DNA of 64,000 nt from Dehalococcoidia bacterium (GTDB taxonomy: Bacteria; Chloroflexota; Dehalococcoidia; SM23-28-2; RBG-16-64-32). Of this stretch, positions 1-64,000 are shown one piece after another. Under the pieces are notes generated by a model that was given only the letters and a program-made list of their open reading frames with translations, had not been told where the DNA came from and did no database searches. Positions within the stretch are counted from its first letter, which is position 1, and the number at the start of each line of letters is the position of its first letter. The stretch is from positions 26,266 to 90,265 of the forward strand of contig JAUSFE010000040.1 in assembly GCA_030649945.1 (NCBI GenBank), given 5' to 3'. The position numbers and the translations under genes are program-made.

Positions 1-1
1 C

Positions 2-223
2 CAAACACCCGCCCCTACAACCGGCACGACGACTGCCCGCGGTACCACCACCTCCAGCGGCCTTCCCGGTGGTGCGGACACCGGCATCGGGACCCTCTCA
101 CCGGTGGCTACCAACGTTCCTGCCTGGGCGGCGCTGGCCACAGCGGTGGGAGGCCTCGGCTTGCTGGGCGGTATCGTCACCATGGCTTCGCGCCGCGTGG
201 CGGCCCGCCGCAGGAGACAGTAG
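2..223 (+). CDS. C-terminal fragment of a secreted/surface protein (partial, runs off 5' edge)
   Basis: Open frame from window edge to TAG 221-223. Thr/Gly/Ala/Pro-rich, then ...GGADTGIGTLSPV, a hydrophobic helix (AWAALATAVGGLGLLGGIV) and a basic tail RRVAARRRRQ. This resembles a C-terminal sorting/anchor signal. Confidence 0.35.
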   Translation, partial: QTPAPTTGTTTARGTTTSSGLPGGADTGIGTLSPVATNVPAWAALATAVGGLGLLGGIVTMASRRVAARRRRQ

Positions 224-271
224 GAGCCACCTTGTCAGAGTGATCTGACACAGAGAAAAGGGGACTAATCT

Positions 272-304
272 CCGGCCCCGCCCGCGATCAGTGGGCGGGG
301 CCGG
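272..304. terminator. GC-rich hairpin between convergent genes (CCGGCCCCGCCC-9nt-GGGCGGGGCCGG)
   Basis: Perfect 12-bp inverted repeat directly after the stop of the upstream + ORF and overlapping the 3' end of the histidine-kinase gene. No clear U-tract. Confidence 0.4.
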
Positions 305-1670
305 AGTCTAACGGCAGGTGCACTGTGAACGTGCTGCCCTTCCCCGCCTCGCTCTCCACCTCTATGCGGCCTCCGTGCGCGCGCGCCACCCACTCCGCAA
401 TCGCCAGACCAATCCCCGCGCCGCTGCCGCCGCGTCGTCCGCTGCCCTCGCCGCGGTAGTAGCGGTCGAAGATCTGCGGCAGATCTGCGGGGGGAATCCC
501 GGGGCCTGTATCCTTTACGACAATTCGCGCGGAGGAGTCGTCCGTGTAGAGAGATAGCGTTACATCTCCCCCGGGAGGGGTGTATTTGAGGCCGTTGTCC
601 ACGAGGTTCAGGATCATCTGCTTAAGCAGGTCCCGGTCGCCCATCACCGTTGCCTGGTCTTCTTCGCCCAGACGAAGCTTCACTTCCGGCCGCAGGTCCT
701 TCGCCTGGCGGTACACCTCCAGACACAGGTCATCCATGGCCACGGGCCGGCGGTCCAATCCACGGCCCGCGTCCACGTGCGCCAGGTACAAGAGGTTGGA
801 GGTGAGCCGGATCAGCCGCCCTACCTCAAGAGACATCCGCTGGAGCTGCTCCCGCGATTCCTCATCCAGGCCCTCCTGCATGAGCAGGACGTCCAGGTTA
901 CCACGCAGCGCCGTCAGCGGAGTCCGCAGCTCGTGCGAGACGTCCAGGACAAAGTTCCTCTGCTGCTGGAAGGCGGTATCCAGGCGCTGGAGCATACCGT
1001 CGAACGTATCGGCCAGACGCTGCACCTCCTCGGGCTTGCCACGGGATGCAATGCGGCGGCTAAGGTCTGAGGCCTCTATTTCCCGCGCCACTGCCGTTAC
1101 GTCGTCGATAGGCTTGAGCGCGCTACGGGCCAGCCAGTAGCCGACGGCCAGCGACAGCACCGCCGCCGCCGCCCCCGCCGCCAGAAACGCGATTGCCAGC
1201 GCATCGGTGACGCTGGACACGGCCGCGGAGCTCTCTCCCACCTGCACCACACCAATCACACGCCGGCCCGCCGTTAAGCGCGAGCTGCGGACGGTGAACG
1301 GCTCGCCGTCCACCTCAGTGCTCTGCTCGATGCTATCGCCGTTCAGGATGCGCGATATCTCGTCCTCGCTCAACGCCAGAGATGCGGCGTCCAAACGCCG
1401 GGTGGCAGCCAGGTCACGGCCGTCAAGGTCCCGCACGACGGCGATGAATGAGCTGTGCTCCACGATCCCAGACAGGTCCGCCGCCTCCAGCGATCCTGCG
1501 GCCGCCACCGGGGCGGACACCCGCTGCAGGTCAGCGGCAAGCTGGCTGTCGATATCCGAGTTAAGTATGCCGCGCAGGGTGAATCTGAGCGTGAAGAAGA
1601 GGGCGGTGAGCGTCAGGATGAGGGCGATGGCTATGGATACGGCCAACCTTCGCCGTATGCTCAGGGACAT
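288..1670 (-). CDS. sensor histidine kinase (HAMP-HisKA-HATPase_c)
   Basis: N-terminal TM segments. H-box VSHELRTPLTAL. G-box DTGPGIPPADLPQIFDRYYRG...GSGLGLAI. Confidence 0.9.
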   Translation of the reverse strand: MSLSIRRRLAVSIAIALILTLTALFFTLRFTLRGILNSDIDSQLAADLQRVSAPVAAAGSLEAADLSGIVEHSSFIAVVRDLDGRDLAATRRLDAASLALSEDEISRILNGDSIEQSTEVDGEPFTVRSSRLTAGRRVIGVVQVGESSAAVSSVTDALAIAFLAAGAAAAVLSLAVGYWLARSALKPIDDVTAVAREIEASDLSRRIASRGKPEEVQRLADTFDGMLQRLDTAFQQQRNFVLDVSHELRTPLTALRGNLDVLLMQEGLDEESREQLQRMSLEVGRLIRLTSNLLYLAHVDAGRGLDRRPVAMDDLCLEVYRQAKDLRPEVKLRLGEEDQATVMGDRDLLKQMILNLVDNGLKYTPPGGDVTLSLYTDDSSARIVVKDTGPGIPPADLPQIFDRYYRGEGSGRRGGSGAGIGLAIAEWVARAHGGRIEVESEAGKGSTFTVHLPLDSGPAH

Positions 1671-1671
1671 T

Positions 1672-2334
1672 TCAAGCTTTCAGGACGTATCCCACGCCCC
1701 TTACGGCGTGAATCAGGTCTGGCTCCCCCAGGGCGTTGAGCTTACGGCGCAGATACCGCACGTACACCTTGATAACGTCCGACTCCATGTCGTCGTCGTA
1801 GCCCCATACCTTGGAGAAGATCGTCTGCTTGTCCATCACCCTGCCGGCGTTGCGGGCCAGGAACTCCAGCAGGTCGAACTCACGCGCCGTCAGCTCAATC
1901 TCCCGGCCGGCGCGCTGCACTTCGCGGCTGGGAGGGCGGATGGTCAGATCTCCCACAGCAATGGCCTCGCCGGCAGGTTCCCTGCGGCGCATGGCGGCGC
2001 GCACGCGCGCCAACAACTCGTCAAAGGCGAACGGCTTCGTCACGTAATCGTCCGCGCCGGCGTCCAGGCCTTCAATCTTGTCCGCCACAGAGTCGCGCGC
2101 GGTGAGCATGATGATGGGCACGCCACCGGCTGCGCGAAAACGCCGGCACACCTCTATGCCGTCGATGCCGGGGAGCATGAGGTCCAGGATCACCAGGTCC
2201 GGCGGTCGCTCGTGCGCCAGGCTGAGGCCCACCTCGCCGCTACGGGCTACGTCAACCTCATACCCCTTCAGGATCAGGCCGCGCCTGATGAAGTCCGCGA
2301 TGTCTCGTTCGTCCTCTATGACCAGGATGCGCAA
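1672..2334 (-). CDS. OmpR/PhoB-family response regulator (REC + winged helix)
   Basis: [15 protein letters not shown]...[14 protein letters not shown] receiver motifs. C-terminal winged-helix ([19 protein letters not shown]...[24 protein letters not shown]). 1-nt gap to the downstream kinase. Confidence 0.9.
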
Positions 2335-2473
2335 ACGATCCCCTCTCCCTGGAAGCCCGTTGCCAGAATCAGGAGGTACTTCCCGCCAAAATTGTACGTC
2401 TCAGGGAGCCACGGGGTCTAGCGAGCCCATGGCTGCGCCGCAGGCCGCAGGAAACCGGTGTTACGTGCCGCGA

Positions 2474-3181
2474 TCAGGGGGCGGCACTGACGGCGGGAGT
2501 TCCGTGCTGCAGCCGGTCACGGATGCGGTTCGCCACCAGGGTCACCCAACCGGCCACCTCGTCGTGATAGCCGTTGCGGTCTGTGCTTGCAACGAAGGTG
2601 GTCAGAACCCGCAGGAACCCCCGGACGTTGTCCACGCGAAAAGCGACTTGATCATCAATGACCATGTTGCCTTTGCCGTCAGTGCCAGTGATGCGGAACC
2701 ACGTTCCTTCGTCGGCGCGGCTGGGCAGCGGCAACTCGGCCGCCTGGACGTCCGATTCGTCCGGGTTGACTGCTTTCCAATCTGTGTTCCGCGCTCCGGC
2801 TATTCCCTCCGCCAGGGCCTCGCCGGCGCCGGCGGCGGTCTTGTAAAGGCTGGCGGTGCTCTGCAGCCCCCTGACAACCAGGCTTGAGGGGGCGTCCGGC
2901 GCAGGCTCGAACTGCCAGTCGTATCCCAGCACCCGGCCGCGGGATTCCAGCTTAGCCAGCGTCCCTTCACTGTCCACAGACGCATCAGCCACATCCTGGT
3001 TTGTAGAAACTGAGACGGACGCCAACTGCAGGCCCGGCGGCAGGTCCGCAGTGGTCAGGGCCACAGCCTGCAGGAGGGCCCGCGTATCATCCGAGGGCGT
3101 GGCGTCGTCTCCGCCGCCGCAAGCCGCTGCAAGCAAGCACAGCAGCCCCCCACCCATGAGCGCAATCCAACCGAGTCTCAT
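2474..3181 (-). CDS. hypothetical lipoprotein
   Basis: Start chosen at MRLGWIALMGGGLLCLLAAACGGGDD (signal peptide plus lipobox LAAC). The track ORF extends further upstream without a signal peptide. Confidence 0.6.
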   Translation of the reverse strand: MRLGWIALMGGGLLCLLAAACGGGDDATPSDDTRALLQAVALTTADLPPGLQLASVSVSTNQDVADASVDSEGTLAKLESRGRVLGYDWQFEPAPDAPSSLVVRGLQSTASLYKTAAGAGEALAEGIAGARNTDWKAVNPDESDVQAAELPLPSRADEGTWFRITGTDGKGNMVIDDQVAFRVDNVRGFLRVLTTFVASTDRNGYHDEVAGWVTLVANRIRDRLQHGTPAVSAAP

Positions 3182-3344
3182 ATACACCCTTTCACGGTAG
3201 GCAATCGTATCCGTATTGTACTGCGAGCCCGAACGAAGGCGCATCCACCGCCCGCCGAACGGCCCCAGAGCGCAACGGATTCGACACGGCAACGTTTATC
3301 AAGGCAAAATGTATCCAGACCCCCACTCTGTGAAAGAGAGACCG

Positions 3345-3992
3345 ATGCGGACAGGGACGAACCTTCGGAGACGATATGGCTCGCCGGCGAGAGCGCGGGC
3401 GGCGGGCCTGGCCATTATGCTGGCCGCGTGCTCGGCGCTGCTGCTGGCAGCCTGTGGAGGCGACGACAGCGCCAAGTCTTCGCCCACCGCCGCCAGCGGC
3501 GCGCCGGCAACGTCATCCGCAGCCGCGTCGGTCTCACCATCCACGCCGGGAGCCCCATCCCCGTCGGGCGGTCCGGCGACCACCGCTGCCGGGACGCCGA
3601 GCGGCGATATGACCTGCATACTGATCTCTAAGCAAGAGGCTGAGGCAGCGCTGGGCGAACCCCTGGGCAACGCTCAGACGGGGAGTTTCCAGGGGACCAT
3701 CTCCTGCGGCTACCAGCCATCGTCGGACCGCGGCGTCCTCATCTCCATTACTAGCGGCGTCGCCAAGGCAGACTTCGAGAGCCTCGTGAACCAGGCCGCG
3801 GCGTTGCTGCAGAGAACCCCGCAGGCCGTGCCCGGCGTCGGCGATGAGGCCTTCTGGCTGGAGCCCTACTTGAGCGTCCTCAAGAAAGACGTCTATTTCA
3901 GGCTCACGGTGTTCAGCCCCGATATCACCGGCCAAATCCAGCTTGAGAGAGAGTCTGATCTGGCCAGGAAGGCTGCGGCGCGCGTGCCCTGA
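3345..3992 (+). CDS. hypothetical lipoprotein
   Basis: Start at MRTGTNLRRR..LAIMLAACSALLLAACGGDD (lipobox). GAAAGAGAG SD-like upstream. Divergent to the preceding lipoprotein, which has the same LLAACGGDD lipobox context. Confidence 0.6.
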   Translation: MRTGTNLRRRYGSPARARAAGLAIMLAACSALLLAACGGDDSAKSSPTAASGAPATSSAAASVSPSTPGAPSPSGGPATTAAGTPSGDMTCILISKQEAEAALGEPLGNAQTGSFQGTISCGYQPSSDRGVLISITSGVAKADFESLVNQAAALLQRTPQAVPGVGDEAFWLEPYLSVLKKDVYFRLTVFSPDITGQIQLERESDLARKAAARVP

Positions 3993-4113
3993 GGCCTTGC
4001 CGGCGGGACGTCACGCCTGCCTTCAACGACAGCAGCCGCACGGCCGCGTTCGGTCGCCCGCCCCAATACGGACCTGGCTGTCACCGCCGAAGCTCTGAAA
4101 CGGCGCTGGGTGT

Positions 4114-4143
4114 TGACATTAACTCTGGCCAGAGTATATAAGA
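4114..4143 (+). promoter_or_regulatory. candidate sigma70-type promoter (TTGACA-16nt-TATATA) upstream of the TSP3-repeat protein gene
   Basis: TTGACAttaactctggccagagTATATA read directly; about 80 nt upstream of the start at 4222. Confidence 0.35.
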
Positions 4144-4221
4144 GGGGCCAGTCAGAGCATCCCCGCAGTGGCTCCACGTTGGGGTTCTTAGCATTGCCAA
4201 CAGCAAGAAAGTGAGGACGGG

Positions 4222-5574
4222 TTGAATCGCAGAAGGATGACGTTAGCGATATCGGCCGTAGCTGTCCTGGCCATAATCGCCCTGATAGGTTTCGCGGACA
4301 GCGCTTCCGCCGGAACCTTCACACCTACGCTCAAAGTCACCGTAGCCAAGACCACGCCTGACACCCCATCTGACTACGTCGTCGACTTCGGGATACCCAA
4401 GGGCGATGTGAACTTTGCCGGCGTTGTGTCATTCATCCCGAAGGACTGGGGCATCGTCCCGGGGGACGCATTCCCCATTGGAACGGGAGTTGGCGGCCTG
4501 GACGCGAAAGCCACTCTGGGCCTGATTAACGGCGCCTGCAACAGCGTGCTCCCGGTGCACTTCGACTTCAAGAACTCCAGCCTCGACACTTCGGACACCG
4601 TGGCCTACTATCCCGCCAATGACGACGACACCACGCCGGACTTCGCGGAGGACAAGGACAATAACGGCAACTTTGACGCCGTAGACAAGTATCCGGACTT
4701 CCTGGCCAGGGTGTTCAAGGAGATCAAGCCTATCCGGCGCTCTGCCGGTCTCACTCTCGTGGCCGGCCTTCCCATCATGCTCCAGTTCCTGATCTTCGCC
4801 CCGGGCACGGAAATCAATGAGAACATCCCGCACGATGAGAGCCTTGGTTTCCCAACGGTCACGGTGCTGACCAACGCCGGCGACACAGACGCCGCGCCGG
4901 CCCCTGGGGCCATCACAGACTTCTGCTCCGCCCTGACCTCCGTCAATACCTCGCTTGGGGCGGCGGAGGACGGCACGCAGTTGTTCGTCAACCCGCAGAA
5001 CGGCAAGTACGACTTCGTGACCGTGGGCGTGGGCCTGCGCGACACGGACGGCGACGGCTACGAGAACAACCTGGACACCTGCCAGCTCACCGCTAACGTG
5101 GGCAACCCGCGCGTCGCGGGCGACGGCGATAACGACTCCGACGGGTTGGATGCGGCCTGCGACCCCGACGACAACGACACCAACTCCGACGAGGACCTGG
5201 ACGGCTACCTGAACCGCCAGGACAACTGCACGCTGAAGGCCAACGGAGAGGACGCCGACAACCAGGCGGACAAGGACCTGGACCAGATAGGCGATGCCTG
5301 TGACAACGCGCCGGACAAGGCGGACGGCGAGCTGAGTGTGAAGGAACTGAAGGCCTCGGTGACCATCGGCGACGGCACGGGCCCGGGCGGCCCGCCCACG
5401 TCCTGCGACAAGTGCTACAAGTCCGGCCAGGCGAACGGCGGCGGCGGTACCACGACCGGCGGTGGCTCTGACACCGGCCTGATCGTCGGAATTATCGTCG
5501 GCGTCATCGCAGCCATCGTGGTGCTCGGCGGCGGCGCGTACTTCCTGATGCAGCGCGGCCGGCGCGGCGCCTAG
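4222..5574 (+). CDS. secreted surface protein with thrombospondin type-3-like Ca-binding repeats and C-terminal TM anchor
   Basis: Signal peptide MNRRRMTLAISAVAVLAIIALIGFADSASA. Multiple DxDxDGxxDxxDxC / DNDSDGLDAACDPDDNDTNSDEDLDG acidic repeats with paired Cys. C-terminal helix GLIVGIIVGVIAAIVVLGGGAYFLM followed by QRGRRGA. Confidence 0.75.
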   Translation: MNRRRMTLAISAVAVLAIIALIGFADSASAGTFTPTLKVTVAKTTPDTPSDYVVDFGIPKGDVNFAGVVSFIPKDWGIVPGDAFPIGTGVGGLDAKATLGLINGACNSVLPVHFDFKNSSLDTSDTVAYYPANDDDTTPDFAEDKDNNGNFDAVDKYPDFLARVFKEIKPIRRSAGLTLVAGLPIMLQFLIFAPGTEINENIPHDESLGFPTVTVLTNAGDTDAAPAPGAITDFCSALTSVNTSLGAAEDGTQLFVNPQNGKYDFVTVGVGLRDTDGDGYENNLDTCQLTANVGNPRVAGDGDNDSDGLDAACDPDDNDTNSDEDLDGYLNRQDNCTLKANGEDADNQADKDLDQIGDACDNAPDKADGELSVKELKASVTIGDGTGPGGPPTSCDKCYKSGQANGGGGTTTGGGSDTGLIVGIIVGVIAAIVVLGGGAYFLMQRGRRGA

Positions 5575-5596
5575 CCAAACCTCTAGCATAATCCAG

Positions 5597-5633
5597 AAAA
5601 GAGGGGCCGGAGATTCCGGCCCCTTTTCTGTTT
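5597..5633. terminator. bidirectional rho-independent terminator
   Basis: AGAAAAGAGGGGCCGGAgattCCGGCCCCTTTTCTGTTT: 9-bp GC stem flanked by an A-tract and a T-tract, between convergent genes. Confidence 0.6.
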
Positions 5634-5663
5634 GCGGGCAGGAAAGCAGAGGGTGGAAGACCC

Positions 5664-7442
5664 TCAGCTACGGCCGCTCGGGTCGCCCGCCGGCTCGTGC
5701 CGCGCCGGCGTCGGGACCGCGGCCAGGGCGAACGGCGCCGGCAGCAGCAGCTCGGCGTTGCGGTCGCTGGCGGACAGCCCGGTGGCCTGACGGTTCAACT
5801 GCGGGTCGCCCATCCCCACGCGGCGGGCCGTGGAGGCCAGCAGCCGCTGGTTGACGCCGTCCTCGTCCGGCGTGGGGTCTTTCGCCGCGCCGGGCGCAAG
5901 AGGAGCGGCCGTGTCGTACGTCGTGCTGAAGATGGAGAGCGTGCCGTCGCCGTTGTCCGCGATCTCCAGCAGGCGGGACTGCATTGGGTAATCCAGCGGT
6001 GAGGCGGTGGTGATCTGCCAGTAGCCCTTGGTGGCGCCGGAAGCGTCGGGCCTGGCGGTGATGCGGTGCTCCAGGCTGTGCCCGGCGACGTGCAGCATAA
6101 CGTTGGGGAAGCGGTGCAGCAGCGCCTCCAGGTCCGTTCCCCGCAAGCGCTGTTCGCCCGCGGGGCCCGGGAACGGGTTAGTCATGGCATCGGCGCCGTG
6201 GTGACTGACGATGACGATAAGCCGGTCCTGGTTGCCGGTGCTCACCCTGCCCGCTCCCTTTCCGAAGTAGCTGCTGCTGGCGGCCTTCAGTTGCTCCTCC
6301 AGCCAGGCGAACTGGGCCGCATCCATGCTCCCGGCCGCAAAGCCACCGTAATTCACGGTGTCCAGGACGATGAACCTGATTGGCCCGTGGTCCAGGACGT
6401 AGTAGGCTGACCCCGCAGCCACGTTCCCGGCACTGAAGCCGTGTCCCGCCGGTCCCGGCCGCGCCTGGGTGTTGAAGTGCTCCTCCAGCCACTCCACCTT
6501 GCTGAGCGGCCGCCTTTCGGGATCCGGGCTGACGTTCTGGACGACGCTGTCGGGGTCGTTCACCACGCGGCCAGAGGCGTCCGGTTCCAGCAGCGACTGC
6601 GAGCTCTCGCACACCTCCGCCCTGGCCTGCGGCCCCAGCGAGATAATCTTCTCGCTCCCCACGGCGATGGTCGTAGCGGCGGCCGTCACCGGGAAGTTCG
6701 CCTGTATGAGGACGTCCCTGTTGCCCACAGCCGCGTACCACGGGTAGGCCAGACCCGCCGATACGAACTCCTTCTGAGCCGCAACCAGCAGGTCCGGGTA
6801 CGCCGCCTCCGGCGATTCCTTCTGCGCGCCGCTGTACCCCGGGGAGCCGCTGTCCGGGTGCACGGTCTTCCCATCCAGCAGGTCCAGGAAGGCGCGCAGC
6901 TCGTTGTACTGGGCGTTATCGGCGGCGTTGCCCGTATGGAAGGCGAAGTCCACGCGCCGTCCCGTCACCTGGCTCCGGTCAATGCGGTTCGCGCGGGCGA
7001 TCATGGCGTCCGCCGCCTGCAGGCTGAGCGACTCCTGGGGACGGAAGGCGCTGGTGGAGAGCGGCCTGGGGCAGGACTCCAGCCACTCGCTCCGCAGCGG
7101 GGACTCCTCGTCCACGATCCGGAAGTCCGTCAGGTGATGGAAGACCGCCAGGGAGCGTCGCCGCCGGGCGCGGTCCGCCTGCGCCTGTGCCAGCTCTGTG
7201 CGCACCGTATGAGGCTCGCCGGGGCCCAACACCAGTGACCCGTCCGCGGCCTGCGCTATCGTGCCGTCCGTCGTTGTGAGCGGGCCTTCCTCAGAGCCCC
7301 GGCAGGCCACCGCCGCGGTGAGTCCGCCGCCCATGAGCGCGGCCAGCCGCAGGAAAGCCCGCCGGCCCATGCGGCCATGCGGCCGCCGCCCCCGTTGCCG
7401 ATTCGCCATGCACCCTCCCGTTTCGTGCGGTCCAGCGTCCAC
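5664..7442 (-). CDS. TAT-secreted calcineurin-like metallophosphoesterase
   Basis: Twin-arginine signal RRAFLRLAALMGGG. Metallophosphoesterase motifs (DFAFHTGNAAD, GNRD, VSHHG, AGHSLEH). Start could also be the internal MANRQ (7409). Confidence 0.75.
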   Translation of the reverse strand: MDAGPHETGGCMANRQRGRRPHGRMGRRAFLRLAALMGGGLTAAVACRGSEEGPLTTTDGTIAQAADGSLVLGPGEPHTVRTELAQAQADRARRRRSLAVFHHLTDFRIVDEESPLRSEWLESCPRPLSTSAFRPQESLSLQAADAMIARANRIDRSQVTGRRVDFAFHTGNAADNAQYNELRAFLDLLDGKTVHPDSGSPGYSGAQKESPEAAYPDLLVAAQKEFVSAGLAYPWYAAVGNRDVLIQANFPVTAAATTIAVGSEKIISLGPQARAEVCESSQSLLEPDASGRVVNDPDSVVQNVSPDPERRPLSKVEWLEEHFNTQARPGPAGHGFSAGNVAAGSAYYVLDHGPIRFIVLDTVNYGGFAAGSMDAAQFAWLEEQLKAASSSYFGKGAGRVSTGNQDRLIVIVSHHGADAMTNPFPGPAGEQRLRGTDLEALLHRFPNVMLHVAGHSLEHRITARPDASGATKGYWQITTASPLDYPMQSRLLEIADNGDGTLSIFSTTYDTAAPLAPGAAKDPTPDEDGVNQRLLASTARRVGMGDPQLNRQATGLSASDRNAELLLPAPFALAAVPTPARHEPAGDPSGRS

Positions 7443-7485
7443 TGTCCCCTATTCACTTTCCACTGTCCACTGTCCACTATCCCAC
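7438..7485. repeat. heptanucleotide (TCCACTGT/CCACTAT) tandem array in a divergent promoter region
   Basis: tccactgtcccctattcactttccactgtccactgtccactatcccac. Lies between the divergent metallophosphoesterase and DinB-like genes. Same motif family as 34161-34244. Confidence 0.6.
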
Positions 7486-7557
7486 GGCGGGCCCGCGCTC
7501 CTTGACACCCCCCTCAGGCTCCCCATACAGTTACCCCGCAACAGAAAGGGGAGCCCC

Positions 7558-8079
7558 ATGTCCACAGTAGATTTCATCCGTGGCAGCATGCGGCAGCTGC
7601 ACAACACCTACGACGAGGTCATCGCTGACCTGAGCCCGGACCAGCTCCACTGGCGGGCCAATGAGACGGGCCTGCCCATCTCCTTCATCCTCTGGCACTA
7701 CGTGCGGACGGAGGACAACATCATCCAGTTCGTCTTGCAGCACAAGCCTACCGTCTGGCTGGAGGGCGGCTGGAACGAGAAGCTGGGCCTGGACCGCATC
7801 TCGCAGGGGACGGGAATGAGCCTGCAGGACGCCCAGAGCCTGCGCATCAACTCCAAGGAGACGTGGTTGGGCTACCAGAGCGCGGTCTGGCGGGCCACAG
7901 ACGAGTTCCTGGGCGCGGCCGACGACGCATTCCTGCTGGAGAAGACGATCGTGAAGCCCCTGGGGGAGATGCCCATCCAGAACGCCATCGGCAACATGTG
8001 CCTGACCCACGGCTTTACCCACCTGGGCGAGATCGCGCACGTGCGCGGCCTCCTGGGCCTGCGCGGCATGGCGGTGTGA
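7558..8079 (+). CDS. DinB/YfiT-like (DinB_2) family protein
   Basis: MSTVDFIRGSMRQLHNTYDEVIADLSPDQLHWRANETGLPISFILWHYVRTED: typical DinB_2 N-terminus with HW...H metal triad spacing. AAAGGGGAG SD upstream. Confidence 0.7.
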   Translation: MSTVDFIRGSMRQLHNTYDEVIADLSPDQLHWRANETGLPISFILWHYVRTEDNIIQFVLQHKPTVWLEGGWNEKLGLDRISQGTGMSLQDAQSLRINSKETWLGYQSAVWRATDEFLGAADDAFLLEKTIVKPLGEMPIQNAIGNMCLTHGFTHLGEIAHVRGLLGLRGMAV

Positions 8080-8205
8080 AGCAGCGGTCAGTGGTCAGCG
8101 GTCAGCCAGCAGCGGCGGGGGCGACAGCGCCGCGGATGACCAATGGGAGTTCGAAGCTGACCGCTGAACGCCGGCGGCTGACCGCTAAAGGCTGATCGCT
8201 GGTCG

Positions 8206-8556
8206 CTACTCCGCCAGCCCGGCCTGCATGAAGATGCCGTTGTGGATGAAGAAGCTGCGCACCGTGTTGCCGGCGCGGCCCTGCGCACGCGCGTCGCCCG
8301 GTAGCGCGGCCTGGAACTCCGCGATCTTCTCGGTGTAGTGACGCCTCATCTTGATGCGGATGCGCTTGCCGCCCTCCACCTCCCGGCAGCTCTCGGCGAT
8401 GACCGCATCCGGGTCCCGTTCAACGAACTCGCAAAATCGGCGCAGGACGGCAAGGCGGACGTCCAGATCGGACGGCTCCTCGCCCCACTGCTCGCGCAGG
8501 CCGCTGACCCAGGTCTGCACGGCGGCGTAGTCCAGGATCTGGTTCGCCAACGCCAA
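8206..8556 (-). CDS. hypothetical protein
   Basis: 116-aa ORF, same strand as the nitroreductase and 8 nt downstream of it. Non-repetitive composition. No recognisable domain. Confidence 0.4.
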   Translation of the reverse strand: MALANQILDYAAVQTWVSGLREQWGEEPSDLDVRLAVLRRFCEFVERDPDAVIAESCREVEGGKRIRIKMRRHYTEKIAEFQAALPGDARAQGRAGNTVRSFFIHNGIFMQAGLAE

Positions 8557-8563
8557 GACGGGC

Positions 8564-9385
8564 CTACTCCGGCAGGCCCAGGCGTTCCGCCAGACCGCGG
8601 ATCTCCTCGCGGCGCCCGGGCAGCGGCGCCGGCGCCTGGATCATCTTCGCCGCCTTCAGCTTCTCCACAACCGCCGCATCGCGCCGGAAGGGCGTGCCGT
8701 ACTCACCCTCGAAATACAGCTCCTCGAAAGGCGGGCGCGGCCGCTGGCCCCCCGCCTCCCAGGACTCAGCGGGGTACCCGACGAGCATCACCCAGAGGGA
8801 TATCCAGTCCTCGGGCACGCCGAAGACCTGGCGCGTCAGCATGGGGTTCGGCGTGTTGAGACAGGCGCCCAGGCCTTCGTCAAAGGCGGCGAGCAGGGCG
8901 TTGTGCACGGCGCCGCCGGCGTCTGCGCAGGCGGCCGCCAGATAGCCTTCCCGATTGCGGGTCATGGGCTCCAGTATCTGGGGGTAGACGAAGTCGTCCA
9001 CGAACTTGTGGCTCCAGCCGTGGGTGGGGGCGAGCGCCCCCGCGTCCACCAGCTCCTTCAACCGCGAGCCCTTGATCCGGTTCACGACCCCGAGGTCTAC
9101 GAAGAAGTAGATGTGAACGGGGGCCAGGTCCAGCGTGAGCGCCGCCACGGGCGTCTTAAGCTGGCTCAGCTTTTCCGGGGGCAGCTTGTCGCGCTCCACC
9201 ACTATGGCCCGCAGCCACTGCGCGTTGACGGCGCAGGAGGCCAGGCGGGCGGTCTCCAGAATGATCTGTATCTTCTCGCGTTCCACAGGCTTATCGGGTT
9301 CGAAAAAGCGGATGGAGCGGCGGCGGCCGACGACCTCTTTGAACTCCAAGTTGGAGCCCCCCTTTCCCCGCCTCAGGCGGGCCAA
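8564..9385 (-). CDS. nitroreductase-family protein
   Basis: RRSIRFFEPDKPV nitroreductase signature near the N-terminus. About 270 aa. Confidence 0.8.
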   Translation of the reverse strand: MARLRRGKGGSNLEFKEVVGRRRSIRFFEPDKPVEREKIQIILETARLASCAVNAQWLRAIVVERDKLPPEKLSQLKTPVAALTLDLAPVHIYFFVDLGVVNRIKGSRLKELVDAGALAPTHGWSHKFVDDFVYPQILEPMTRNREGYLAAACADAGGAVHNALLAAFDEGLGACLNTPNPMLTRQVFGVPEDWISLWVMLVGYPAESWEAGGQRPRPPFEELYFEGEYGTPFRRDAAVVEKLKAAKMIQAPAPLPGRREEIRGLAERLGLPE

Positions 9386-9608
9386 AATCAGCCCATTATT
9401 AGAGTAGCTAAGGCGGGAATGTCAAACATCAATAGTAGAACGACAATTCCTCATTATTTGTTGTAGAAAGACTTGACGCCACTCCCAATTCCCGTTTACA
9501 ATGTGCGCGACTGGAACTTCGCATCCCGCGGTTTCCCTGCCGGCGAAGGCCCGAGGGACGGTTTCAGCCGAAAAGCCGTCGTGCTATAGGAGCCCAGGGG
9601 AGGGAACA

Positions 9609-10196
9609 ATGCGTCGGTCGGTACCCGCGCAGACCGATGATGAGGCGCTCATCGGCCTTGCGGCTTCAGGCGATCGCGAAGCGTTTGGGGATCTCTACGA
9701 GCGCTACGCAGTCAAGGTTTTTCGTCACGCCTACTTCCTCACAGGCGAGGTGGCTCTTGCCGAGGACCTCACAGCGCAGACCTTTCTCAACGCCATGCAG
9801 GCGATCTGCCGTTACGAGTCCCGCGGCGTGCCCTTCGTCGCCTGGCTGCTGCGGATAGCGGGCAACCTCGTCATCAACTATCGCAAATCGCACAAGAACA
9901 ACGGCCACGCACCCCTGCCGGACACGCTGGAGGCCACCGGCAGCTTCTACTCCCCGGAGGCGTCCTGCGAGGTGGCGGTGGACGGCGAGCGCGTGTGGCA
10001 GGAGGTGCGCAAGCTCAGCCAGGAGCAGCGCCGCGTCATTGTCATGCGCTTTGTGGACGACCTGAGCTACCCGGACATCGCGCAAGTGCTGGGCAAGAGC
10101 GTGGGCGCGGTGCGCGTCATCCAGTTCCGGGCGCTCTCCAACCTGCGCCACCTGCTGGACGGCGAGCTGAACTACGCCTTCCGCCGCGCCAGCTAG
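9609..10196 (+). CDS. ECF (sigma-70 family) RNA polymerase sigma factor
   Basis: Region 2 (DLTAQTFLNAMQAI...FVAWLLRIAGNLVINYRK) and region 4 (LSQEQRRVIVMRFVDDLSYPDIAQVLGKSVGAVRVIQFRALSNLR). Start at MRRSV with GGGGAGGGAA SD. Confidence 0.85.
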   Translation: MRRSVPAQTDDEALIGLAASGDREAFGDLYERYAVKVFRHAYFLTGEVALAEDLTAQTFLNAMQAICRYESRGVPFVAWLLRIAGNLVINYRKSHKNNGHAPLPDTLEATGSFYSPEASCEVAVDGERVWQEVRKLSQEQRRVIVMRFVDDLSYPDIAQVLGKSVGAVRVIQFRALSNLRHLLDGELNYAFRRAS

Positions 10197-10206
10197 GCTT
10201 GCCGTC

Positions 10207-10515
10207 TCCAACATACCTCGGCTGTCTCCCGCGGTACGTTGAGCGCGGCGCCATCCCGTCTGTCATCCCGAGCGCGACGACGTCTGCCACGTGGCTCTCC
10301 GCAGCTTCGCGAGGGATCTGGGGTGGGGCAGACCTGCGAGTGTAGGGGCGCAGCACACGCGGCAGCGGCCGGATATCACGCCTTCATCAGGTCAAGACGG
10401 TGCGGCTCAGACGGCGGGACTGGCGCGTGCTGCGCCCTACGATGGCGCGCCCGAACCCCTCGTGTATGGTCTCTCGCCTCCAGGGAGCGCCATGGTAAGC
10501 CTGTTCTTCCGCCGC
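10207..10515. repeat. MITE-like dispersed repeat, copy A, flanked by 29-bp perfect direct repeats (10178-10206 and 10516-10544)
   Basis: Shares a conserved core of about 80 nt (gtcatcc.gagcgcgacgac..ctgccacgtggctct.cgcagcttcgcga.gggatctggggtggggcagacctgcgag) and terminal segments with 27790-28023. The flanking duplication cttccgccgcgccagctaggcttgccgtc includes the sigma-factor stop codon. Confidence 0.6.
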
Positions 10516-10618
10516 GCCAGCTAGGCTTGCCGTCGCGTCGCGGGCGCCTTTTCCCCATTTCTCCTTGCGCATTGCTATACTGGGGCTGGAACCCGGTCAG
10601 CAGTGAAGGAGGCCCCGC

Positions 10619-11632
10619 ATGTCTGTGAAGATTGGGATCAACGGGTTCGGACGCATCGGCCGCCAGGTCTTCAAGGCCATCCACGATTTCCACCCGGACG
10701 CGCTCGAGGTCCTGGCCGTCAACGACCTCACAGACCCGCGCACCAACGCCCACCTCCTGAAGTACGACAGCATCTACGGCCATTTCCCCGGCGACATCTC
10801 CGCCACGGACGACTCCATACGCGTGAACGGCAGCACCATCAAGGTGCTGGCCCAGCGCGACCCGGCGGCGATTCCCTGGAAGGACCTGGGCGTAGAGATA
10901 GTGGTGGAGTCCACCGGCATTTTCACAGACGCCAGGGCCCGCGCCCACGTTGAGGGCGGCGGCGCGAAGAAGGTGATCATCAGCGCCCCCGCCAAGGACG
11001 AGGACCTCACGGTTGTCCTGGGCGTCAACGAGGACAAGTATGACCCGGCGAAGCACAGCGTCATTTCCAACGCCTCCTGCACCACCAACTGCATCGCGCC
11101 GGTGGTCAAGGTCATGCACGAGGCGTTCGGTGTGGACAAGGGGTTTATGACCACCATCCACGCCTACACCAATGACCAGGTGATCCTGGACACCGTGCAC
11201 AAGGACCTGCGGCGGGCGCGGGCTGCCGGCGTCAACATCATCCCCACCAGCACCGGCGCCGCCAGGGCCGTGACGCTGGTGATGCCGGAGCTGAAGGGGC
11301 GCCTGGACGGCATGGCCTTCCGCGTACCCACCGCCACCGTTTCCGTCTGCGACTTCGTGGCGATGGTCGAGCGGCCGGCGACCGTGGAGGCCGTCAACGA
11401 GGCCTTCCGCGACGCCGCCTCCGAGTCGCTGCGCGGCATCCTGGGCTACTGCGACGAGCCGCTCGTCTCCTCCGACTTCAGAGGCGACCCGCGCAGCTCC
11501 ATCTTCGACGCGCTGAGCACGCTGGTGATCGAAGGCAAGCTGGTGAAGGCGGTCTCCTGGTACGACAATGAGTGGGGATACGCCTGCCGCGTGGGCGATC
11601 TCTGCGCCTTCATAGCGAAGAAGGGGCTGTAG
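10619..11632 (+). CDS. gap: glyceraldehyde-3-phosphate dehydrogenase, type I
   Basis: [20 protein letters not shown]...[14 protein letters not shown] (catalytic Cys). Full length 337 aa. Confidence 0.95.
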
Positions 11633-11644
11633 GGGCGCGTCACG

Positions 11645-12661
11645 ATGCGCCCCTACCTGCACACACCGCGGTCTCCCCGCTCCCCGCTCTTGCTGGTCGT
11701 CGCGGCGCTCGCGGCCGCTGTAGCCGTGGCTGCCTGCGGCGGCGGCGAGGAGGACACGAACGGCCCCAGCGCGGCCGCCGTCTGCGCCTCGCCGAAAATC
11801 GTGCACTCCCCCGTGGACAGCCGTTACCTGCCCATTGTCATCTCGTCTGACCTGGCTGTGGGCGAGAACCGCTTCAGCCTGGGCCTCATTGACCAGGAAG
11901 ACAACACCCCCGTCACCGGCGCCCAGCTCCACCTCCGCTTCGCGCTCCGCTGCGGCGACGAAGCCCGCCCGAAGGCGGAGGCAGACCCCAGCGCTGTGAC
12001 GGTGACCCGCACGTACGCCCACACGCACACCGACGGCACCGGAGAAACGCACGAGGCCGGCGAGGTGGGGGCCTACATCGCGAACGTAAGCTTCGACGCA
12101 CCCGGGACCTGGCAGGTGGAGGTCACGGGCAAGGCCGGCGGACAGGAGATTGAGCCCGTCACACCCACCTTCAGCGTCAACGAGAAGTCCTTCAGCCTGA
12201 GCGCCGGCGATCCCGCCCCCCGCAGCGTGCAGCCGATCCTCAAGGACGTCGCCGACATCCGCACGATCGACACCTCTGACCCGCCGATACCCGAGATGCA
12301 CCAGATGACGGTGGCAGACGCCGTGACGTCGGGCCGCCCCACCGTCATCGTCTTCGCCACACCCGCCTTCTGCGAGAGCCAGATCTGCGGTCCCACCAAG
12401 AGCATCGTGGACGACCTCTTCCGCCAGTACGGCTCCCAGGCCAACTTCGTGCACATCGAGCCGTACGACGTGGAGCGCATCCGTAACGCCCAATGCGACT
12501 CGCTCTTCGAGTGCCGCTCGCCGCTGCTGGACGAATGGAAGCTGGAGTCGGAGCCGTGGGTCTTCCTCATCGATAAGGACGGCAAGATCGCCGGCAAATA
12601 CGAGGGTATCGTCAGCCTGGAAGAGCTGGAGGCCGCGCTGCAGCAGTTGCTGGTGGGCTAG
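11645..12661 (+). CDS. lipoprotein with C-terminal thioredoxin-like domain (putative)
   Basis: Signal/lipobox LLLVVAALAAAVAVAACGGG. C-terminal PTVIVFATPAFCESQICGPTK has a thioredoxin-fold-like Cys pair. N-terminal beta-rich domain is unassigned. Confidence 0.5.
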   Translation: MRPYLHTPRSPRSPLLLVVAALAAAVAVAACGGGEEDTNGPSAAAVCASPKIVHSPVDSRYLPIVISSDLAVGENRFSLGLIDQEDNTPVTGAQLHLRFALRCGDEARPKAEADPSAVTVTRTYAHTHTDGTGETHEAGEVGAYIANVSFDAPGTWQVEVTGKAGGQEIEPVTPTFSVNEKSFSLSAGDPAPRSVQPILKDVADIRTIDTSDPPIPEMHQMTVADAVTSGRPTVIVFATPAFCESQICGPTKSIVDDLFRQYGSQANFVHIEPYDVERIRNAQCDSLFECRSPLLDEWKLESEPWVFLIDKDGKIAGKYEGIVSLEELEAALQQLLVG

Positions 12662-12720
12662 CGGCCGGCGGCCGGGCTGTCAGAGGCTGATCGCTGATCG
12701 CTGACGGCTGGGCGCTTTGG

Positions 12721-12750
12721 TTGCCCTCTGGCGGCGCCCACCGTACAATA
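12721..12750 (+). promoter_or_regulatory. candidate promoter TTGCCC-17nt-TACAAT upstream of ffh
   Basis: Read directly from sequence, 14 nt upstream of the ffh ATG. Confidence 0.35.
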
Positions 12751-12763
12751 AGCTTTTGTAGAT

Positions 12764-14092
12764 ATGCTCGACTCCCTCTCCGATAAACTCCAAGGGGTCT
12801 TCCGGCGGCTGGGCGGCCGCGGCACGATTACCGAGAAGGACCTCGAAGAAGCGCTGCGCGAGGTCCGCCTCGCCCTCCTCGAGGCCGACGTCCACTATCG
12901 CGTCGTCAAGGATTTCGTGCAGGGCGTCCGCGAGCGGGCGCTTGGGTCCGACGTGACCAGGAGCCTCACGCCCATGCAGCAGATCATCGACATCGTCAAC
13001 CAGCAGCTCGTGGAGGTGCTGGGCGGCGGCGCCAGCCGGCTGCAGAAGGCTGCCCGCCCGCCCACGGTGATCATGCTCGTGGGCCTCAAGGGCTCCGGCA
13101 AGACCACCACCGCGGCCAAGCTGGCGCTGCACCTGCGGCGCGAGGGCCTGACGCCGCTGATGGTGGCCGCCGACCCGGAGCGCGTGGCCGCCGCCGAGCA
13201 GCTGCAGGCGCTGGGCAAGCAGCTGAACCTGCCCGTTGTGGCAGACGGCGGCAAGGCGCGGCCGGAGCAGATCTGCAAGAAGGGGCTGGAGGAGGCGCGC
13301 CGCACCAACGCCTCCAGCGTCATCGTCGATACCGTCGGCTACGTGCAACTGGACGAGGGCGAATTGAAGGAGCTGAAATCGCTCCACAAGTCGCTCTCGC
13401 CGACCGAGGTCCTGCTCGTGGCGGACGCCATGACCGGCCAGGAGGCCGTCCACGCCGCCGAGCAGTTCAACGCCGCCGTCCCCCTTACCGGTCTCATCCT
13501 CACGAAGCTGGACGGCGATGCCCGCGGCGGCGCGGCCCTCTCCATTCGCGCCGTCACCGGCGTGCCCATCAAGTTTATGGGCACCGGCGAGAAGGCAGAC
13601 GCCCTGGAGGAGTTCTACCCGGACCGCTTCGCCTCCCGCATCCTGGGTATGGGCGACTTGCTCACGCTCATCGACAAGGCGAAGTCGCAACTCACCGACA
13701 CCGAGGCCGAATCGCTGACGCAGCGCATGAAGAAGGGCGACCTGACGCTGGATGACTTCCTGGAGCAGTACCAGCGCATCAAGCGCATGGGCCCGCTGAG
13801 CCAGCTTGTGGGCCTGCTGCCGGGCCTGGGCCAGATCAAGAAGCAGCTCAACGTGGCAGACATGGACGACAGCTTCTTCAAACACGTGGAGGCCATCATC
13901 TACTCCATGACGAAGGAGGAGCGCCGCCGGCCCGACGTCATAGACGGCAGCCGGCGGCGGCGCATCGCCGCGGGCAGCGGCACGCAACCGGCTGACATCA
14001 ACCGGGTCCTGAAGCAGTACAAGGAAGCGAAGAGAATCATCCAGATGATCAGCACCGGCCGCGGCACCGATATCTCGCCGTTCCTCCGGTAA
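12764..14092 (+). CDS. ffh: signal recognition particle protein Ffh
   Basis: N domain, GTPase (LVGLKGSGKTTTAAKLA, DTVGY, TKLDGDARGG) and M domain (MGPLSQLVGLLPG). Confidence 0.95.
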   Translation: MLDSLSDKLQGVFRRLGGRGTITEKDLEEALREVRLALLEADVHYRVVKDFVQGVRERALGSDVTRSLTPMQQIIDIVNQQLVEVLGGGASRLQKAARPPTVIMLVGLKGSGKTTTAAKLALHLRREGLTPLMVAADPERVAAAEQLQALGKQLNLPVVADGGKARPEQICKKGLEEARRTNASSVIVDTVGYVQLDEGELKELKSLHKSLSPTEVLLVADAMTGQEAVHAAEQFNAAVPLTGLILTKLDGDARGGAALSIRAVTGVPIKFMGTGEKADALEEFYPDRFASRILGMGDLLTLIDKAKSQLTDTEAESLTQRMKKGDLTLDDFLEQYQRIKRMGPLSQLVGLLPGLGQIKKQLNVADMDDSFFKHVEAIIYSMTKEERRRPDVIDGSRRRRIAAGSGTQPADINRVLKQYKEAKRIIQMISTGRGTDISPFLR

Positions 14093-14128
14093 GCCGATGA
14101 TCCCCTTAATCCACTTCGGAGGTGCTAA

Positions 14129-14638
14129 TTGCTACGAATCCGCCTGACCAGGGTAGGCAAGAGGAAACAGCCTTCCTACCGCATCGTCGTCGCTGACTCG
14201 CACGCCCCTCGCGACGGCGCGTTCCTGAAGATAATCGGCCACTACAACCCGCTCACGGACCCGGCCACGCTGGTAGTGAAGGAAGAGGAGGCCGTGGCCT
14301 GGCTTAAGCAAGGAGCGCAGCCCTCGGAGACTGCCGCGAAGCTCCTGACGCGGGCCGGCGTGATGGAGAAGGCCGGCAGAGCGCCGGTAAAGTACCAGGG
14401 CAAGGACTTCCCGCCCGGCAAGATGGCGAAGAAGGGCGAACCGGCGCCAGCGCCGGCCCCCGCGGCCACGGCCCCCGCGGCGGTCCCGGTAGCCGAGGCG
14501 CCGGCAGCCGAGGCCCCAGCAGCCGAGGTCCACGTAGACGAGACGCCAGCGGAGGCCGCCGTAGCCGAACCGCCGGCCGCCGAGCCCGCGCCTGAAGCAG
14601 AACCACCCCCGCCGGGCGGCGGGGAACCCACGGAGTAA
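14129..14638 (+). CDS. rpsP: 30S ribosomal protein S16 with long Ala/Pro/Glu-rich C-terminal extension
   Basis: TTG start. (M)LRIRLTRVGKRKQPSYRIVVADSHAPRDGAFLKIIGHYNP is a canonical S16 core of about 80 aa, followed by about 80 aa of PAPAPAAT.../AEAPAAE low-complexity tail. Confidence 0.9.
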   Translation: MLRIRLTRVGKRKQPSYRIVVADSHAPRDGAFLKIIGHYNPLTDPATLVVKEEEAVAWLKQGAQPSETAAKLLTRAGVMEKAGRAPVKYQGKDFPPGKMAKKGEPAPAPAPAATAPAAVPVAEAPAAEAPAAEVHVDETPAEAAVAEPPAAEPAPEAEPPPPGGGEPTE

Positions 14639-14643
14639 CCCCC

Positions 14644-14901
14644 ATGAAAGAGCTTATCGAATTCATGGCCCGCGCCATCGTGGACAACCCTGACGACGTC
14701 GAGGTCTCCGAGGAGGACGCCGGGGACCACATCGTCTTCCACCTCAAGGTCGCGGAAGAGGATATGGGAAGAGTCATCGGCAAGCAGGGCCGTATCGCCA
14801 ACGCCATGCGCACGCTGCTCAAGGTAGCGGCCATCCGCAGGGGCGCCCGCGCCATCCTGGAGATCGGCGAACCCGCCGCCGGCAGGCAAGACCCGCCCTA
14901 G
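14644..14901 (+). CDS. KH-domain RNA-binding protein (UPF0109/YlqC-like)
   Basis: VIGKQGRIANAMRTLL GXXG KH motif. Conserved position between rpsP and rimM. Confidence 0.85.
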   Translation: MKELIEFMARAIVDNPDDVEVSEEDAGDHIVFHLKVAEEDMGRVIGKQGRIANAMRTLLKVAAIRRGARAILEIGEPAAGRQDPP

Positions 14902-14965
14902 CGGGAGCCGCAGAGGTCAGGGCGGGCGTGTGAGACAATCCGCCAACGGGAAGGGGGAGCAGCCG

Positions 14966-15481
14966 TTGCGGCCGTACTCGGACGAGGTCCGCCCCGGTTT
15001 CGTCGCCATCGGCCGTATCCTCACCACCCGCGGCGTCCACGGCGACCTGAAGGTGGAGCCTCTGGCGCCGGACGAGGCGTTCGTGGCGGGAAGCAGCGTG
15101 GCCATACGGGGCGGCAGCTTCCAGATCGCGAGCTCTAGCCGCCGCGCGCGGTTTCTTTACGTCAAGCTGGAGGGCGTCGATACCCCCCGCGACGCCGGCG
15201 ACCTGCGCGGCGCCTACCTCCAGGTGCCCGAAAGCGATCTCGCTCCGCTTGCGCAGGACAGTTACTACCGCTTTCAGCTCATCGGCCTCGCCGTCCGCAC
15301 GACCGAGGGCCGCGACCTGGGCCGCATCCAGGAGGTGCTCTCCACGGCCGCGAACGACGTCTTCGTCGTCACGGGGGCGGCGGGCGAGGTCCTGCTCCCC
15401 GCCACGGACGACGTCATCCAGCGCATAGACCTGGAAGCGGGAGTCGTCACCATTGAGGTGATCCCGGGGCTGCTCCCGTGA
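14966..15481 (+). CDS. rimM: ribosome maturation factor RimM
   Basis: FVAIGRILTTRGVHGDLKVEPL... RimM N-domain plus PRC barrel. TTG start at 14966 with GGGGGAG SD. The track ORF begins earlier, at GTG 14930. Confidence 0.8.
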   Translation: MRPYSDEVRPGFVAIGRILTTRGVHGDLKVEPLAPDEAFVAGSSVAIRGGSFQIASSSRRARFLYVKLEGVDTPRDAGDLRGAYLQVPESDLAPLAQDSYYRFQLIGLAVRTTEGRDLGRIQEVLSTAANDVFVVTGAAGEVLLPATDDVIQRIDLEAGVVTIEVIPGLLP

Positions 15482-15502
15482 GTGCCGAGGCCTCCTGCTT
15501 CC

Positions 15503-15535
15503 CGCCCGCTGCTTCCCGATTCCGCCCGGCTGTTC
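15503..15535 (+). promoter_or_regulatory. candidate promoter TTCCCG-17nt-TATAAT upstream of tRNA-Ala
   Basis: Consensus -10 TATAAT about 18 nt upstream of the tRNA 5' end. Confidence 0.35.
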
Positions 15536-15552
15536 TATAATCGGAGCCAGGT

Positions 15553-15628
<76 letters not shown>

Positions 15629-15655
15629 GTTTCTTTCCCCCCTTTGGCGCCCGGA

Positions 15656-15732
15656 GCCCCGGTAGCTCAGTAGGATAGAGCAGCGGTTTCCTAAACCGCA
15701 GGTCACAGGTTCGAGTCCTGTCCGGGGCGCCA
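15656..15732 (+). tRNA. tRNA-Arg (anticodon CCT), CCA encoded
   Basis: Acceptor GCCCCGG/CCGGGGC. D-arm TAGCTCAGTAGGATAGAGC. Anticodon loop TTCCTAA. T-loop GGTTCGAGTCC. Confidence 0.9.
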
Positions 15733-15784
15733 CATTTGTAACGCGCCCGCCGGACTCCGTAGTTCCCACGGGCTTGCAGGTGCC

Positions 15785-16030
15785 GCCAGGCCGAAGGAGC
15801 GGAACCACGCCGTAGGGGCGCCGCTCGGGGACGGGGGTAGGGCGGGGGGTGCCGCGCCCTCAGCGCCACCCGTCGCACGAACATCCGCGTCGGGCTAGCC
15901 ACGGGCCGCCGTAGGGGCGAATGGCATTCGCCCGCGCCCCGCTCGGGGACGGGGGGCAGGGCGGGGGGGGTGCCGCGCCCTCAGCGCCACACGTCGCACG
16001 AACATCCGCGCCGGGCTAGCCACGGGCCGC
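15785..16030. repeat. hairpin plus G-quadruplex-motif repeat family, locus 1 (2 tandem units of about 118 bp)
   Basis: Unit: gtaggggcg-[variable loop]-cgcccc gctcggggacgggggtagggcggggggtgccgcgccctcagcgccac.cgtcgcacgaacatccgcg.cgggctagccacgggccgcc. Same family at 20935-21175. Stem halves co-vary (gaatggcattc vs gagtggctc). Confidence 0.6.
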
Positions 16031-16861
16031 CTACAGCCCGGCCAGCCCCTTCACCAGCAGCCGCAGGCCCAGCACGGCGATGGCCACGGCCAGCAACAGC
16101 AGCACGTTCCGTCCCTTGATGCGGTGCGCCAGCAGCGCGCCGGCCTGCGCGCCCGGTATCGCGCCCGCGGCCAGCGCCAGCGCCCTCACGATCTGCTCGC
16201 CGGCCAGGCTGCCATCGGCCAGGTGCACCACGGAGCCGCCGCCGGCCATGAACGCCAGCACGAAGTGGGAAGTGGCCACAGCGAACGAGACGGGAATATG
16301 CAGCAGGATGATCATCGCCGGCACGTGGATCACACCGCCGCCGATGCCGAAGAGGCTGGAGATGAAGCCGACGCCGGCGCTGAGCGCTACCCCCTGCCGG
16401 ATATCATAGGCGTAACGGTATGTCCTGCCTTCCGGGTCCACCACCGTGCGCACCAGCACGCCCGGTCCCGCCCTGGGCCGGCGGATCGCGCGGGAGCCCC
16501 CGGCGCGCACGGAGACGAAGGCCAGCGCCAGGAGCATGGCCCCGAAGAGAGTGGTGAAGGCCCGCTCCGGCACAAAGTGGACGACGACGGCCCCGGCAAG
16601 CACTCCCGGCGCCGAGGAGACGGCGAACAGCAGGCCCGTCACGTAGTCTATGCGCCGCCGGCGGGCGTAAGCCACGGAGCCGGACGTGGCGTTGGCGAAG
16701 ACCACCGCCAGCGAGACCGCCGTCAACTCCTCCGGGCCGTACGAGGGGTAGAGCAGCAGGAGCAACGGTACCAGGATGAAGCCGCCGCCCGCCCCGATCA
16801 TGGTGCCGTACGCCCCTACCACCAGGCCCAGGGCGGCCAGGCCCAGCAGCTCAAGGGCCAC
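16031..16861 (-). CDS. TauE/SafE family sulfite exporter-like membrane protein
   Basis: Two 4-TM repeat halves with GxGGG motifs (GAGGGFILVPLLL; GIGGGVIHVPAMI). Confidence 0.8.
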   Translation of the reverse strand: MALELLGLAALGLVVGAYGTMIGAGGGFILVPLLLLLYPSYGPEELTAVSLAVVFANATSGSVAYARRRRIDYVTGLLFAVSSAPGVLAGAVVVHFVPERAFTTLFGAMLLALAFVSVRAGGSRAIRRPRAGPGVLVRTVVDPEGRTYRYAYDIRQGVALSAGVGFISSLFGIGGGVIHVPAMIILLHIPVSFAVATSHFVLAFMAGGGSVVHLADGSLAGEQIVRALALAAGAIPGAQAGALLAHRIKGRNVLLLLAVAIAVLGLRLLVKGLAGL

Positions 16862-17042
16862 GGCCGGCCACCACGGTTCTCAGGTCTCCAACAGGGTTGC
16901 GCACTGGTGACTATTCTATTTCCTCATCCTTAACTCGTCGCCGTTGCGCCCTGTATTGCGCCGCTCCCCTGCTAGCCCATATGCTGGATTCCGCATGCAA
17001 ACAGCGACACCTCCGGCACCGGTCCCGGCCTAGACGGCCCTT

Positions 17043-17654
17043 TTGGATAGCAACCTCATGGACAAGCCTTCACTCGCCGCCGCCGCCACGCCGCGCCGGG
17101 CGCCCGTATGGGCGCTGCCGCTCCGCCTCCCGCGGACGGCGGTGGAGCTCGCGCGGAGGCAGCTCGAAAAGCATCGCACCTTCGTCAAGTTCTCGGCCGT
17201 CGGCGCCATCGGCTACGTGATCTACCTGGCGTTGCTGTTCGTGATGTACGACCGGGAGGTCTTCCCGTTCCTGCCGGCGAAGGGCGCCGGCGTGGACCTC
17301 CTGCTCTTCACTCACGACGACTCCCTGCTGCTTATCACCACGCTCATCGGCACCCAACTCTCGATCATCGCCGTCTTCGCCGGGCACAACCTGTGGACCT
17401 TCGCGGACCGGCAGTCCGTGCCCCGGCCGCTCTGGCTGCGCTTCCTGCAGTTCCAGGGCCGCGCGCTGGTGTCCACCCTCGGCATCCTCACCGTCGCCGT
17501 CAACGTGCTGACGCTGGCCGCGGGAGTGCACCCTACGCTGGCGGTGCCCGTGGGCCTTGTCACCGCCTTCGTCTGGAACTGGGTCCTGGACAGCCGAGTG
17601 ATCTGGCGGCCGCGCCCAGACGGGCGCCCGTCGGGGCGCGGGGCCGGCGGCTAG
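17043..17654 (+). CDS. GtrA-family membrane protein (polyprenol-P-sugar translocase component)
   Basis: KFSAVGAIGYVIYLALLFV... 4-TM GtrA-like topology ending FVWNWVLDSRVIW. Co-located with GT2 and GT-C genes. Confidence 0.65.
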   Translation: MDSNLMDKPSLAAAATPRRAPVWALPLRLPRTAVELARRQLEKHRTFVKFSAVGAIGYVIYLALLFVMYDREVFPFLPAKGAGVDLLLFTHDDSLLLITTLIGTQLSIIAVFAGHNLWTFADRQSVPRPLWLRFLQFQGRALVSTLGILTVAVNVLTLAAGVHPTLAVPVGLVTAFVWNWVLDSRVIWRPRPDGRPSGRGAGG

Positions 17655-17661
17655 CGGCGCC

Positions 17662-18303
17662 ATGACAGGCCAGCGCACCCTCAAGGAGATTCACGAAGAC
17701 GTCCCGCCGGACTACTACGACACGTCCCTCAAGACCAACCTGATCCAGCGGGTCTACCACGGCCGCCGGTTCAAGAAGATCTCCGGCATGGTCTCCAAGG
17801 TGAACGGCCCGGTCCTGGACATCGGCTGCGATGGCGGCACGCTGCTGGAGCACATCGCCGCCAGGGCCCAGGCGCCCCGCGTCGTCGGCATCGATCTCTC
17901 GGACGAAGCGGTCGCCTACACCCGCAGCAAGCGCCCGGACTTCGACCTGCTCGTCGGCGACGCCGAACGGCTGCCCTTCCGCGACGGCAGCTTCGAGGCC
18001 ATCTTCGCTTCCGAGGTCCTGGAGCACATCCATCACCCGGAGAAGCTCTTCCTTGAGGTACGGCGCTGCCTCAGTGCGGGAGGCTACGGCCTGGTGGCGG
18101 TGCCCAGCGAGACGCCGCTGTTCAAGTTCCTGTGGTTCCTCTGGACTCGCTTCGGGAAGGGGCGCGTCTGGCACCACGCGCACGTCCAGGACTTCGGGGG
18201 CAAGGCCCTGGACCATCTCATTGCGGAAGCCGGCTTCCGCATCGTCCAGGACAACCGCTTCCTGCTGGGCATGCTGCGCGCCGTTAAGATCGCCCCCTCC
18301 TGA
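17662..18303 (+). CDS. class I SAM-dependent methyltransferase
   Basis: VLDIGCDGGTLLEHIA (motif I), VVGIDLSDEAV, DAERLPFRDGSFEAIFASEVLEHI. Confidence 0.8.
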   Translation: MTGQRTLKEIHEDVPPDYYDTSLKTNLIQRVYHGRRFKKISGMVSKVNGPVLDIGCDGGTLLEHIAARAQAPRVVGIDLSDEAVAYTRSKRPDFDLLVGDAERLPFRDGSFEAIFASEVLEHIHHPEKLFLEVRRCLSAGGYGLVAVPSETPLFKFLWFLWTRFGKGRVWHHAHVQDFGGKALDHLIAEAGFRIVQDNRFLLGMLRAVKIAPS

Positions 18304-18435
18304 CACGCGCCGGCAATTGTCACCCTGACGAAGGAAGGGTCTGTCCGGGAACGAGATTCCCCTGCGCACTCAGCGGGCCGGGACCCGCCCCGCACCTGCC
18401 ACGCCCGACCGGCGGCCTCACGCCCCGCCGCGGGA

Positions 18436-19227
18436 TCAGCCTGACCGGCGCCGGCGGAAGGCGCCGTCAAAGCGCCGGTGCCAGAACAGGATCAGCGTGT
18501 GCGCCAGGAAGTCCTTGCCCTGGGAGAGCGTGGCCTTGCTGACGCCGGCGGCACGCGGTGCGAACCGCAGCGGCACCTCTTTCACGCGCGCCGAATCCGT
18601 GCGGATCAGTATGTCCAGCAGGATCTTGAAGCCGATGGGCCTCAGGACCGTATCCGCCAGCAGGCCCCGCCTGACGAGGAAGAAGCCCGACAGCGGGTCC
18701 GTGACGCCGCGCAGCCGCGACGGGAACAGCGCCTTTACCAGCCACTTGGCGACCCAGGAGATCGCCTTGCGGCTCAGGCCGTTGAGCCCGGCGTCGCTCC
18801 CGCCGCGCACGTTGCGGCTGGCAATCACGATGTCGGCATCGGCGTCCTGCGCCTTCCGGAGCATGGCAATGATCAGGTCCGGCGGGTGCTGCAGGTCCGC
18901 GTCCATGATGCAGACATAGCGGCCGCCGGCCGCGCGGATCCCTTCGACCACGGCGGTGGACAGGCCGCCCCGCCGGCGCACGCCGTCCCGGTGCACGACT
19001 CGCACCTGCAGCCCGCTCTCCGCGCCCTCGCGTTCGATGATCTGCGGCGTGTCGTCGTCGCTGTCGTCCACGAAGATGACGTCGGCGGGCACGTCCGCCA
19101 GGACATCCGCCAGGCGGGCGATGAGCAGGGGCGCCGTCGCCGATTCGTTCCTGGTGGGCACGACGAGCGACAGGAGCTGCGCGTCCTCCGGCCCGGCCCC
19201 GTCGCCCTTTTCGCCCTTCCCCCTCAT
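18436..19227 (-). CDS. GT2 polyprenol-phosphate glycosyltransferase (DPM1/GtrB-like)
   Basis: LSLVVPTRNE...VIFVDDSDDDT...CIMDADLQHPP DxD/GT-A motifs. C-terminal membrane-associated segment. Confidence 0.85.
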   Translation of the reverse strand: MRGKGEKGDGAGPEDAQLLSLVVPTRNESATAPLLIARLADVLADVPADVIFVDDSDDDTPQIIEREGAESGLQVRVVHRDGVRRRGGLSTAVVEGIRAAGGRYVCIMDADLQHPPDLIIAMLRKAQDADADIVIASRNVRGGSDAGLNGLSRKAISWVAKWLVKALFPSRLRGVTDPLSGFFLVRRGLLADTVLRPIGFKILLDILIRTDSARVKEVPLRFAPRAAGVSKATLSQGKDFLAHTLILFWHRRFDGAFRRRRSG

Positions 19228-19240
19228 CGCTCCCGCGTTT

Positions 19241-20767
19241 CTACCATCCGACCCAGCTCAGTCCCAGATAGTGGTGCCTGTCGAACTGGTAGATCCAGAC
19301 CACGCCCCAGAGGTTCACGATGACGCTGGCGACAATCATTAGCTTGTGGTGCCACTTCAGGTCATCGCCCATGCCCTTCACCGTCAGCAGGAAGAGGAAG
19401 GGCATGAAGTCCAGGCCAAAGCGATAGCCGAACTGCGCGAAACCGGTGCCGGCGAACGTGAACAGCATAAGGGCCACCGGCAGCAGGCCCGCCCAGCAGG
19501 CCAGCACGAACTTGTCGTGGCGGCCGGTGTAGATGGCCATGGCGATGAGGGCGTAGAAGGGGAGCAGGTTCAGCTGGTGCTGGAACTGGTAGGTGTGCCA
19601 GCCCTCGGCATCCTGGGCTGCGCGGAGCAGCCACTGGGGCGCTCCAGCTTCAAGGGCGAGGTCGCCCCAGACGCGCGCCGTCGCCTTGGAGATGATGATC
19701 CCCGTCGTCACCAGGATCACCAGCCAGCCCGCCGCTGCCACCCGCCTGTCCTTGACGCCCGCAAACAGCGCGTAGAAGAAGGCCGGCGTCGTGGCCCAGA
19801 GCGCCATCCCGCCCCAGGAAGGCAGCACGTAAGGCGCTTCCATTCGGATTATCGGCATGTTCTGGAGCATCACCGCCGTGTGCCGCGGGATGTAGCGATA
19901 GTCGAAGGGCCCGTGGTTGAACCAGGGCTGCGCCAGCACACTCTCCGGCAGCAGGTGCTGGCTGGCGTCCAGGGGCGTGCCGAAGCGCAGGTAGTTGTAG
20001 ATAAAGCTCAGCACAAGGAAGATCCCCAGGCCTGCGCCCAGCGCCATCAGCGGCCGGATGTTCAGCCTCTCCCGCAGCGACTTGCCCGCCGCCGGCGGCA
20101 GCCAGAGGTCAGAGAACATGATGACGAAGAACGGCAGCGCAAGCACCGTGGGCTGACGGCTCCAGTAGGCCGCCCCCAGGCAGAGGCCAGCCCAGAAGGG
20201 GCGCCGGTCCTTTATCGTGAAGTAGATGGCCGCGAACAGGAAGAGCACCGCCACAGTGTGCGAGAAGAACCACACACCCCCGTTGGCCGCGGCGTACCAG
20301 TACACCGTGCCGAACAGGAACAGTACCGTCAGCCAGACCTGAGTGGTGATCCTCCTCGTGACGCTCCCGACGACGGTGCTGACCACGGAGGCGTTGACGG
20401 CGCCGATGACCACGGAGACCAGCGTCTGGTTCAGCGCCAGGCCGAAGAGGATGACCCCGGGCAGCATCACGATGGCCGGCCACGGCGGCGGGATGACGTA
20501 GTACTTGCCGTCGTGGAGGATGAGCTCCAGGTAAGTCAGGTTTTCGGCCAGGTTGACCCGGCCGTGGAGGAAAGCGTCCGCCTGGCGCACGAAGTTGTTG
20601 TAGGGAGTGGCGGGCGCGCCCAGGAGGCGGTACACCAGGAAGGTGACGATGAAGAAGGCGCCGGCCACGATGAGGGCCCGGTGACGCGTGAGGAAGGCCC
20701 GGAGCGCCTCCGGCCAGAGGCCCACCCAGAACTCTAACGCCCTATCCCTTACGCTCGCTCGCTCCAT
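19241..20767 (-). CDS. GT-C fold integral-membrane glycosyltransferase (ArnT/PMT-like)
   Basis: About 13 predicted TM segments over 508 aa. Immediately downstream of the GT2 gene on the same strand. Confidence 0.65.
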   Translation of the reverse strand: MERASVRDRALEFWVGLWPEALRAFLTRHRALIVAGAFFIVTFLVYRLLGAPATPYNNFVRQADAFLHGRVNLAENLTYLELILHDGKYYVIPPPWPAIVMLPGVILFGLALNQTLVSVVIGAVNASVVSTVVGSVTRRITTQVWLTVLFLFGTVYWYAAANGGVWFFSHTVAVLFLFAAIYFTIKDRRPFWAGLCLGAAYWSRQPTVLALPFFVIMFSDLWLPPAAGKSLRERLNIRPLMALGAGLGIFLVLSFIYNYLRFGTPLDASQHLLPESVLAQPWFNHGPFDYRYIPRHTAVMLQNMPIIRMEAPYVLPSWGGMALWATTPAFFYALFAGVKDRRVAAAGWLVILVTTGIIISKATARVWGDLALEAGAPQWLLRAAQDAEGWHTYQFQHQLNLLPFYALIAMAIYTGRHDKFVLACWAGLLPVALMLFTFAGTGFAQFGYRFGLDFMPFLFLLTVKGMGDDLKWHHKLMIVASVIVNLWGVVWIYQFDRHHYLGLSWVGW

Positions 20768-20934
20768 TTTCGACCCGCGCTAGACACACACAGTCACTAA
20801 ATTATAGAGGGCGGGAGATACAGACGCCATTGCGCCGCGCGCCGCTCCCGCCCGCTGTCCTGCAGGACGCGAAAGCGCCCGCGCCGGTTGCAGGCCCGCT
20901 GCGGGCACGAGCGTCACGCCTGGGCTGGCTGCTA

Positions 20935-21175
20935 GGCGAAAGGAGCGGAACCACGCCGTAGGGGCGCCGCTCGGGGACGGGGGTAGGGCGGGGGGTGCCG
21001 CGCCCTCAGCGCCACCCGTCGCACGAACATCCGCGTCGGGCGAACACGGGCCGCCGTAGGGGCGAGTGGCTCGCCCGCACCCCGCTCGGGAATGGGGGCA
21101 GGGCGGGGCCTGCCTGCCGGCAGGCCGGGGTGCCGCGCCCTCTGCGCCACCCGTCGCACGAACCAATCCCTGAGT
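20935..21175. repeat. hairpin plus G-quadruplex-motif repeat family, locus 2 (2 units)
   Basis: Near-identical to 15785-16030 units: acgccgtaggggcgccgctcggggacgggggtagggcggggggtgccgcgccctcagcgccacccgtcgcacgaacatccgcg... Confidence 0.6.
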
Positions 21176-21442
21176 TCTCGAAAAGTAAATGAGAACAGAG
21201 CAACGGTGAACTAACGGTGAAAAGGGCGCAGAGGTTCGGCAAAGCGCTTGACCGCCCGCGCCACACACCGGTAGTGTGGTTCTAGAGTAACAAAGCGAGT
21301 TGCTCCCACGAGCCAGCCCATCGGGAGGGTCCGGGCTAATCAACGAGGCCTACGCAAGGAGGCTGGCAGTGGAGAAACAGGATACTCATCGCTGCACCAG
21401 CGGCCTGCCTCCAGTTTGGGCCATGTAGTCGGAGGCACGGTT

Positions 21443-23251
21443 ATGGCTGGTTTCTTTGCTCGGAGCGCGACCTTCAAGAAGAGATGGCGCTGGCGGTGGT
21501 CGTTGCCACTGCTCGCCCTGGCGCTGGCGGCCCTCTTACTCTCGGGCAGCGGCGCCTTCTCTGCACCCGGCAACGTACACGAGTCCGTGTTCTCCTGGGC
21601 CCGGCAGCACCCGGGGCAGCAGGTGCCCGTCATCGTCCAGACCAACGGCGACAGCAGCGGGCTGGTCTCGAAGATCGCCGGCAGCGGCGGCGCCGTGGAG
21701 CGCGAGCTCGCCCTGGTGCAGGCGCTGGACGCCAGCATCCCGGCGGGGGAGATCGGCGCGATAGCGAGCGACCCGGCCGTCTCCTGGATCAGCCTGGACG
21801 CGCCGGTGGTCCCCACCGGGTTCGTGGATACAGGTAACCTGGCCAGCGCCTATCCCTTCGCCGTCAACGCGCCCGCCGTCTGGAACGCCGGCATCACCGG
21901 CAGTGGCCTGAGCGTGGCCGTGATCGATACGGGCATCTCGCCCCGCGGCCACGAGGACTTCAAGAACAGCGCTGGGAACTCTCGTGTCATAGCTCGGGTC
22001 GTGGTCAACGATACTACCAGCAACGTCACCGACGGGTACGGCCACGGTACCCATGTGGCTGGCATCGTCGGCGGGGACGGCAGCCTGCTGGCGAGCAAGT
22101 ACGTGGGGATCGCTCCCGAAGTGAACCTTATCAATGTCAAGGTGGCCGGTGAGGACGGCAGCGCTACCCTGGCTGATGTCGTCGCCGGGCTGGAGTGGGT
22201 CTTCGAGAACAAGGAAGCCTACAACATCCGCGTAGTCAACCTCTCGCTTCACTCGTCGGTTGCCCAGAGCTACACCGTGGACCCGCTGGATGCAGCGGTG
22301 GAGTTCCTCTGGTTCAACGACGTGGTGGTGGTGGTAGCCGCGGGCAACTCGGGCGACGCCGCCGATGCCGTCCACTACCCGCCCGCCAACGACCCCTTCG
22401 TGATCACGGTCGGCGCTTTCGGCGATCAAGGGACGCCGGACTTCGGCGACGATACTCTGGCGCCGTGGTCCGGTCGCGGCACCACCCAGGACGGCTTCGC
22501 CAAGCCGGAGGTGGTGGCGCCCGGCCGCAACATCGTATCGGTCATAGACTCCAACAGCATCCTGTACAAGACCTACCCGGACAAAGTCGTCGACAAGGAC
22601 TACTTCCGTCTCAGCGGCACCTCTATGGCGGCGGGCGTCGTGTCGGGCGTGGCCGCTTTGGTGCGACAGGCCCACCCGGAGTGGACGACCGAGCAAGTGA
22701 AATGCACCGTTACGGCGCAGGGCCGCAACCTCAGCGCCGGGGACGGCGTGGTACCCGATGTCGCCAGACTCGTCGCTGCAATCGCACCGGCGACGGGCTG
22801 CAACGACGGCGTTACGCCGAACTTCCTCCTCTCGCAGGCGCCCATCGTGCAGGTCGGCGTGGTGGCCTACGTCCTCGGCTCGGACGATCCGGTCGCTGAG
22901 GCCGCTGCGGTCGGCCTCGATCTCGATGCCGTCGGTCGTCCCGGCACCACGCTCGACACGGTTGACTGGTCGGCTATCAAGTGGTCTGCCATCAAGTGGA
23001 GCGCGATTAAATGGAGCGCCATCGAGTGGTCGGCCATCAAATGGTCAGCCATCAAGTGGTCGGCCATCGATTTCGACGCCATCAAGTGGTCCTCTGACGT
23101 CAACTTCGACGCCATCAAGTGGTCGGCAATCAAGTGGTCTGCGATCAAGTGGAGCGCGATCAAATGGTCGGCCATCAAGTGGAGCGGCGGCACTGTCGAC
23201 TTCGATGCGATCAAGTGGTCGGCCATCAAATGGTCCGTTTTCCCCGAGTAA
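21443..23251 (+). CDS. secreted subtilisin-like serine protease (S8) with C-terminal AIKWS pentapeptide tandem repeats
   Basis: Signal peptide. Catalytic triad motifs VAVIDTGI (Asp), HGTHVAGIVGG (His), GTSMAAGVVSGVAALV (Ser). C-terminal about 90 aa of (W-S-A-I-K)n. ATG 21443 with GGAGG 8 nt upstream. Confidence 0.9.
   Translation: MAGFFARSATFKKRWRWRWSLPLLALALAALLLSGSGAFSAPGNVHESVFSWARQHPGQQVPVIVQTNGDSSGLVSKIAGSGGAVERELALVQALDASIPAGEIGAIASDPAVSWISLDAPVVPTGFVDTGNLASAYPFAVNAPAVWNAGITGSGLSVAVIDTGISPRGHEDFKNSAGNSRVIARVVVNDTTSNVTDGYGHGTHVAGIVGGDGSLLASKYVGIAPEVNLINVKVAGEDGSATLADVVAGLEWVFENKEAYNIRVVNLSLHSSVAQSYTVDPLDAAVEFLWFNDVVVVVAAGNSGDAADAVHYPPANDPFVITVGAFGDQGTPDFGDDTLAPWSGRGTTQDGFAKPEVVAPGRNIVSVIDSNSILYKTYPDKVVDKDYFRLSGTSMAAGVVSGVAALVRQAHPEWTTEQVKCTVTAQGRNLSAGDGVVPDVARLVAAIAPATGCNDGVTPNFLLSQAPIVQVGVVAYVLGSDDPVAEAAAVGLDLDAVGRPGTTLDTVDWSAIKWSAIKWSAIKWSAIEWSAIKWSAIKWSAIDFDAIKWSSDVNFDAIKWSAIKWSAIKWSAIKWSAIKWSGGTVDFDAIKWSAIKWSVFPE
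22964..23236 (+). repeat. 15-nt-period coding tandem repeat (about 16 units) encoding WSAIK/FDAIK pentapeptides
   Basis: gccatcaagtggtcg-type units with synonymous variation (tcg/tct/agc/tca Ser; atc/att Ile; aag/aaa Lys). Confidence 0.85.
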
Positions 23252-23360
23252 CGGCGGCTCCGATTCTCAAAAGTCCGATCACGTTGAGTCGGACATATTC
23301 GACGACGACCACTAGCAGAGTTGTTACTAAGCGGTGGATGCAAGCGTCATAAGTTGAGGA

Positions 23361-24917
23361 ATGGCTAAGATGCAGAGATTCGGGATCGTCGCTCAGCAGG
23401 GGTTCATCCTGCCCCGGCAGAGCGCGTCGGCGGGCGGGAACCCGGCCCCCAGCGACGCTGACAGCCGTCCGCCTCAGGCGGGCGGCGGCACGCGCCCCAG
23501 CGCCACCCTCTGGCTGCTGATCGCCCTCGTCACGGCGGCCGGAGCGGCCCTCGCCATCCGCGGCGCCTTGCTGCCCGGTGGGGTGGACTGGCAGGTGCTC
23601 GCCGTCCTGGCAGCCCTGGCCGTGATCGCAGAGCGCACAGACCTGAGCCTCTACGGCGACAGCCGCGTCTCGCTGGCCTTCGTGCCCATCTTCGCCTCGC
23701 TGATCCTGGCGGGGCTCACAGGCCTCGCCATCGTGGTCACCGTGGCCATGCTGGCCTCGGCCCTCAACCGGCCGCTTTACAAGACGGCGTTCAACTTCGG
23801 CACGCTCATGATCGCCGGGGCCGCTTCCAGTCTCATTTTCCCGGCCTTCGGCGACACAGAGCACGGCTACAACTGGGCCAGGGTACTGGCCGTCACGCTG
23901 GTCGCCGGCGGCATCAACTTCGCCGCCAACAGCGTTCTCGTGGCCATCGCCATCGCCATCAACGGCCGCTCCCGGGTCAGGACAGTATGGGCGGAGCACT
24001 TCCTCTGGCTCTGGCCGCACTACCTGGTGCTTTCCGTCCTGGCCCTCGCCATCGTAGCGGCCTACGAGGCTATGGGCCTCTGGGGCATCGCCGTCTTCCT
24101 GGCGCCGCCGCTGATGATGCGGCTGTCCATCAAGCAGTACCTGGACCGCACGACCGGCAGCGTGCTGGAGCTGCGCGAGGCGCACGGCAAGCTGCAGTCC
24201 GCGCACGCGCAACTGACCGCCGCCATGACCAGCCTGGGCAGCGCCTACGACGGCACCCTGCGCTCTCTCGTCGCCGCCCTCGACGCGCGCGACAGCGAGA
24301 CCGCCGGCCACTCCGAGCGCGTGGCCGACCTGACCATGGCCATCGCCACCGAGATGGGGTTCGAGCCGGACACGGAGCCGTGGCGGAACCTCTCCTGGGG
24401 CGCCCTCCTCCACGATGTCGGCAAGATCGCCATCCCGGACGGCATCCTGCGCAAGCCCGGCCACCTGACCGAGACGGAGTGGGACGCCATGCGCACCCAC
24501 CCGCACGCGGGGTTCGAGATCCTCAAGTCGGTCGACTTCCTGGCTCCGGCCGCAGACATCGTCCTCGCCCACCACGAGCGGTACGACGGCAAGGGCTACC
24601 CACACGGCCTGACCGCGGAGGAGATCCCGCTGGGCGCCCGCGTCTTCATGATCGCCGACGCCTTTGACGCCATGACCTCCGACCGCACCTACAGGACCGC
24701 CATGGCGGCGGAGGAGGCGCTGGCGGAGATCCTGCGGCACAGCGGCACCCAGTTCGATCCCATCTGCGTCATGGGCTTCCTCAGCGTCTACCGCAGGCGC
24801 TTTGTGGGCGCCGGACAGCGCGTCCAGGCTCATCCCCGGCGCACTACTGAGCCGCGCCTGAGCGAGGCGCTGGAGCGGGCCATCCTGGAAGCGGCCGGAC
24901 TGGACAGGGCCTCCTGA
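23361..24917 (+). CDS. membrane-anchored HD-GYP domain phosphodiesterase
   Basis: N-terminal multi-TM domain of about 250 aa. C-terminal HD-GYP: HSERVADL...HDVGKIAIPD...HHERYDGKGYP. Confidence 0.85.
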   Translation: MAKMQRFGIVAQQGFILPRQSASAGGNPAPSDADSRPPQAGGGTRPSATLWLLIALVTAAGAALAIRGALLPGGVDWQVLAVLAALAVIAERTDLSLYGDSRVSLAFVPIFASLILAGLTGLAIVVTVAMLASALNRPLYKTAFNFGTLMIAGAASSLIFPAFGDTEHGYNWARVLAVTLVAGGINFAANSVLVAIAIAINGRSRVRTVWAEHFLWLWPHYLVLSVLALAIVAAYEAMGLWGIAVFLAPPLMMRLSIKQYLDRTTGSVLELREAHGKLQSAHAQLTAAMTSLGSAYDGTLRSLVAALDARDSETAGHSERVADLTMAIATEMGFEPDTEPWRNLSWGALLHDVGKIAIPDGILRKPGHLTETEWDAMRTHPHAGFEILKSVDFLAPAADIVLAHHERYDGKGYPHGLTAEEIPLGARVFMIADAFDAMTSDRTYRTAMAAEEALAEILRHSGTQFDPICVMGFLSVYRRRFVGAGQRVQAHPRRTTEPRLSEALERAILEAAGLDRAS

Positions 24918-25618
24918 TGAGCCGGAACATTGCGCTCCAGCTCCTGATAGCAGGCGTGGCGGCGCTCGGCCTCGGCGTCTTCGCCGGCGGCTACCTTGAC
25001 TGGCACCACGAGGACGTAGTCCTGCTGATCACGCTGGTGGCCATCGCCGTAGCCAGCGAGCTGTTCGACTTTGCACCCTTCCCTCACAGCCGCATCTCGC
25101 TGACCATAGCGCCGATCCTGGCGGCCGCCACCTTTTGCGGCCTCCCCGGCGTGGTGGTCGTCGCCGGCAGCGCCGCCGCCGCCGACTACGTGGCCCATCG
25201 CAAGCCGCTTTTCAAGGGCGTCTTCAACCTCGGGGTGCTGCTGCTCACCGGCGCCGCTCACGTCGGCGTCCTTGAGACGCTGGCATCGGCAGGTAGCCTG
25301 CGCGACTGGGACGGTCTGATTGGTCCCGTGATCCTGGGCAGCCTTGCGGCCTTCGCGGTGAACTCCGCGCTGGTCGCGGCGGCCATCGGCCTGCACACCG
25401 CGCGGCCCCCGCTCACCGTCTGGAACGAATCCTTCCGCTGGATGGCCCCGTACTACGTCACCATGGGCGTCCTGGCGCTCTTCATCGCCGTTGCTTACGA
25501 CCGCTGGGAGCTCTGGGGCCTGGCGCTGCTCATGGCGCCGCTCGCCGTGGCCTGGCTGGCAGTGAAGCAGTACGTAGGACTGGCCTCTCCGGTACGCGCC
25601 GCCGCACAGAAGCCCTAG
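24917..25618 (+). CDS. membrane protein, paralog of the HD-GYP protein's N-terminal TM sensor domain
   Basis: LFKGVFNLGVLLLTGAAHVGV parallels LYKTAFNFGTLMIAGAASSLIF of the upstream gene. TGATGA start/stop overlap. Confidence 0.6.
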   Translation: MSRNIALQLLIAGVAALGLGVFAGGYLDWHHEDVVLLITLVAIAVASELFDFAPFPHSRISLTIAPILAAATFCGLPGVVVVAGSAAAADYVAHRKPLFKGVFNLGVLLLTGAAHVGVLETLASAGSLRDWDGLIGPVILGSLAAFAVNSALVAAAIGLHTARPPLTVWNESFRWMAPYYVTMGVLALFIAVAYDRWELWGLALLMAPLAVAWLAVKQYVGLASPVRAAAQKP

Positions 25619-25775
25619 ACTGCGGAAAGCCTTCACACATTCGGTCCCGGGGATGCGCTCTCAATGCGATATTACGATCACGATGGGCGCGCTACAGAGA
25701 AGCCGTAGGCGGAGGGTCCCCGCAACCCGCGCCTAACCCCTTCTCCAGCCGTGCTATAATCCCCGCCGTACTGCG

Positions 25776-26387
25776 ATGACCGTTCCCCGCTGGCGACTGA
25801 GTGTTGAGCACCTCATGGCGTGCAACTGCAACTACGGCTGCCCGTGCTCCTTTGAGGCGCCGCCGACCTTCGGCAGTTGCGAGGCTTCCGGAGCCTTCCG
25901 CATCGCCCGGGGCGACTACGGCGGCCTGAGCCTGGACGGCCTTCTCTGGGCCCACGCTTCGCTCTGGCCGGGCCCCCTGCACGAGCGCAACGGCCGCAGC
26001 ATCATCTACCTGGACGCCCAGGCGACGCCGGAACAGCGCGCGGCGCTGGCAGAGATCGCCTGCGGCCGCGCGGGCGGGCCCATCGGCGTGTTCATGAGCA
26101 CCGTGACCGCCGGGATCGAGGTCCGGGTCGCGCCCATCCAGTTCCATTTCGCGGGCAAGGACAGCTGGTACCGCGTTGGCGATGAGGTGGATGTTGCGCT
26201 GGAGGCCATCCGCAACCCGGTAACCGGCGAGGAGCACCAGGCTGCGGCCCTCCTGCCCACCGGCATGATGACCACAAAAGAAGACTTCTACGCCACGCGG
26301 CGCTTCCGCGTCCGCGCCGGCGACTTCGACTTCGACTACCCGGCGCGCAACGCCCTCGCCTTCGCCCACACCTGGGCCGGGCCCTGA
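25776..26387 (+). CDS. DUF1326-family protein
   Basis: Signature ACNCNYGCPCSFEAPPTFGSCE near the N-terminus. Confidence 0.65.
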   Translation: MTVPRWRLSVEHLMACNCNYGCPCSFEAPPTFGSCEASGAFRIARGDYGGLSLDGLLWAHASLWPGPLHERNGRSIIYLDAQATPEQRAALAEIACGRAGGPIGVFMSTVTAGIEVRVAPIQFHFAGKDSWYRVGDEVDVALEAIRNPVTGEEHQAAALLPTGMMTTKEDFYATRRFRVRAGDFDFDYPARNALAFAHTWAGP

Positions 26388-26407
26388 CCTGATATAATCG
26401 CCCCGCC

Positions 26408-27784
26408 ATGCCTGAGGTCACGCTCCCGTACGGCGATTCGACCGTGCGCGCGGAGCTGCCGGAGCGCGCCGTGCTCGTCGGCGGCGGCGACGGCGGGCCC
26501 CACCTGCAGCCGGTTGCCGGCCAGGAAACGGCCGTGCGAGACGCCCTCGCGAAGCCGCTGGGGCTGCCACGAATCGGGCAGCTGGTGAGGCCCGGCAACC
26601 GCGTCCTGATCGCCTTCGACGACCCCACCGCGCCTTCGTTCGGGCCTGTGCGCCGCCTCGCCATCGAGGGGGTGCTCGAGGAGCTGCGCGCCGCGGGCGT
26701 GCCGGAAGAGAACGTCAACCTGGTCTGCGCCAACGCCCTCCACCGCAAGTGGACGCGCGAGGAGCTGGCCCGCATCCTCGGCCCGGAGCTCGTACAGGGC
26801 TTCGGCGAGCGACTACAGTGCCACGACGCCGAGGATGCGGACAACATCGTCAGCCTGGGCAAGACGGCGTCCGGCTACGACGTGGACGTGCACCGCCTGG
26901 TGGCCGAGTCCGACCTCACGGTCTACGTCAACGCCGCCTGTCACCTGGGCTTCAACGGCGGCTGGAAGTCTGTGGCGGTGGGCCTGTCCACCTGGCGCTC
27001 CATCCGCTGGACGCACACCCCGGACGGCATGTCCATGTCCGTCCGCAGCAACCGTATGCACGCCGTCTTCGAGGAGCAGGGGCGCCACATCGAGCAGGCG
27101 CTGGGCAGGCGCATCTTCAAATTCGAGACCGTCCTCGCCACCCCGGCCGCCATCGGCCGCTGCTGGGCGGGGGGCGTCGACGAATGCCGGGCGGCGGCCC
27201 TGGACCTGCTCGCCTCCATGCACCCGCCGCGGCGCTCGCAGGCCCGCGAGCCCGCCGATATCGTCGTCTACGGCGTCCCGAACTGGAGCCCCTACGCCAC
27301 GTTCGCGCAGATGAACCCCATCCTCACGCTGATCTCGTCCGCGCTCGGCTACCTGGGCGGCTACATCGAGGCGCTGGGCAAGCCCGGCTGCTCCGTGATC
27401 ATCGCCACGCCGTGTCCGGAGCAGTGGGACATGGAGCACCACCCTTCGTACAAGGAGGTCTGGGAGCGCGTGCTGCCCGCCACGAAGGACCCGTACGAGA
27501 TCACGGAGCGCTTCGGCGAGGAGTTCGCGGGCCGCCGCGACTACATCGACCAGTACCGTTTCGGCGTCGCCTTCCACCCCATCCACGGCATCCTGGCCAC
27601 CCACCCCCTGAAGCGCCTGAAGCACGCCGCGCGCGTCTACGTGGCCGGCCCCGACGACCCGGCCGTGCCCCGGCACGCCGGCTTCATCCCGGCCAACAGC
27701 GTCGAAGATGCGCTGGCGGACGCCCTCCAGCGCCACGGCCCGGACGCCTCCATCGCCGTCGTCCGCAACCCCCAGGGGGTGTAA
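26408..27784 (+). CDS. LarA-like (lactate racemase N-terminal domain/DUF2088) family protein, putative
   Basis: About 458 aa. Overall architecture and several blocks are reminiscent of nickel-pincer lactate racemase-like proteins. Not verified by search. Confidence 0.45.
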   Translation: MPEVTLPYGDSTVRAELPERAVLVGGGDGGPHLQPVAGQETAVRDALAKPLGLPRIGQLVRPGNRVLIAFDDPTAPSFGPVRRLAIEGVLEELRAAGVPEENVNLVCANALHRKWTREELARILGPELVQGFGERLQCHDAEDADNIVSLGKTASGYDVDVHRLVAESDLTVYVNAACHLGFNGGWKSVAVGLSTWRSIRWTHTPDGMSMSVRSNRMHAVFEEQGRHIEQALGRRIFKFETVLATPAAIGRCWAGGVDECRAAALDLLASMHPPRRSQAREPADIVVYGVPNWSPYATFAQMNPILTLISSALGYLGGYIEALGKPGCSVIIATPCPEQWDMEHHPSYKEVWERVLPATKDPYEITERFGEEFAGRRDYIDQYRFGVAFHPIHGILATHPLKRLKHAARVYVAGPDDPAVPRHAGFIPANSVEDALADALQRHGPDASIAVVRNPQGV

Positions 27785-27789
27785 TGTAC

Positions 27790-28023
27790 CGTCTCCAAAC
27801 TACCTTGACTGTACCCCGTGGTACGTTGAGCCTGCCTGCGGTAGGCGGGCGCGGCGCCTTCCCGTCCGTCATCCTGAGCGCGACGACAGCTGCCACGTGG
27901 CTCTGCGCAGCTTCGCGAAGGGATCTGGGGTGGGGCAGACCTGCGAGCGAGGGACGATAGCGCGCCCGAACCCCTCGTGTACCATCTCTCACTTCAAGGG
28001 TGCGCCGTGGTAAGGCTGTTCTT
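27790..28023. repeat. MITE-like dispersed repeat, copy B
   Basis: Begins right after the LarA-like stop. Shares the ccgtctccaa...ggtacgttgagc start, the core of about 80 nt and the ggtaaggctgttctt end with copy A (10207-10515). Confidence 0.6.
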
Positions 28024-28044
28024 GAGACACTACACTAGGAACTC

Positions 28045-28767
28045 TCAAACCGGCCCCCAGAACTCCTCCAGGTACGCCGCCGATTCCGCCGGGAACTGCT
28101 CGGGCCACCAGTGGCTCCCCGGCAGCGTCACGAGGCGCGCCCCCGCCCGCTCCGCCATCCGCTTCGCGAACTCGATCTGCGTGTATGGGTCCTTTTCGCC
28201 CCATATCAGCAGCCCGGGCCGGGCGCTCATCCCCTCGACGTCCGCGTGCCACTCCTTCATGTACGTCACCGCCGACCGGTACAGCGGCAGGACGCTCGCC
28301 TTCATCCGGTCGTCTACCCTGGACGCCACCTGCCGGGCGGCTTCCTCCGGCACCCCTTCGGTGGTCAAAGCAGTAACCATCGCATCCAGAGTGAACCCCG
28401 CCATCACCTGCTCGCCCGTCCCCGGCGTCTGCCACATCTTCGCCAGCGGGTGCCAGTCGTACCCCTCGTCGATCGCCGCGCCCCCGATCGCCCACGTCCG
28501 CACAAGGTCCGGCCGCACCTGAACCAGCCGCGCCGTCAGCAGCGCCCCCCAGTCGTGGCCAACGATGTCCACCGGCGCCCCAACCTTCTCCACCTCGCCG
28601 ATCAGCCACTCCAGGTACTCCTCCTTCGTGCACCCGAACCCATCGGGCAGGTCCGTGCCAAACCCCGGCAGCGAAACCGCGCTGGTGTCCTTGCGGGAGA
28701 GGCGCCCTCGAACCCCATCCCAGAGATGATGCGTGTCAGGCACCCCGTGTACGAATATCGCCGGCAT
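28045..28767 (-). CDS. alpha/beta-hydrolase fold protein
   Basis: MPAIFVHGVPDTHHLW...VGHDWGALL (GHDWG nucleophile elbow). GGAAGG-rich SD upstream. Confidence 0.8.
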   Translation of the reverse strand: MPAIFVHGVPDTHHLWDGVRGRLSRKDTSAVSLPGFGTDLPDGFGCTKEEYLEWLIGEVEKVGAPVDIVGHDWGALLTARLVQVRPDLVRTWAIGGAAIDEGYDWHPLAKMWQTPGTGEQVMAGFTLDAMVTALTTEGVPEEAARQVASRVDDRMKASVLPLYRSAVTYMKEWHADVEGMSARPGLLIWGEKDPYTQIEFAKRMAERAGARLVTLPGSHWWPEQFPAESAAYLEEFWGPV

Positions 28768-28804
28768 GTTCCCTTCCTTCCTTATCCTTCCTTCTTCCCA
28801 CTTC

Positions 28805-29386
28805 TTATCGCGAGAACGTCCCCGTGATCTCGCCAGCCGCCAGCACATGCCCCTGCATCGCCGCCTCCACCTCGCCCCGCGAGGCGCCGGGCTCGAGGCC
28901 GAGCGCGGCGTGCAGCGCGTACACCGTCATGACATATGTGTGTGTCTGGCCCCCGGGAGGGCACGGCCCTGCGTAGCCGATCTCGCCCCTGCTGTTCGTC
29001 CCCTGCGCCGCGCCGTTCGGAAGGCGCCCGTCCTTCGACACCGATTCGAATCCAGTGTTGTTCGGCGGGATGTCGTACATCACCCAGTGCACGAACGGTT
29101 CGTCACCCGGAGCGTCCGGATCATCGAGGATGAGAGCGAACGACTCGGTGTTCCCCGGTTCGCCACTCCAGGATAGCGGGATCGGCGCCTCAGCGCCGTC
29201 GCAGCTGAACTTGACCGGGATCTGACCTCCCTCGGCGAAAGCCGGCGACACCACCGCCAGCACGTGGACCTGTGGAGACGGCGACGCCGTTCCGCTCGGC
29301 GGCCCGCCACGGGCGCCGTTATCACCGCCGCAGGCGGCCAGGAGCAGCACCGGCACCACCACGGCCCATGTCCACCTCACGATCAT
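28805..29386 (-). CDS. YbhB/YbcL-type phosphatidylethanolamine-binding protein (PEBP) lipoprotein
   Basis: Signal/lipobox VVVPVLLLAACGGD. PEBP motifs DPDAPGDEPFVHWVMYDI and GYAGPCPPGGQTHTYVMTVYAL. Confidence 0.75.
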   Translation of the reverse strand: MIVRWTWAVVVPVLLLAACGGDNGARGGPPSGTASPSPQVHVLAVVSPAFAEGGQIPVKFSCDGAEAPIPLSWSGEPGNTESFALILDDPDAPGDEPFVHWVMYDIPPNNTGFESVSKDGRLPNGAAQGTNSRGEIGYAGPCPPGGQTHTYVMTVYALHAALGLEPGASRGEVEAAMQGHVLAAGEITGTFSR

Positions 29387-29400
29387 GGCCCGCCCTCCCG

Positions 29401-30687
29401 TTACAGATACCTCTCCGCCATCTCCCCCGGCACCGCGTTCGCCCGCGCGATCTCGGCGAACATCGCCGCGCTCGGCTTCGGGATGCGGCGCAGCGTCCCC
29501 TCCTCGCGGGCGAACAGCCCGAACTTCTGGCGGAAGCCCTCCGCCCACTCAAAGTTGTCCTGGAACGTCCAGTGCAGATAGCTGCGCAGGTCCACTCCCT
29601 CGCGCAGGGCCCGGTGCGCCTGCGCCAGGTGGCGCACGACGTACCGGCGGCGCTGCTCGTCGTCGTCCGTGCCGATGCCGTTCTCTGTTATGTAAACCGG
29701 CACCCCGTACCCGGCCGCCCTCTTCAGGCACTGATAAAATCCGTCCGGATACACCTCCCAGCCCATCGTGCTCGTCTCCGCGTCCGCCGGCGGCGGAACC
29801 TGCTCGATCATGGCCGGCGGCGGCCCCGCCTTCACCACCGCGCGGGAGTAGTAGTTCACTCCCACGAAGTCCCACGCGCCCTTGAGCCCCTCCACCGGTT
29901 CGCCATCCCCCGCCGGCGGGCCGATGACGCCGTCCCGCAGCCCGTCCAGCCAGTACGCGTTCAGGTACTGGTCCATGAGCTGCGCCGCCTGCCGGTCCTC
30001 CTCCGTGTCGCCGCCGGGCATCACGTATGTCATGTTGATCACCGGGCCGATCTGTGGGCTGTGCGGCGCCGACTCCCGGATCGCCTGGTGCATGCGTCCC
30101 AGGGCGATGAGCACATGGCGTGTCGCGGTCAGGAACTCGCGCGGATCGCGATGGCAGGGCGGGAACTCGCCCATCAGATAGGCGGCCGCCGGCGTCACCG
30201 AGGGCTCGTTCACCGTCAGCCAGAACGGCACAGCGTCGCCCAGCTGCTTCGCCATGTAGGCGGCGTAGCGCCCCAGCAGCGCCGGCGCCTGCGGGTTCAA
30301 CCAGCCGCCCTGTTCCTCGAACCAGACGGGGTTGCAGAAGTGGTGCAGGGTGGCGAACGGCGTCAGGTTGTGCCGGCGCAGGCAGTCCACAACGCGCCGG
30401 TAGTGCTCCACTTCCTTCTCGTCCCAGCGCCCCTCCTGCGGCTCGATGCGGCTCCACTCGATGGAGAAGCGGTAGGCGTTGTGGCCAAACTCCTCCATCA
30501 GCCGGCAGTCCTCCTCGAACCGGTTGTAGTGGTCGCACGCCGGCCCGGAGGTCGTCCCGTCCTTGACGTGCCCGCCCTCCTGCTCCCACCGCCACCAGTG
30601 GTTGTTGCGGTTGTTCCCCTCCACCTGGTGCGAGGATGTCGCCGTCCCCCAGTGGAAGCCGTCTGGAAACCTGAGCTCCTGCCCCAT
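29401..30687 (-). CDS. GH1 beta-glucosidase
   Basis: FPDGFHWGTATSSHQVEG N-terminus. LTVNEP acid/base and YITENG nucleophile motifs. Confidence 0.92.
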   Translation of the reverse strand: MGQELRFPDGFHWGTATSSHQVEGNNRNNHWWRWEQEGGHVKDGTTSGPACDHYNRFEEDCRLMEEFGHNAYRFSIEWSRIEPQEGRWDEKEVEHYRRVVDCLRRHNLTPFATLHHFCNPVWFEEQGGWLNPQAPALLGRYAAYMAKQLGDAVPFWLTVNEPSVTPAAAYLMGEFPPCHRDPREFLTATRHVLIALGRMHQAIRESAPHSPQIGPVINMTYVMPGGDTEEDRQAAQLMDQYLNAYWLDGLRDGVIGPPAGDGEPVEGLKGAWDFVGVNYYSRAVVKAGPPPAMIEQVPPPADAETSTMGWEVYPDGFYQCLKRAAGYGVPVYITENGIGTDDDEQRRRYVVRHLAQAHRALREGVDLRSYLHWTFQDNFEWAEGFRQKFGLFAREEGTLRRIPKPSAAMFAEIARANAVPGEMAERYL

Positions 30688-30820
30688 GCGCTTCGCTCCG
30701 CCGGACTACCGACGCTGTCTTTGCTCCAGCATCACCTTGACGATCGGCGAGCGCGACCATCGCCAAAGCGAGCCCCCGGCCCTGGGCAGTGGGAGCCCTC
30801 TAGCAAGTGCCACTGATCTC

Positions 30821-31153
30821 CTATCCTTTATCTCCCGGTGGCCGATATGTGATCGACGAGGACTTCTGCAGGGCTGCGAGCGTCTCCTCAACCGTCAGCA
30901 AGACAGTCGTCTGGAGGGAGCTCAGTGCTCCGCCGGCGCTGATTGCGATCGCCGTGGCTGCCATCGAGACGTTATCCGGGGCCTCCCACAAGGTGTATGC
31001 GTCGTGATCGCCGAAGGCATACCAGAAACCATGCAACTTTCCGCCGACCGCCTCGATGTACTGCTTGGCTGCCGCTCGGCGGTCCTCGGGGTTCTTGATG
31101 AGCTTCGCCCACGTTGCCGGTGTGTAGCTGAACCGGGTCAGGTAGAACGGCAT
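30821..31153 (-). CDS. GYD-domain protein
   Basis: 110 aa with YTLWEAPD...AISAGG core typical of the GYD family. Confidence 0.65.
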   Translation of the reverse strand: MPFYLTRFSYTPATWAKLIKNPEDRRAAAKQYIEAVGGKLHGFWYAFGDHDAYTLWEAPDNVSMAATAIAISAGGALSSLQTTVLLTVEETLAALQKSSSITYRPPGDKG

Positions 31154-31249
31154 CGGTCTTCCTCCTTCGCTTTCATCCCGCCGGCGGCAAAGTGTGTCGG
31201 ATCAGATATCCCTAGCGTGCGCTTCGCGCGTCTGCACCGCAAGACCCAC

Positions 31250-31340
31250 TGGTTATTGCGACAGTTGCCCTCCACCTGGTGCGACGAGGTGGCCCGTCCC
31301 CCAGAGGAAGCCTTCCGGAAACGCCAGTGGATTAGTCATC
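31250..31340 (+). pseudogene. duplicated 5' fragment of the GH1 gene (about 85% identical to 30600-30690)
   Basis: ccactggtt.ttgcg...ccctccacctggtgcga..gt..ccgtcccccag.ggaagcc......aaac matches the region encoding HWWRWEQEGGHVKDG of the GH1 gene. No intact reading frame. Confidence 0.5.
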
Positions 31341-31364
31341 AGCCGTCCATTTTTCTTGCGTCAG

Positions 31365-32336
31365 TCAAAGCCGTATCTCCTTCTCCAGCCAGTCGATCTT
31401 CTCGTTCTTTCGCCTCCAGAAGACGTCTTCCCAGATGTAGTGGACCGCGAGCATCGAGTACCTGCCGTACCGGCTCGTGATATCGTCCCTGATCAGGTCT
31501 GCCGGCACCAGCGGCCTCTTGTAGAAGAGGCGGGAGTAGATCTTCTGTTGCCAGGGGGCGATATGGTCGAACGTGTCGTACTGATGGCAAGCTTCAAACA
31601 ACAGAATGCGCGCACTTTCGGGACCAACTCCGTACAGCATCATCAGTTCCCGTTTGGCGTCGTCCTTATCCAGGCCTCGAATCCGGTCTTCATCCACCTT
31701 TCCTTCGGCGAAATCCTGCGACAAGCGCTTCACGAACTTTGCTCTGTACCCGATTTTCAAGTCTCGCAAGTCCTGTTCCGAAACGTTCGCGAGGTCTTCC
31801 GGCAGCCAGACTGCAAACATATTCCTGCCGTCAAACTCGAGTCTCGTGCCGTAGTTCTCGAGGAGTGCGCTCATCATCTGCACGGTCCTCCTCACAGTCG
31901 CATTCTGAAGGACCACGGCGACAATCAAGAGGTCATACAAGCCATGGGCTGTCGAATTCCGCATCCCCAACCACCTCTTGAAGACCGGGAAGAAGCACTT
32001 GTCGGCCTTCGCCAGTTTGTTGAACTCGCTCAGGTCGGCGTCCAGGTCGAAGCGCCAGACAATCTCGCGCTTGACGGTCTCTATCTCGCTGTCAAAAATC
32101 GCGCCGTCGTGGAAGACTGAGACCCCTAGACTGGGCTTTCCGGCTTCCGTCCTGTCCTCGACCTTCAATCCAAAGAGCTTCTTGCCCGCGCGGATCGCCT
32201 GCCAGTACTTGCCGGGCTCCCAGGCGCTCAACCCATCGGGGAAGTGAGACGGCTTGTGAAAAGTCCCGTCGAAATGGAACGGGGCCGAGGGCGCGACGAG
32301 GAACTCTGTGTTGTCCGGAAGTACCAGCGACTTCAC
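31365..32336 (-). CDS. HhH-GPD superfamily DNA glycosylase (AlkA/Ogg-like)
   Basis: LMMLYGVGPESARILLFEA helix-hairpin-helix plus downstream conserved Asp. The region has visibly lower GC than its surroundings. Confidence 0.7.
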   Translation of the reverse strand: MKSLVLPDNTEFLVAPSAPFHFDGTFHKPSHFPDGLSAWEPGKYWQAIRAGKKLFGLKVEDRTEAGKPSLGVSVFHDGAIFDSEIETVKREIVWRFDLDADLSEFNKLAKADKCFFPVFKRWLGMRNSTAHGLYDLLIVAVVLQNATVRRTVQMMSALLENYGTRLEFDGRNMFAVWLPEDLANVSEQDLRDLKIGYRAKFVKRLSQDFAEGKVDEDRIRGLDKDDAKRELMMLYGVGPESARILLFEACHQYDTFDHIAPWQQKIYSRLFYKRPLVPADLIRDDITSRYGRYSMLAVHYIWEDVFWRRKNEKIDWLEKEIRL

Positions 32337-32407
32337 CGCGAGAGTCCGTCAATACTGGAAACCGCTCGCCAGGCTGAGAGACCTGGCGCCGGCGCGCCCT
32401 CCACCAC

Positions 32408-33292
32408 CTACTCCCCCTCCTGCCGCTCCTGCACCGCCTGCGCCCGCCGCTGGTCGATCAGCATCTTCACGATGGGCGATGGCTCCAGCGGCTGCCAGTC
32501 CCGCTTTGCCTCGTCGAATGGCTGCGGCCACTCGATCTCCAGCTCCCGCACCTCGCCTCCGCCTGAGCCGGACGCCTCGTCCAGCAGGCGTAGCGCCTCG
32601 CGGATGATCCGCAGCTGCGTCTCACGGTCCCCCGGCATCCCCAGCGGGTGGCCGAACGGGAACTCGACGCCGATCGTCCTGGGCGCACCCATCTTCTCCG
32701 ACCAGTACGGCATGTTCGTCACGATCACGGTGCTCAGCCCCAGGCTCTCCAGTCCGCGTGCCAGCACGGGCACGTTGCGGGCGCAGTCCGGTCAGGCGGG
32801 TGTCAGCAGGGCCACGTCCACCGCCTCGTCCTTCATCAGCCCGGCCACTTCCGGGATGTACTTCTCCCGCCACTCGGCAGTGTTGTTCTGGTAGCCCATG
32901 AAGGAGTAACTGGTGGGCGCCAGCGAGCCAACGTCGCCTGCCGTCTCCAGCTCGCGGAACCGCTCCACCGGCAGCACGATGTTCACGTCCATCAGCAGGT
33001 CGCGATTGTTGATGTGCAGGTGGCTGGCGCCTATCTGATCCTGGCGGACGTCGCTGGGGATGCGGCGGTACGTCGGGTCGCCCCACATCGGCTCGCGCCG
33101 CTCGCGCTCGGCGTCAAAGGGCGGCTCCACCCCCTTCACGTAGATGCCGGCGGTGGTCACCAGGGCGAACCGGGCCTCGCGCACAGGCTTGCGCAGGGGC
33201 GTCCAGGGGATGGGCTCCTGCCGCTGGACCGCGAGGTTGCGGTAGTACGCGGCGATGGATCCCGGCAGGTATTTGAAGCTGTCCACGGGCAT
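32408..33292 (-). CDS. PrdB/GrdB-family (glycine/proline reductase B-type) selenoprotein candidate; in-frame TGA at 32792-32794 read as Sec
   Basis: The track ORFs 32792-33292 and 32408-32773 are in the same frame, separated only by TGA plus 6 codons. Joined, they read ...EAVDVALLTPA-U-PDCARNVPVLARG..., paralleling the PrdB ...GVDAVILTAG-U-GTCHRSAVII... block. N-terminal blocks also match (ALVTTAGIYVKG; SYSFMGYQ). Confidence 0.65.
32754..32780 (-). promoter_or_regulatory. SECIS-like stem-loop 11 nt downstream of the in-frame UGA
   Basis: mRNA: UGA-CCGGACUGCGC-CCGC(AAC)GUGCC-CGUGCU-GGCAC-GCGG. A 9-bp bulged stem with a 6-nt G/U-containing loop, at the spacing typical of bacterial SECIS elements. 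Confidence 0.45.
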
Positions 33293-33468
33293 GGCGGCAC
33301 CTCCAGTGCTCCGCCCATTCTAGCAGCCGGCCGGCCGGGTTGCGCACGGTCTGCGGCTGATTACCGAACGTTCACCCCGCGTCAACCGGCGGCCGGTAAC
33401 GATGCCGGCGCCCGCCGCCTCATACCTAACGGGAGAGCCAGACAGCAGTCAGGAGAAAGGACACGCAG

Positions 33469-34065
33469 TTGCTCCGTCAGTTCGACGATCTCTACATCCC
33501 GCAGGACGAACGCACGCTGCAGCGCATCCAGCGCCGGGCCGACGAGATCGATCGCCGCGTGCGCAACTGGGCCCAGTCCGTGGTGAACGTCTTGCCCCGG
33601 GGCCTCTCGCTGCACGAGGACGAGGTCTACATCCTGAGCCTGTTCCTGGCCCAGCAGAGGCGTCTGAACCTGGAGATGGACTCCCTCAACCCGCCGGTGA
33701 CCCTGCGCACCCGCCTGGGCCGCGTGCTGCCGCTGGTGGGCGAGGCCGAAGAGGACCCGGAGCTGCTGCGCGCCTTCCATCGCATAGTCTCCACGCGGCT
33801 GGAATCCGACATCGACCGCGCCTGCGGCTTCTTCTGCCGCGACCAGAACGTGCCCCCTATCTCCGACCCCGCTATCGATTGGCGCGTGGCCATCCGCTTC
33901 ATGGCCCAGAGCCTGCACAGCCTGGCCAACCAGATCGACATGCGGCAGTACGGCAGCTCCCCGCGACGCTTCGAGCTGGCAGTGCTGGCGCGCGACCTGG
34001 CGCCCGCCGTCGTCGATAAGCGTCGCGCGCTTCTCGCCGCCTTCAGCACAGACCCCGTGCTGTAG
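33469..34065 (+). CDS. hypothetical protein
   Basis: 198-aa ORF. TTG start with AGGAGAAAGGA SD. No recognisable domain. Confidence 0.45.
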   Translation: MLRQFDDLYIPQDERTLQRIQRRADEIDRRVRNWAQSVVNVLPRGLSLHEDEVYILSLFLAQQRRLNLEMDSLNPPVTLRTRLGRVLPLVGEAEEDPELLRAFHRIVSTRLESDIDRACGFFCRDQNVPPISDPAIDWRVAIRFMAQSLHSLANQIDMRQYGSSPRRFELAVLARDLAPAVVDKRRALLAAFSTDPVL

Positions 34066-34160
34066 GTGGAGCGGTAGAACAATAGAGCAATAGAGCAACA
34101 GAACAGGCGGCCCCACGCTCCACTGCTCCCTTGCTCGGACGACGCAGGTTGGGGCCGGGG

Positions 34161-34244
34161 GCACTGTCCACTACCCACTACCCACTACCCACTATCCACT
34201 ATCCACTATCCACTATCTCCACTATCCACCATCCACTATCCACT
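34161..34244. repeat. (CCACTAY)n heptanucleotide microsatellite (about 12 units) upstream of the GDPD gene
   Basis: actgtccactacccactacccactatccactatccactatccactatctccactatccaccatccactatccactag. Confidence 0.65.
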
Positions 34245-34258
34245 AGTACACTCATCCC

Positions 34259-34963
34259 GTGCGCCCCCTGGTCATCTCCCACGCCGCCTGCGCCGGCCAC
34301 GCGCCGGAGAACACCCTGGCCGGCATCCGCCGCGCGCTGGAGCTGGGCGCCGACGGCATCGAGATCGACGTGCAGACGACGGCCGACGGCGTGCCCGTCC
34401 TCATGCACGACCTGACGGTGGACCGCACGACCAACGGCCACGGCGAGCTGGCGAAGATGAGCCTGGCGCAGCTGCGAGGGCTGGACGCCGGCGGCGAACC
34501 GCCACCCACGCTCGCCGATGTCCTCCAGCTCACGAAGGGCCGCGCGCTCCTCGTCGCGGAGATCAAGCAGCCGGGCATCGAGGAGCATCTCGCGGGGGCG
34601 GTACGCGAGGCGGAAGCCGTGGACGACGTGATGGTCTGGTCGTTCTTCCCGCAGGCGCTGGCGGCGATGCGCGCAGCCGAGCCAAGCCTGCCGGGCGGCC
34701 TGCTCCTGGGGCCACAGACCCTGCCGCAGTGGCCGGAGATGCGCAGGCTGGCGTTGAGTCTGGGCCTGCAGGCGGTGAGCGTCTTCTGCTATGGCATCAC
34801 GGAGGAGATACGCCGGGACACGCAGCGCAGCGGCCTGGCGCTGTACGCCTGGACGGCGGACCCGGTGGAGGAGATCGCGCGGCTGATCGCCCTTGGCGTA
34901 GACGGCGTCTGCACCAACTACCCGGACCGCGCCCTGGCGCTACTCAGCCCACAGGCGTCCTGA
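34259..34963 (+). CDS. glycerophosphodiester phosphodiesterase (GDPD family)
   Basis: ISHAACAGHAPENTLAGIRRALELGADGIEIDVQTTADGVPVLMHD canonical GDPD N-terminus (catalytic His/Glu/Asp). GTG start. Confidence 0.85.
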   Translation: MRPLVISHAACAGHAPENTLAGIRRALELGADGIEIDVQTTADGVPVLMHDLTVDRTTNGHGELAKMSLAQLRGLDAGGEPPPTLADVLQLTKGRALLVAEIKQPGIEEHLAGAVREAEAVDDVMVWSFFPQALAAMRAAEPSLPGGLLLGPQTLPQWPEMRRLALSLGLQAVSVFCYGITEEIRRDTQRSGLALYAWTADPVEEIARLIALGVDGVCTNYPDRALALLSPQAS

Positions 34964-34999
34964 CTGACGCGCGCCCCCTTGCTATACTGAGAGCAAGGT

Positions 35000-35075
35000 A
35001 GGGGCGTAGCTCAGTTGGAAGAGCGGCGGTCTCCAAAACCGCAGGTCGGGGGTTCGAGACCCTCCGCCCCTGCCA
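35000..35075 (+). tRNA. tRNA-Trp (anticodon CCA), CCA encoded; integration target
   Basis: Acceptor AGGGGCG/CGCCCCT, anticodon loop CTCCAAA, T-loop GGTTCGAGACC. The 3' 45 nt are duplicated at 42907-42951. Confidence 0.92.
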
Positions 35076-35130
35076 CTAATTCGTATCTGAAATCGGCCTC
35101 AGAGCGCCGTCCAGTCCGCGAGCCGTGGGC

Positions 35131-35154
35131 GTTTGACAGCAGATTTGACAGCAA
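35131..35154 (+). repeat. putative integrase arm-type site (TTTGACAGCA x2), left end of element
   Basis: Identical 24-mer recurs at 42789-42812 near the other end, in the same orientation. Confidence 0.4.
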
Positions 35155-35271
35155 CCAGCGACGCAACGGGGTGCTAAACGCTCTCGGCCACGGCCACGAT
35201 CACCGCAGGGCAAGCCGCGCGAAGGCTTCAGTAGGTGATATCATCCTGACTTAAAGCAAGGAGATGCATCG

Positions 35272-35517
35272 ATGACACGGCTCTACTGGAAAGCCAAAGA
35301 CGCAATCGAATTCGCGCGGCGCTTCGAGGCGCTCTGCGATGCCACAAAGGGCACCCCTAATGCCCCGCTTGTGGACCGGCTCGGCGAGGTGCTGACCCTG
35401 GAAGGCACGGACACGACAGCGATCTTTCACACCCTCGCGAAGGGTGCCAGCGCGTCCCAACTCCAGGTCCTGCAGGACATCTACGAAGCCGAAGGGTTCC
35501 AGGCTGACGGCTACTGA
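35272..35517 (+). CDS. hypothetical small protein (element cargo)
   Basis: 81-aa ORF, start preceded by AGGAGATG. No recognisable domain. Confidence 0.35.
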   Translation: MTRLYWKAKDAIEFARRFEALCDATKGTPNAPLVDRLGEVLTLEGTDTTAIFHTLAKGASASQLQVLQDIYEAEGFQADGY

Positions 35518-35801
35518 GCGGGACGCGCTCTTACCCGCCGAAACATAGGTTTCAGTCCCCGGCACCGTCCCAAATGTAGGCCGCAAGGGGTGGTTAGCCG
35601 GGCTCGCAACTACCACGGCCCGCTACCACGCCCCGCACGGGGCGCAGCCGCGCCAGGCGCACGGCAGGCCACTACCCCCCCCTTCATTTTCCCCGGAGTT
35701 GTTGTCGGCAGACTTCATTGCAGCCTGCAAGGAAGTGGTTTCGCCGTCACGCTTGCCCTGCTCGCGTTCCAGTTCTGCTAATAGCGCCCCGCCAAGACTA
35801 G

Positions 35802-36404
35802 TTAGCGCTGCAACACGCTGAGCGGCGGGTCCGCTACCTGTAGGCGCGCCGCTGCCATGATCCGCGCGCCGTGATGGGCCACGAAGGCGCTTGCGTAGTC
35901 GCTGGCCGCCGCCTCTTGCTGCTCGTAAGTCGCGCCGGGATGTAGTGGGGTGTAGTGCAGATGATGGACTTCATGGGCCACGGTGCGAACGGAGGATTCA
36001 GCGTCCTGTTCGGCGCTAACCCAGAACTGCCCGCGCTCCCATAGGGCGACGCCGGTCAACTCAACGTCGGAGGTAATGAGGACTCGCCCGCTGCCGCCAA
36101 ACGCCTCGAAGTAACCCATATCGCCCGCCACGTTAAGCTCGTCACCGGCCAAAAAGTGCGCGTATTCCGTGGCGGCCTTTAAGAGCGCCGGCGGCGAGTG
36201 ACAGCGCCCATACTTGAAGGTAGCGGCCTGACTGGCGGCGACGGCGAGTACGGAGATGACAGGTCTTAGCGGCACTTCCACGCGATACGGCTTCGATTGC
36301 TCCTTGACGATTGCCCGCGCTCTTTCGAGAATGTCGCCCGAGATCAGCCCCGGCGGAAGAGCCGGGCGGAAGAGCGACGGCGGGTCCGCGTATCGCAGTG
36401 TCAT
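35802..36404 (-). CDS. putative zinc metallopeptidase (HExxH; ImmA/IrrE-like?)
   Basis: VAHEVHHLHY contains HEVHH. About 200 aa. Its location in a mobile element fits an anti-repressor-type peptidase. The family assignment is an inference. Confidence 0.4.
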   Translation of the reverse strand: MTLRYADPPSLFRPALPPGLISGDILERARAIVKEQSKPYRVEVPLRPVISVLAVAASQAATFKYGRCHSPPALLKAATEYAHFLAGDELNVAGDMGYFEAFGGSGRVLITSDVELTGVALWERGQFWVSAEQDAESSVRTVAHEVHHLHYTPLHPGATYEQQEAAASDYASAFVAHHGARIMAAARLQVADPPLSVLQR

Positions 36405-37072
36405 TTCGCCTCTCCCGCCTGGGCAATCATCGCCCTCAACGCGGCGAGCCTTCCGGCGACTTCGCCAGCACTGAGCGCTTCCAACTTCAGCGCTTCCGCC
36501 TGCAACCGGGCCTCGTTGATCGCTGCCAACTGGGCTTGCACGGCTTCCCCGTTGCCAGTAAGCGGCGAGCGCTGTTCCGTCACCAGGTTCAGCGTCCCGC
36601 CTGAGACATTGATTGGAGTCCGGCGGACTTGCTCGAAGAGGACGCTCAGCTCGCCCAGGAACGCGGCGATCTCGGGGTCCGCCGTCGCCTCAAGCTCCGC
36701 ACTCAGCGCGTCACGCTCGCGGGCGAAGCGGGCGCGAAGGTTGCTCTCCACAATGGCGGCCTCCCGGAGCGCGGCCGTCGCCGTCTCCACCGCCGTCTGT
36801 GCAGCTCCCACGCGGGCCTGGGCTTTGGCGCGGGCGTCAACGAGTGCAGGTAACGCCGCCTCAAAGTCCGCCGTCAGCGCTGCTATCTGCACCGCCTTTG
36901 CCTTGCGGAGTGCGAGCTGCTCTCGGGCGTCTTCCTCGATGATTCTTTGCCCAATCGGCCCGGAAGTCAGCCTGTCCAAAACCCTTTGCGTGAGCGTTGG
37001 GTTTGTCATGTTGTTGCCCCTTTCCTGGCTAGTCGTTTGGTTCGTACTCCGGTCATGTACCTCGTGCGACAC
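36401..37072 (-). CDS. hypothetical coiled-coil protein
   Basis: Ala/Glu/Leu/Arg-rich heptad-like sequence. Start may be the internal MTNPT (37009). Confidence 0.4.
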   Translation of the reverse strand: MSHEVHDRSTNQTTSQERGNNMTNPTLTQRVLDRLTSGPIGQRIIEEDAREQLALRKAKAVQIAALTADFEAALPALVDARAKAQARVGAAQTAVETATAALREAAIVESNLRARFARERDALSAELEATADPEIAAFLGELSVLFEQVRRTPINVSGGTLNLVTEQRSPLTGNGEAVQAQLAAINEARLQAEALKLEALSAGEVAGRLAALRAMIAQAGEAK

Positions 37073-37379
37073 CGAGGGGGGTGCCTCTCGTCTTCCCCAA
37101 CAGCAGGCGAAGGCGGGCCTCGGCGGCAGCGATGCGCGAATTAGTCGCCTTCAGCCGGTCCTTCCAGCGCGTGCCGTACACGTACCGCGTGTATTCGTCG
37201 TCTGGCAGGGTGCGGTAGTGGCTGGCGTCTGCCTCCAGGGAGCTGAGAAGGCGTTGGACGCGCCGGACCTCGTAAGCCGCGGCCTGCCTGCATATCTCGC
37301 CGCAGAACAGTCGCGGGCGTCCCGTCTTTGGTTGCTGAAGAGCCGTTCCGCACTTGGCGCAACCTAGTTTCTCAGACAT
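37053..37379 (-). CDS. hypothetical zinc-ribbon protein
   Basis: MSEKLGCAKCGTALQQPKTGRPRLFCGEICRQ has a CxxC...CxxxC arrangement. Start at the internal Met of the track ORF. Confidence 0.4.
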   Translation of the reverse strand: MSEKLGCAKCGTALQQPKTGRPRLFCGEICRQAAAYEVRRVQRLLSSLEADASHYRTLPDDEYTRYVYGTRWKDRLKATNSRIAAAEARLRLLLGKTRGTPLGVARGT

Positions 37380-37473
37380 GACCCCCCCTGCCGAATACGC
37401 GGGCAAAAACGCGGCGCTGCACACCGTATTAGAAGCGATGGCAGGCCCAGCGATTTGGCCCGGATATTGGGGG

Positions 37474-37815
37474 TTAGGACCATCGCCCACCGTCCCTCAG
37501 GCGCTCCGTCGCACTCTTCCGGGAATGACAGGAGTGGCAAAGGCTTTCCAGCCCCGCCGGGTCGAGGCGCGCGCCCCCCTGGCTCACGGGACGTACATGA
37601 TCCACCTGCTCGGCCGGCTTGCCGCATCGGACGCAGGTCGGGTTAGCCGCGATGTACGCGTCCCTGACCTTCCGCCAGTCCGGGCCATAGACACCGCGCC
37701 GCAGTGGGTTGCGGCCGCGTTCATAACTGGCCAGGTGCTCGGCGCATAACCCGCCCCGCTTGGCCGGGTGCGAACAGGCGGAGAGCCGACACGGGGTGTT
37801 CACGCGGCTCGGCAC
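37474..37815 (-). CDS. HNH endonuclease
   Basis: CVRCGKPAEQVDHVRPVSQGG...LESLCHSCHSRK: HNH motif with a zinc-binding Cys quartet. Confidence 0.8.
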   Translation of the reverse strand: MPSRVNTPCRLSACSHPAKRGGLCAEHLASYERGRNPLRRGVYGPDWRKVRDAYIAANPTCVRCGKPAEQVDHVRPVSQGGARLDPAGLESLCHSCHSRKSATERLRDGGRWS

Positions 37816-38021
37816 TTCAACCCCCCAACCCGTACACAGAGAAATCTGCGATCACGGCGTATTAGAAGCATGGCAGCCACAGCAATTGCAGGCCACCTAT
37901 GGGGGTTGACCACGCACCTCAGCCGGCGGGGCCGCCGCCGCCCAGACAGCGAACCCCGCCGACTGCGGAGGAGGGAGATGAACCGTAGTTGTCTTTTGGT
38001 ATCGCCTGCGGGCCGTCGTCA

Positions 38022-38318
38022 TCAGAACGCCTCCGGTCCGGCACAGCGGTCACAATGAACCAGGACAAGCACATCGACGGGTAGGTGCGCCGCGCCGAAG
38101 TAGACATCTTGAGCCCGGCGGCGAGCGTCAGCGGGTTGCAGACTGACTCCGCAGCTATCACACGAGAGCGGCCCCGGCAGTGGACGCCGGAAGGCGCTTG
38201 CCGCGAGCGCGAGGTATTCCCGGTCCCGCCGCTCAAGCTCACGATCTCTATCGGAAGGCGGGCGGTCTTCGTATCCCTCGAATGGGGCGGCCAGCAGGGT
38301 CACGCCCGCAACTCCCAA
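38022..38318 (-). CDS. hypothetical protein
   Basis: 98-aa ORF overlapping the primase gene end by 19 nt. Weak. Confidence 0.25.
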   Translation of the reverse strand: MGVAGVTLLAAPFEGYEDRPPSDRDRELERRDREYLALAASAFRRPLPGPLSCDSCGVSLQPADARRRAQDVYFGAAHLPVDVLVLVHCDRCAGPEAF

Positions 38319-40468
38319 CTCGCGGCGTAGCCCGGCGCCTCGGGGTCCGCGTCGTCACAACAGGGCGCCCACTCCTGGGCAGGCGGCCGCCGGGCGATGA
38401 TGGGCAGGCCGGACCCTTCGACTCCGGCCCGGACCAGCGGCCCGTCCGTCTCCTGCAGGTAGTGCGCGAAGCATCGGGGCGTGCCATCGGGGGCGTAGCC
38501 TTCGATTTCGGGCGAGCCGCAGATGCAGACGGAGGACAGGGGGGGCTGTTGGGCCTTGTCGCCCATCCCTGAAAGAACAGCAACCCCGGTAACAAGAGCA
38601 ACTTCGTTCGTATCTATGGTTGCTCTTTCTTCCTTAGTTGCTCTTGTTTCAAGGTAGCGAGAGAACGCATCCTCGAACTGTTGCGCCTGATACCCCTTCG
38701 GTTTCTTTCCGTCGTAGTCAATCGTCTTGGCTTTGATACCGAACTGCCGCAGACGCCAGCCCAGCCGGCGAGTGTCTAGCGGCTTGCTGTTCAAGTCTCC
38801 CCAGGGCGCATCCTCTATGACAACCAGCTCCGCCACCAGGTTGGCGATGGTGATCTTGTCCCTGCCCGTGATGATGGTCTGTATGTCGCTCAGGAGCCGC
38901 ACACCCAAACTATTGTCCTCGCGGCCATCCCCAACGCTGAGCGCCAGCGCCGCCGCCCTCGCACGTTGCGGCCAGTCCCCGCCTGCCAAGTCCGCGATGG
39001 CGAGTAGTGGTTCCCATCCGTCAGCAGCACGATCGTCTAACTCTAGTAGGTCGGGCTGAGCATCCGTCAGCGCAGGCAGAGCGGATAACGCCCATGCTTG
39101 CAAGAGCTGGCGCAACGGCTCCGCTTCGGTCTGAGCGTGACGCCAACGGAACCGAGCCACGGTTTCCCCAGGAGCGCGACGCTTTAGGATGATGGTGATT
39201 GAGCGGTCGCTGATCGTATCCGGCAGTCGCCCGATGCCAGCAATCGCCTTCGCTCCAAAGACTGGAAAGTCCTTAACCTCCATTGAGGCACCTTGACCAA
39301 CGCAGAGTGTGGCGCAACCGCCTCTGCGATGCCCGTTATTGAGGATGCCCCGGAGCGCTTCGCTGAACTCCGCCGGACCTTTGAACGCCGCGTCTGACTC
39401 GTCTATCAACGCTGTCACTCCGTCGCCCATCTTGCGAACCAGCGCCGCCGCCGTGGTCCTGCCGGTCAACCACGGGTGGGCTACTACGTGAACCAGGGTT
39501 TCTAGCAACCGCGTCTTGCCTGATCTCTTCTCCGCCGACGTTACTTCGAGGTAAGGCGTACTCTCCGCCGCGTCCAGCGCCCACGTATGAGCCGTCCAGA
39601 GTGCGAGCGCGTCCGCCTGAGCGTCCGCCAGGGCCACGTATCGGCGGATGATAACGCGCACGTCGTCCAGCAGCGCGGCCAGGTCCGCTTCCCCCGGCGC
39701 CCAGGGCACCGCCGCATCTAGGAGCTGGCGAAGAGCGTCATCATTCCCCAGGTAGTCGGCAGCATCGCCCTTATCGGGAGCGTCCGGCCAGTCCACGGTC
39801 CGCACGTCCGCGCACCCCAGCCGGGCCAGCGCGTCGGCGATACGCTGCATGTGTAACCGGCCAGGTTCGTCGTTGTCAGGCCACAGGGCGACGGAGAGCC
39901 GCACAAGTGGCCCCAGAGCATTGTGCCCCGGCGTCCCCGCCGCGCCCGTCACCGAACCCACGGCGGGGATACCGCGAGCCGTGAGAGCTTCCGCCGCTTT
40001 CTCGCCTTCCGTCAGGACTACGCGGGCGCCGTCAGGGAGATCGGCCAGCCGCACCGTGAAGTACAGCGGCAGCGCCGATACTGGCAGCCCGCCCAGGCCC
40101 ATTGAGCCGCCGGGCCGCTCCCAGCCGAACTTCTTATCGCCGTGGGGAAGATCACGCCGGATATGGACGGCCACCAGCTCGCCGCCAGTGTCCCGAATCT
40201 CGTAGCGTGTCTCGCGCGGCTTCGGCTTGCGCCCGTTCCTTGACGGCGGCGACGGCCACAAGCCGCGTTCCGTCAAGGCGGCGATCACGGCGTCCTGCGA
40301 GCATCCCGCGAAGTCCTTGACTAGCACCTTGCCGTCCTTGCCGGTGCCCACGGCCAGACTGGGCGTCTCATCGGCGTGGGAAGGGCAGTGAACCTTGCCC
40401 TTCGCCCGCTGGCACTCGCAGCCTGAGCGGCCACAGGCAAGGGCCTGGGCGATCTCGGAGGCAGTCAC
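38300..40468 (-). CDS. DNA primase/replication protein (N-terminal zinc-binding, TOPRIM, C-terminal DUF3631-like domain)
   Basis: CECQRAKGKVHCPSH zinc motif. TOPRIM VVLTEGEKAAEAL...LWPDNDEPG. C-terminal segment LEVTSAEKRSGKTRLLE...IDESD resembles the DUF3631 found on actinobacterial integrative elements. Confidence 0.75.
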   Translation of the reverse strand: MTASEIAQALACGRSGCECQRAKGKVHCPSHADETPSLAVGTGKDGKVLVKDFAGCSQDAVIAALTERGLWPSPPSRNGRKPKPRETRYEIRDTGGELVAVHIRRDLPHGDKKFGWERPGGSMGLGGLPVSALPLYFTVRLADLPDGARVVLTEGEKAAEALTARGIPAVGSVTGAAGTPGHNALGPLVRLSVALWPDNDEPGRLHMQRIADALARLGCADVRTVDWPDAPDKGDAADYLGNDDALRQLLDAAVPWAPGEADLAALLDDVRVIIRRYVALADAQADALALWTAHTWALDAAESTPYLEVTSAEKRSGKTRLLETLVHVVAHPWLTGRTTAAALVRKMGDGVTALIDESDAAFKGPAEFSEALRGILNNGHRRGGCATLCVGQGASMEVKDFPVFGAKAIAGIGRLPDTISDRSITIILKRRAPGETVARFRWRHAQTEAEPLRQLLQAWALSALPALTDAQPDLLELDDRAADGWEPLLAIADLAGGDWPQRARAAALALSVGDGREDNSLGVRLLSDIQTIITGRDKITIANLVAELVVIEDAPWGDLNSKPLDTRRLGWRLRQFGIKAKTIDYDGKKPKGYQAQQFEDAFSRYLETRATKEERATIDTNEVALVTGVAVLSGMGDKAQQPPLSSVCICGSPEIEGYAPDGTPRCFAHYLQETDGPLVRAGVEGSGLPIIARRPPAQEWAPCCDDADPEAPGYAASWELRA

Positions 40469-40659
40469 CGGACGGCGTCCGCCGTAGCTTCGGCCAGGAG
40501 CCGCGCCGCGTAGGCGTCAACCTCAGCCGTACTCACCCGGACCGCGCGGCCGATCCGGACCGCGTGCAACTCGTTCGCCGTGAGAAGCTCGTACAGCTTC
40601 GAGCGCCCCAGCGACAGCCTGGAAGCCGCAGCCGGGATTGTCAGCAAGATTTGTTCCAT
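40465..40659 (-). CDS. excisionase/DNA-binding HTH protein (Xis-like)
   Basis: 64 aa. AASRLSLGRSKLYELLTANELHAVRIGRAVRV is a helix-turn-helix typical of MerR-like excisionases. Overlaps the primase start. Confidence 0.6.
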   Translation of the reverse strand: MEQILLTIPAAASRLSLGRSKLYELLTANELHAVRIGRAVRVSTAEVDAYAARLLAEATADAVR

Positions 40660-40746
40660 ATCGTCGCCTCCCTGGGGGTAGTGTTTTTACTCGTTCGCCA
40701 TACTCACGTTGACACAGGGCAAGCGCCGTGGCAATATACAGAGGAT

Positions 40747-41676
40747 ATGCAACCGTCCGAAGAGACGTCCGACTTTCTGGAGATGGACAGCCCGCTCGCG
40801 GGCTACTGGTTCAAGCCGGACGCCGGGTTCGAGTGGGCCAGGCCGGGCGTGCCGGTATACGACGAACGCGGCCAGCCTGTGCCTGACAAGGGGCCGTGGT
40901 TGGTGCCAAGAGGGGATACCGGGACTCGCTATGCCGTGCTGCGCCGGAGCCGTCTCCTGCCCGCGTTCGCCGATCTGGGCCGCAACGCCTCGCCCGAGCG
41001 CGTCCTTACGTTCGCGAACGAATGGGGGCCGCTCGGCCAGGGCGAATGCAATGTTGGGAAGCGGTCAGGCGCGTCGCTCAATACGTGGGGCGCTCACGCC
41101 CGCAAGGTTGCGACCCTCTGTCACCTATGGGAATGGGTCCGGCTGGGAGATACCGAGCGCCTGGAGCCGTACATCCGCTGGCAGTCGCGCCCGGCGATGG
41201 TGAGCATAGCGTTAGTGTCCGTGAACGGTTTGCCCGACGCCGGGCGTTCAGCCCGGATGACTGGTGTCGGGGCGCTTCCGCCCAACTCTTGGGGGCCGGT
41301 CTACACTCTCGCGAGCGCATCCCATGACCCGAACGGCTTTCTGCGCCAGTGGGAGCATGGCGACCCTGTGGAGCCGATGCGCTACTATGTCTGCCAGTCC
41401 GTGAATCAGGCGTTGGAAGGGCACATTAACCGGGCCGTCCTGCCGTACTACGGCTACGCCGTCCGCTACTTCCCGGACTCCCTGCTGAGCGCCGTATACC
41501 TACGCCTCCAGGACCGGATAGCGGGCGCTGTCCGCCAGGAGCGCCAATGCACGGCTCCGGGGTGCCCGCAAGGGCGATTCATACCGGGGCGCAGCGATCA
41601 ACAGTATTGCAGCAACCTCTGCAGGAAGCGGGCGCACTATCACGCCCAGAAGGAAGGTAAGAGTGATGGCAGGTAA
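40747..41676 (+). CDS. hypothetical protein with C-terminal Cys-rich (zinc-finger-like) tail
   Basis: Start at MQPSEETS. C-terminal CTAPGCPQGRF...YCSNLCRKRAHYH. Overlaps the integrase start (operon). Confidence 0.45.
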   Translation: MQPSEETSDFLEMDSPLAGYWFKPDAGFEWARPGVPVYDERGQPVPDKGPWLVPRGDTGTRYAVLRRSRLLPAFADLGRNASPERVLTFANEWGPLGQGECNVGKRSGASLNTWGAHARKVATLCHLWEWVRLGDTERLEPYIRWQSRPAMVSIALVSVNGLPDAGRSARMTGVGALPPNSWGPVYTLASASHDPNGFLRQWEHGDPVEPMRYYVCQSVNQALEGHINRAVLPYYGYAVRYFPDSLLSAVYLRLQDRIAGAVRQERQCTAPGCPQGRFIPGRSDQQYCSNLCRKRAHYHAQKEGKSDGR

Positions 41677-42793
41677 GCGCGGGAACGCCGAAGGCACGAT
41701 CTACAAGCGCACAGATGGGCGATGGTGCGCCGCCGTGACGCTGGACGGGGGTAAGCGCCGGGCCTTCTACGGGGCCACCCGTGGGGCCGTCCAGGACAAG
41801 CTCAGGGCCGCGAAGCGGGCGATAGACGACGGCCTGCCCGTTAGCTCCGACCGCCAGAAGGTCGGCCATTTCCTTACCCGATGGCTGGCCGAAGTCGCGC
41901 AGCCGACAGTCCGCCCGAGCACATACACCCGCTATCGCGAGCTGCTCACCGGCCACGTGGTCCCCGCGCTCGGCCATCTGCCGCTCGCGAAGCTCGGCCC
42001 CCAGGACTTGAACGCCCTTTACGGGAAGCTCGCGCAGCGCCTCGCGCCCCGCACAGTCGGCCACGTCCACCGCGTCTTGCACCGGGCTCTCCGCGATGCC
42101 CTCCATTGGGGGCTTGTCGCCCGCAACGTCTGCGACGCCGTGAGTCCGCCGAAGGTCGCACGTGCGGAGATGCAGGTTCTCGGCCCTGAACAGGCCCGCG
42201 CCCTGATCGCCGCCGCTGCTGGCGACCCTCTGGAAGCGGTCTACACGCTGGCGATCTTAACCGGACTCAGGCAAGGCGAATTGCTGGCGCTGAAATGGCG
42301 CGACTTCGACGCTGGCGCTGAACGTCTTACCGTCTGCCGCAGTGTGCGATGGGTGACTGGCCTGGGGTCAGTTGAGGGTGAGCCTAAGACGCGGAGCGGG
42401 CGCCGCAGTGTACTACTCGCGCCCCTAGTCGTCGCCGCTCTCAGACGGCACAGGACGCAGCAAACCGAGCAGCGATTACGGGCCATCGCGTGGGAGGACA
42501 ACGATCTGATTTTCACTAACGAGATAGGCCGCCACATCGAAGCAAGCAACCTGCTCCGCCGGTCATTCCGGCCCCTGCTCGAACGGGCCGATCTGCCGCG
42601 AATCCGGTTCCACGATCTCCGCCATACCGCCGCGACACTCCTACTCGGCCAGGGAGTGCACGCCAAGATCGTCAGCGAGATGCTGGGGCATTCCAACATC
42701 GCCATCACGATGGACCTCTACAGCCACGTCACGCCGACGATGCAGGCCGACGCCGCCGCGAAGATGGAGGCGCTATTCACCGTCGCAGTTTGA
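41663..42793 (+). CDS. int: tyrosine-type site-specific integrase
   Basis: N-terminal SAM-like/arm-binding domain. Catalytic R...HDLRHTAATLLL...LGHSNIAITMDLYSHV (R-H-R-Y box). Confidence 0.92.
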   Translation: MMAGKRGNAEGTIYKRTDGRWCAAVTLDGGKRRAFYGATRGAVQDKLRAAKRAIDDGLPVSSDRQKVGHFLTRWLAEVAQPTVRPSTYTRYRELLTGHVVPALGHLPLAKLGPQDLNALYGKLAQRLAPRTVGHVHRVLHRALRDALHWGLVARNVCDAVSPPKVARAEMQVLGPEQARALIAAAAGDPLEAVYTLAILTGLRQGELLALKWRDFDAGAERLTVCRSVRWVTGLGSVEGEPKTRSGRRSVLLAPLVVAALRRHRTQQTEQRLRAIAWEDNDLIFTNEIGRHIEASNLLRRSFRPLLERADLPRIRFHDLRHTAATLLLGQGVHAKIVSEMLGHSNIAITMDLYSHVTPTMQADAAAKMEALFTVAV

Positions 42794-42812
42794 CAGCAGA
42801 TTTGACAGCAAC
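42789..42812 (+). repeat. putative integrase arm-type site, right end of element
   Basis: TTTGACAGCAGATTTGACAGCAAC, identical to 35131-35154. Confidence 0.4.
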
Positions 42813-42906
42813 GCGGGTGAACAACGACGGACGCGGGCGGACAAACGCCCGCGTTTTCGTATCTAAAACGGTTGTCTGTGAACGTCCCCGGACGCTATGG
42901 CGAGGA

Positions 42907-42951
42907 CTCCAAAACCGCAGGTCGGGGGTTCGAGACCCTCCGCCCCTGCCA
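42907..42951 (+). repeat. attR: 45-bp duplicate of the tRNA-Trp 3' end
   Basis: ctccaaaaccgcaggtcgggggttcgagaccctccgcccctgcca is identical to 35031-35075. Confidence 0.85.
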
Positions 42952-43052
42952 GTTACGAAATCGGCCCTCAGGAGCGCGCAGGATTGACCGAGGGTGTCAA
43001 CTGGCGGGCGCCGTACGGCTGAGGCGGCTCGTATCGCTACCCCTGCCGCGCC

Positions 43053-43772
43053 TTAGAGACTGTCGCCGCCGAGCTTGTGTTCAGGCTGGGGCGTCGTACG
43101 GAAATACGGCTTCAGTTGCTTGTAGCCCTGCGGAAAGAGCTTGTCAGCCTCCTCATTGCGGACGGAGGTCAGAATCACAACGTCATCGCCAAGCTGCCAG
43201 TTCGCGGGTGTCGCGACCTGGTGGTCATCACCAAGCTGCAACGAGTCGATAACTCGCAACACCTCGTCGAAGTTGCGTCCCGTCGAGGCAGGATAAGTGT
43301 GTATTAGACGCACCGACTTCTTCGGATCGATGATGAACACGGATCGCACCGTCTCGGCGGCGTGGGCGTTTGGGTGAATCATGTCATACAACTGTGCGAC
43401 CTTCCGGTCCGCATCAGCAAGCAAGGGAAAGTTGAGCTCCACTCCCTGGGTCTCGGCGATATCGCCCGCCCACATCTCATGGTAGAAAAGAGGATCGACG
43501 CTGAGGCCGATCGCCTTCACGTTGCGTTTGTCGAATTCTGGCTTGAGGCGTGCCACCATTCCCAGTTCGGTCGTGCAAACTGGCGTAAAGTCACCGGGGT
43601 GCGAGAAGAGAACTGCCCAGCTATCACCCATCCACTCGTAGAAATGGATGGCCCCCTGCGTTGAATCCTGTATGAAGTCTGGGGCCTTGTCTCCCAGTCT
43701 CAGAGACGGTGATGGCCGGATGTCTATCTGAGGGCCGGCGCGACGCTCTGCCGCCGCCGTCGCCGCGCGCAT
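43053..43772 (-). CDS. 1-Cys peroxiredoxin (Prx6-like)
   Basis: FTPVCTTE peroxidatic Cys motif. C-terminal VATPANWQLGDDVV typical of 1-Cys Prx. The ATG at 43772 gives about 20 extra N-terminal residues and no canonical start is nearer. Confidence 0.85.
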   Translation of the reverse strand: MRAATAAAERRAGPQIDIRPSPSLRLGDKAPDFIQDSTQGAIHFYEWMGDSWAVLFSHPGDFTPVCTTELGMVARLKPEFDKRNVKAIGLSVDPLFYHEMWAGDIAETQGVELNFPLLADADRKVAQLYDMIHPNAHAAETVRSVFIIDPKKSVRLIHTYPASTGRNFDEVLRVIDSLQLGDDHQVATPANWQLGDDVVILTSVRNEEADKLFPQGYKQLKPYFRTTPQPEHKLGGDSL

Positions 43773-44077
43773 GGTCTCGAATTCCCTGGCCTTCTCAGCG
43801 CCGTATTCGTGATGGGATAGCAAAGCTCGCCCCCGGCCTTCTGTGCAGATTCCCTGCACGGTTTTCTAGGTTGTCTTCCTGGGCACGTTTTTCGTTAAGA
43901 TACTGCACCGAGAACCCCCAGGTCAAGCGAAGTTGTGGGGGAAACCCTTACAGACTAAGCATTCTTGTGGGGTACAGTCTTACAGGCCAACGGCCACTCT
44001 GGGACAGCGATGTCTGCTGCCCGTCATAGCTAGCGAACGCCGTGCCTGACGCCAAGACGACCGCAGGCCTGTCCTGA

Positions 44078-44136
44078 GCCCGTCGAAGGGTCGCGGGTTC
44101 GGGCCAACGCCCGCCCGTCGGGGCGAATCCTGCCGC
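44078..44136 (+). repeat. degenerate tRNA-Trp 3'-half-like element (att remnant), copy 1
   Basis: gggtcgcgggttcgggcc[aacgcccgcccgtcggggcga]atcctgccgcccctgccaga. The ends match tRNA-Trp gtcgggggttcgag...ccgcccctgcca around an internal insertion. Confidence 0.5.
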
Positions 44137-44230
44137 CCCTGCCAGACTCCGCTTTCCGGCGCGCTGGTGTCGCCGCCGGCCATAGGCGGGTTCGGCGAAG
44201 AGGAACAGACAAAGCGAATGGCGTCTGAGA

Positions 44231-44548
44231 TCAGCGCAGTTGGTACGCCGACGCGGGCGCGGTCATAGCTGTCTCCGCGGGCGTGACCCTGGGTCCGTGC
44301 GCCGTAGTCAGGATCGGCGTGAATGGTACGACCGATGGGTGGCCAGCCGGAACCGCTTGTATTGCGGCCTCCCGCACAAATTCCGACGTCCTCTTGCCAA
44401 TCCTGGCCGCATACGACGAAACTCGCTGAAACTCGGGACTCTTGAACGCCACCGACAGCACAACGCGGCGGTTTCTGACAGGGGGCCGCGCTTCTGCGCT
44501 ATCCCAATCCCATTCTTTCGAGTCCTGGATTTGTTGGCGTGGGCTCAT
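44231..44548 (-). CDS. RHH-type antitoxin (BrnA-like)
   Basis: RRVVLSVAFKSPEFQRVSSYAARIGKRTSEFVREAA is a ribbon-helix-helix. ATGA overlap with the upstream toxin gene. Confidence 0.55.
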   Translation of the reverse strand: MSPRQQIQDSKEWDWDSAEARPPVRNRRVVLSVAFKSPEFQRVSSYAARIGKRTSEFVREAAIQAVPAGHPSVVPFTPILTTAHGPRVTPAETAMTAPASAYQLR

Positions 44549-44850
44549 AACTTGCCTCCCTTCTGCTTCAGTTTGGCTTCCTCGTAACCTTTGGATGGCC
44601 ATGCAGTAACTGGTCTCCATATCGTTGGGTCGTTCGTCGCCTCTACCGGTACGCTTATGCACTTGCCGCCGTGATCTAGTCCAATGATGAGGAAGGCTCC
44701 TCTGCGGTTGCGCCGGTTCGGGACAACCAGATGGCGATTCTCGAGGATCTGCTCCACCTGATGTGCATAGACGTGATTCCTATTGAACTTGCGCTCGTTG
44801 GTGTCATCGATCAGGAAGCTCCGGATATCTGGTGTTGACAACGCCGACAT
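44545..44850 (-). CDS. BrnT-like (DUF497) ribonuclease toxin
   Basis: 101 aa. GAFLIIGLDHGGKCISVPVEATNDPTIWRPVTAWPSKGYEEAKL matches the BrnT pattern (core beta-sheet, R..SAR.A...E C-terminal block). Confidence 0.55.
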   Translation of the reverse strand: MSALSTPDIRSFLIDDTNERKFNRNHVYAHQVEQILENRHLVVPNRRNRRGAFLIIGLDHGGKCISVPVEATNDPTIWRPVTAWPSKGYEEAKLKQKGGKL

Positions 44851-44903
44851 CCTTCTACTACAGTTTGTAGTGCAATTGTAGTATCACCAGCGAGGGATGT
44901 CAA

Positions 44904-45332
44904 ATGAAGCTTGAATGGCTAATACTTGGGGACTTCGTACAAGTAGTGGGCGGAAAGCTCTACCTTATGGGAGGCGGCTGGGATGTGCTGACCGTCAATC
45001 AGCCTCTTCCGCTGCCGCAACCGATGGGAGTCGCTGCGTCGTTTGTTGTCGGGTGGAATGAGACCAACGAGCAGCACACCGTGGAAATCGAAATCGCCAA
45101 CGAGAGAGGCGAGAGCCTCGCGAAGATTGCCGCGACAATGGAGGTTGGACGGCCGCCGGGCATTGCGCGTGGGCGGGATCAAAGAGCTCAGGTGGCGGGA
45201 AACCTCGTTCTGCAGATCCGGGAGCTAGGAACTTACACGATCACCGCGAGAATCGAGGGGCAAGAGGAGGGGAAAACGACCTTTACGGTCATTTCAGGTC
45301 CGCTGTTCACCAGTAAGCAGGAAAGTTCGTAG
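44904..45332 (+). CDS. hypothetical protein
   Basis: 142 aa, non-repetitive, lower GC than the chromosome. No recognisable domain. Confidence 0.45.
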   Translation: MKLEWLILGDFVQVVGGKLYLMGGGWDVLTVNQPLPLPQPMGVAASFVVGWNETNEQHTVEIEIANERGESLAKIAATMEVGRPPGIARGRDQRAQVAGNLVLQIRELGTYTITARIEGQEEGKTTFTVISGPLFTSKQESS

Positions 45333-45368
45333 CAGTGGCCAACTGCCGTTGAGTCATGCGCTGGCCAG

Positions 45369-45393
45369 GCCACCCGTGATCTTGGCGCACAGC
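45369..45393 (+). repeat. 25-bp direct repeat (copy 1) bracketing the 45578-47173 insertion
   Basis: gccacccgtgatcttggcgcacagc is identical to 47191-47215. Confidence 0.5.
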
Positions 45394-45397
45394 GCCC

Positions 45398-45456
45398 AGG
45401 TCGCGGGTTCGGGCCGACGCCCGCCCGTCGTGGCGAATCCTGCCGCCCCTGCCAGA
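45398..45456 (+). repeat. degenerate tRNA-Trp 3'-half-like element (att remnant), copy 2
   Basis: 59 nt with 3 mismatches to 44078-44136. Ends ccgcccctgcca. Confidence 0.5.
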
Positions 45457-45577
45457 CGCCTTCCCGCGCGCCGGCGTCGCCGCGCCGAACCAACGGCGAT
45501 GGCGGGCGGGCAGCTTGACGGCCGTCGGGCACCGCGGATCATCCGGACCAGAGGAGAACTCCGGAACCTCGCCTGAT

Positions 45578-47173
45578 ATGATTCCGCACATGAGTTTTGC
45601 TCCATATTTCCCGTCGACTTGGGGCAGCTATGGGGAGGCCACGTTCGACGAACTCGCCGAAGCAGTCGGTCGTTACCGCCCGAGTGACATTCTGCTGCAC
45701 GTGGCGCAGTGGACAACAACGCTCGACGACTACCAACACAAGCATGGCAACGTCCCGATGCCCGTGGACTTGCCCCGTAGTGTGTGGAGGAGTGGTAGCT
45801 ACCAGGGGATCAATGTTGCCCATCATTTGCTGGCCCTCGTCGCACGAATGTCCTTGCTTAGAGGGAGCGAGCTAGCACCAGGGTCTACGACGGAAGAATC
45901 GTTTCTAAGGCTCCTACGCTTAGGCTGCGAACTTTTCGATCCAGCGGATAGTGTAGCCAACCCCGAATATGAGCTGCGAGTCGCCTACGAACAGTCGCCA
46001 TACCAAGAGGCATTGTGGCAGCCATTGGCGCGTGCCAAGCTGATGTATCTCGACGCGTGCCGCGCTCTTGATAGTCCTGAAATGGATATCGACGTGGAGT
46101 TCCGGAAGGTCTGTGGCCTCTCGATTGAGAACTTCGTGGCGATCGGATTTTGCCTGTTCGCGCAGCTCTGGTCGGACCCTGTGTTCTATCCTCTCGTGGG
46201 CTGGCATACAAGCGTCCCCGGTTTGCGCGACGTCTTAACGAAAGAGAACGTGACTGCCTTCCTTAGGGCCGTAGCAGCGGATCGACCGCGCTTTCGGAAC
46301 GAGGACGCGGCTCTACGCCCGGCCGGGGCCGCTGAGAGCCGATATGACTTCAACCCACTCGTCAAGTACCCGGTCATCGACCTTGGGAACGGGAAGTGCA
46401 TGGCGCCGATGCGAAACCTCGTTGTTTGGCGACTCTACACGGCCCCATTCTACGAATTGGCTGACGTCTTCATGGAAGAAGGTGCCAAAAACCCCTTCAG
46501 AGCGTTTTTCGGCCACGTGTTCCAGAGTTACGTAGGACTCCTGCTGCGGGACGCGGTGCCTAGTCAGGACATATTCCCGGAGCTGGGAGACAACGCCGCG
46601 GGCCCAGCGGACTGGGTGGTGCGTGTCGGCAGTCACGCGATCGTCATCGAGTGCAGAACCGGAGACTTCTCGTTGTCCGCAAAGTCTACGGGAGGGCTCG
46701 CGCTGATCGACGCCGATCTCCGAAAGATCGCAGTAAATACGATCAAGAAGCTCCCCACCAAGATCGCTGCGCTTCAGCAGAACGCCCAAGCCTATGGGCT
46801 CACCGGTATCGACACATGGCATGCTTTGGTTGTGTTGAAGGAGCCCTTGCTACCAGTCGCGCGCATCAGGGCACTGATCGATGCCGAGCTCAACAGGCCA
46901 GTGGCCTACCACCTCCTCTCAACTGGGGACTTCGAGCAATTGATGGCCCTGCATGATGCCGTCGGAATCCATCAGGTTCTCTCCGACAAAGCAGCCGCTG
47001 GTGAGATGGAAAAAGACTTTCGCACCTTCTTCCACGAGCGCCGCAAGGTCTACGAGTTTCGTCGGAATCCCCTTCTCGAGCGAACGTCCAACGAGTTCTT
47101 TGCGAAGTTTGGTGTGCTGACGGACCGCGCATCCAGCACAACTAGTGGTGCCGGGCGCATGGCTTCCCCATGA
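45578..47173 (+). CDS. hypothetical protein (low-GC insertion; possible PD-(D/E)xK-like nuclease)
   Basis: About 530 aa. Visibly AT-richer codon usage. DWVVRVGSHAIVIECRTGD is weakly reminiscent of a restriction-endonuclease-like core. No confident domain. Confidence 0.45.
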   Translation: MIPHMSFAPYFPSTWGSYGEATFDELAEAVGRYRPSDILLHVAQWTTTLDDYQHKHGNVPMPVDLPRSVWRSGSYQGINVAHHLLALVARMSLLRGSELAPGSTTEESFLRLLRLGCELFDPADSVANPEYELRVAYEQSPYQEALWQPLARAKLMYLDACRALDSPEMDIDVEFRKVCGLSIENFVAIGFCLFAQLWSDPVFYPLVGWHTSVPGLRDVLTKENVTAFLRAVAADRPRFRNEDAALRPAGAAESRYDFNPLVKYPVIDLGNGKCMAPMRNLVVWRLYTAPFYELADVFMEEGAKNPFRAFFGHVFQSYVGLLLRDAVPSQDIFPELGDNAAGPADWVVRVGSHAIVIECRTGDFSLSAKSTGGLALIDADLRKIAVNTIKKLPTKIAALQQNAQAYGLTGIDTWHALVVLKEPLLPVARIRALIDAELNRPVAYHLLSTGDFEQLMALHDAVGIHQVLSDKAAAGEMEKDFRTFFHERRKVYEFRRNPLLERTSNEFFAKFGVLTDRASSTTSGAGRMASP

Positions 47174-47190
47174 GTAAACTGTGCTGCCTG

Positions 47191-47215
47191 GCCACCCGTG
47201 ATCTTGGCGCACAGC
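47191..47215 (+). repeat. 25-bp direct repeat (copy 2)
   Basis: Identical to 45369-45393. Confidence 0.5.
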
Positions 47216-47241
47216 TTCCCGCTATCCGGGCCGGCCGCCCG

Positions 47242-49038
47242 CTACCGCCCCGGCGCGTCCGCCAGCAGCGCCACCGGCAGGTCAACCAGCTTCGCCCGCA
47301 GGTACTCGCCCAGGCTCTTCGCCTGCGGGTCCGTCCGCGTCGAGGAGGCGACGCCCTCGCCCAGCAGCCCGGCCACCACGAAGTTGAGCGCCCTCAGGTT
47401 CGGCAGCTCGTAGCGCCGCACCTCCAGCTCCCGCGCCTCCGCCACCAGCGCCTTGAACCGCTCCACCGTCAGGTACTCCGCCAGCCAGGCGTAGCCGGCG
47501 TCGCTGCGCGCCCAGACGCCCACGTTCGCGTTGCCGCCCTTGTCGCCGGAGCGGGCGCCAAAGGCCGCGCCCAGCGGCACGCGCGCCGTCGGGCCGCCCG
47601 GGCCGCCTGAGGCGGACACGCGGGGCACAGCCACTGGCTCTACCGGCGCACGGACATCCGCCTGCACCAGCGGGACGTGCACCCGCGAGCCGTCGTGCGC
47701 CACGACCACCTGGTCGATGGCGTCCGCCGCGACGAGCGCCGGCCAGTACACGCCGTACGCGCTCTCCGCGGCGGGCCCGGACGTCATGTGGAAGCCCGGG
47801 TAGTTCGCCAGCGCCATCTCCACGACCTTGCCGGAGAACTCGCGGCCCACTTTGCGCGGGTCCTTGTCCTTTACGGTGACCCGCAGGGTGGCGCCGGCCT
47901 CCTCGTTCGACGGCGGGTCCTCCCGGTCGGTCCGCGTCAGCTTCACGGTCACCTCGCCGAAGCGTTCCTTGCCGCCCAGCTCCGCGAACAGCGTCTCCTC
48001 CGCGAGCTTCGCCTTCTCCTCGATGTCCAGCCCGGTGAGGACGAACGTCATCGTGCTCCGGAAGCCGCCGAGGTAGTTGATGCACACCTTCGCCGTATCC
48101 GGGGCCGGCTCGCCGCGCACGCCGGTCACCAGCACGCGGTCCGGGCCTTCCTGCTCCAGGCGGATGGTGTCGAACCGCGCCACCACGTCCGGGTTCAGGT
48201 AGCGCTCGCCCGCGATCTCGTAGAGCAGCTGCGCCGTGACCGTGCCCACGGAGACGAGGCCGCCCGTGCCCTCGTGCTTGGTGACGACGAACGACCCGTC
48301 CTCGCGCATCTCCGCCAGCGGGAAGCCGGGGTGCTGAAGGCCGGGCACCTCCTGGAAGAACGAGTAGTTGCCGCCGGTGGCCTGGGCGCCGCACTCCAGG
48401 ATGTGGCCCGCGACCACTGCCGAGGCCAGGCGGTCCCAGTCGGACTTGCCCCAGCCGAAGTGCCAGGCCGCCGGCCCCACCACCAGCGAGGCGTCGGTGA
48501 CGCGGGGGCAGACGACCACGTCGGCGCCCGTGTTGAGCGCCTCGACGATCCCCCAGGCGCCCAGGTAGGCATTGGCGGCCACGGGCTCGATGCCGGATCC
48601 GGCGAGCGGGCGGCCGCTGTCCAGGTGCGCCAGCTTCTCGCCGCGCGCCTGCAGCTCGGGCAGCTTCGCGAGCACGTCGTCGCCCTCGATGTGCGCGATG
48701 TTCGCCTGCAACCCCAGGCCGTCCGCCAGCTCGCGCAGGCGCGCCGCCAGCGCCGCCGGGTTCAGCCCGCCGGCGTTCGTGACAATCTTGATGCCCCGGT
48801 CCAGGCACGTCCCCAGCACCTCTTCCATCTGCCGCACGAACGTCAGCGCGTAGCCGCCATTGCTGTCCTTCTGCTTCATCTTCCAGAGGATGAGCAGCGT
48901 CAGCTCGGCCAGATAGTCGCCGGTGAGGAAGTCGATGGGCCCGCCCTCCACCATCTCGCGAGCGGCGGCCAGACGGTCGCCGTAAAAGCCCGAGCAGTTG
49001 GCGACGCGGAGGACTGGTTTCGCCGGCTCTCGCATCAC
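47242..49038 (-). CDS. AtuA-like acyclic terpene utilisation family protein (DUF1446 + DUF4387)
   Basis: N-terminal PVLRVANCSGFYGDRL signature of DUF1446/AtuA. About 598 aa. Last gene of the carboxylase operon. Confidence 0.8.
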   Translation of the reverse strand: MMREPAKPVLRVANCSGFYGDRLAAAREMVEGGPIDFLTGDYLAELTLLILWKMKQKDSNGGYALTFVRQMEEVLGTCLDRGIKIVTNAGGLNPAALAARLRELADGLGLQANIAHIEGDDVLAKLPELQARGEKLAHLDSGRPLAGSGIEPVAANAYLGAWGIVEALNTGADVVVCPRVTDASLVVGPAAWHFGWGKSDWDRLASAVVAGHILECGAQATGGNYSFFQEVPGLQHPGFPLAEMREDGSFVVTKHEGTGGLVSVGTVTAQLLYEIAGERYLNPDVVARFDTIRLEQEGPDRVLVTGVRGEPAPDTAKVCINYLGGFRSTMTFVLTGLDIEEKAKLAEETLFAELGGKERFGEVTVKLTRTDREDPPSNEEAGATLRVTVKDKDPRKVGREFSGKVVEMALANYPGFHMTSGPAAESAYGVYWPALVAADAIDQVVVAHDGSRVHVPLVQADVRAPVEPVAVPRVSASGGPGGPTARVPLGAAFGARSGDKGGNANVGVWARSDAGYAWLAEYLTVERFKALVAEARELEVRRYELPNLRALNFVVAGLLGEGVASSTRTDPQAKSLGEYLRAKLVDLPVALLADAPGR

Positions 49039-49814
49039 GAGCCCTCCGCCCAGCGCGGCGGCCGCTTTTCCGCGAACGCCGTCATCCCCTCGCGCGCCTC
49101 CTCCGAGGCGAAGTACTGCGCCGACAGCTCGGACGTCATCGCGAAGGCAGCGTCCAGGTCCATCCCCGGCACCTCGCGCACCAGCCGCTTGCAGCCCGCC
49201 AGCGCCGCCGGCGAGCCCTTAAGGATGCTGGCGGCGTAGCGCCCGACGGCCGCGTCCAGCTGGTCCGCGGGCACAGCGGCGTTCAGCAGGCCCAGGCGCG
49301 CGGCCTCAACCGCGTCGATCGTGTCGCCGGTGAGGAAGAGCTCCATCGTCTTCGTGACACCCAGCTTCGGCAGGACGACAACGGAGATGATCGCGGGGAT
49401 CAGGCCGAGCCGCACCTCGCTGAAGGCGAAGGTCGCGCTGTCCACGGAAACGGCGATGTCGCAGGCGGCGACGAGGCCGATGCCGCCGGCGCGCGTGGGG
49501 CCGTTGACACGCGCGATGACAGGCTTGGGCGAATGCCAGATCTGTTTGAGGATGGCCACCAGCCCTCCCGGTCCCGCGCCCGGCCCCCCGATCCTGTCGG
49601 GGCGCGCCTCCTTCAGGTCGGCGCCGGAGCAGAAGGCGGGCCCCGCGCCGGTCAGCACGATCAGCCGCGCGCGATCGTCGGCGAGCGCCGCGTCCAGGCT
49701 CTCCTGAAGCCCGGCCATGAGGCCGCGGGAGAGCGCGTTGCGGTTCGGGGGCGAGTCGAGCGTGACCGTGGCGACCCCGCCGGCAATTTCGAGGCGCACG
49801 AGCTCGCCGCTCAC
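49035..49814 (-). CDS. enoyl-CoA hydratase/isomerase (crotonase family)
   Basis: GVATVTLDSPPNRNAL...LTGAGPAFCSGADLKE...ARVNGPTRAGGIGLVAACDIAV. GTG start with GGGGAGAAG SD. GTGA overlap with the upstream gene. Confidence 0.85.
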   Translation of the reverse strand: MSGELVRLEIAGGVATVTLDSPPNRNALSRGLMAGLQESLDAALADDRARLIVLTGAGPAFCSGADLKEARPDRIGGPGAGPGGLVAILKQIWHSPKPVIARVNGPTRAGGIGLVAACDIAVSVDSATFAFSEVRLGLIPAIISVVVLPKLGVTKTMELFLTGDTIDAVEAARLGLLNAAVPADQLDAAVGRYAASILKGSPAALAGCKRLVREVPGMDLDAAFAMTSELSAQYFASEEAREGMTAFAEKRPPRWAEGS

Positions 49815-50620
49815 GCCCGCTTCTCCCCGGCGAACTGCCCGGGCCGGCGCCCCTGCCCCGGCGGGCCGGCGAACGCCTGGGCGATGGACATCCACTCCTC
49901 GGCCGCCGGGCCCCGGACCTCCAGGCCCGTGTCCGCTACGTGACGGCGCTGCGTGACCACCCGGCAGAAGTCGGTCGCCGTGCCCCGCACCACGTCCTGC
50001 GCGTCCGCCTCGCCGAGCACCCACGTCTCGCCCGCAGGCGACGTGAGTTCGACCCGCACTCCTGCGGCCGGCGCTTGCAGGCCCCGGACCATGTAGCTGT
50101 ACGGGCGCGTGCGCACCCCCAGGAACGCCACATGCCGCAGCCTGTCCGTGTCCGGGCGGTCGCCCCCAACCACATCCACGATATCTAGGCCGTGCGACCA
50201 GGTTTCCATCAGCCGGGCGGTAATAAAGGACACCGCGCCCATGTCCGGCCCAAACCAGGGCAGACGCGCCTTCGGGTCCACGGTGCGCGCCGCCGCGATC
50301 AGCCCGCCGCTTGCTGCGCGCCACCAGCCCAGGACGCCGGCGGGCGCCATCTCCCGCCCGCGCGCCAGGTAGCGGGCCTCCGCATCCGGGGCGGCCTGCA
50401 TGAAGGCGCGCGCCTCCGCTGCGAAGGCTTCGCGGTCCGTGATCGCCAGCGACGCCGCCTCGTCGAAGAACGCCAGGTGGGAGACCTGGTCGCGCGCAGA
50501 CCAGCCGGGCGCGTGCGTCGGCGTGTCCCAGACCGCCGCGGGGAAGGCGTCCAGCACCTTCCCCAGCGCCGCCTGTTCGGCCGCCAGGTCGTCGATGATC
50601 TCGTCCGGCGTGGTGCTCAT
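49811..50620 (-). CDS. TIGR03084/MDMPI-like (DinB-fold) family protein
   Basis: 269 aa. N-terminal DinB/mycothiol-dependent-isomerase-like metal-binding helices (WSARDQVSHLAFFDE...). Family call from memory of TIGR03084 layout. Confidence 0.55.
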   Translation of the reverse strand: MSTTPDEIIDDLAAEQAALGKVLDAFPAAVWDTPTHAPGWSARDQVSHLAFFDEAASLAITDREAFAAEARAFMQAAPDAEARYLARGREMAPAGVLGWWRAASGGLIAAARTVDPKARLPWFGPDMGAVSFITARLMETWSHGLDIVDVVGGDRPDTDRLRHVAFLGVRTRPYSYMVRGLQAPAAGVRVELTSPAGETWVLGEADAQDVVRGTATDFCRVVTQRRHVADTGLEVRGPAAEEWMSIAQAFAGPPGQGRRPGQFAGEKRA

Positions 50621-52602
50621 GTCTTGCTCTCCCCCGTGTCCACAACCAGCAGGATCTGCCCGGCCTCCACCTGCGCGCCGGCGGTGACGCGCACCTGCTG
50701 CACGGTGCCGTCTTGCGTGCAGGTGATCAGATGCTCCATCTTCATCGCTTCCAGGATGATCAACACCTCTCCCGCGCTCACCCGCCGGCCGGGTTCGACG
50801 TTCACTACCACGACCTTGCCCGGCATGGGCGCCGCGTAGCCTCCCGCCACCTCCTCCCGCTCGGGCTCAGGGAAGCGGGGCGTCTCCACCAGCCGTACCT
50901 CGCCCGCTGCGCTCTGCACCCAGTGACGAAGGCCGTCGCTGACCACCGAGAACGCGCGCTGCACGCCGTCGATCTCAAGTTCAATGCGCCCGTCTCCCGA
51001 CCGGATGATGCGCGCCCGGCCGACCTGCCCGTCGATCTCGTAGGTGAAGCCGCCATCGCGATGGCGCAAGTACCTGGCGATGACCTCCTCGCCGCGGTGC
51101 ACGCAGCGCACCTCTTGCATCACCGACGGGTTGTTCCGCCAGCCGGAGGGAGGGGTCTTGAGCACGCGCGCCTCGGCCCGGTGCGCCTGCTGCGCGCCCA
51201 GGGCGACCGCAAGCGCCGCCGCCCGCACTTCCTCAGCCCCCACATGGCGCTCGCGCGGCGGATTGTGCCTCTCGATGAAGTCAGTGCTCGTGTCGCCCGC
51301 CAGGAAGGCATCGTGCCGCAGCACGTTCACCAGGAAGTCGCGGTTGGTCGTCACGCCGTGCACTCGCAGCCGCTCCAGCACGTTCGCCAGCCGCAGGGCC
51401 GCCTCCGTGCGCGTGGGCGCGTGGACGATGACCTTGGCGAGCAGGGGGTCGAAGTGCACCGACACATCGGAGCCGCTCTCCACACCGGACTCGAACCGCG
51501 CCGGCAGCGCCGGGTCCGGTTCCCACGCCACCAGGCGGCCGGTGGCCGGCAGGAAATCGTGCGCCGGGTCCTCGGCGTACACGCGCGCCTCGATCGCATG
51601 GCCGTTGAGGCGCAGGTCTTCCTGGCCGAAGGAGAGCGGGTCGCCCTCCGCCACCCGGATCTGCTCGCGGACCAGGTCCAGGCCCGTCACCTCCTCGGTC
51701 ACCGGGTGCTCCACCTGCAGCCGGGTGTTCATCTCCAGGAAATGGAACTTCCGGCGCTTGTCCAGCAGGAACTCGACGGTGCCGGCGTTGTCGTAACCAA
51801 TAGCGCGGGCGGCCGCCACGGCAGCCTCTCCCAGCCTGAGCCCCAGCGCCGCATCAACCGCCGGCGAGGGCGCCTCCTCGATGATCTTCTGGTGGCGGCG
51901 CTGGATGGAGCACTCCCGCTCGAAGCAGTGCACCACGTTCCCGTGCCTGTCGCCCATGACCTGCACCTCTACGTGGCGCGCGCCCTGCAGGTAGCGCTCC
52001 AGGAACACCGTGTCGTTACCGAACGCCGCCGCGGCTTCGCGCCGGGCGCCGGCCACAGCCTCCGCCAGCGCGGCCTCGTTGCCCACTACGCGCATCCCCT
52101 TCCCGCCGCCGCCGCCCGCTGCCTTCACCAGCAGCGGGTAGCCCACCGGGCGCCCCTGCTCGCAGATCTCGGCGGCGGTCCCGCCCGTGACCTCAACGGC
52201 CGGCAGAGTGGGCACCCGCGCCTCCGTCATCAGCTTCTTGGCGGACAGCTTGTCCCCCATGGCGGCGATGGCCTCCGGCCGCGGGCCCACCCAGATGAGG
52301 CCGGCGCCGATGACGGCGCGCGCAAACTCCGCGCTCTCGGCGAGGAAGCCATAGCCGGGGTGGACGGCATCCGCCCCCGCGCGCCGGGCGGCCTCGAGGA
52401 GCTTCGCCGCGTCCAGGTAGGTCTCCGCGCTGGTGTTACCCCACAGCGCCACCGCCTCGTCCGCATCGCGCACAAACGGGGCGGCGGCATCGGCATCGGC
52501 GTAGACGGCGACGGTCGCGATGCCCATCTCGCGCGCTGTCCGCGTGATGCGGCGGGCGATCTCGCCGCGGTTGGCGATCAGCAGCCTGGTGATCCGCGGC
52601 AT
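50617..52602 (-). CDS. acyl-CoA carboxylase alpha subunit (biotin carboxylase + BCCP), MCCase/GCCase-type
   Basis: MPRITRLLIANRGEIARRI...ATP-grasp motifs. C-terminal biotinyl domain EAMKMEH. Confidence 0.92.
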   Translation of the reverse strand: MPRITRLLIANRGEIARRITRTAREMGIATVAVYADADAAAPFVRDADEAVALWGNTSAETYLDAAKLLEAARRAGADAVHPGYGFLAESAEFARAVIGAGLIWVGPRPEAIAAMGDKLSAKKLMTEARVPTLPAVEVTGGTAAEICEQGRPVGYPLLVKAAGGGGGKGMRVVGNEAALAEAVAGARREAAAAFGNDTVFLERYLQGARHVEVQVMGDRHGNVVHCFERECSIQRRHQKIIEEAPSPAVDAALGLRLGEAAVAAARAIGYDNAGTVEFLLDKRRKFHFLEMNTRLQVEHPVTEEVTGLDLVREQIRVAEGDPLSFGQEDLRLNGHAIEARVYAEDPAHDFLPATGRLVAWEPDPALPARFESGVESGSDVSVHFDPLLAKVIVHAPTRTEAALRLANVLERLRVHGVTTNRDFLVNVLRHDAFLAGDTSTDFIERHNPPRERHVGAEEVRAAALAVALGAQQAHRAEARVLKTPPSGWRNNPSVMQEVRCVHRGEEVIARYLRHRDGGFTYEIDGQVGRARIIRSGDGRIELEIDGVQRAFSVVSDGLRHWVQSAAGEVRLVETPRFPEPEREEVAGGYAAPMPGKVVVVNVEPGRRVSAGEVLIILEAMKMEHLITCTQDGTVQQVRVTAGAQVEAGQILLVVDTGESKT

Positions 52603-52607
52603 CTGCG

Positions 52608-54236
52608 CTACATCCGGAAGACGCCGTAACCTTCGGCGCCTTTGACTTCGGCGTTATGGCAGGCGGAAAGGGCGATCCCCAGCACCGTGCGCGTGTCGCG
52701 AGGGTCGATGATGCCGTCGTCGGCCACGCGGCCGGTGGCGTAGAGCGCCAGCGACTCCTTCTCCGACCGGTCCTCCACCGCCGCCGTGATGCGGGCGTCC
52801 TCCTCCTCATCGAACGGGCGCCCGGCGGCGGCCGCTGACCCGCGCCGCACGATCGACATGACGCCGGCCAGCTGCTTCGGGCCCATGACCGCGATCTTCG
52901 CCGTGGGCCAGGTGAACACGAAGCGCGTGTCGTACGCCCGGCCGCCCATGCCGTAGTTCCCCGCGCCGTAGCTGGCGCCGATGATCACCGTGAGGTGCGG
53001 CACCGTGGAATTGGAGACCGCATTGATCATCTTGGAACCGTCCTTGACGATGCCCCCCTGCTCGTAAACCTTGCCGACCATGTAGCCGGTGATGTTCTGC
53101 AAGAAAATGATCGGAACGTCAATCTGGTTGCAGAGCTGAATGAACTGGGTGGCCTTCTGCGACTCCTCCGAGAAGAGCACACCGTTATTGCCCAGAATGC
53201 CCACCGGGAACCCGTGGACCGAGGCCCAGCCGGTGACCAGCGTGCGGCCGTAGAGCGGCTTGAACTCCTCGAAACGAGAGCCGTCCACCACGCGCGCGAT
53301 CACCTCGCGGATGTCAATCGGGGTGCGCAGGTCGACCGGCAGCAGGCCCAGGAGCTCCTCGGTGGGATACAGCGGCTCGTCCGCGGGCAGCGTCGGCCCC
53401 GGGCCCAGCTTGCGCCAGTTGAGGTGCGCTATGACGCTGCGCGTGATGCGCAGCGCGTCCAGCTCATCCTCCGCCAGGTAGTCGGCCAGGCCGGACATCG
53501 TGGCGTGCATCTCTGCGCCGCCCAGCTCCTCGTCGCTCGAGTCCTCGCCCGTCGCCATCTTCACCAGCGGCGGGCCGCCCAGGAACACCTTGGAGCGTCC
53601 CCGGATGAAGATGTTGTAGTCCGACATGCCCGGCTGGTAGGCGCCGCCGGCCGTCGAGCTGCCGAAGACAAGCGAAACCGTGGGGATCCTGGCCGCCGAG
53701 AGCGCCGTTATGTCGTGGAAGAACCGCCCGCTCTCCGCGAAGTGGCCCAGCTGCCGTTGCATCTCGGCCTCGGCGGAGTCCTCCCCGCGTCGCAGGTCCG
53801 CGCCCGCCGACTCGACGAACTGGACATACGGCAGCCGGTTGAGCCGGGAGATCTCCAGCGCGCGATCCGTCTTCTTCATAGAGACCGGCGTGATGGCGCC
53901 GCCCAGCACCGTCGGGTCGTTGGCCGCGATGATGCACTCCACGCCGGACACGACGCCGATGCCCGTAACCAGCCCGCCACCGACGGTGTAGTTGGTGCAG
54001 TAGCCCGCCAGCGGGCTCAGCTCCAGGAAGGGCGAATCCGGGTCCAGCAGCAGCTCGATGCGCTCGCGCACCAGCAGCTTGCCGCGCTGCCGGTGACGGG
54101 CGACGCTGCGCTCGCCGCCGCCGGCCCGGGCCAGCTCCAGCTGCACCTCGATCTCCTGGAGCAGCGCCGCCATGGCTTCGCGGTTCGCCTGGAAGCCCTC
54201 AGAGTCCGTGTCAATTCGCGTTTGCCAGCGTTCCAC
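52608..54236 (-). CDS. acyl-CoA carboxylase carboxyltransferase beta subunit (MccB/AtuC-like)
   Basis: Both carboxyltransferase halves over 542 aa. LDPDSPFLELSPLAGY motif. Confidence 0.9.
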   Translation of the reverse strand: MERWQTRIDTDSEGFQANREAMAALLQEIEVQLELARAGGGERSVARHRQRGKLLVRERIELLLDPDSPFLELSPLAGYCTNYTVGGGLVTGIGVVSGVECIIAANDPTVLGGAITPVSMKKTDRALEISRLNRLPYVQFVESAGADLRRGEDSAEAEMQRQLGHFAESGRFFHDITALSAARIPTVSLVFGSSTAGGAYQPGMSDYNIFIRGRSKVFLGGPPLVKMATGEDSSDEELGGAEMHATMSGLADYLAEDELDALRITRSVIAHLNWRKLGPGPTLPADEPLYPTEELLGLLPVDLRTPIDIREVIARVVDGSRFEEFKPLYGRTLVTGWASVHGFPVGILGNNGVLFSEESQKATQFIQLCNQIDVPIIFLQNITGYMVGKVYEQGGIVKDGSKMINAVSNSTVPHLTVIIGASYGAGNYGMGGRAYDTRFVFTWPTAKIAVMGPKQLAGVMSIVRRGSAAAAGRPFDEEEDARITAAVEDRSEKESLALYATGRVADDGIIDPRDTRTVLGIALSACHNAEVKGAEGYGVFRM

Positions 54237-54510
54237 TCGTCCATCGCCCCCTGTGTGTCAGGCCTTGAGCGCAGGAGCCGGCCGGGGCGGCCCACCGGGG
54301 CGCGTGGCCGGCGGTTCCTTTCGCTGCGACCCGTATTGTAGGCGGGCGCATCCCATGGGCGCAATTTGTCTGTACAATAGGCCCGCCCAGGCACCATGAC
54401 CCGGGGGGACGCAACCACGGCGAATGCCGAGGCAAGGCTCAGGTCAGTGTCGGGACGAGAAAGGTGGCGGAACGCCGCGCCGATCCAGGCCATCGGAATT
54501 GGCAGCGATC

Positions 54511-55644
54511 CTAAGGCTGTTTTTCGGTGTCACCCGGGTCGATGCAGGGCAGTTCTGCCGTGATCGTGGTGCCCTCGCGGGGCACTGAACGAATGTCCAG
54601 AGTGCCGCCCACGAGACGGGCCCGCTCATCCATTCCCAGCAGCCCCAGCTTGCCCGTCTCGCCCAGCTCGCTCAGAGGTCCCGCCAACCTGAATCCACAC
54701 CCGTTGTCCGCCACGGTCAGCGTGATCCGGCCCCGCCGGCCGTGCAGAGAGACGACGGCCGCGGTCGCGCCTGAGTGCCGGCCGACGTTGCGCAAGGCCT
54801 CCTGGGCGATGCGGAACAGCAGCAACTGCGTCTCCTGCGAATGCTCCGGCAGGGCTCCCACCACCTCCACACGAGCCTCGATGCCGTACTGGTCGAGGAG
54901 GGTATCGGCGAGCCACTTCAGGGCGGCGACGAGGCCTTGATCATCGAAGACGCGCGGCCGCAGGTGCTGAGTGAGACGGCGGAGGTCAGTGAGGGTCCTG
55001 ACCGTTTCGGCACGCAGATCTTGCAGCTCCGACGCCACCTCTGACGAAAGGCGGAAGCCTTCGTCGGCGGCCAGGCGGTCCAGCCGCTGGCAGGTAAGAA
55101 GAAGCGCCTGCGCCGTGTCGTCGTGCAGCTCCATGGCGATGCGCTTGCGCTCGTCCTCCTGTGACGTCAGTACCTGGCGCACGAAGTAACGCAGGCCATT
55201 GCGCATCCTCCTCTGCGTCGCCGCCTCCTTGATCTGTTGGGTTACGGCGACGACCGAGAGCCCACCTACTACCATGATGCCGGCCATCTCCGACAATGCG
55301 TGGTCGGTGTGCGGCGAGTTCACCACCGCCCGCGGAAGGAAGAACGCAAAGGCGACTGCCGCCGTGGCGCCTCCACCCTTGCCGCCGAACACAAATGTGG
55401 CATATACCACCGGCAACAGTATCAGAATCCGCTCTATGCTCTGTCTGACTGTAATGTTGATCGGGCAACCATCCGCTACGGCGGAGAGGAGGGGAAGCAT
55501 ATCTGCGTAGTGAGCCAGGATGGCCGCCGAAAGCATGGCGACGGTGAGCGAAAGGCGAAACAGGTATCCGTCCGCTCTTGGCCCGGCCAGCCCGAGGCGA
55601 TCTTGCCAGCGGCGGACGTCGATTCGCGGTGCCGCGATCTCCAT
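54511..55644 (-). CDS. membrane sensor histidine kinase (HisKA_3/NarX-type)
   Basis: Multi-TM N-terminus. H-box ELHDDTAQALL. HATPase_c LRNVGRHSGA...DNGCGF. Confidence 0.85.
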   Translation of the reverse strand: MEIAAPRIDVRRWQDRLGLAGPRADGYLFRLSLTVAMLSAAILAHYADMLPLLSAVADGCPINITVRQSIERILILLPVVYATFVFGGKGGGATAAVAFAFFLPRAVVNSPHTDHALSEMAGIMVVGGLSVVAVTQQIKEAATQRRMRNGLRYFVRQVLTSQEDERKRIAMELHDDTAQALLLTCQRLDRLAADEGFRLSSEVASELQDLRAETVRTLTDLRRLTQHLRPRVFDDQGLVAALKWLADTLLDQYGIEARVEVVGALPEHSQETQLLLFRIAQEALRNVGRHSGATAAVVSLHGRRGRITLTVADNGCGFRLAGPLSELGETGKLGLLGMDERARLVGGTLDIRSVPREGTTITAELPCIDPGDTEKQP

Positions 55645-55658
55645 TAGGGTCTTAAGTC

Positions 55659-56354
55659 CTAAATTGGCTCCTGAGCGCCAACGTCAGGGGCCCTCGGTGT
55701 CACGTCTTCCATGCGGATCCAGCCCTTGCGCAGAGCCTGCAGCACCGCTTCGGTCCGCGAGCCAACGCCCGTCTTGTTGAAGATGTTGACCAAATGGGCC
55801 TTCACGGTCGGGAGACTGAGGGCCAGCTCGGTGGCGATCTCCTTGTTGCTTAAACCGCTGGCAGCGAGGCCCAGTACCGCCAACTCGCGTTCTGTCGGCC
55901 GTTCGCCGCTGGTGGACGGCAGGGCGGGACCGGGCGTGCGGGCCGCCATGACCAGGAGCCTGGCCGTCACGGCCGGATGAAGCACGGCGTCCCCCGCGTG
56001 GATTGCGCGAATGGCCTGGATCACCTCCTGACCGCACGAGTGCTTCAGGAGGTACCCGGCGACGCCGGCCTCTAGCAGGCCAAGCACGTACCGGTCATCG
56101 TCATAGGCGCTGAGGATGATGACTGCGGTGGTGGGGTTGGACACCTTGATCCGTTTAGTCGCTTCGATGCCGTTGAGTTCCGGCATCACCACATCCATCA
56201 GGACAACATCGGGTTCGAGGGCCTGGACTATTGCCACGGCCTCCGCGCCGTTGGCCGCTTCGCCAACGACCTGCATGTCCGGCTCCTTCTCCAGAACCCT
56301 GCGCAGGCCCTCTCGCAGCAGGCTGTGATCGTCCACCAGCACGACGCTAATCAC
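55659..56354 (-). CDS. NarL/FixJ-family response regulator (REC + LuxR HTH)
   Basis: VVLVDDHSLLREGLRRVL...DVVLMDVVMPELNGIE. LuxR HTH LSNKEIATELALSLPTVKAHLVNIFNK. GTG start at 56354 assumed (GGAGCAGGAGA SD). Confidence 0.85.
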   Translation of the reverse strand: MISVVLVDDHSLLREGLRRVLEKEPDMQVVGEAANGAEAVAIVQALEPDVVLMDVVMPELNGIEATKRIKVSNPTTAVIILSAYDDDRYVLGLLEAGVAGYLLKHSCGQEVIQAIRAIHAGDAVLHPAVTARLLVMAARTPGPALPSTSGERPTERELAVLGLAASGLSNKEIATELALSLPTVKAHLVNIFNKTGVGSRTEAVLQALRKGWIRMEDVTPRAPDVGAQEPI

Positions 56355-56440
56355 TTTCCATGTCTCCTGCTCCACCCCTACCACAGGATATTGTGTGACG
56401 ATTCACGAATGCTGTCCAGAACCTTTAGTACTAAACCTAT

Positions 56441-56485
56441 TGACCCGTACCTATCTCAATCTACTGACGCGTACCTATCTAAACG
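56441..56485 (+). promoter_or_regulatory. 21-bp direct repeat pair TGAC(C/G)CGTACCTATCT(C/A)AA in a divergent intergenic region
   Basis: tgacccgtacctatctcaatc + tac + tgacgcgtacctatctaaacg, between the divergent RR gene and a membrane-protein gene. Confidence 0.4.
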
Positions 56486-56544
56486 ACGAGGGCGATGCAT
56501 TCTGCTGGCCGACGTGCGGCACCACTGGCGGTGCGACAGTGAGG

Positions 56545-57066
56545 ATGGAAGGTCAAGAGGAGATACCAAGGTGGCAATCATTCGAGGCTCGCGTCGAACA
56601 ACCAAGGCGCCTCGGCTCCATTGTTACCCCCATCGTGATGGCCCTAGGTTGGATGGTGGCGAGGAGCGAAAAAGAGACCCGGACTGTAGCGCTGGAACAG
56701 GAGGCTAGGGAAATGGACGGCACGATTTGCGTCTTCCTGGTTGATCTGCCCCTTCTCACGTTGGTGCTGGCTGTGATCGGCGTCATTGCCTGGAATCGGA
56801 ACGGCGGGGCCATGTCCGTACTGGGCAGGGGTATTCCAATGGACATGAAGTTCGTCGGGATAGCGGCGATGGTCGTCCTGTGGCTGTTGCTGAGCGTGGC
56901 CTCTATGTGTCTCGCCTTTCTCGGTGGCCTGGTGGTCTTCTATGTCCTGCTGTTCTGGCTGGGACACGTGGCTGCCAGCATCGGGGCTGTTCTGATCCTG
57001 ACGTTCCTGGCGTCCATCCCATTCTTCTGGGGGTGGGCGTTGCTCAGATCAGGCGAACAGCGATAG
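56545..57066 (+). CDS. hypothetical membrane protein
   Basis: Start at MEGQEEIPRW after GTGAGG. Four predicted TM helices. Confidence 0.45.
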   Translation: MEGQEEIPRWQSFEARVEQPRRLGSIVTPIVMALGWMVARSEKETRTVALEQEAREMDGTICVFLVDLPLLTLVLAVIGVIAWNRNGGAMSVLGRGIPMDMKFVGIAAMVVLWLLLSVASMCLAFLGGLVVFYVLLFWLGHVAASIGAVLILTFLASIPFFWGWALLRSGEQR

Positions 57067-57114
57067 GCCCGGCAGACGGAACATTGCCCGGAGGCGTGTG
57101 TCAGGAGCGGACAC

Positions 57115-57807
57115 ATGAGCGAGAACGCAAGATCGGGCGAGAGCGGAGTCAGGCTGCGAGTCATGCTTTGCCACGATGTGCCCGTGATGCGCGGTGGACT
57201 GCGGTCCATCATCAACGCCGAGAGGGATATGGAGGTGGTGGCAGAGGCTGACGGCATCACCCAAGCCGTCGATCTGATTGACGAAGCCAGGCCGGAGGTG
57301 ATCGTCACCGACCTCTGCATGGACAACGGCAGTGGGCTCGACGGGATGCGCTCTGTGAAGAACGTGGCCCCATGGCTCCACATACTGGTGCTCGCTGGAC
57401 AGGGGTCAGGTGATCTCTTCCCCATGGCGATGAGAGCCGGAGCCGACGGCTACCTGATGCGGGACGCAGAGCCGACGGAGGTGGTCAACGCCATCCGCTG
57501 CGTGAGCAAGGGCCACAACTACGTCAACGCCTCCATCGTGACCCTGCTGGTGAGCACCTACGTGTGCAAGACACGCCGCGCAGACCTGCGCGATTCATAC
57601 GATCTCCTGAGTGACCGCGAAAGGGAGACCTTGTGCCTGGCAGCCGCCGGCCACACGAACCGTGAGATTGCCGATATCTTGCGCCTGAGTGAGCGCACCA
57701 TTCACAACGTGCGGGCCCGGCTGATGGAGAAGCTGGGCTTTCACGACCGGTTGGAGCTTCTTAAGTATGCCCTTCGGCGCGGCATCATCAGCGCCGGGGA
57801 TATGTGA
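57115..57807 (+). CDS. LuxR-family response regulator-like transcription factor (atypical receiver)
   Basis: REC-like N-domain (VMLCHDVPVMRGGL...VIVTDLCMDNGSGL). C-terminal LuxR HTH LSDRERETLCLAAAGHTNREIADILRLSERTIHNVRARLMEKLG. Confidence 0.75.
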   Translation: MSENARSGESGVRLRVMLCHDVPVMRGGLRSIINAERDMEVVAEADGITQAVDLIDEARPEVIVTDLCMDNGSGLDGMRSVKNVAPWLHILVLAGQGSGDLFPMAMRAGADGYLMRDAEPTEVVNAIRCVSKGHNYVNASIVTLLVSTYVCKTRRADLRDSYDLLSDRERETLCLAAAGHTNREIADILRLSERTIHNVRARLMEKLGFHDRLELLKYALRRGIISAGDM

Positions 57808-57841
57808 CGTGGCCCGGGAGCAACGGGAGGAGTGACTGACA

Positions 57842-58045
57842 ATGGCAATCATCACAACAGCCACGCTGTTTTCGGCCGGCTGCCTGGCGTTGGGCCTCGG
57901 TCTATTCCTGATCGCCGGGTCTGTCCGGAACCTTCATCAGGTCCGGCTCCTGCCCTCAGTTAGTGCCGTCACCGCGGCCGCGTTGGGCGGCGCGCTTCTG
58001 GTGGCGGCAGGCGCCTATGCTGCCCGCCTGGCGGTGCATCTGTAG
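57842..58045 (+). CDS. small hydrophobic protein (2 TM)
   Basis: 67 aa. GGAG 9 nt upstream of the ATG. Lies between the regulator and cytochrome genes. Confidence 0.4.
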   Translation: MAIITTATLFSAGCLALGLGLFLIAGSVRNLHQVRLLPSVSAVTAAALGGALLVAAGAYAARLAVHL

Positions 58046-58070
58046 GTGGAGCTGGGAAGGCAGAGACGCT

Positions 58071-58913
58071 GTGGAACTCAGTCTGAAGTGGCGGATCTCG
58101 GTCGCCCTCGCGGCGGTGGCCACCGCGTGGCTAATCGGCCTCACATCGGCCGGCGCCGACCCGCCCCCGCCGGCGGAGGGCGGCCGTGCTCAGAATGCCC
58201 TCTGCCTCTCGTGTCACGACCACAAGCTGACAGTCGGAGCCAACACCAGCCAAGAGCGGACCGTGGATTCTGTTCAGCGGCAGGGGTTCGACTCCTCCGC
58301 CCACAAGGGAATGGCGTGTGTTGACTGCCATGCTGCGGAGTCTGCTCTGCCCCACGTGCAACGGGAGGGCCCAGGGCTGCCGAATGCCAGTGGCGCCCTC
58401 GCCTGCCGGGAGTGCCACAGCGATGCCTACGAGGGCTTCATGGATGGCCACCACGGGACCATGGTGAACCTGGGCGATGACAGGGCGCCCACGTGCAGCG
58501 ACTGCCACGGCAATACCCACTACCTGCCATTCGTCCAGCAGTGGACAGTGAACGATCGTGCCGAGGCCTGTGCGGAATGCCACTCAGGGGCTACCACCAG
58601 CTTCCTAAATGCTGCGCCGGGCCACAAATCCGCTTCCTCCGGCTTCCTGTCGACGCCCTATTTCGCCGGCATCCTCCTCACGGTCCTGACTACGGCGACC
58701 CTGGCATTCGGCATCATTCACGTGGAACTGGAAATGCTTTCGCTGGCTCGTCCACCGCCTCGGCCGGGGACGCGGGGCAAGGACTACAGGCCATGGCCAC
58801 ACAAGTTAGTCGACACCAGCCGGCAGTCGTGGCGGCGGGGCAGCGGTCAACGACTGAGGACGCAAAGGTCGTCCGCTTCGACACGCACCAACGCATCCAG
58901 CACTTCCTCATGA
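58071..58913 (+). CDS. pentaheme c-type cytochrome with C-terminal membrane anchor
   Basis: Five CxxCH (CLSCH, CVDCH, CRECH, CSDCH, CAECH). N-terminal signal helix. C-terminal helix YFAGILLTVLTTATLAFGII. The last 40 codons overlap the next gene in another frame and look low-complexity. Confidence 0.75.
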   Translation: MELSLKWRISVALAAVATAWLIGLTSAGADPPPPAEGGRAQNALCLSCHDHKLTVGANTSQERTVDSVQRQGFDSSAHKGMACVDCHAAESALPHVQREGPGLPNASGALACRECHSDAYEGFMDGHHGTMVNLGDDRAPTCSDCHGNTHYLPFVQQWTVNDRAEACAECHSGATTSFLNAAPGHKSASSGFLSTPYFAGILLTVLTTATLAFGIIHVELEMLSLARPPPRPGTRGKDYRPWPHKLVDTSRQSWRRGSGQRLRTQRSSASTRTNASSTSS

Positions 58914-59713
58914 TGAGCAGTTTCATCGTGCTCGCGCTCACCGGGCTGCCGCAGAAGTTCAGCGAACTCGGCGTCAGTCAATGGTGGGTGGCAAGCCTCG
59001 GTGGCCTGGAGACCGTCCGCACCATCCATCACGTGGCCGCCTTCATTATGCTCACCGATTGCGCCTACCACCTCAGCTACCTCATGTACCGCATCGGCGT
59101 GCAACGACGCTTCGAGTGCCTCAGGATGGTGCCCACGTTCAAGGACTTGCGCGAGGGCCTTCAGATGATGCTGTACTTCCTGGGCCTGGCGCCTGAGAAA
59201 CCGAAATTCGACCGCTTCAGCTACCTCGAGAAGTTCGACTACTGGGCGGTCTTCTGGGGGATTGTCATCATCGGCGGATCCGGGCTGATCCTGATGTTCC
59301 CCGTGGCTGTGACCAGTCTGATGCCAGGCCAGACGGTGAGTCTCGCTCTCACCCTTCATACCCACGAGGCAATACTGGCTGTGGGTTGGATCCTCATCAT
59401 GCACATGTTCAATGTCCACCTGGCGCCGTGGGTCTTCCCCTTCAACCCGGCCATCTTCACCGGCAAGCTGAGCGCCAGGCGCTACGCCGAGGACCATCCC
59501 CTTGAGTGGGCCCGCCTGGAGGCGGCCGGACGAGCGGCGCCGGCGGCGACGCCCCCGAGGGCGGGTCGACGGCGGCCAGACGCGAGTGAGGGCGCCGCTC
59601 GCAGCGCGGTCGCTCGGAATGCAGCCAGGTGGGTTGGCGGGCTCGTCGGCACCGCCTGGGCGGTGCGGGCCCGGAAGTTTGCGGTTCTGGTTCGAAGGAA
59701 GCTCGTACCATGA
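58793..59713 (+). CDS. b-type cytochrome membrane subunit (FdnI/HydC Ni/Fe-hydrogenase cyt b family)
   Basis: RFDTHQRIQHFLMMSSFIVLALTGL (His ligand in TM1), HHVAAFIM, HTHEAILAVGWILIMH. Four TM. AAGGA SD 9 nt upstream of ATG 58793. Confidence 0.8.
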   Translation: MATQVSRHQPAVVAAGQRSTTEDAKVVRFDTHQRIQHFLMMSSFIVLALTGLPQKFSELGVSQWWVASLGGLETVRTIHHVAAFIMLTDCAYHLSYLMYRIGVQRRFECLRMVPTFKDLREGLQMMLYFLGLAPEKPKFDRFSYLEKFDYWAVFWGIVIIGGSGLILMFPVAVTSLMPGQTVSLALTLHTHEAILAVGWILIMHMFNVHLAPWVFPFNPAIFTGKLSARRYAEDHPLEWARLEAAGRAAPAATPPRAGRRRPDASEGAARSAVARNAARWVGGLVGTAWAVRARKFAVLVRRKLVP

Positions 59714-60807
59714 GGACGCCGACGCTTGTGTCGCTACTCGTGGCCGGCGGCCTCCTGCTGACCGCTTCAGTGGGCTTGTCTGCCGGAAGCAACGATAGTC
59801 CCCCCTCCTTGGAGGCCACTCCCACCCCGACACCCTCGCCGGCCGCTTCCCCGCCCGTTAGCGCGACTCCCGCACCGACCGCCGAGCCTACACCTTCCGC
59901 TTTGACACACCGAAGCACTGTCCGCCAACAGTTCCTCTGCGAGAGCTGCCACCGTCTCGACGGCGGGTGGCTCTTGCCCGACACTCACGCCGCTCTGCAG
60001 GGGCAAGCCTGCGACAGCTGTCACGCGCCGGCGCCAGAGCCGTCGCCGGCCGCGGTCCACTTCGTGCCCGGCGACACTGCCACCCAGGAACTCTGCACGC
60101 TCTGTCACAGCGACCTCGCGCAGCTTGCGCCGCGCCCGCTGGCGCCGCAGATCGCGGCCGCCCAGGCCTGTGACTCGTGCCATCGTGGCAACCAGCGTGC
60201 TGCCCCTCCGGCAGACCACGTGGGGCGGTCCGTGGCGACCTGCTCGCTCTGCCACGAGACACGGACGCTGACCGCCCAGGCCGTGCCTCACAAGGTCAAA
60301 GGGTGGGAGGAGTGCAGCTTCTGCCACGGGGCGGGTCGCCTGGCACCTGTGAAAGGCGGCCACAAAGATCTCAAGGACGAAGAGTGCATCCGATGTCACG
60401 ACGCAGTTCAAGCTCCGCCGGGCATACCAAAGGCGATGCTGGATCACTCCGAGTTGAAAGGCGGGTGCACGTCGTGCCACAGCGAAGGCCTGCTGGCGCC
60501 GCTGCCCGCCGACCACGCGGAACGCACTGACCTGACGTGCGCCCTCTGCCACAGCGCCACCAGCAGGAAAGCCCCCTCGGTGCCTCACTCGCTGATTGGC
60601 CAACGTGCCTGCAGCAGCTGTCATCCATCCGAAACGCTCGCCACACTGCGCGGGCATGCCGATCTTCGCGATGAGGCCTGTGCCGCGTGCCACAGGGAGT
60701 GGCCCACAGGCGTGCCTTTAATACCTCACGCTCTAAGCGGGCGCACAGATTGCACCGATTGCCATGCGCCGGCTCCCCATGCACCCGCGAACGGGCTTGT
60801 GGAGTGA
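59710..60807 (+). CDS. secreted dodecaheme c-type cytochrome (c7/c3-like repeats)
   Basis: Twelve CxxCH motifs, each followed by a distal His in (A/V)P..(P)H spacing. Signal peptide. Pro/Thr/Ser linker. ATGA overlap with the cyt b stop. Confidence 0.85.
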   Translation: MRTPTLVSLLVAGGLLLTASVGLSAGSNDSPPSLEATPTPTPSPAASPPVSATPAPTAEPTPSALTHRSTVRQQFLCESCHRLDGGWLLPDTHAALQGQACDSCHAPAPEPSPAAVHFVPGDTATQELCTLCHSDLAQLAPRPLAPQIAAAQACDSCHRGNQRAAPPADHVGRSVATCSLCHETRTLTAQAVPHKVKGWEECSFCHGAGRLAPVKGGHKDLKDEECIRCHDAVQAPPGIPKAMLDHSELKGGCTSCHSEGLLAPLPADHAERTDLTCALCHSATSRKAPSVPHSLIGQRACSSCHPSETLATLRGHADLRDEACAACHREWPTGVPLIPHALSGRTDCTDCHAPAPHAPANGLVE

Positions 60808-60898
60808 CTCAATGCAAGGAACCTTTGTGTCTTAGTGCCTTCGTGTTTATCCCGGGGAGTCCTCACCAACGAAGACACAAAGACACCAAGGTTGCAGA

Positions 60899-61315
60899 TT
60901 ACTCCCCCGATTCTTCCCTCCCGCCCGAGCGGCGCAGCAGGTCCGGGTCGCTGGCGCGCAGCTTATCGCGGACGGTGCGGCGCACGTGCCCCGCCACCCG
61001 CGCCGCGAACACGCCGGAGTCCGCCTCGCCGTCGCGGATGCGCTCGCAGAGCCGGGCCTCGCGGGCGCGCAGAGCCGCGCGCGCGGCGTCACGGGCCACC
61101 GGGCGGTCCTCCGGGCCCAGGATGGCATCCAGGCCGGCCCATTCGGCGGCCAGGACCTCGTCCTCCAGCTCCAGCTCGCGGCGGATGATGCGGATGGCGT
61201 TGGCAGCCACGCGCGCGTGGAAGCCGCGGGAGCCGGGGACGTTGGGCACGATTTCGGCGTCCAGGAAGTGCTCGATAGCGGCGAGGAGCTCGCCGAAGGC
61301 CGGCCTATCCTGCAT
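60899..61315 (-). CDS. hypothetical protein (DUF6285-like, APH-associated)
   Basis: 138 aa, Arg/Ala/Glu-rich helical. Immediately downstream of a phosphotransferase-family gene, as the DUF6285 proteins I recall from actinobacteria. Confidence 0.45.
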   Translation of the reverse strand: MQDRPAFGELLAAIEHFLDAEIVPNVPGSRGFHARVAANAIRIIRRELELEDEVLAAEWAGLDAILGPEDRPVARDAARAALRAREARLCERIRDGEADSGVFAARVAGHVRRTVRDKLRASDPDLLRRSGGREESGE

Positions 61316-61368
61316 CTAAGCCTCCCTGTTCCGGTAACCAGCTTCTAGCACCAGCCGCCCAATCGATG

Positions 61369-61388
61369 CCCCAGCATTTATGCTGGGG
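61369..61388. repeat. perfect 20-nt palindrome CCCCAGCATTTATGCTGGGG
   Basis: Read directly. Sits in the intra-operon spacer. Confidence 0.7.
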
Positions 61389-61408
61389 TGCTCCCCCCCA
61401 TCAGCCCT

Positions 61409-61598
61409 CATAACCCGTGAAACCCATTTTCTGCCAAACAAACTCCGTGTCCATCTGTGAACCATCTGTGTCCATCTGTGGACCTCGTAACCCGTGAAAC
61501 CCATTTTCTGCCAAACAAACTCTGTGTCCATCTGTGAACCATCTGTGTCCATCTGTGGACCCCGTAACCCGTGAAACCCCTTTTCTGCCAAACAAACT
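61409..61598. repeat. 77-bp tandem repeat (2.5 units) between the APH and DUF6285-like genes
   Basis: Unit taacccgtgaaacccattttctgccaaacaaactccgtgtccatctgtgaaccatctgtgtccatctgtggacctcg. Units differ at 2-3 positions. Confidence 0.75.
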
Positions 61599-61632
61599 CC
61601 GGCCCTTCTTCGTGTCTTTGTGTCTTCGTGGT

Positions 61633-62712
61633 TTATCCCGGCTCCCCCATCAACGCTAACAGCTCCCACTCCGTCTCCGCCGTGCGCCGGCCGATGGCCG
61701 CCAGCTCCAGCGCCCGCCCGGGCGAGAGGGCGGCCCGGGTGGCGGGCTCCAGGTAGGTGCGCGCCTGGCCGATGCAGATGATCCCCCAGCGCAGGTTGCC
61801 GAACAGCTCCCACCAGCGGACGGCCTGCGCGTCCACCCTGCGGCCGCCGGCGGCCTCGTAGGCCTGCCACAGCTCTTCGCGAGTGCCGATGCCACCCGCG
61901 GGCAGGTTGTCGTTGCCGAAGCGCCAGGAGCGCACGCACAACCAGGCCAGGTCCTCCATGGGGTCGCCGATGTGCGCCAGCTCCCAGTCCAGGACAGCGC
62001 GCACACCTTCCGGGCCGAAGATGACGTTGCCGATGCGGTAATCGCCGTGGACCAGGGTGGGGTCGCCGGCCGGCGGCGGGTGACGGCGGAGCCGGCGCAG
62101 CGCCAGCTCGAAGGCGGGATGGGGCTCCGGCGCGATGGCGCGATAGGTCACTTCGTAACGCTCAAGCTCCGTCTCCGCCGGGGACTTGCCCGGCGGGGGA
62201 GACGGCAGGTCGAGCCCCTGCCCGGAGGCCGGCACCCGGTGGATGGCCGCGGCGATGGCGCCGAGCTGCCCCGTCATCACCCCGCGGGCCTGCGCGTATT
62301 CGTCATCGCGGAGAAGGCGGCGGGCGATCGTCTCGCCCTCGACGCGCTCCATGAGAAAGAAGGGCATGCCCAGGGAGTCGTCGCCGATGAGATGCACTTT
62401 GGGCGCCGGCACGCCCGCTGCGGCGGCGGCCTGGAGCAGCGCGAACTCGGTCTCGCGTGACATCAGGTTCTGGGCGCGGCGCGGGTCGCTGCGGCAGACC
62501 AGGGGCAGCGTTTCGGCGCGGCCGTCTGCGTGCTCGATGACGGCGTCGAAGGACCACGTCTGGCGGGAGGCGCCGCCGGTGAGGAGCCGGAGGTCCAGGA
62601 TGCGGACGGCGCGCGCGCCGTGGGAGCGCTGGAGGAAGGCATGGAGCTTCGCGGCCACGTCTGCAGTGTGGTCGGTGCGGGTCGCCGGGGCTGCCGGCCT
62701 GTCCTCAGTCAT
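61633..62712 (-). CDS. phosphotransferase-family protein (APH/choline-kinase fold)
   Basis: Brenner motif HGDYRIGNVIF and DWELAHIGDPMEDLAWL. Confidence 0.8.
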   Translation of the reverse strand: MTEDRPAAPATRTDHTADVAAKLHAFLQRSHGARAVRILDLRLLTGGASRQTWSFDAVIEHADGRAETLPLVCRSDPRRAQNLMSRETEFALLQAAAAAGVPAPKVHLIGDDSLGMPFFLMERVEGETIARRLLRDDEYAQARGVMTGQLGAIAAAIHRVPASGQGLDLPSPPPGKSPAETELERYEVTYRAIAPEPHPAFELALRRLRRHPPPAGDPTLVHGDYRIGNVIFGPEGVRAVLDWELAHIGDPMEDLAWLCVRSWRFGNDNLPAGGIGTREELWQAYEAAGGRRVDAQAVRWWELFGNLRWGIICIGQARTYLEPATRAALSPGRALELAAIGRRTAETEWELLALMGEPG

Positions 62713-62794
62713 GGCGAGTGGTTGTGAGTCTTCGCGCTCACGCTCCGGCGGCGCCGCTGCCCCGCGACTGCGCCCAGGGCGACCAGACCGTAGC

Positions 62795-63772
62795 CTACTG
62801 GATCTGGTCCAGGTACTCGGAGATGCCGATGCCGATGCGGCCCAGGCAGCGGTACTCCGTCATCCCCTCGCCGATGTGCGTCACCTGGCCGGAGCGGCGG
62901 TTGCGCAGCGGGATGAACGAGGTCACCCTGCCCTCCACGACGACGGTCTCGCCGCTGTCCAGCCCCAGGCGCGCCGTCATGCCCGTGTGGTACGGCGAGC
63001 CCGGCTGGAACTGCGAGTCTATGTCCACCTTGACGACGCGGTCCAGTTCGCCGTTGCGGATGACGACGCCGTTCTGCAGGCGCGACTCCGGCGTGGGCGT
63101 GACCTCCGAGACCATGATGTTGAGGTCCGGCCCGAAGGAGCAGGTGAGCCAGCGGTAGGAGTGGATGTTCTGCCAGTAGCGCGGGCCCCAGGAGTGGTCG
63201 CGCAGGCCGAAGCCGTCGATCTGCACGGCCTGGCCGTCAATGGCCACGCTGCCGGTGACGTGCATGTGCTGCTCGTAGTGGGCCCTGGCGAACTCCTTCT
63301 CCGGGTCGGCGACCTCGCGGCCCGCGCCGCTGGTGCCGTAGACAGGGCCCACAGCCTCGTGGACCAGCTCTATGGAGACAGGCTTGTGCGGGTTGCTGCG
63401 GAAGGCCTGGCCCGGATCCGCCAGCTGCGCCGGATCGGTCAGATACACGGCCGTGCCTTCGTAGGTCGTGCGCAGGCGGCGAAGGGGGTCCAGCGTCTCG
63501 AAGCGCATGCCACCGGCATCGTAAGCGTCGTTGTTCGCGATCTCCGGCCGCTTCCAGTTGAAGAGCACCGTACCGTCCGGCTGGTAGAGGACAAGGGTGA
63601 CCTCCGCATAGCCCTCGTTGGCGCGGTTGCCGACGCGCAAGAAGCCGCCGCGGCTGCCGGCGACGTCGAAGAAATTGAAGTACATGCTCTCGTTGAAGTT
63701 CTTCTCGGCGCCCAGCGGGTGGGTGTAGTCGTCGCTGGCCTGGACATCGCCGTAGACGTTGGTCGTCACCAT
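62795..63772 (-). CDS. hypothetical protein
   Basis: Start at MVTTNVYGDV with GGAGG SD. 325 aa. RDHSWGPRYWQ block. No confident family. Confidence 0.5.
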   Translation of the reverse strand: MVTTNVYGDVQASDDYTHPLGAEKNFNESMYFNFFDVAGSRGGFLRVGNRANEGYAEVTLVLYQPDGTVLFNWKRPEIANNDAYDAGGMRFETLDPLRRLRTTYEGTAVYLTDPAQLADPGQAFRSNPHKPVSIELVHEAVGPVYGTSGAGREVADPEKEFARAHYEQHMHVTGSVAIDGQAVQIDGFGLRDHSWGPRYWQNIHSYRWLTCSFGPDLNIMVSEVTPTPESRLQNGVVIRNGELDRVVKVDIDSQFQPGSPYHTGMTARLGLDSGETVVVEGRVTSFIPLRNRRSGQVTHIGEGMTEYRCLGRIGIGISEYLDQIQ

Positions 63773-63833
63773 GGGGCACACCTCCGTGGCTTGGTGGCGC
63801 AAGTATAGCACGCGGAGGGGGCCGGACCGGCAG

Positions 63834-64000
63834 CTAGCCGCCGGGAGCGACCAGGACTTTGTGGCCGCTGCCACGGTCCGTCGCGAGCTGCTCGAACACC
63901 GCCGGCAGCTCCGCCAGAGGAACGGTGCGCGAGATGAGCGGGGCCATGTCCACAGCGCCGGAGACGATGAGATCGCGCGCTTCCCGGAACTCGCTCGTAT
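63834..64000 (-). CDS. C-terminal fragment of a zinc-type (MDR) alcohol dehydrogenase-like protein, partial at window edge
   Basis: ...DLIVSGAVDMAPLISRTVPLAELPAVFEQLATDRGSGHKVLVAPGG* is a typical MDR C-terminus. Confidence 0.5.
   Translation of the reverse strand, partial: TSEFREARDLIVSGAVDMAPLISRTVPLAELPAVFEQLATDRGSGHKVLVAPGG

Follow-up and report, generated by a model that had tools for sequence, protein, structure and literature searches.

A PrdB-like selenoprotein gene of Chloroflexota with an in-frame UGA codon and a conserved downstream hairpin

The closest described relatives of the protein reported here are the selenoproteins PrdB and GrdB, for both of which the published motif is UxxC (PMC13188914, PMC1088965). 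In Clostridioides difficile PrdB the selenocysteine (Sec) is residue 151, and in the PrdB reaction the Sec attacks the substrate carbon, after which the enzyme is re-reduced (PMC11229817). Proteins of this kind are also found in environmental selenoproteomes: "Proline reductase PrdB", with a UxxC motif, ranked third in abundance among the selenoprotein families of the Sargasso Sea data, with 42 Sec forms versus a single Cys form (PMC1088965, Zhang, Fomenko & Gladyshev 2005), and in the GOS data PrdB was represented by 235 Sec and 110 Cys forms (PMC2398784, Zhang & Gladyshev 2008). Selenoproteins of Chloroflexi were already present in a 2006 survey (PMC1794560), and BSepDB includes Dehalococcoidia MAGs with 46 and 49 selenoproteins (PMC13326102).

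The window analyzed here, a stretch of 64 kb from a Dehalococcoidia bacterium, carries on its minus strand two called ORFs in the same frame, 33292..32792 (166 aa, ending in TGA) and 32773..32408 (121 aa, with a GTG start), which are separated only by the TGA and the six codons P-D-C-A-R-N. A first-pass annotation, which gave no strand, had described this arrangement and proposed a joined product of about 294 aa; both its coordinates and its description are correct, since a single frame runs from the ATG at 33292..33290 to the TAG at 32410..32408 and is broken only by the TGA at 32794..32792. The joined protein is 294 aa long, which corresponds to ~32 kDa, contains the motif A-U-P-D-C and reads ...VDVALLTPA-U-PDC-ARNVPVLARGLE... 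around the Sec residue. The features of the gene are as follows.

33300..33304, minus strand: Shine-Dalgarno sequence GGAGG, 7 nt 5' of the ATG, as read from the sequence
32408..33292, minus strand: coding sequence of the PrdB/GrdB-family selenoprotein, 294 codons, with U at codon 167 and one internal TGA
32792..32794, minus strand: Sec codon UGA (codon 167), followed by C (UGA-C context), present as TGA in 81 of 81 distinct orthologues
32783..32794, minus strand: redox motif U167-P168-D169-C170 (UxxC), which is U-P-[D/E]-C in all orthologues

No other in-frame TGA junction in the window has coding-like GC3 on both sides, and the scan detected no further selenoprotein gene in the 64 kb. Applied to 1.16 Mb of related DNA, the same filter returned 14 same-frame junctions, all of them ordinary gene junctions, and the bare adjacency of two ORFs is therefore neither statistically remarkable nor decisive. 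At the level of sequence comparison, it is the comparative evidence, and not the adjacency, that makes the case for recoding real.

To assign the protein to a family, the joined sequence was scored with Cys substituted for U. It passes the Pfam model GRDB (PF07355) over residues 16-164, with 34.7 bits against a gathering threshold of 22, so that a match to this family, for which the first-pass annotation had advised searching, does exist. The highest score among the curated models was obtained with the NCBIfam equivalog PrdB (TIGR04483; 154.1 bits, E 3.9e-45), which is nevertheless below the cut-off of 300, as is the score of 38.7 bits with the subfamily model TIGR01918 (glycine/betaine/sarcosine/D-proline reductase family selenoprotein B; cut-off 65.45), while the GrdF, GrdH and GrdB models gave 35-49 bits, far below their cut-offs of 600-800. 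On the basis of these scores and cut-offs the protein is a PrdB-like member of the GrdB superfamily and not a PrdB equivalog. The alignment to TIGR04483 extends over residues 29-243 (model positions 19-224 of 238) and therefore crosses the TGA, bearing out the proposed parallel between the joined protein and PrdB. A profile built from 12 full-length homologues, run against 1.84 billion proteins, retrieved 3,054 cluster representatives, of which 1,128 had E <=1e-10. One of the 3,054 is P0272 (241 aa), a bona fide PrdB, which reaches 453 bits with the PrdB equivalog model; the window protein is 30% identical to it. A joint alignment places U167 opposite Cys151 of P0272, the first residue of its C151-G-T-C154 motif, this being the position of Sec151 in C. 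difficile; the TGA sits, as had been predicted, where PrdB has its Sec.

Given this resemblance, the gene could encode a canonical D-proline reductase PrdB whose prdA and other prd partners are elsewhere in the genome, as would be in line with PrdB being the best-scoring curated model, with the identical Sec position and UxxC motif, and with the JGI label "D-proline reductase (dithiol) PrdB" carried by many members. We consider this improbable, because the score is about half of the equivalog cut-off, the identity to a bona fide PrdB is low, and the family has an insertion of its own (ERERREPxWGDP) together with a C-terminal extension of ~45 aa. The genomic neighborhood also argues against it. 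Clostridia keep prdA and prdB in one cluster (PMC11229817), and membership in PrdB would entail a prd cluster with the pyruvoyl proprotein PrdA at the locus. Clustering of the ORFs within 7 kb found no PrdA-like gene in any of 82 loci, nor is there one near the gene in the window, as the first-pass annotation had stated. Likewise, grdA, grdC, grdD and grdE were absent from the vicinity, and no neighbor is universal, none being common to more than 21 of the 82 loci. The genes around the selenoprotein gene in the window are listed below.

28045-28848: alpha/beta hydrolase
29401-30687: GH1 glycosidase
30821-31153: GYD protein
31365-32336: HhH-GPD glycosylase-like protein
33469-34065, plus strand, divergent to the selenoprotein gene: 198-aa protein with no Pfam family
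34259-34963: GDPD phosphodiesterase

The commonest neighbors are clade-specific, namely the GDPD phosphodiesterase (21 of 82 loci), the 198-aa protein (16) and the GH1 glycosidase (10). The 198-aa protein is kept next to the selenoprotein gene in 16 loci of Dehalococcoidia type and could be a clade-specific functional partner or regulator. The HhH-GPD and GYD genes (30821-32336), located between the selenoprotein gene and the GH1 gene, are missing from the syntenic locus L002 and have a lower GC content (0.617), which suggests a local insertion. A tRNA-Trp(cca) gene is found ~1.6-1.9 kb upstream of the orthologue in L002, L005, L006, L008, L009 and L011-L019, as it is in the window, and the synteny between this tRNA and the selenoprotein gene is conserved in many Dehalococcoidia loci. 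In the window the tRNA (35000-35075) harbors an integrated mobile element of ~7.9 kb (35028-42951), the 3' 48 nt of the tRNA being repeated at 42904-42951 with 47 of 48 positions identical; the genes of the element have lower GC3 and include those for a DUF3631 protein (38300-40468, minus strand) and a tyrosine integrase (41663-42793, plus strand).

Selenoproteome surveys look for a conserved in-frame UGA with conserved coding on both sides, for Cys homologues at the Sec column and for a SECIS stem-loop shortly downstream with G/U in its apical loop, and each of these three was found for this gene. Scanning one genome per GTDB species yielded 80 loci with 81 distinct orthologous genes, which are 51-74% identical. 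Nearly all of the loci are from Chloroflexota (Dehalococcoidia, Anaerolineae, Ardenticatenales), besides one labeled Binatia and one labeled Myxococcales, and tblastn matches in the 80 genomes cover residues 1 to ~290 without a break. The complete chromosomes OY969814.1, OY970386.1 and CP070708.1 are among those with an orthologue. The Sec column is TGA in every one of the 81 genes, never TAA or TAG, followed by P-[D/E]-C, and the two bases right after the UGA are invariably CC. The first-pass annotation had set recoding against a genuine stop shared by the orthologues and asked whether they carry Cys or TGA at this column: the answer is TGA throughout, with Cys in rare full-length homologues, and the frame beyond the TGA stays open for 111-150 further codons in every orthologue. 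Orthologues differ pairwise by 0.30/0.27/0.56 at codon positions 1/2/3 upstream of the TGA and by 0.33/0.25/0.54 downstream of it, and amino-acid identity is 58% on both sides. TGA also serves as the final stop in ~30 of 83 orthologues and in 24 of the 57 genes of the window, and hence UGA is recoded locally and not reassigned genome-wide.

The RNA downstream of the UGA provided a second line of comparative evidence. A consensus structure was derived with RNAalifold from 78 distinct sequences, with columns numbered from the U of UGA, and its core maps to the window as follows.

32774..32769, minus strand: 5' stem arm CGUGCC (columns 21-26), starting 17 nt after the UGA
32768..32763, minus strand: loop CGUGYU, which is CGUGCU in the window (columns 27-32)
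32762..32757, minus strand: 3' stem arm GGCACG (columns 33-38)

Pair 23:36 is U-A in 45 sequences, U-G in 19 and C-G in 14 and is broken in none of the 78, and pair 21:38 is C-G in 68, U-A in 7, U-G in 2 and broken in one. Several times, a substitution that alters the amino acid on one arm (V to A, or R to Q/H) is accompanied by a synonymous one opposite. The covariation score exceeds those of all 500 shuffles and of every slid control. In the loop, G28 and G30 are invariant and U29 is at least 97% conserved. Moreover, the six codons from +18 are frozen at their synonymous sites: N173 is AAC in 60 of 66 sequences, V174 is GTG in 65 of 66, P175 is CCC in 78 of 78, V176 is GTG in 79 of 79, L177 is only YTG and A178 only GCR, against a codon entropy of ~1.3-1.9 bits at four-fold degenerate codons elsewhere in the gene. 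As judged from this comparison among orthologues, the frozen synonymous sites and the compensatory changes show that the hairpin is under selection. Bacterial SECIS elements are stem-loops that follow the UGA at a distance of some tens of nucleotides and have G/U in the apical loop, and a stem beginning 17 nt after the UGA with an invariant G-U-G loop fits this general description. No SECIS family of Rfam was detected, whether gathering thresholds were applied or 32650-32900 was scanned permissively.

The bulged hairpin originally described for this locus is longer and begins 11 nt after the UGA.

32780..32754, minus strand: extended hairpin CCGC / AAC bulge / GUGCC / loop CGUGCU / GGCAC / GCGG

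It does fold in the window sequence, with a folding z of -1.0 and 33 of 200 shuffles folding equally well or better in this 66% GC sequence, but its lower stem (32780..32777 with 32757..32754) was rejected as a conserved feature, being paired in 33% of cells and specific to the window; the conserved core is the part that starts at 17 nt. Folding-energy z-scores of the hairpin range from +1.3 to -1.0, not significant in GC-rich sequence, and because folding energy is unremarkable at this GC content, covariation and synonymous-site conservation were used as the evidence for a SECIS element.

At the Sec column itself, full-length homologues show what replaces U. Ten of them have C-P-D-C, and C170 is invariant. 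Two others, P0003 and P0013, have D-A-N-C; Asp at the Sec/Cys position, with the second Cys retained, points to a variant that acts differently or has no redox role. Truncation at 166 aa affects even the proteins nearest to the Cys form P0002 (76-83% identical). The predominant state is Sec. Of the 150 best superfamily representatives, 49 have CxxC, 32 end right before the column and 8 begin just after it. The same set (P0220-P0369) also includes proteins in which xxC is preceded at the Sec column by W (3) or G (8). These may not be real Trp or Gly but TGA codons that metagenome gene callers translated with genetic codes 4 or 25.

The apparatus for Sec decoding, whose presence in the same genome such surveys look for as well, was sought at the locus and its orthologues. 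No tRNA-Sec was found in the 64-kb window or in 60 orthologous loci, and tblastn with E. coli SelA, SelB and SelD gave no match in the window or in 84 loci, the orthologous loci covered in this search totaling 1.16 Mb. These negative results would be expected if the UGA were read through without Sec, with near-cognate decoding supplying, for instance, Trp or Cys, in a lineage whose Sec system is lacking or has been lost. The UGA-C context, at which termination is leaky, also speaks for such readthrough. However, leakiness requires no conserved hairpin with a G-U loop and compensatory changes at SECIS distance, and known Sec/Cys pairs show the very alternation with Cys that is seen at this column. 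In addition, the class is known to be rich in selenoproteins (PMC13326102), and we regard readthrough without Sec as very unlikely.

Still a little less probable is that the TGA is a true stop between two small genes, of 166 aa and of 121 aa (from GTG 32773), whose polypeptides may associate. Every gene caller annotates the locus in this way, there is a GTG six codons past the TGA, and the lack of Sec machinery in the window would pose no difficulty. In contrast, the six supposedly intergenic codons are among the most conserved of the gene (68% pairwise amino-acid identity, above the gene average, with P and C each in 81 of 81), the GTG at 32773 is codon V174, inside the conserved stem, the Cys homologues are single fused proteins, and a true stop should not have been kept as TGA, to the exclusion of TAA and TAG, in all orthologues. 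A pseudogene, or a sequencing or assembly error at the TGA, for which the stop codon speaks and nothing beyond it, is already refuted by an identical 3.1-kb contig from an independent run and by the TGA at the same column of 81 independent genomes with purifying selection downstream, and its probability is negligible.

The observation of one gene with UGA-encoded Sec, guided by a conserved hairpin, is thus confirmed, and it is highly probable that the gene encodes a Sec-containing protein of the GrdB/PrdB superfamily and that its UGA is recoded via a SECIS element. According to this model, UGA codon 167 would not be read as a stop, and the hairpin 17 nt downstream would act as the SECIS element, recruiting SelB with its Sec-tRNA(Sec), the decoding machinery being assumed; Sec would be inserted and translation would run for 127 more codons to the TAG. 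Sequence searches of the PDB returned no structure of PrdB or GrdB. The Cys homologue P0002, which is 52% identical and has the same numbering up to residue 167, was modeled with AlphaFold2 at a pLDDT of 94 and a pTM of 0.93; in this model the motif lies between strand 160-164 and helix 168-183. The product would accordingly adopt a Rossmann-like alpha/beta fold, with Sec167 and Cys170 between a beta-strand and the N-terminus of a helix, and the UxxC would occupy the position of the catalytic Sec151 in D-proline reductase PrdB. By analogy with PrdB, Sec167 would be the nucleophile that attacks the bound substrate and Cys170 the resolving thiol that converts the adduct to a selenenyl-sulfide, and an external thiol reductase would regenerate the enzyme.

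Because there is no PrdA or prd operon and the score is below that of the PrdB equivalog, the protein is most likely a stand-alone PrdB-like reductase and not a subunit of D-proline reductase. More tentatively, and with slightly more doubt than confidence, we suggest that the Chloroflexota clade represents a self-sufficient, PrdA-independent selenoenzyme, in which U167 and C170 of the PrdB scaffold, together with the insertion ERERREPxWGDP and the C-terminal extension, would serve both to bind and to reductively cleave a substrate that is not D-proline. If true, this would be a new enzymatic activity for possibly one of the commonest environmental selenoprotein groups.

The gene is misread well beyond this genome. 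Of 5.8 billion proteins searched, over 100 were orthologues of exactly 166 aa with 71-97% identity, and a few were full-length homologues of ~50% identity. More than 200 database clusters (P0001-P0219) hold the 166-aa N-terminal fragment, the C-terminal 118-121 aa being called as an ORF of their own, and NCBI and JGI already name members "D-proline reductase PrdB" or similar, yet truncate them. Mis-annotation at the Sec codon is systematic across public protein databases, and therefore a whole Chloroflexota selenoprotein clade is invisible to routine annotation. Correct gene models would improve selenoproteome counts for Chloroflexota of soil, sediment and wastewater, and the very uniform SECIS element (CGUGCC-CGUGYU-GGCACG) would be a handle for Sec genes in this phylum. 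Our current understanding of Sec decoding is not changed by this result. The first-pass annotation had called standalone PrdB-like selenoproteins a poorly characterized group, but the group is already catalogued in selenoproteome surveys. Biochemically, PrdB-like proteins without PrdA are a "known unknown", reported as abundant in the environment since 2005, for which no assigned substrate was found.

Compared with PrdB of Clostridium sticklandii and C. difficile (TIGR04483), the window protein is collinear over the model positions aligned above and shares the homologous Sec column (U167 versus U151) in a UxxC motif, Sec encoded by UGA with a downstream hairpin, and the motifs GD-x-[ST]-[YF]-R-x-I, D-x-N-x-x-[LF]-P, FMG and PR. 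It differs from PrdB in that its gene has no prdA, prdC or prdH neighbors, in an N-terminal VDSFKYLP segment besides the insertion and the C-terminal extension, in the residues inside the motif, which are P-[D/E] in this family whereas they are G-T in PrdB, and in its occurrence in Chloroflexota, whereas PrdB belongs to amino-acid-fermenting Clostridia. With GrdB, GrdF and GrdH (PF07355, TIGR01917/01918) the homology is to the C-terminal half of GrdB (positions ~200-410 of 431), which bears the UxxC Sec site, while the N-terminal ~200 residues of GrdB are absent. Selenoproteins with UxxC in a Trx fold (Trx-like, Prx-like and DsbA-like) are similar in that their motif follows a beta-strand and sits at a helix N-terminus, and in interchanging Sec and Cys. 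The "PrdB" proteins of the Sargasso Sea and GOS surveys, which are alike by description only, are related to pfam07355, have UxxC with far more Sec than Cys forms, and are abundant in non-clostridial environmental bacteria, whereas the members found here are mostly from MAGs of soil, sediment or wastewater Chloroflexota. Likened through these survey descriptions, the window gene is most simply a further member of the catalogued environmental PrdB group, and since UxxC selenoproteins named PrdB have been listed in environmental selenoproteomes since 2005, it adds to a known kind of selenoprotein.

Follow-up and report, generated by a model that had tools for sequence, protein, structure and literature searches.

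The 64,000-nucleotide window analyzed here, from a MAG of a Dehalococcoidia bacterium, carries at a tRNA-Trp gene what appears to be an intact, self-replicating, site-specific integrative element. Its gene content most likely represents a minimal phage satellite of the PICMI/PICI layout, a reading that we hold with moderate confidence; satellite status itself we infer from the genes. An earlier sequence-only reading had described this stretch as a discrete tRNA-Trp insert with a satellite/PICI-like layout. Its observation holds overall; of its interpretation, the discrete insert is borne out and the satellite/PICI-like layout gains comparative support, but its suggestion of an AICE-like identity and its argument from GC about age do not stand as proposed.

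The boundaries are sharply defined. The host tRNA-Trp(CCA) gene is intact (35000-35075, + strand; ARAGORN; Rfam tRNA, 66 bits), and its 3' 45 nt, the attL core (35031-35075, +), are duplicated at 42907-42951 (+), the attR core. This 45-bp repeat, CTCCAAAACC...CCCCTGCCA, exists in exactly two copies, identical from the anticodon loop through the CCA end of the tRNA. No further matches were found at three or fewer mismatches, and none occurred in 100 shuffles. Insertion regenerates tRNA-Trp, and with one core copy the element spans 35076-42951 (7,876 bp), in agreement with the perfectly bounded 7.9-kb insert first described.

Comparison with related genomes, as had been proposed, revealed an empty site: in L193 the order GRDB-197aa-GDPD-tRNA-Trp is syntenic, host genes come next, and the core is present once, which contradicts the idea of a conserved core segment without repeats. 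A sister element of 8.1 kb (L001) occupies the same tRNA-Trp site, has intact, partly different cargo and shares the core and arm sites. Eight further tRNA genes, representing seven other amino-acid types, harbor the same architecture, and related elements, 6.3-14.9 kb in length, lie between 37-49-bp repeats that derive from other tRNAs. Together with the perfect repeat and the foreign third-position composition described below, these comparisons show that the insert is mobile and not core. A conserved host segment lying between repeats produced by chance or by assembly might be imagined, given that the contig belongs to a MAG and that bulk GC differs little from the host value. We reject this reading as extremely improbable: it is refuted by the perfect 45-mer, which has zero chance expectation, by the empty site, and by the eight other tRNA genes, and two further observations speak against it, the foreign GC3 and the recurrence of 5.25 kb of the element in an independent Logan assembly.

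Bulk GC of the element is only slightly low (65.2%, versus 66.5% for the window and 67-73% for adjacent host DNA). At third codon positions, however, the element is clearly foreign, with GC3 of 0.71-0.81 (about 0.75) in its genes versus 0.90-0.95 (about 0.92) in flanking host genes. This difference and the undecayed attR copy (45/45 identical) contradict the earlier claim that its GC is host-like and that it is thus not a recent foreign arrival. Host proteins flanking the sister element are 64-94% identical (about 70%) to those of the window, a divergence similar to that of the two integrases and Xis proteins (76-78% identity), so long vertical co-residence is conceivable. The locus is a foreign-DNA pile-up: more segments of low GC3, together with att-like repeats that have degenerated, are present to the right of the element.

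Paired TTGACAGCA arm sites are present on both sides of the core and are kept in relatives at other tRNAs. The P'-arm pair (35131-35155, +) and the P-arm pair (42788-42812, +), which begins at the int stop codon, are identical copies of GTTTGACAGCAGATTTGACAGCAAC. The arm-like repeats reported earlier inside both ends are real, although each is 25 nt and not 24 nt long. The motif TTTGACAGCA has four exact copies, and no others were found in the 64-kb window. L001 likewise keeps the arm sites, the L013 element has them at each of its ends, and L125 has them beside int. The 9-mer TTCGTATCT is located in the P' arm, 5 nt past the core (35080-35088, +), and is similarly placed in the sister element; all three of its copies in the window fall within the element. 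A terminator-like GC hairpin, GCGGGCG-N6-CGCCCGC followed by GTTTT, was read from the sequence after int (42833-42864, +) and runs into the 9-mer copy at 42856-42864; it was not among the sites called by the terminator scan.

The integration genes are well supported. We identified a 376-aa tyrosine integrase (41663-42793, +; Phage_integrase 2e-22, phrog_1 6e-74) with all catalytic residues (R203, K242, H317, R320, H343, and Y353), an N-terminal segment of the arm-binding type, and 76% identity to its L001 counterpart. Immediately upstream, and overlapping int by 14 nt, is g309 (40747-41676, +), an integrase-coupled protein with a C-terminal four-Cys zinc ribbon. Its homologues comprise 2,033 cluster representatives, and in 12 of 13 contexts g309 is followed by, or overlaps, an integrase gene. 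No similarity of g309 to any named family was detected; the AF2 model is confident (pLDDT 93), and fold comparison gave only weak similarity, to 3h0n, a DUF1470/CGNR protein. Divergent from g309-int is a leftward operon whose first gene encodes a Xis/AlpA-type HTH_17 protein (40465-40659, −; PF12728 2.5e-10, TIGR01764 3e-12, phrog_66), 78% identical to that of the sister element. The control region between them (40660-40746) includes TTGACA-17 nt-CAATAT, a putative promoter, and GAGGA upstream of g309. The promoter was read by eye, and we infer its role, since the promoter scan made no call there.

The second gene of the operon encodes a 722-aa primase-initiator (38300-40468, −; DUF3631 1.5e-53, TOPRIM-type primase PHROGs 1e-15 to 1e-16). 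An N-terminal CHC2-like zinc finger is followed by TOPRIM (E154, D198xD200) and by a RepAM/DUF3631 part with Walker A GKT (317-319) and DESD (356-359). Profile matches thus bear out the integrase, Xis-like HTH, TOPRIM/DUF3631 primase and HNH assignments made previously. Within the 3' portion of this gene (38565-38655, −), 8-bp repeats (AGAGCAAC/ACAGCAAC), two of them direct and two inverted, fold into a hairpin with AGATACGAA in its loop (DNA fold −19.6 kcal/mol, z = −3.8), an architecture also present in L001 and L111. It matches the published RepAM ori (PMC2440964), in which identical 8-bp repeats likewise form a hairpin within the rep 3' part, and we consider it a putative origin of replication.

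DUF3631 is the RepAM of pMEA300, the initiator of pMEA-type AICEs (PMC3218068), and it is here that the AICE-like description was apt. The likeness to pMEA300-type AICEs extends to the putative 8-bp-repeat hairpin origin in the rep 3' part (PMC2440964, PMC3218068) and to a tyrosine integrase with Xis at a tRNA 3' end. However, the defining FtsK/SpoIIIE Tra is absent in all frames, as are Spd, Kor, and Nudix genes from the element; RepAM here shares one protein with a zinc finger and a TOPRIM primase but is paired with Prim-Pol there; and the host belongs to Chloroflexota, not Actinomycetales. None of the 81 ORFs that reach 60 aa in the six frames encodes capsid, tail, terminase, relaxase, conjugation, or FtsK-like functions, as the sequence-only reading had it for capsid, tail, terminase, and conjugation genes. 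Because FtsK-like, relaxase, and structural genes are absent in every frame, we reject an AICE identity.

Since conjugative AICEs also use DUF3631/RepAM, the replicon type does not discriminate. A phage-independent, plasmid-like element, in essence an AICE without the Tra translocase, would combine the RepAM replicon and integrase, maintain itself by integrating and, at times, by replicating autonomously, and move, if at all, via a foreign conjugation system or transformation. The pMEA-type initiator and pMEA300-like origin architecture would suit such an element, and a 14-kb Streptomyces plasmid joins int-xis-DUF3631 to TraB/TraA. We nonetheless consider this somewhat unlikely: FtsK/SpoIIIE, relaxase, or other conjugation domains occur in 0 of the 81 ORFs, an AICE survey found such elements in Actinomycetales only, the HNH nuclease is of a phage-packaging-associated type, and the relatives examined for gene content carry HNH, TerS, TerL, or capsid genes, with no Tra/FtsK-type gene seen.

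The minimal satellite reading draws on these packaging links. The HNH endonuclease (37474-37815, −; PF01844 1.7e-9, phrog_144 1.6e-23) matches 660 phage records and was upstream of TerS(P27)-TerL-portal in two of three phages inspected, the third having no adjacent annotated terminase. It is the sole transfer-related gene of the element, and nucleases of its type neighbor TerS-TerL in cos phages, although a lone HNH could instead be a homing or defense nuclease. In relatives the post-primase position is occupied by TerS (3e-28; L001), by HNH-TerS-TerL (L041 and L088, with no capsid gene found in L041), or by HNH and an HK97 capsid gene (L017), and 24 primase relatives come from viral contigs of IMG/VR, many of which measure only about 7-15 kb. 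In the window element the position of TerS is taken by g145 (37053-37490, −), a small protein in which a probable helix follows a zinc-ribbon motif (CxxC...FCGEICR); it matches phrog_2308 (unknown function; 8e-5) and may start at M38 (37379); comparison with TerS detected no similarity. No cos/pac-like site, TerS, capsid-size, capsid-redirecting, or interference gene was found in the element, no helper phage was found, and no excised circle was seen.

Other cargo is less readily assigned. An alanine-rich protein, g223 (36401-37072, −), looks helical by eye and has homologues in L001 (45% identity) and L125 (35%), with no match in family, PDB, or phage searches. The predicted HExxH peptidase-like protein, g200 (35802-36404, −), does have an HExxH...E motif (AHEVHH), kept as AHETKH in its only homologue, in L001, but it matched nothing in Pfam, PHROG, PADLOC, PDB, or phage searches and hence no peptidase family; by its motif alone it is a possible small metallopeptidase. 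Just downstream of the primase is g98 (38022-38318, −; 93 aa in the Logan gene call), for which no homologue was found beyond the same population. Pointing inward from attL is g81 (35272-35517, +), without family matches and replaced in L001 by a non-homologous 69-aa ORF.

Could the element be the decaying remnant of a larger, cfPICI-like or phiRv-like element that has lost TerS/TerL/capsid genes, still capable of excision and replication but no longer of transfer? The fuller packaging or structural modules of L041, L088, and L017, from which HNH alone would be left here, two non-coding gaps (206 bp, 37816-38021; 284 bp, 35518-35801), and the foreign-DNA pile-up at the locus are compatible with this, yet we judge it quite unlikely. 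The element shows no detectable pseudogene of TerS, TerL, capsid, or Dam. The backbone (integrase, g309, xis, and primase) looks intact, its genes full length with the integrase and primase catalytic residues and motifs that a degenerate remnant might have lost, and attR, arm sites, and origin repeats are undamaged. Moreover, the sister element is equally small with different, intact cargo, so a naturally minimal family fits.

The layout equals that of PICMI, the phage-inducible chromosomal minimalist islands of Vibrionaceae (PMC10803314). Both are small (about 6-8 kb), lack capsid, terminase, and capsid-remodelling genes, and have variable cargo downstream of the primase; in both, a gene overlapping int (iolg there, g309 here) is divergent from an alpA/HTH_17-led operon with the primase. 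The iolg genes belong to 13 unrelated families (PMC10803314). The differences lie in the primase (DUF3987/DUF5906 versus TOPRIM + DUF3631/RepAM), the site (next to fis versus tRNA-Trp), the host phylum, and the HNH nuclease of the window element; helper dependence has been shown for PICMI and is a prediction for our element. PICIs and SaPIs likewise have int, a regulator/AlpA, a primase-replicase with adjacent origin, and divergent regulatory organization, but the window element lacks terS, ppi, cpm, a capsid-morphogenesis gene, and a recognizable Stl-type repressor. Typical PICIs are about 10-15 kb, and at 7.9 kb this element is smaller. The SatelliteFinder "Type C PICI" consists of exactly int + AlpA + primase, a class that its authors call ambiguous (PMC10085698). 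In small prophage-like elements of the phiRv1/phiRv2 kind the RepAM homologue Rv2655c adjoins Xis and Int at a tRNA (PMC2440964), and L017, L041, and L088 between them pair the same replicon with HNH, TerS, TerL, and capsid genes; of that set HNH alone is present in the window element, and capsid-forming PICIs (cfPICIs) require capsid, portal, protease, and TerS/TerL. P4-like satellites share int, an AlpA-type regulator, a large TOPRIM primase-initiator binding own-origin repeats, and tRNA-gene integration. They differ in that the C-terminal half is RepAM here, not the P4 alpha helicase, and in an unrelated host range; the window element has no detected homologue of Psu, Delta, Sid, or Ash/epsilon.

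As a minimal satellite, the element would express the rightward g309-int pair together. The Int N-terminal domain would bind the TTGACAGCA pairs and Int the core, recombining attP with the tRNA gene, and the g309 zinc-ribbon protein may be an accessory factor or regulator. Induction would turn on the leftward operon (xis/alpA, primase, g98, HNH, g145, g223, and g200); the HTH protein would direct excision, and the excised circle would replicate from the hairpin origin. HNH and the TerS(P27)/TerL of a helper phage would then cut element DNA for packaging into helper-made capsids, as concatemers, as in PICMI, or in another way not encoded in the element, so that transfer would be helper dependent. 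Given integration and replication genes, one packaging nuclease, and no transfer genes, the element probably relies for its spread on a hijacked helper phage, in the manner of known phage satellites.

The intact tRNA-Trp(CCA) gene at 35000-35075 (ARAGORN, in agreement with Rfam) is duplicated over its 3' 45 nt, which start in the anticodon loop and finish with the CCA end; the second copy, at 42907-42951, matches 45/45. No further copy of this core was found in the window at ≤3 mismatches, and none in 100 shuffles. This repeat of the tRNA 3' end therefore places an insert of 7,876 bp at 35076-42951, between attL on the tRNA side and attR, the far copy; the tRNA gene is regenerated by insertion. 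An unoccupied form of the site was identified in a Dehalococcoidia MAG (L193, GDPD protein 70% identical), which matches the window in its GRDB-197aa-GDPD-tRNA-Trp flank and has a single copy of the core, followed by ordinary host genes. The occupied-site repeat in the window, set against the unoccupied tRNA-Trp of this MAG, bears out the sequence-only reading of the segment as an insert, and the opposing reading, that it is a host core segment, is excluded. Two other loci picked as empty-site candidates (L194 and L195) have no tRNA-Trp at the corresponding position. The predicted circle junction is …GGCGAGGA + 45-bp core + CTAATTCGTATCTG…, and the predicted empty site is tRNA-Trp followed by GTTACGAAATCGG…. 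From run SRR13727527, an independent assembly (Logan) recovered 5.25 kb of the element with complete identity, and its break within the attR core is expected at a repeat.

Host-like GC had been read as a sign that the element is no recent arrival. This stands for bulk GC only (65.2%, versus 67-73% in adjacent host DNA) and does not speak for an ancient insertion; GC3 is 0.71-0.81 in element genes versus 0.90-0.95 in surrounding host genes. No tRNA function would keep the attR copy from changing, yet it matches at 45/45 positions, which suggests recent insertion or continuing excision and reintegration.

Genes were defined by codon-position GC and an independent gene call; those without a family name are designated here by their length in amino acids. 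Next to attR, g309 (40747-41676) and the integrase gene int (41663-42793) read rightward and overlap by 14 nt. The gene caller's int start differs from the one used here, and the exact int sequence is absent from the contig index. Leftward genes are xis, encoding an excisionase-type HTH_17 protein (40465-40659), the primase gene (38300-40468, DUF3631 plus TOPRIM-type), g98 (38022-38318), an HNH endonuclease gene (37474-37815), g145 (37053-37490), g223 (36401-37072), and g200 (35802-36404). On the + strand beside attL lies g81 (35272-35517). Between them, Pfam, PHROGs, and NCBIfam recognize the integrase, the HTH protein, the primase, and the HNH protein; they assign no family to the six remaining genes. 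Stretches without coding sequence lie at 37816-38021 and 35518-35801.

The element encodes no means of assembling either a particle or a mating channel. Every stop-to-stop ORF of ≥60 aa was translated in six frames (n = 81), and none encodes a capsid, portal, tail, terminase, relaxase, or FtsK domain, so the earlier statement that capsid, tail, terminase, and conjugation genes are lacking holds in all frames. Integrase, HNH, primase, and excisionase were the sole PHROGs categories in this set. PDB chains gave no meaningful sequence match to g200, g223, g309, or the primase, and PADLOC defence profiles gave no credible match to the cargo proteins. When compared with 50,697 phage records by tblastn, g223, g200, and g309 had no match and g145 had one weak zinc-ribbon match. 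An Rfam scan of 34.5-47.5 kb found tRNA only, and a promoter and terminator scan did no better than shuffles.

The integrase (Pfam match 2e-22) has all of the catalytic residues R203, K242, H317, R320, H343, and Y353, which sit in the motifs TGLRQGE, EPKTRSG, HDLRHT, LGHSNI, and DLYSHV. Its N-terminal segment, (R)ANGEGS-IYKR-DGRW, is typical of arm-binding domains, and an integrase relative in an Acidobacteriota locus (L041) matches Arm-DNA-bind_3. Identical copies of a 25-nt block, GTTTGACAGCAGATTTGACAGCAAC, lie at 35131-35155 and 42788-42812, and its TTTGACAGCA units occur in four exact copies, with no others in 64 kb. In the predicted circle, pairs of TTGACAGCA flank the core, ~95 nt upstream (starting at the int stop codon) and ~55 nt downstream. 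The same pairs, with 12-nt spacing, occur at both ends of a tRNA-Lys element whose integrase is 53% identical (L013), and adjoin int in another locus (L125), which upholds the description of these repeats as arm-like. Such conservation across integrases of different core specificity is expected of arm-type sites. The repeat was also considered as a leftover int 3' end, a reading rejected on the ground that elements with other tRNA targets carry it at both arms too.

The primase-initiator (722 aa) consists of a CHC2-like zinc finger, a TOPRIM domain with invariant E154 and D198xD200, a DUF3631 domain with Walker A GKT and DESD, and a variable tail. The DUF3631 match (PF12307, 1.5e-53) covers the full profile. 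Catalytic residues are thus present in both primase and integrase, contrary to what a degenerate remnant would show. At residue 52 (window 40315), a zinc-finger ligand position, the primase has Asp where ≥90% of relatives have Cys; Asp also occurs in relative P0068 and some others, and the substitution could be tolerated or could reduce zinc binding.

PF12307 corresponds to RepAM, the initiator protein of the AICE pMEA300 (PMC3218068). Purified RepAM binds identical 8-bp repeats, and the hairpin that these repeats form in the 3' end of its own gene is the putative origin (PMC2440964). In the window, the coding strand at 38655-38565 reads AAGAGCAAC...AGAGCAAC-CAT AGATACGAA CGAA-GTTGCTCTT...GTTGCTGTT. 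Two direct and two inverted 8-bp repeats (38577-38644; AGAGCAAC three times and ACAGCAAC once) surround a 16-nt loop, and as single-stranded DNA the hairpin reaches -19.6 kcal/mol (z = -3.8). Since this architecture equals the one reported for RepAM, we infer by analogy that 38565-38655 is a putative origin of replication; its loop motif is AGATACGAA, unlike the CTTGAT-like site in PMC2440964. Two comparison loci, L111 and the sister element L001 (described below), have their own repeats (AACCGACAC / GTGACGSTTTC) around this loop motif, at the equivalent position of the primase gene.

The 9-mer TTCGTATCT, reverse complement of AGATACGAA, has three copies in the window, all within the element. 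The first lies at 35080, 5 nt past the attL core, the second at 38607 in the loop of the putative origin, and the third at 42856, ~50 nt short of the attR core. Base composition predicts ~0.02 copies in 7.9 kb by chance. L001 repeats the pattern (7450, 7545, 11854, and 15552), and L111 has copies in the origin region only (5702 and 5781). This 9-mer may be recognised by the HTH protein or by g309, which would connect excision with replication.

A word-indexed search found four relatives of g309, and an exhaustive profile search (E ≤ 1e-3) recovered 2,033 cluster representatives, making a family of ~2,000 clusters at 50% identity. Members have no solid match in Pfam, which holds no model for them, and only marginal matches to zf-CGNR. 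A first AF2 model from four sequences was poor (pLDDT 58); the AlphaFold model from 67 sequences has pLDDT 93 and pTM 0.85. C268, C273, C288, and C292 show little or no variation. In 12 of 13 genomic contexts a tyrosine integrase of the same type directly follows the g309 gene, with an overlap of 4-26 nt wherever gene calls exist. This mirrors iolg of PICMI elements, an int-overlapping gene of unassigned function that excision requires (PMC10803314). At the family loci (L196, L197, L201, L202, L001, L012-L014, L076, L111, and L112) the gene almost always lies directly upstream of a Phage_int_SAM_3-type integrase, usually overlapping it, and the replication modules on the opposite side differ between loci; L197, from the same sample as the window, has no DUF3631 primase.

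The closest comparison is L001, a MAG locus with flank proteins 64-94% identical, whose tRNA-Trp is likewise occupied, by an 8.1-kb sister element. The two elements share the 45-bp core and the arm repeats, and identity is 76% for int, 78% for xis, 57% for the primase, 46% for g309, 45% for g223, and 31% for g200. A Dam methylase and a P27-family small terminase (Terminase_4, 3e-28) replace g98, HNH, and g145 in L001. More broadly, the primase has >1,700 relatives, mostly in Chloroflexota metagenomes, and the module int <- X, divergent from HTH_17 -> primase, recurs among the loci fetched. Nine further elements (6.3-14.9 kb) lie between 37-49-bp repeats of tRNA 3' ends (Trp, Val, Arg, Lys, Thr, and Gln); integrase, HTH, and primase are common to them, and all DNA downstream of the primase is variable. 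By eye, this cargo looks defence-like in two of the loci: an Hsp70-like ATPase and Ser/Thr kinase in L012 (locus positions 6674-14459; element of 14.7 kb) and a type III restriction-modification pair in L013 (locus positions 5623-14356; element of 14.9 kb).

Relatives with packaging genes were also identified. L041 (7478-15352) encodes int-205aa-primase-HNH-TerS-TerL followed by a host gene, and no capsid gene was found in it; with a terminase and no capsid or tail genes it cannot be an autonomous phage and fits a satellite. L088, a 7.2-kb IMG/VR contig that ends in TerL, reads int-primase-DUF3631-HNH-TerS-TerL, and L017 (Limnocylindria, 7074-16075) has HNH and then an HK97-type capsid gene. 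All three use the TOPRIM/DUF3631 replicon of the window element. These loci may represent satellite families in Acidobacteriota and Limnocylindria.

Full-length relatives of the window HNH protein occur in 660 phage records. They lie just upstream of TerS-TerL-portal in two of three phages inspected, Klebsiella phage ST846-OXA48phi9.1 (where the adjacent TerS is annotated as P27 family) and Streptomyces phage Success, and upstream of TerS(-TerL) in L041 and L088; in the third, Streptococcus phage Javan102, the relative follows replication genes. HNH proteins reportedly cooperate with TerS/TerL in cos cleavage of HK97-like phages (a finding ascribed to Kala et al. 2014). No terminase lies beside the window HNH gene. 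The TerS position of relatives is occupied by g145, a zinc ribbon with a probable long helix; it has no detectable similarity to TerS, and its candidacy as a divergent TerS, resting on position, was dropped. The window element keeps HNH and L001 keeps TerS(P27), one piece each of the pair, so that packaging by a helper phage would be the most economical candidate route of transfer.

The HNH gene is also the sole member of the cfPICI set (capsid, portal, protease, HNH, TerS, and TerL) in the element, which could instead be a decayed remnant of a fuller cfPICI-like element. We consider this quite unlikely given that the backbone is intact, the repeats are perfect, no TerS, TerL, capsid, or Dam pseudogene remnants were found below E = 0.03, and the sister element is equally small and intact.

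As for known families, the "AICE-like" label applies in part. Int and Rep modules are present at a tRNA site, and the RepAM replicon is common to this element, pMEA-type AICEs, and phiRv2 (Rv2655c; PMC2440964). AICEs are defined by an FtsK/SpoIIIE-type Tra translocase (PMC3218068), and neither PF01580 nor another conjugation domain occurs among the 81 six-frame ORFs; an AICE with DUF3631, TraB, and TraA provides the contrast. A rival reading is a phage-independent RepAM integrative plasmid or mobilisable element, which we consider doubtful. The PICMI model of int, AlpA (PF05930/PF12728), and primase (PMC10803314) is matched by PF00589, PF12728, and a primase within 4.5 kb, and "Type C PICI" denotes the same trio (PMC10085698). 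Judged from its genes, the element would work like either. PICMIs depend on a helper phage for induction, packaging, and transduction. Their primases are of the DUF3987/DUF5906 type and they integrate next to fis, whereas the window element has DUF3631 plus TOPRIM-type PHROGs only and sits in tRNA-Trp flanked by GDPD. Its likeness to PICIs lies in the integrase, the regulator, and a primase-replicase with an adjacent putative origin; of the PICI hijack module (terS, ppi, cpm, and capsid-morphogenesis genes) Pfam and PHROGs found nothing in any frame, only HNH, and the PHROGs census, in which no capsid-related category appeared, gave no sign of the P4-like set of Psu, Delta, Sid, and Ash/epsilon. 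Because primase family and site are unlike PICMI, the PICI and cfPICI sets and the AICE Tra are missing, and the P4 set did not show in the PHROGs census, we file the element as a variant of satellite-like integrative elements that is a member of no named family.

DNA to the right of attR is foreign too (GC3 0.63-0.70 for genes at 43053-47173, bulk GC 58-61%), and the first bases after attR (GTTACGAAATCGGCC) resemble the P' arm, the element DNA beside the attL core. The region 42952-47240, which encodes a peroxiredoxin (43053-43859), a DUF6941 protein (44904-45332), a family-less 552-aa protein (45515-47173), and small ORFs, may be what is left of earlier insertions into this tRNA gene. Two 62-bp direct repeats (44089-44150 and 45399-45460, 95% identical) bracket a 1.3-kb segment and resemble the tRNA-Trp T-arm and acceptor 3' end split by a 24-nt insertion; a 49-bp pair (45364-45412 and 47186-47234, 80% identical) extends to just short of the host AtuA gene. 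Both pairs may be degenerate att sites of other islands. With foreign DNA and att-like repeats on this side, tRNA-Trp thus looks like a repeatedly used landing site; the corresponding side of L001 has further integrases, a transposase, and a relaxase. To the left, tandem 7-nt units (CCACTAT/CCACTAC, seen as a 14-nt spacing) lie at 34161-34245 between the 198-aa gene and the GDPD gene. An HhH-GPD family gene at 31365-32336 (GC3 0.79, local GC 57%), absent from the otherwise syntenic L001 flank, is probably another small insertion.

Taken together, we tentatively propose, as possible rather than probable, that Chloroflexota harbour an undescribed lineage of minimal phage satellites and that relatives of this lineage occur in Acidobacteriota and Actinomycetota. 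Such elements would combine a fused zinc-finger-TOPRIM-RepAM replicon with g309, a member, translationally coupled to int, of an unrecognised zinc-ribbon family (no Pfam model or close structural relative) that would act in an excision/integration switch as an iolg analogue, and TTCGTATCT would couple excision to replication.

Phage satellites are described almost only from Proteobacteria and Firmicutes, with few in Actinobacteria (PMC10085698). Our literature search found no description of a phage satellite in Chloroflexota. Dehalococcoidia do not grow readily in culture, and little is known of their phages. As an integrative plasmid remnant and nothing more, the element would be an ordinary genomic island. 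Integrase partners of the g309 family are numerous and uncharacterised, and they may account for the control of integrases of this kind. Helper dependence of the element family, if true, would bring satellite biology to a major environmental phylum and make the RepAM replicon common to conjugative AICEs and phage-borne elements, and the integrase, g309, Xis, a defined attP, and a small replicon with a mapped origin would form a compact set of parts for heterologous testing.

Follow-up and report, generated by a model that had tools for sequence, protein, structure and literature searches.

The locus described here, in a stretch of 64,000 nucleotides analysed as a whole (the window), raises the question of what kind of electron-transfer system is encoded by three adjacent cytochrome genes, and in which direction such a system would move electrons. 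The original prediction had read them as a CbcL-like quinol oxidoreductase split into separate genes. The analysis leads to a three-piece relative of Geobacter CbcL which is real, yet not a new kind of system; as a relative of a known type, the module is useful and of moderate interest.

Organisation of the Gene Cluster

The five genes predicted between 57115 and 60807 are all present on the + strand. However, the operon does not start at 57115, as a conserved sixth gene (56713-57066) lies further upstream. Thus, it comprises six co-directional + strand genes (56713-60807), whose products are, in order, a protein with four transmembrane segments, a LuxR-type regulator, a 67-residue protein with two transmembrane segments, a pentahaem cytochrome c, a cytochrome b of FdnI fold, and a 12-haem cytochrome c, and it adjoins a divergent kinase/regulator pair of the NarL family. 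Spacing in the operon is tight, with an overlap of 16 nt between the genes of the pentahaem cytochrome and cytochrome b, and one of 4 nt between those of cytochrome b and the 12-haem cytochrome; the latter, an ATGA joining stop and start at 59710-59713, had been predicted and is real.

The resulting eight-gene unit is a compositional island, with GC3 values of 0.75-0.81 against 0.91-0.95 in its flanks, and it is found again with differing flanks in relatives. The genes that surround it here are methylcrotonyl-CoA-carboxylase-like genes, AtuA, DUF6285, APH, and DUF7064/7065. Neither a terminal reductase nor genes for cytochrome c maturation are encoded in the 64-kb window, which has no multihaem cytochromes other than the two described here. 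Taking into account that the haem motifs are invariant in homologues and that the gene order is repeated on independent contigs, the cluster is not a product of chance.

The Cytochrome b Subunit

Pfam, alignment, and structural modelling coincide in assigning the product of 58793-59713 (+ strand, 306 residues) to the dihaem cytochromes b with four membrane helices. Its placement in the FdnI/HydC type held up, since the match to PF01292 exceeds the cut-off (36.4 versus 30.1 bits), the four-helix fold is recovered, and the four histidines that bind haem in FdnI, which had been set beforehand as the point on which this reading could fail, are all present. These residues (H37, H79, H189, and H204, corresponding to H18, H57, H155, and H169 of FdnI) are invariant in 30 sequences and lie on helices I, II, and IV, the last one carrying two. 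FdnI (1kqf_C) is the sole significant PDB match of the AlphaFold model (Foldseek E 1.8e-6, target TM 0.71). The protein contains the signature motifs RFDxHQRxQH, TGLPQKF, and EKFDYWAVFWG, and its C-terminus forms a basic, weakly hydrophobic helix, not a clear sixth membrane helix. Translation starts at the ATG at 58793 (MATQVSR...), as in homologues covering 100% of the protein. The start at 58910 given by the automatic gene call was rejected, because it would delete the first haem-ligand histidine.

The resemblance to FdnI (E. coli formate dehydrogenase-N, PDB 1KQF) comprises the fold and all four haem ligands, whereas identity in the structural alignment is 23%, the invariant histidines 32, 93, 209, and 235 of this cytochrome b family are additional to those of FdnI, the partner is a haem protein instead of a 4x[4Fe-4S] one, and a catalytic subunit is missing. 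It might be thought that the protein anchors a conventional formate dehydrogenase, hydrogenase, or thiosulfate reductase with catalytic subunits encoded elsewhere, given that it matches PF01292 and that JGI names many of its homologues 'cytochrome b subunit of formate dehydrogenase' or 'thiosulfate reductase cytochrome b subunit'. However, this explanation is contradicted by the results and its probability is close to nil: scores against the FdnI/FdoI equivalogs fall far under their cut-offs (31.8 versus 115.85 for TIGR01583, 32.4 versus 339, and 33.4 versus 341), and a multihaem cytochrome with a C-terminal anchor replaces FdnH/HydA before the cytochrome b in essentially every relative. Moreover, formate dehydrogenase or hydrogenase catalytic genes, whose proximity would have spoken against the original prediction, are absent from the 64-kb window, which has no genes for Mo, NiFe, or Fe-S subunits.

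The subfamily is instead that of CbcL. Compared with the nine-haem CbcL orthologue of Desulfuromonas thiophila (L088), the cytochrome b is 35% identical over 227 residues (BLASTP E 2e-40), sharing the motifs LTGLP.KF, KP.F.R..Y.EKFD..AVFWG, IGGSGL, HSDEA.LA, and VH.FN.H. Machine-read fragments of G. sulfurreducens CbcL agree with this comparison, and two proteins that are 56-86% identical to those fragments, P0175 and P0174, match the cytochrome b with E values of 1e-35 and 5e-22.

The Pentahaem Cytochrome c

The gene immediately upstream (58071-58808, + strand) encodes a protein with five CxxCH motifs, matching the Pfam families Paired_CXXCH_1 and Cytochrome_C7. It is composed of a Sec-type signal peptide, the haem-binding part, and a C-terminal membrane helix with a conserved histidine (..FGIIHVELEML), which is kept across most phyla; at least seven additional histidines precede this helix. 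This topology recalls that of FdnH in the 1KQF structure, where one C-terminal helix anchors the subunit next to the cytochrome b. Residues 45-244, covering the c-domain and the membrane helix, align with residues 104-333 of the D. thiophila CbcL orthologue (E 2.6e-8).

As it stands, this open reading frame ends at 58913, owing to one extra T at 58738-58740 (+ strand), where DNA alignment gives TTT here versus TT in three relatives. After a -1 correction at this site, the stop is a TAG at 58806-58808, inside the start of the cytochrome b gene. The identical frameshift sequence occurs in an independent Logan contig (L001). The frameshift could mean that this copy of the gene is decaying, although it spares the haems and the membrane helix.

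The 12-Haem Cytochrome c

The last gene (59710-60807, + strand) encodes a protein whose N-terminus is a hydrophobic anchor or signal; a linker rich in Pro, Thr, and Ser (about 45 residues) leads from there to 12 haem units of about 24 residues each. The 12 CxxCH motifs, spaced by 23-28 residues, are accompanied by 12 other histidines, with no extra cysteine, and the haems are apparently all bis-His. Taking into account this count, together with the lack of a conserved methionine, they would be electron-transfer haems and not a catalytic site.

The c7-like spacing that had been attributed to this protein is borne out by its Pfam domains and its haem density, but no further than that. Cytochrome_C7 (PF14522) is matched with 65.6 bits versus a cut-off of 24.8 (E 3.4e-18) and PF02085 with 31.9 versus 22.9, and the approximately 24 residues per haem are close to the 26 of the dodecahaem poly-c7 protein GSU1996. 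There is also a likeness to the MtrA/DmsE decahaem family, in that the DmsE family is matched over part of its length (E 3.3e-13) and MtrA/MtrC are matched weakly in the PDB, although the score against TIGR03508 (49.7 bits versus a cut-off of 192.2) leaves the protein outside that family. Unlike these haem wires, it is tethered to the membrane through its N-terminal anchor and linker. Structure prediction failed in this case (pLDDT 44), so that a wire-like shape is putative. The detectable homologues are 53, nearly all of them from this type of cluster.

Relationship with CbcL and Other Known Systems

The reading of the operon as a split CbcL is supported by the matches of the cytochrome b and the pentahaem cytochrome to CbcL in the same order, and by fusions in relatives. 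As in CbcL (Cbc1, GSU0274, of G. sulfurreducens) and its Desulfuromonadales orthologues, a b-domain of the same subfamily, homologous to the CbcL membrane domain, is directly preceded by a multihaem c domain and a membrane helix with a conserved histidine. The distribution of histidines over the CbcL helices reported in the literature (1, 1, 1, 0, 2) is matched here by that of the anchor helix together with H37, H79, and H189/H204, and, judging from the histidine count, the c haems would all be bis-His, as those of CbcL are (PMC9129911). In contrast, CbcL is one polypeptide with nine c haems, and one of its six helices is C-terminal, whereas here the c and b parts are encoded by separate genes, the c part has five CxxCH, and no clear sixth helix is found. 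Other differences are the third subunit with 12 haems, the host, which is probably a member of the Chloroflexota, and the regulators, which are of the NarL type and not of the sigma-54 type.

The split form is no oddity. The pair formed by a multihaem cytochrome and this cytochrome b is common, being present in at least 579 GTDB species, and separate genes are its usual form across bacteria. Among the fetched loci, from which 74 upstream multihaem ORFs were gathered, nearly every member of the cytochrome b subfamily follows a multihaem cytochrome that shows homology to the pentahaem protein in its C-terminal part.

A second Geobacter system, CbcBA (Cbc5, GSU0593-0594, G. sulfurreducens), is also similar in its architecture, with a multihaem c subunit whose C-terminal helix may supply a histidine, followed by a separate four-helix dihaem b subunit. 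However, CbcA has seven haems and the regulator is sigma-54 dependent. Joshi et al. reported that CbcB and the b-domain of CbcL are not homologous in sequence; taking this published description into account, the cytochrome b studied here, being of the CbcL type, is presumably not a CbcB orthologue.

MtoC and MtrH are CbcL-family inner-membrane cytochromes of Fe(II) oxidisers, which differ from the present proteins in being fused nonahaem proteins located in Gram-negative mtoAB porin-cytochrome operons (PMC5566968), no such operon being found here. Zhong and Shi placed them together with CbcL in a group of proteins that oxidise quinol or reduce quinone in extracellular electron transfer pathways (PMC6295460), a grouping which suggests that the CbcL family may run in either direction. 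FdnI-type subunits normally bring electrons inward to quinone, and MtoC has been assigned to Fe(II) oxidisers.

Natural fusions bear on the relation between the subunits. Close relatives of the same subfamily include fused forms (L010, L025, L042, and others), L010 and L042 being c-b fusions, and in other proteins (P0125, P0128-30, P0143-44) the cytochrome b is fused to a 12-haem-like domain, the membrane segment after the cytochrome b being the anchor of that domain. The occurrence of both types of fusion suggests that all three proteins form one complex.

These fusions also bear on a rather improbable explanation, according to which the proteins would constitute a quinol dehydrogenase hub, like NrfH, CymA, or NapC, feeding a terminal reductase, soluble or bound to the membrane, encoded elsewhere (for instance, for nitrogen oxides, sulfur compounds, or metalloids) with no extracellular transfer. 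The pentahaem cytochrome gives weak NrfB-like matches, the pair adjoins more NapC/NirT-type membrane cytochromes in other phyla, and molybdopterin oxidoreductase genes are located right beyond the kinase in one relative (L005). However, no reductase gene is conserved beside the cluster among the relatives examined, a hub would not need a 12-haem subunit of its own, tethered by a long linker, and the fusion of cytochrome b to a 12-haem domain shows that the fixed partner is the wire.

Proposed Mechanism and Direction of Electron Flow

On balance, it is probable that the operon encodes a three-subunit 'bc' cytochrome of the CbcL type, linking the (mena)quinone pool of the membrane to a chain of c haems outside the cytoplasmic membrane. 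Regarding the arrangement of its subunits, the location of the quinone site, the direction of flow, the partner, the regulation, and the extracellular role, we infer a mechanism in which the two b haems of the four-helix cytochrome b would be stacked across the membrane, and the surface turned to the cytoplasm would be the most conserved one; part of it is the EKFDYW motif, which corresponds in alignment to the quinone site of FdnI. The exported pentahaem cytochrome, held by its C-terminal helix, would lie against the cytochrome b on its outer side, as FdnH does on FdnI, and the 12-haem cytochrome, tethered by its N-terminal anchor and Pro/Thr-rich linker, would carry the haem chain away from the membrane. 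By homology with CbcL, the most likely direction is that quinol would be oxidised and its electrons would leave the cell towards a partner protein or towards acceptors of low potential, either soluble or solid, and this export would be driven at the cost of part of the membrane potential. In Geobacter, CbcL is required at potentials under about -0.1 V and reduces the growth yield (10.1101/2021.04.15.440034; 10.1101/2022.08.31.506072).

The same complex could conceivably work inward, although this is unlikely. An extracytoplasmic donor, such as Fe(II), reduced humics, a partner cell, or a periplasmic dehydrogenase, would then deliver electrons through the 12- and 5-haem chain to menaquinone at the cytoplasmic face, acting as a redox-loop arm that builds membrane potential, as in FdnI or MtoC. 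This direction would agree with the FdnI fold and ligands and with the clustering of conserved residues on the cytoplasmic side, the site of quinone reduction in FdnI; it is also consistent with the presence of the family in genomes of Nitrospirota, Rokubacteria, and Burkholderiales, and not just in those of reducers, and with the location of the CbcL-family protein MtoC in mto operons of Fe(II) oxidisers (PMC6295460; PMC5566968). Against it, CbcL, the sole genetically characterised close homologue, works as a quinol oxidase, and no donor-oxidising enzyme is encoded in the 64-kb window. In addition, haems that are all bis-His at a c3/c7-like density fit the export of electrons to low-potential acceptors. 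Haems of this kind are usually of low potential.

Regulation and Associated Membrane Proteins

The export of electrons through the CbcL-type complex would probably be controlled at the level of expression by the adjacent intramembrane-type histidine kinase and its NarL-type regulator. Both genes lie on the - strand, upstream of the operon. The kinase (54511-55644; GC3 0.78) contains HisKA_3 and HATPase_c domains, and its N-terminal region of about 160 residues has four hydrophobic segments and no sensor domain recognised by Pfam; it is kept beside the cluster in L002-L005. Its partner (55659-56384) is a canonical REC-GerE response regulator of the NarL family (Pfam Response_reg E 2.6e-29), with the receiver residues DD, D, S/T, and K all present in the alignment. 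Thus, the divergent pair that had been described as NarX/NarL-type exists as a HisKA_3 kinase with a REC/GerE regulator, but Pfam detects neither a NarX-type periplasmic nitrate-sensing module nor a HAMP domain, and the pair belongs to the NarL family in general, not to NarX specifically.

Inside the operon, the first gene (56713-57066, + strand), preceded by AGGAGG before its ATG, encodes a 117-residue protein with four hydrophobic segments; orthologues of 117-140 residues occupy the same position in L002-L006, and searches of Pfam and NCBIfam gave no match. It is followed by the LuxR/NarL-type response regulator (57115-57807, + strand; Pfam Response_reg E 1.3e-17, GerE E 1.6e-15), whose receiver is degenerate in the alignment (DD to HD, T to A, K to R) while retaining the phospho-acceptor Asp66, and by the 67-residue protein with two hydrophobic segments (57842-58045, + strand), which has no Pfam family and is conserved in relatives (phmmer 1e-7 to 1e-14).

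The kinase is without a recognisable sensing domain, and the operon contributes two small membrane proteins that are conserved and a further regulator whose receiver is degenerate. This combination could suggest that the system is primarily a sensor, in which the cytochromes and the small proteins would report the external or quinone redox state to the kinase, with the degenerate regulator taking part in the relay. The Geobacter cbcBA operon likewise includes a response regulator and two hypothetical proteins, in addition to a divergently transcribed regulator. Nevertheless, such a function is very improbable, as 17 c haems and two b haems would be a heavy outlay for sensing, and these regulators are missing from most members of the family in other phyla, which makes a regulated respiratory module the simpler explanation.

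The divergent intergenic region of 328 nt delimited by the gene coordinates (56385-56712) is presumed to hold the promoters of both transcription units, and a sigma-70 consensus scan of it returned a single weak match, no more than expected by chance. At the other end, a repeat search revealed an inverted repeat right after the last stop codon of the operon (60823-60890); a terminator consensus scan gave no match there, and the repeat, present in three copies in the window against 0.01 expected, may mark the end of transcription or be one copy of an element that is repeated.

Organisation and gene models of the cluster

The plus strand between 56713 and 60807 holds six closely spaced genes. 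The first (56713-57066) encodes a 117-aa protein with four hydrophobic segments, the second (57115-57807) a REC+GerE response regulator and the third (57842-58045) a 67-aa protein with two hydrophobic segments; then come the genes of a pentahaem cytochrome c (GTG start at 58071), a cytochrome b (58793-59713) and a 12-haem cytochrome c (59710-60807). Divergent from this operon, on the minus strand, are the genes of a HisKA_3/HATPase_c histidine kinase (54511-55644) and of a canonical REC+GerE regulator (55659-56384). A purine-rich stretch precedes the start codon of every one of the six operon genes, and intergenic gaps of 48, 34 and 25 nt are followed by overlaps of 16 nt (frame-corrected) and 4 nt, the latter being the ATGA at 59710-59713 shared by the cytochrome b and 12-haem genes. 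Promoter and terminator scans returned nothing above chance, and NCBIfam contains no model for the three cytochromes or the two small proteins.

The start of the cytochrome b is placed at 58793, since its homologues, of about 300 aa and beginning MATQVSR..., cover 100% of the query from this position. The automatic gene call on an identical 3-kb Logan contig puts the start at 58910, which was rejected because the conserved RFDxHQRxQH segment, carrying the first ligand histidine, would be lost. In the pentahaem gene, the window reads TTT at 58738-58740 where three relatives have TT, and because of this extra T the ORF runs to 58913, with a shifted frame in its last ~22 codons and an uncorrected overlap of 121 nt with the cytochrome b gene. 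After frame correction its C-terminus, ending in GIIHVELEMLRWLVHRLGRGRGARTTGHGHTS, matches that of the closest relative, ending in HVELEMLRWFVRRLSRARAARKTGHGHTS; the shift is confined to a short cytoplasmic tail, leaving the haems and the membrane helix intact. A programmed frameshift was rejected, since the three relatives read straight through the gene. The TTT version is also found in an independent Logan contig; the extra T may be a genuine mutation, or the two assemblies may have a sequencing error in common. Gene calls need care as well in three of the loci fetched from relatives (L002, L005 and L088, the last from Desulfuromonas thiophila), whose contigs have long-read-style names and whose genes are broken by frameshifts: a pentahaem gene is not called, molybdopterin genes lie in pieces, and the CbcL orthologue is split at position 4001.

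With regard to regulation, the histidine kinase lacks any recognisable sensor domain. The receiver of the operonic regulator is degenerate, with DD changed to HD, the conserved Thr to Ala and the conserved Lys to Arg, and with the phospho-acceptor Asp kept. This degenerate form is common to the window and the relatives L002, L003 and L005, and the single regulator of the Anaerolineae-like relatives L006 and L007 is canonical. The operonic regulator may be a phosphorylation-independent paralogue.

The cytochrome b

The cytochrome b passes the threshold of Pfam PF01292, and among PDB sequences it matches only FdnI, from E. coli formate dehydrogenase-N. Their alignment places H37, H79, H189 and H204 on H18, H57, H155 and H169 of FdnI, its four haem ligands in the numbering of the 1KQF structure. 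The original prediction of an FdnI/HydC-type protein is upheld on this point, as all four histidines are present and invariant in an alignment of 30 cytochrome b sequences. FdnI is also the only significant structural match (E 1.8e-6, target TM 0.71) of the AlphaFold2 model, which has a pLDDT of 72.8. The protein has two b-haem sites in an FdnI-type four-helix bundle. It cannot be regarded as an FdnI orthologue, because its scores against three FdnI/FdoI equivalog models lie three- to ten-fold under the cut-offs.

The invariant residues cluster at the cytoplasmic face (R28-H37, Y92-Y96, P137-G156 and H204-P216), and the EKFDYW motif aligns with FdnI segment 107-122, which lines the quinone site. 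The conserved histidines exceed the need of two b haems, H32, H93, H209 and H235 being invariant too. A further histidine, at the cytoplasmic end of the anchor helix of the multihaem subunit, is conserved across phyla and in the CbcL orthologue, and is kept in most lineages.

Membership of a standard formate dehydrogenase or hydrogenase operon was the alternative to be considered for a cytochrome of this fold. Upstream of the cluster are AtuA, an MDMPI_N protein and methylcrotonyl-CoA-carboxylase-like alpha and beta subunits, and downstream are DUF6285, an APH-family kinase and a DUF7064/7065 protein. None of the genes in these surroundings codes for a molybdopterin, NiFe or Fe-S subunit, and thus the reading of the cluster as a split CbcL stands.

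Relation to CbcL and CbcBA

CbcL, an inner-membrane bc cytochrome of Geobacter, consists of a periplasmic domain with nine haems and, after it, six HydC/FdnI-type membrane helices, with candidate ligand histidines on helices 1, 2 and 3 and two more on helix 5 (PMC6295460, PMC9129911). Geobacter CbcL was compared through fragments machine-read from a supplementary figure of PMC9129911, which contain evident reading errors and served as bait only. These fragments align to the window cytochrome b, one of them scoring 93 compared with 27 ± 5 for shuffles. A search with them returned six short proteins, one of which led to a 9-haem CbcL orthologue in D. thiophila, broken by a frameshift in its assembly.

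Against this orthologue, the window cytochrome b gives an E value of 2e-40 (35% identity over 227 residues) and the pentahaem protein one of 2.6e-8, over the c-domain and helix, and the two matches lie in the same order along the D. thiophila protein. The histidine pattern also fits that of CbcL: the anchor-helix histidine stands for that of helix 1, H37 and H79 for those of helices 2 and 3, respectively, and H189 and H204 for the two of helix 5. Taking into account these collinear matches and the fitting histidines, the pentahaem and cytochrome b genes are, as judged from their sequences, a split form of the CbcL architecture, which bears out the split CbcL-type operon originally proposed; that finding was real and its interpretation right in substance.

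In its split layout and operon composition, CbcBA (10.1101/2021.04.15.440034) is closer to the window's cluster than CbcL is. Joshi et al. report that CbcB, the corresponding component of CbcBA, has no sequence homology to CbcL, and the window cytochrome b is therefore CbcL-type and presumably not a CbcB orthologue.

The multihaem subunits

Within the whole window, only the pentahaem and 12-haem ORFs carry more than one haem motif, and their counts of 5 and 12 CxxCH agree with those first proposed. The 12-haem protein combines its 12 motifs, regularly spaced at 23-28 residues, with 12 further histidines and no spare cysteine, and its haems all appear to be bis-His. A motif scan of the window revealed no cytochrome c maturation genes and no other multihaem cytochromes. 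PDB sequence searches with both proteins gave weak generic multihaem matches (MtrC/MtrA, NrfB and 6i5b, Thermincola OcwA), and the AlphaFold2 model of the 12-haem protein, built on a 28-sequence alignment, is too poor to be used (pLDDT 44, pTM 0.21).

The 12-haem family is narrow, with 53 detectable homologues, six of which share one polypeptide with a cytochrome b that is almost the same as that of the window. These fusions (P0125, P0128-P0130, P0143 and P0144) are Dehalococcoidia-type proteins of ~570-600 aa, consisting of a cytochrome b and a 12-haem-like domain. On the other side, a 630-aa Dehalococcoidia protein (L010, 6873-8765) has a 7-haem domain fused to cytochrome b. The existence of natural fusions on both sides of cytochrome b argues that the pentahaem, cytochrome b and 12-haem proteins work as one complex. 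Besides the partner c-type subunit, with its single C-terminal helix, the operon encodes a second multihaem subunit, which is tethered.

Conservation, distribution and possible horizontal acquisition

Metagenomic contigs of Chloroflexota carry all eight genes again, between flanks that are unrelated, in the order kinase and regulator, 117-aa protein, regulator, 67-aa protein, 5-haem cytochrome, cytochrome b and 8-12-haem cytochrome. The closest named relatives, whose names are the basis for assigning the window to Chloroflexota, are MAGs of Dehalococcoidia, Anaerolineaceae and 'Chloroflexi bacterium'. In GTDB the best match has 67% identity, and in the collections searched the identical sequence was found only in the 3-kb Logan contig.

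Relatives of the cytochrome b are spread far more widely: a pattern scan of GTDB, with one genome per species, found them in at least 579 species, spanning Chloroflexota, Actinomycetota, Bacillota, Acidobacteriota, Nitrospirota, Gemmatimonadota, Myxococcota and others. In the best 80 loci, a multihaem cytochrome of 5-13 haems, whose C-terminal part is homologous to the window pentahaem, almost always precedes cytochrome b and is sometimes fused to it. The split form of the pair is thus the common one, and a widespread one. Downstream of the pair, Acidobacteriota, Gemmatimonadota and some Chloroflexota (L053 8859-10355, L015 6343-7800, L012 6197-7339 and similar loci) encode a membrane protein of 380-500 aa, which has five haem motifs and, at its N-terminus, a signature like that of NapC/NirT. 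With this protein, the cluster would contain a second cytochrome that interacts with quinone.

All eight cluster genes (54511-60807) have a GC3 of 0.75-0.81, compared with 0.91-0.95 in six flanking genes, and each relative examined has other flanks. This GC3 island and the variable flanks suggest that the cluster was acquired horizontally as a block. A 22-nt element, ACGAAGACACAAAGACACCAAG, occurs three times in the window compared with 0.01 copies expected by chance; two copies form a hairpin directly after the 12-haem gene (60823-60890) and the third is inverted, 720 nt downstream (61608-61629). These repeats were considered as the ends of a mobile element carrying the cluster, which was rejected because all three lie downstream of it.

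Proposed mechanism and direction of electron flow

In the proposed arrangement, the pentahaem protein would lie over the outer b haem, in the place that FdnH takes on FdnI, the 12-haem protein would lengthen the haem chain through a Pro/Thr-rich linker, and the quinone site would be at the cytoplasmic face, where invariant residues cluster. It would follow from this geometry that outward flow from menaquinol spends membrane potential and that inward flow builds it. Geobacter genetics show that, when the acceptor potential is low, CbcL works in the outward direction and lowers the growth yield (10.1101/2021.04.15.440034, 10.1101/2022.08.31.506072), and by analogy outward flow is the most likely direction, being moderately favoured. 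Its main rival is inward flow, as in MtoC, the CbcL-family cytochrome of Fe(II) oxidisers (PMC6295460, PMC5566968), which is considered rather unlikely.

A broader reading, considered improbable, would make the complex the membrane-bound base of an electron conduit that is self-contained and horizontally mobile. By this conduit, bacteria that lack an outer-membrane porin-cytochrome system, here probably Chloroflexota, could pass electrons to and from minerals or partners directly. The 12-haem subunit on its linker would then reach across the envelope, and the surplus of conserved histidines (that of the anchor helix, H32, H93, H209 and H235) would serve to hold a third b haem or act as a switch gated by potential. 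The state of the complex would be sensed by the kinase, which has no sensor domain of its own, and by the small membrane proteins.

Modules leading from the quinone pool to cytochrome c are the entry point of extracellular electron transfer and among the few conserved markers by which it can be predicted in uncultured bacteria. For Chloroflexi, no CbcL-type protein is listed in a survey of 2018 (PMC6295460, Table 1). The window and its relatives show that the phylum does have the CbcL-type b subunit, in a form whose subunits are separate and which is accompanied by a 12-haem protein dedicated to it. The fusions of c-b and b-c type that occur naturally offer a ready hypothesis for the arrangement of the subunits, and the conserved extra histidines bear on the potential gating of CbcL. 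The gain is incremental, extending a known and widespread enzyme family and adding a marker motif, with no new mechanism revealed; what is new, and differs from the known CbcL-type enzyme, is the set of three subunits with 5 + 12 haems, under NarL-type control and probably in a Chloroflexota host.

Other features of the window

In the gap between the DUF6285 and APH genes (61406-61636), a 77-nt unit is repeated three times in tandem, the later copies being 97% and 65% identical to the first. Between 35000 and 42793, a tRNA-Trp is followed by a lower-GC stretch with genes for a DUF3631 protein (38300-40516, minus strand) and a tyrosine integrase (41522-42793); the lower G+C continues to ~47000, and the region looks like an integrated mobile element. 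At 21275-23251, a subtilase-family protease is encoded, whose C-terminus consists of ~20 tandem copies of the five-residue unit AIKWS.
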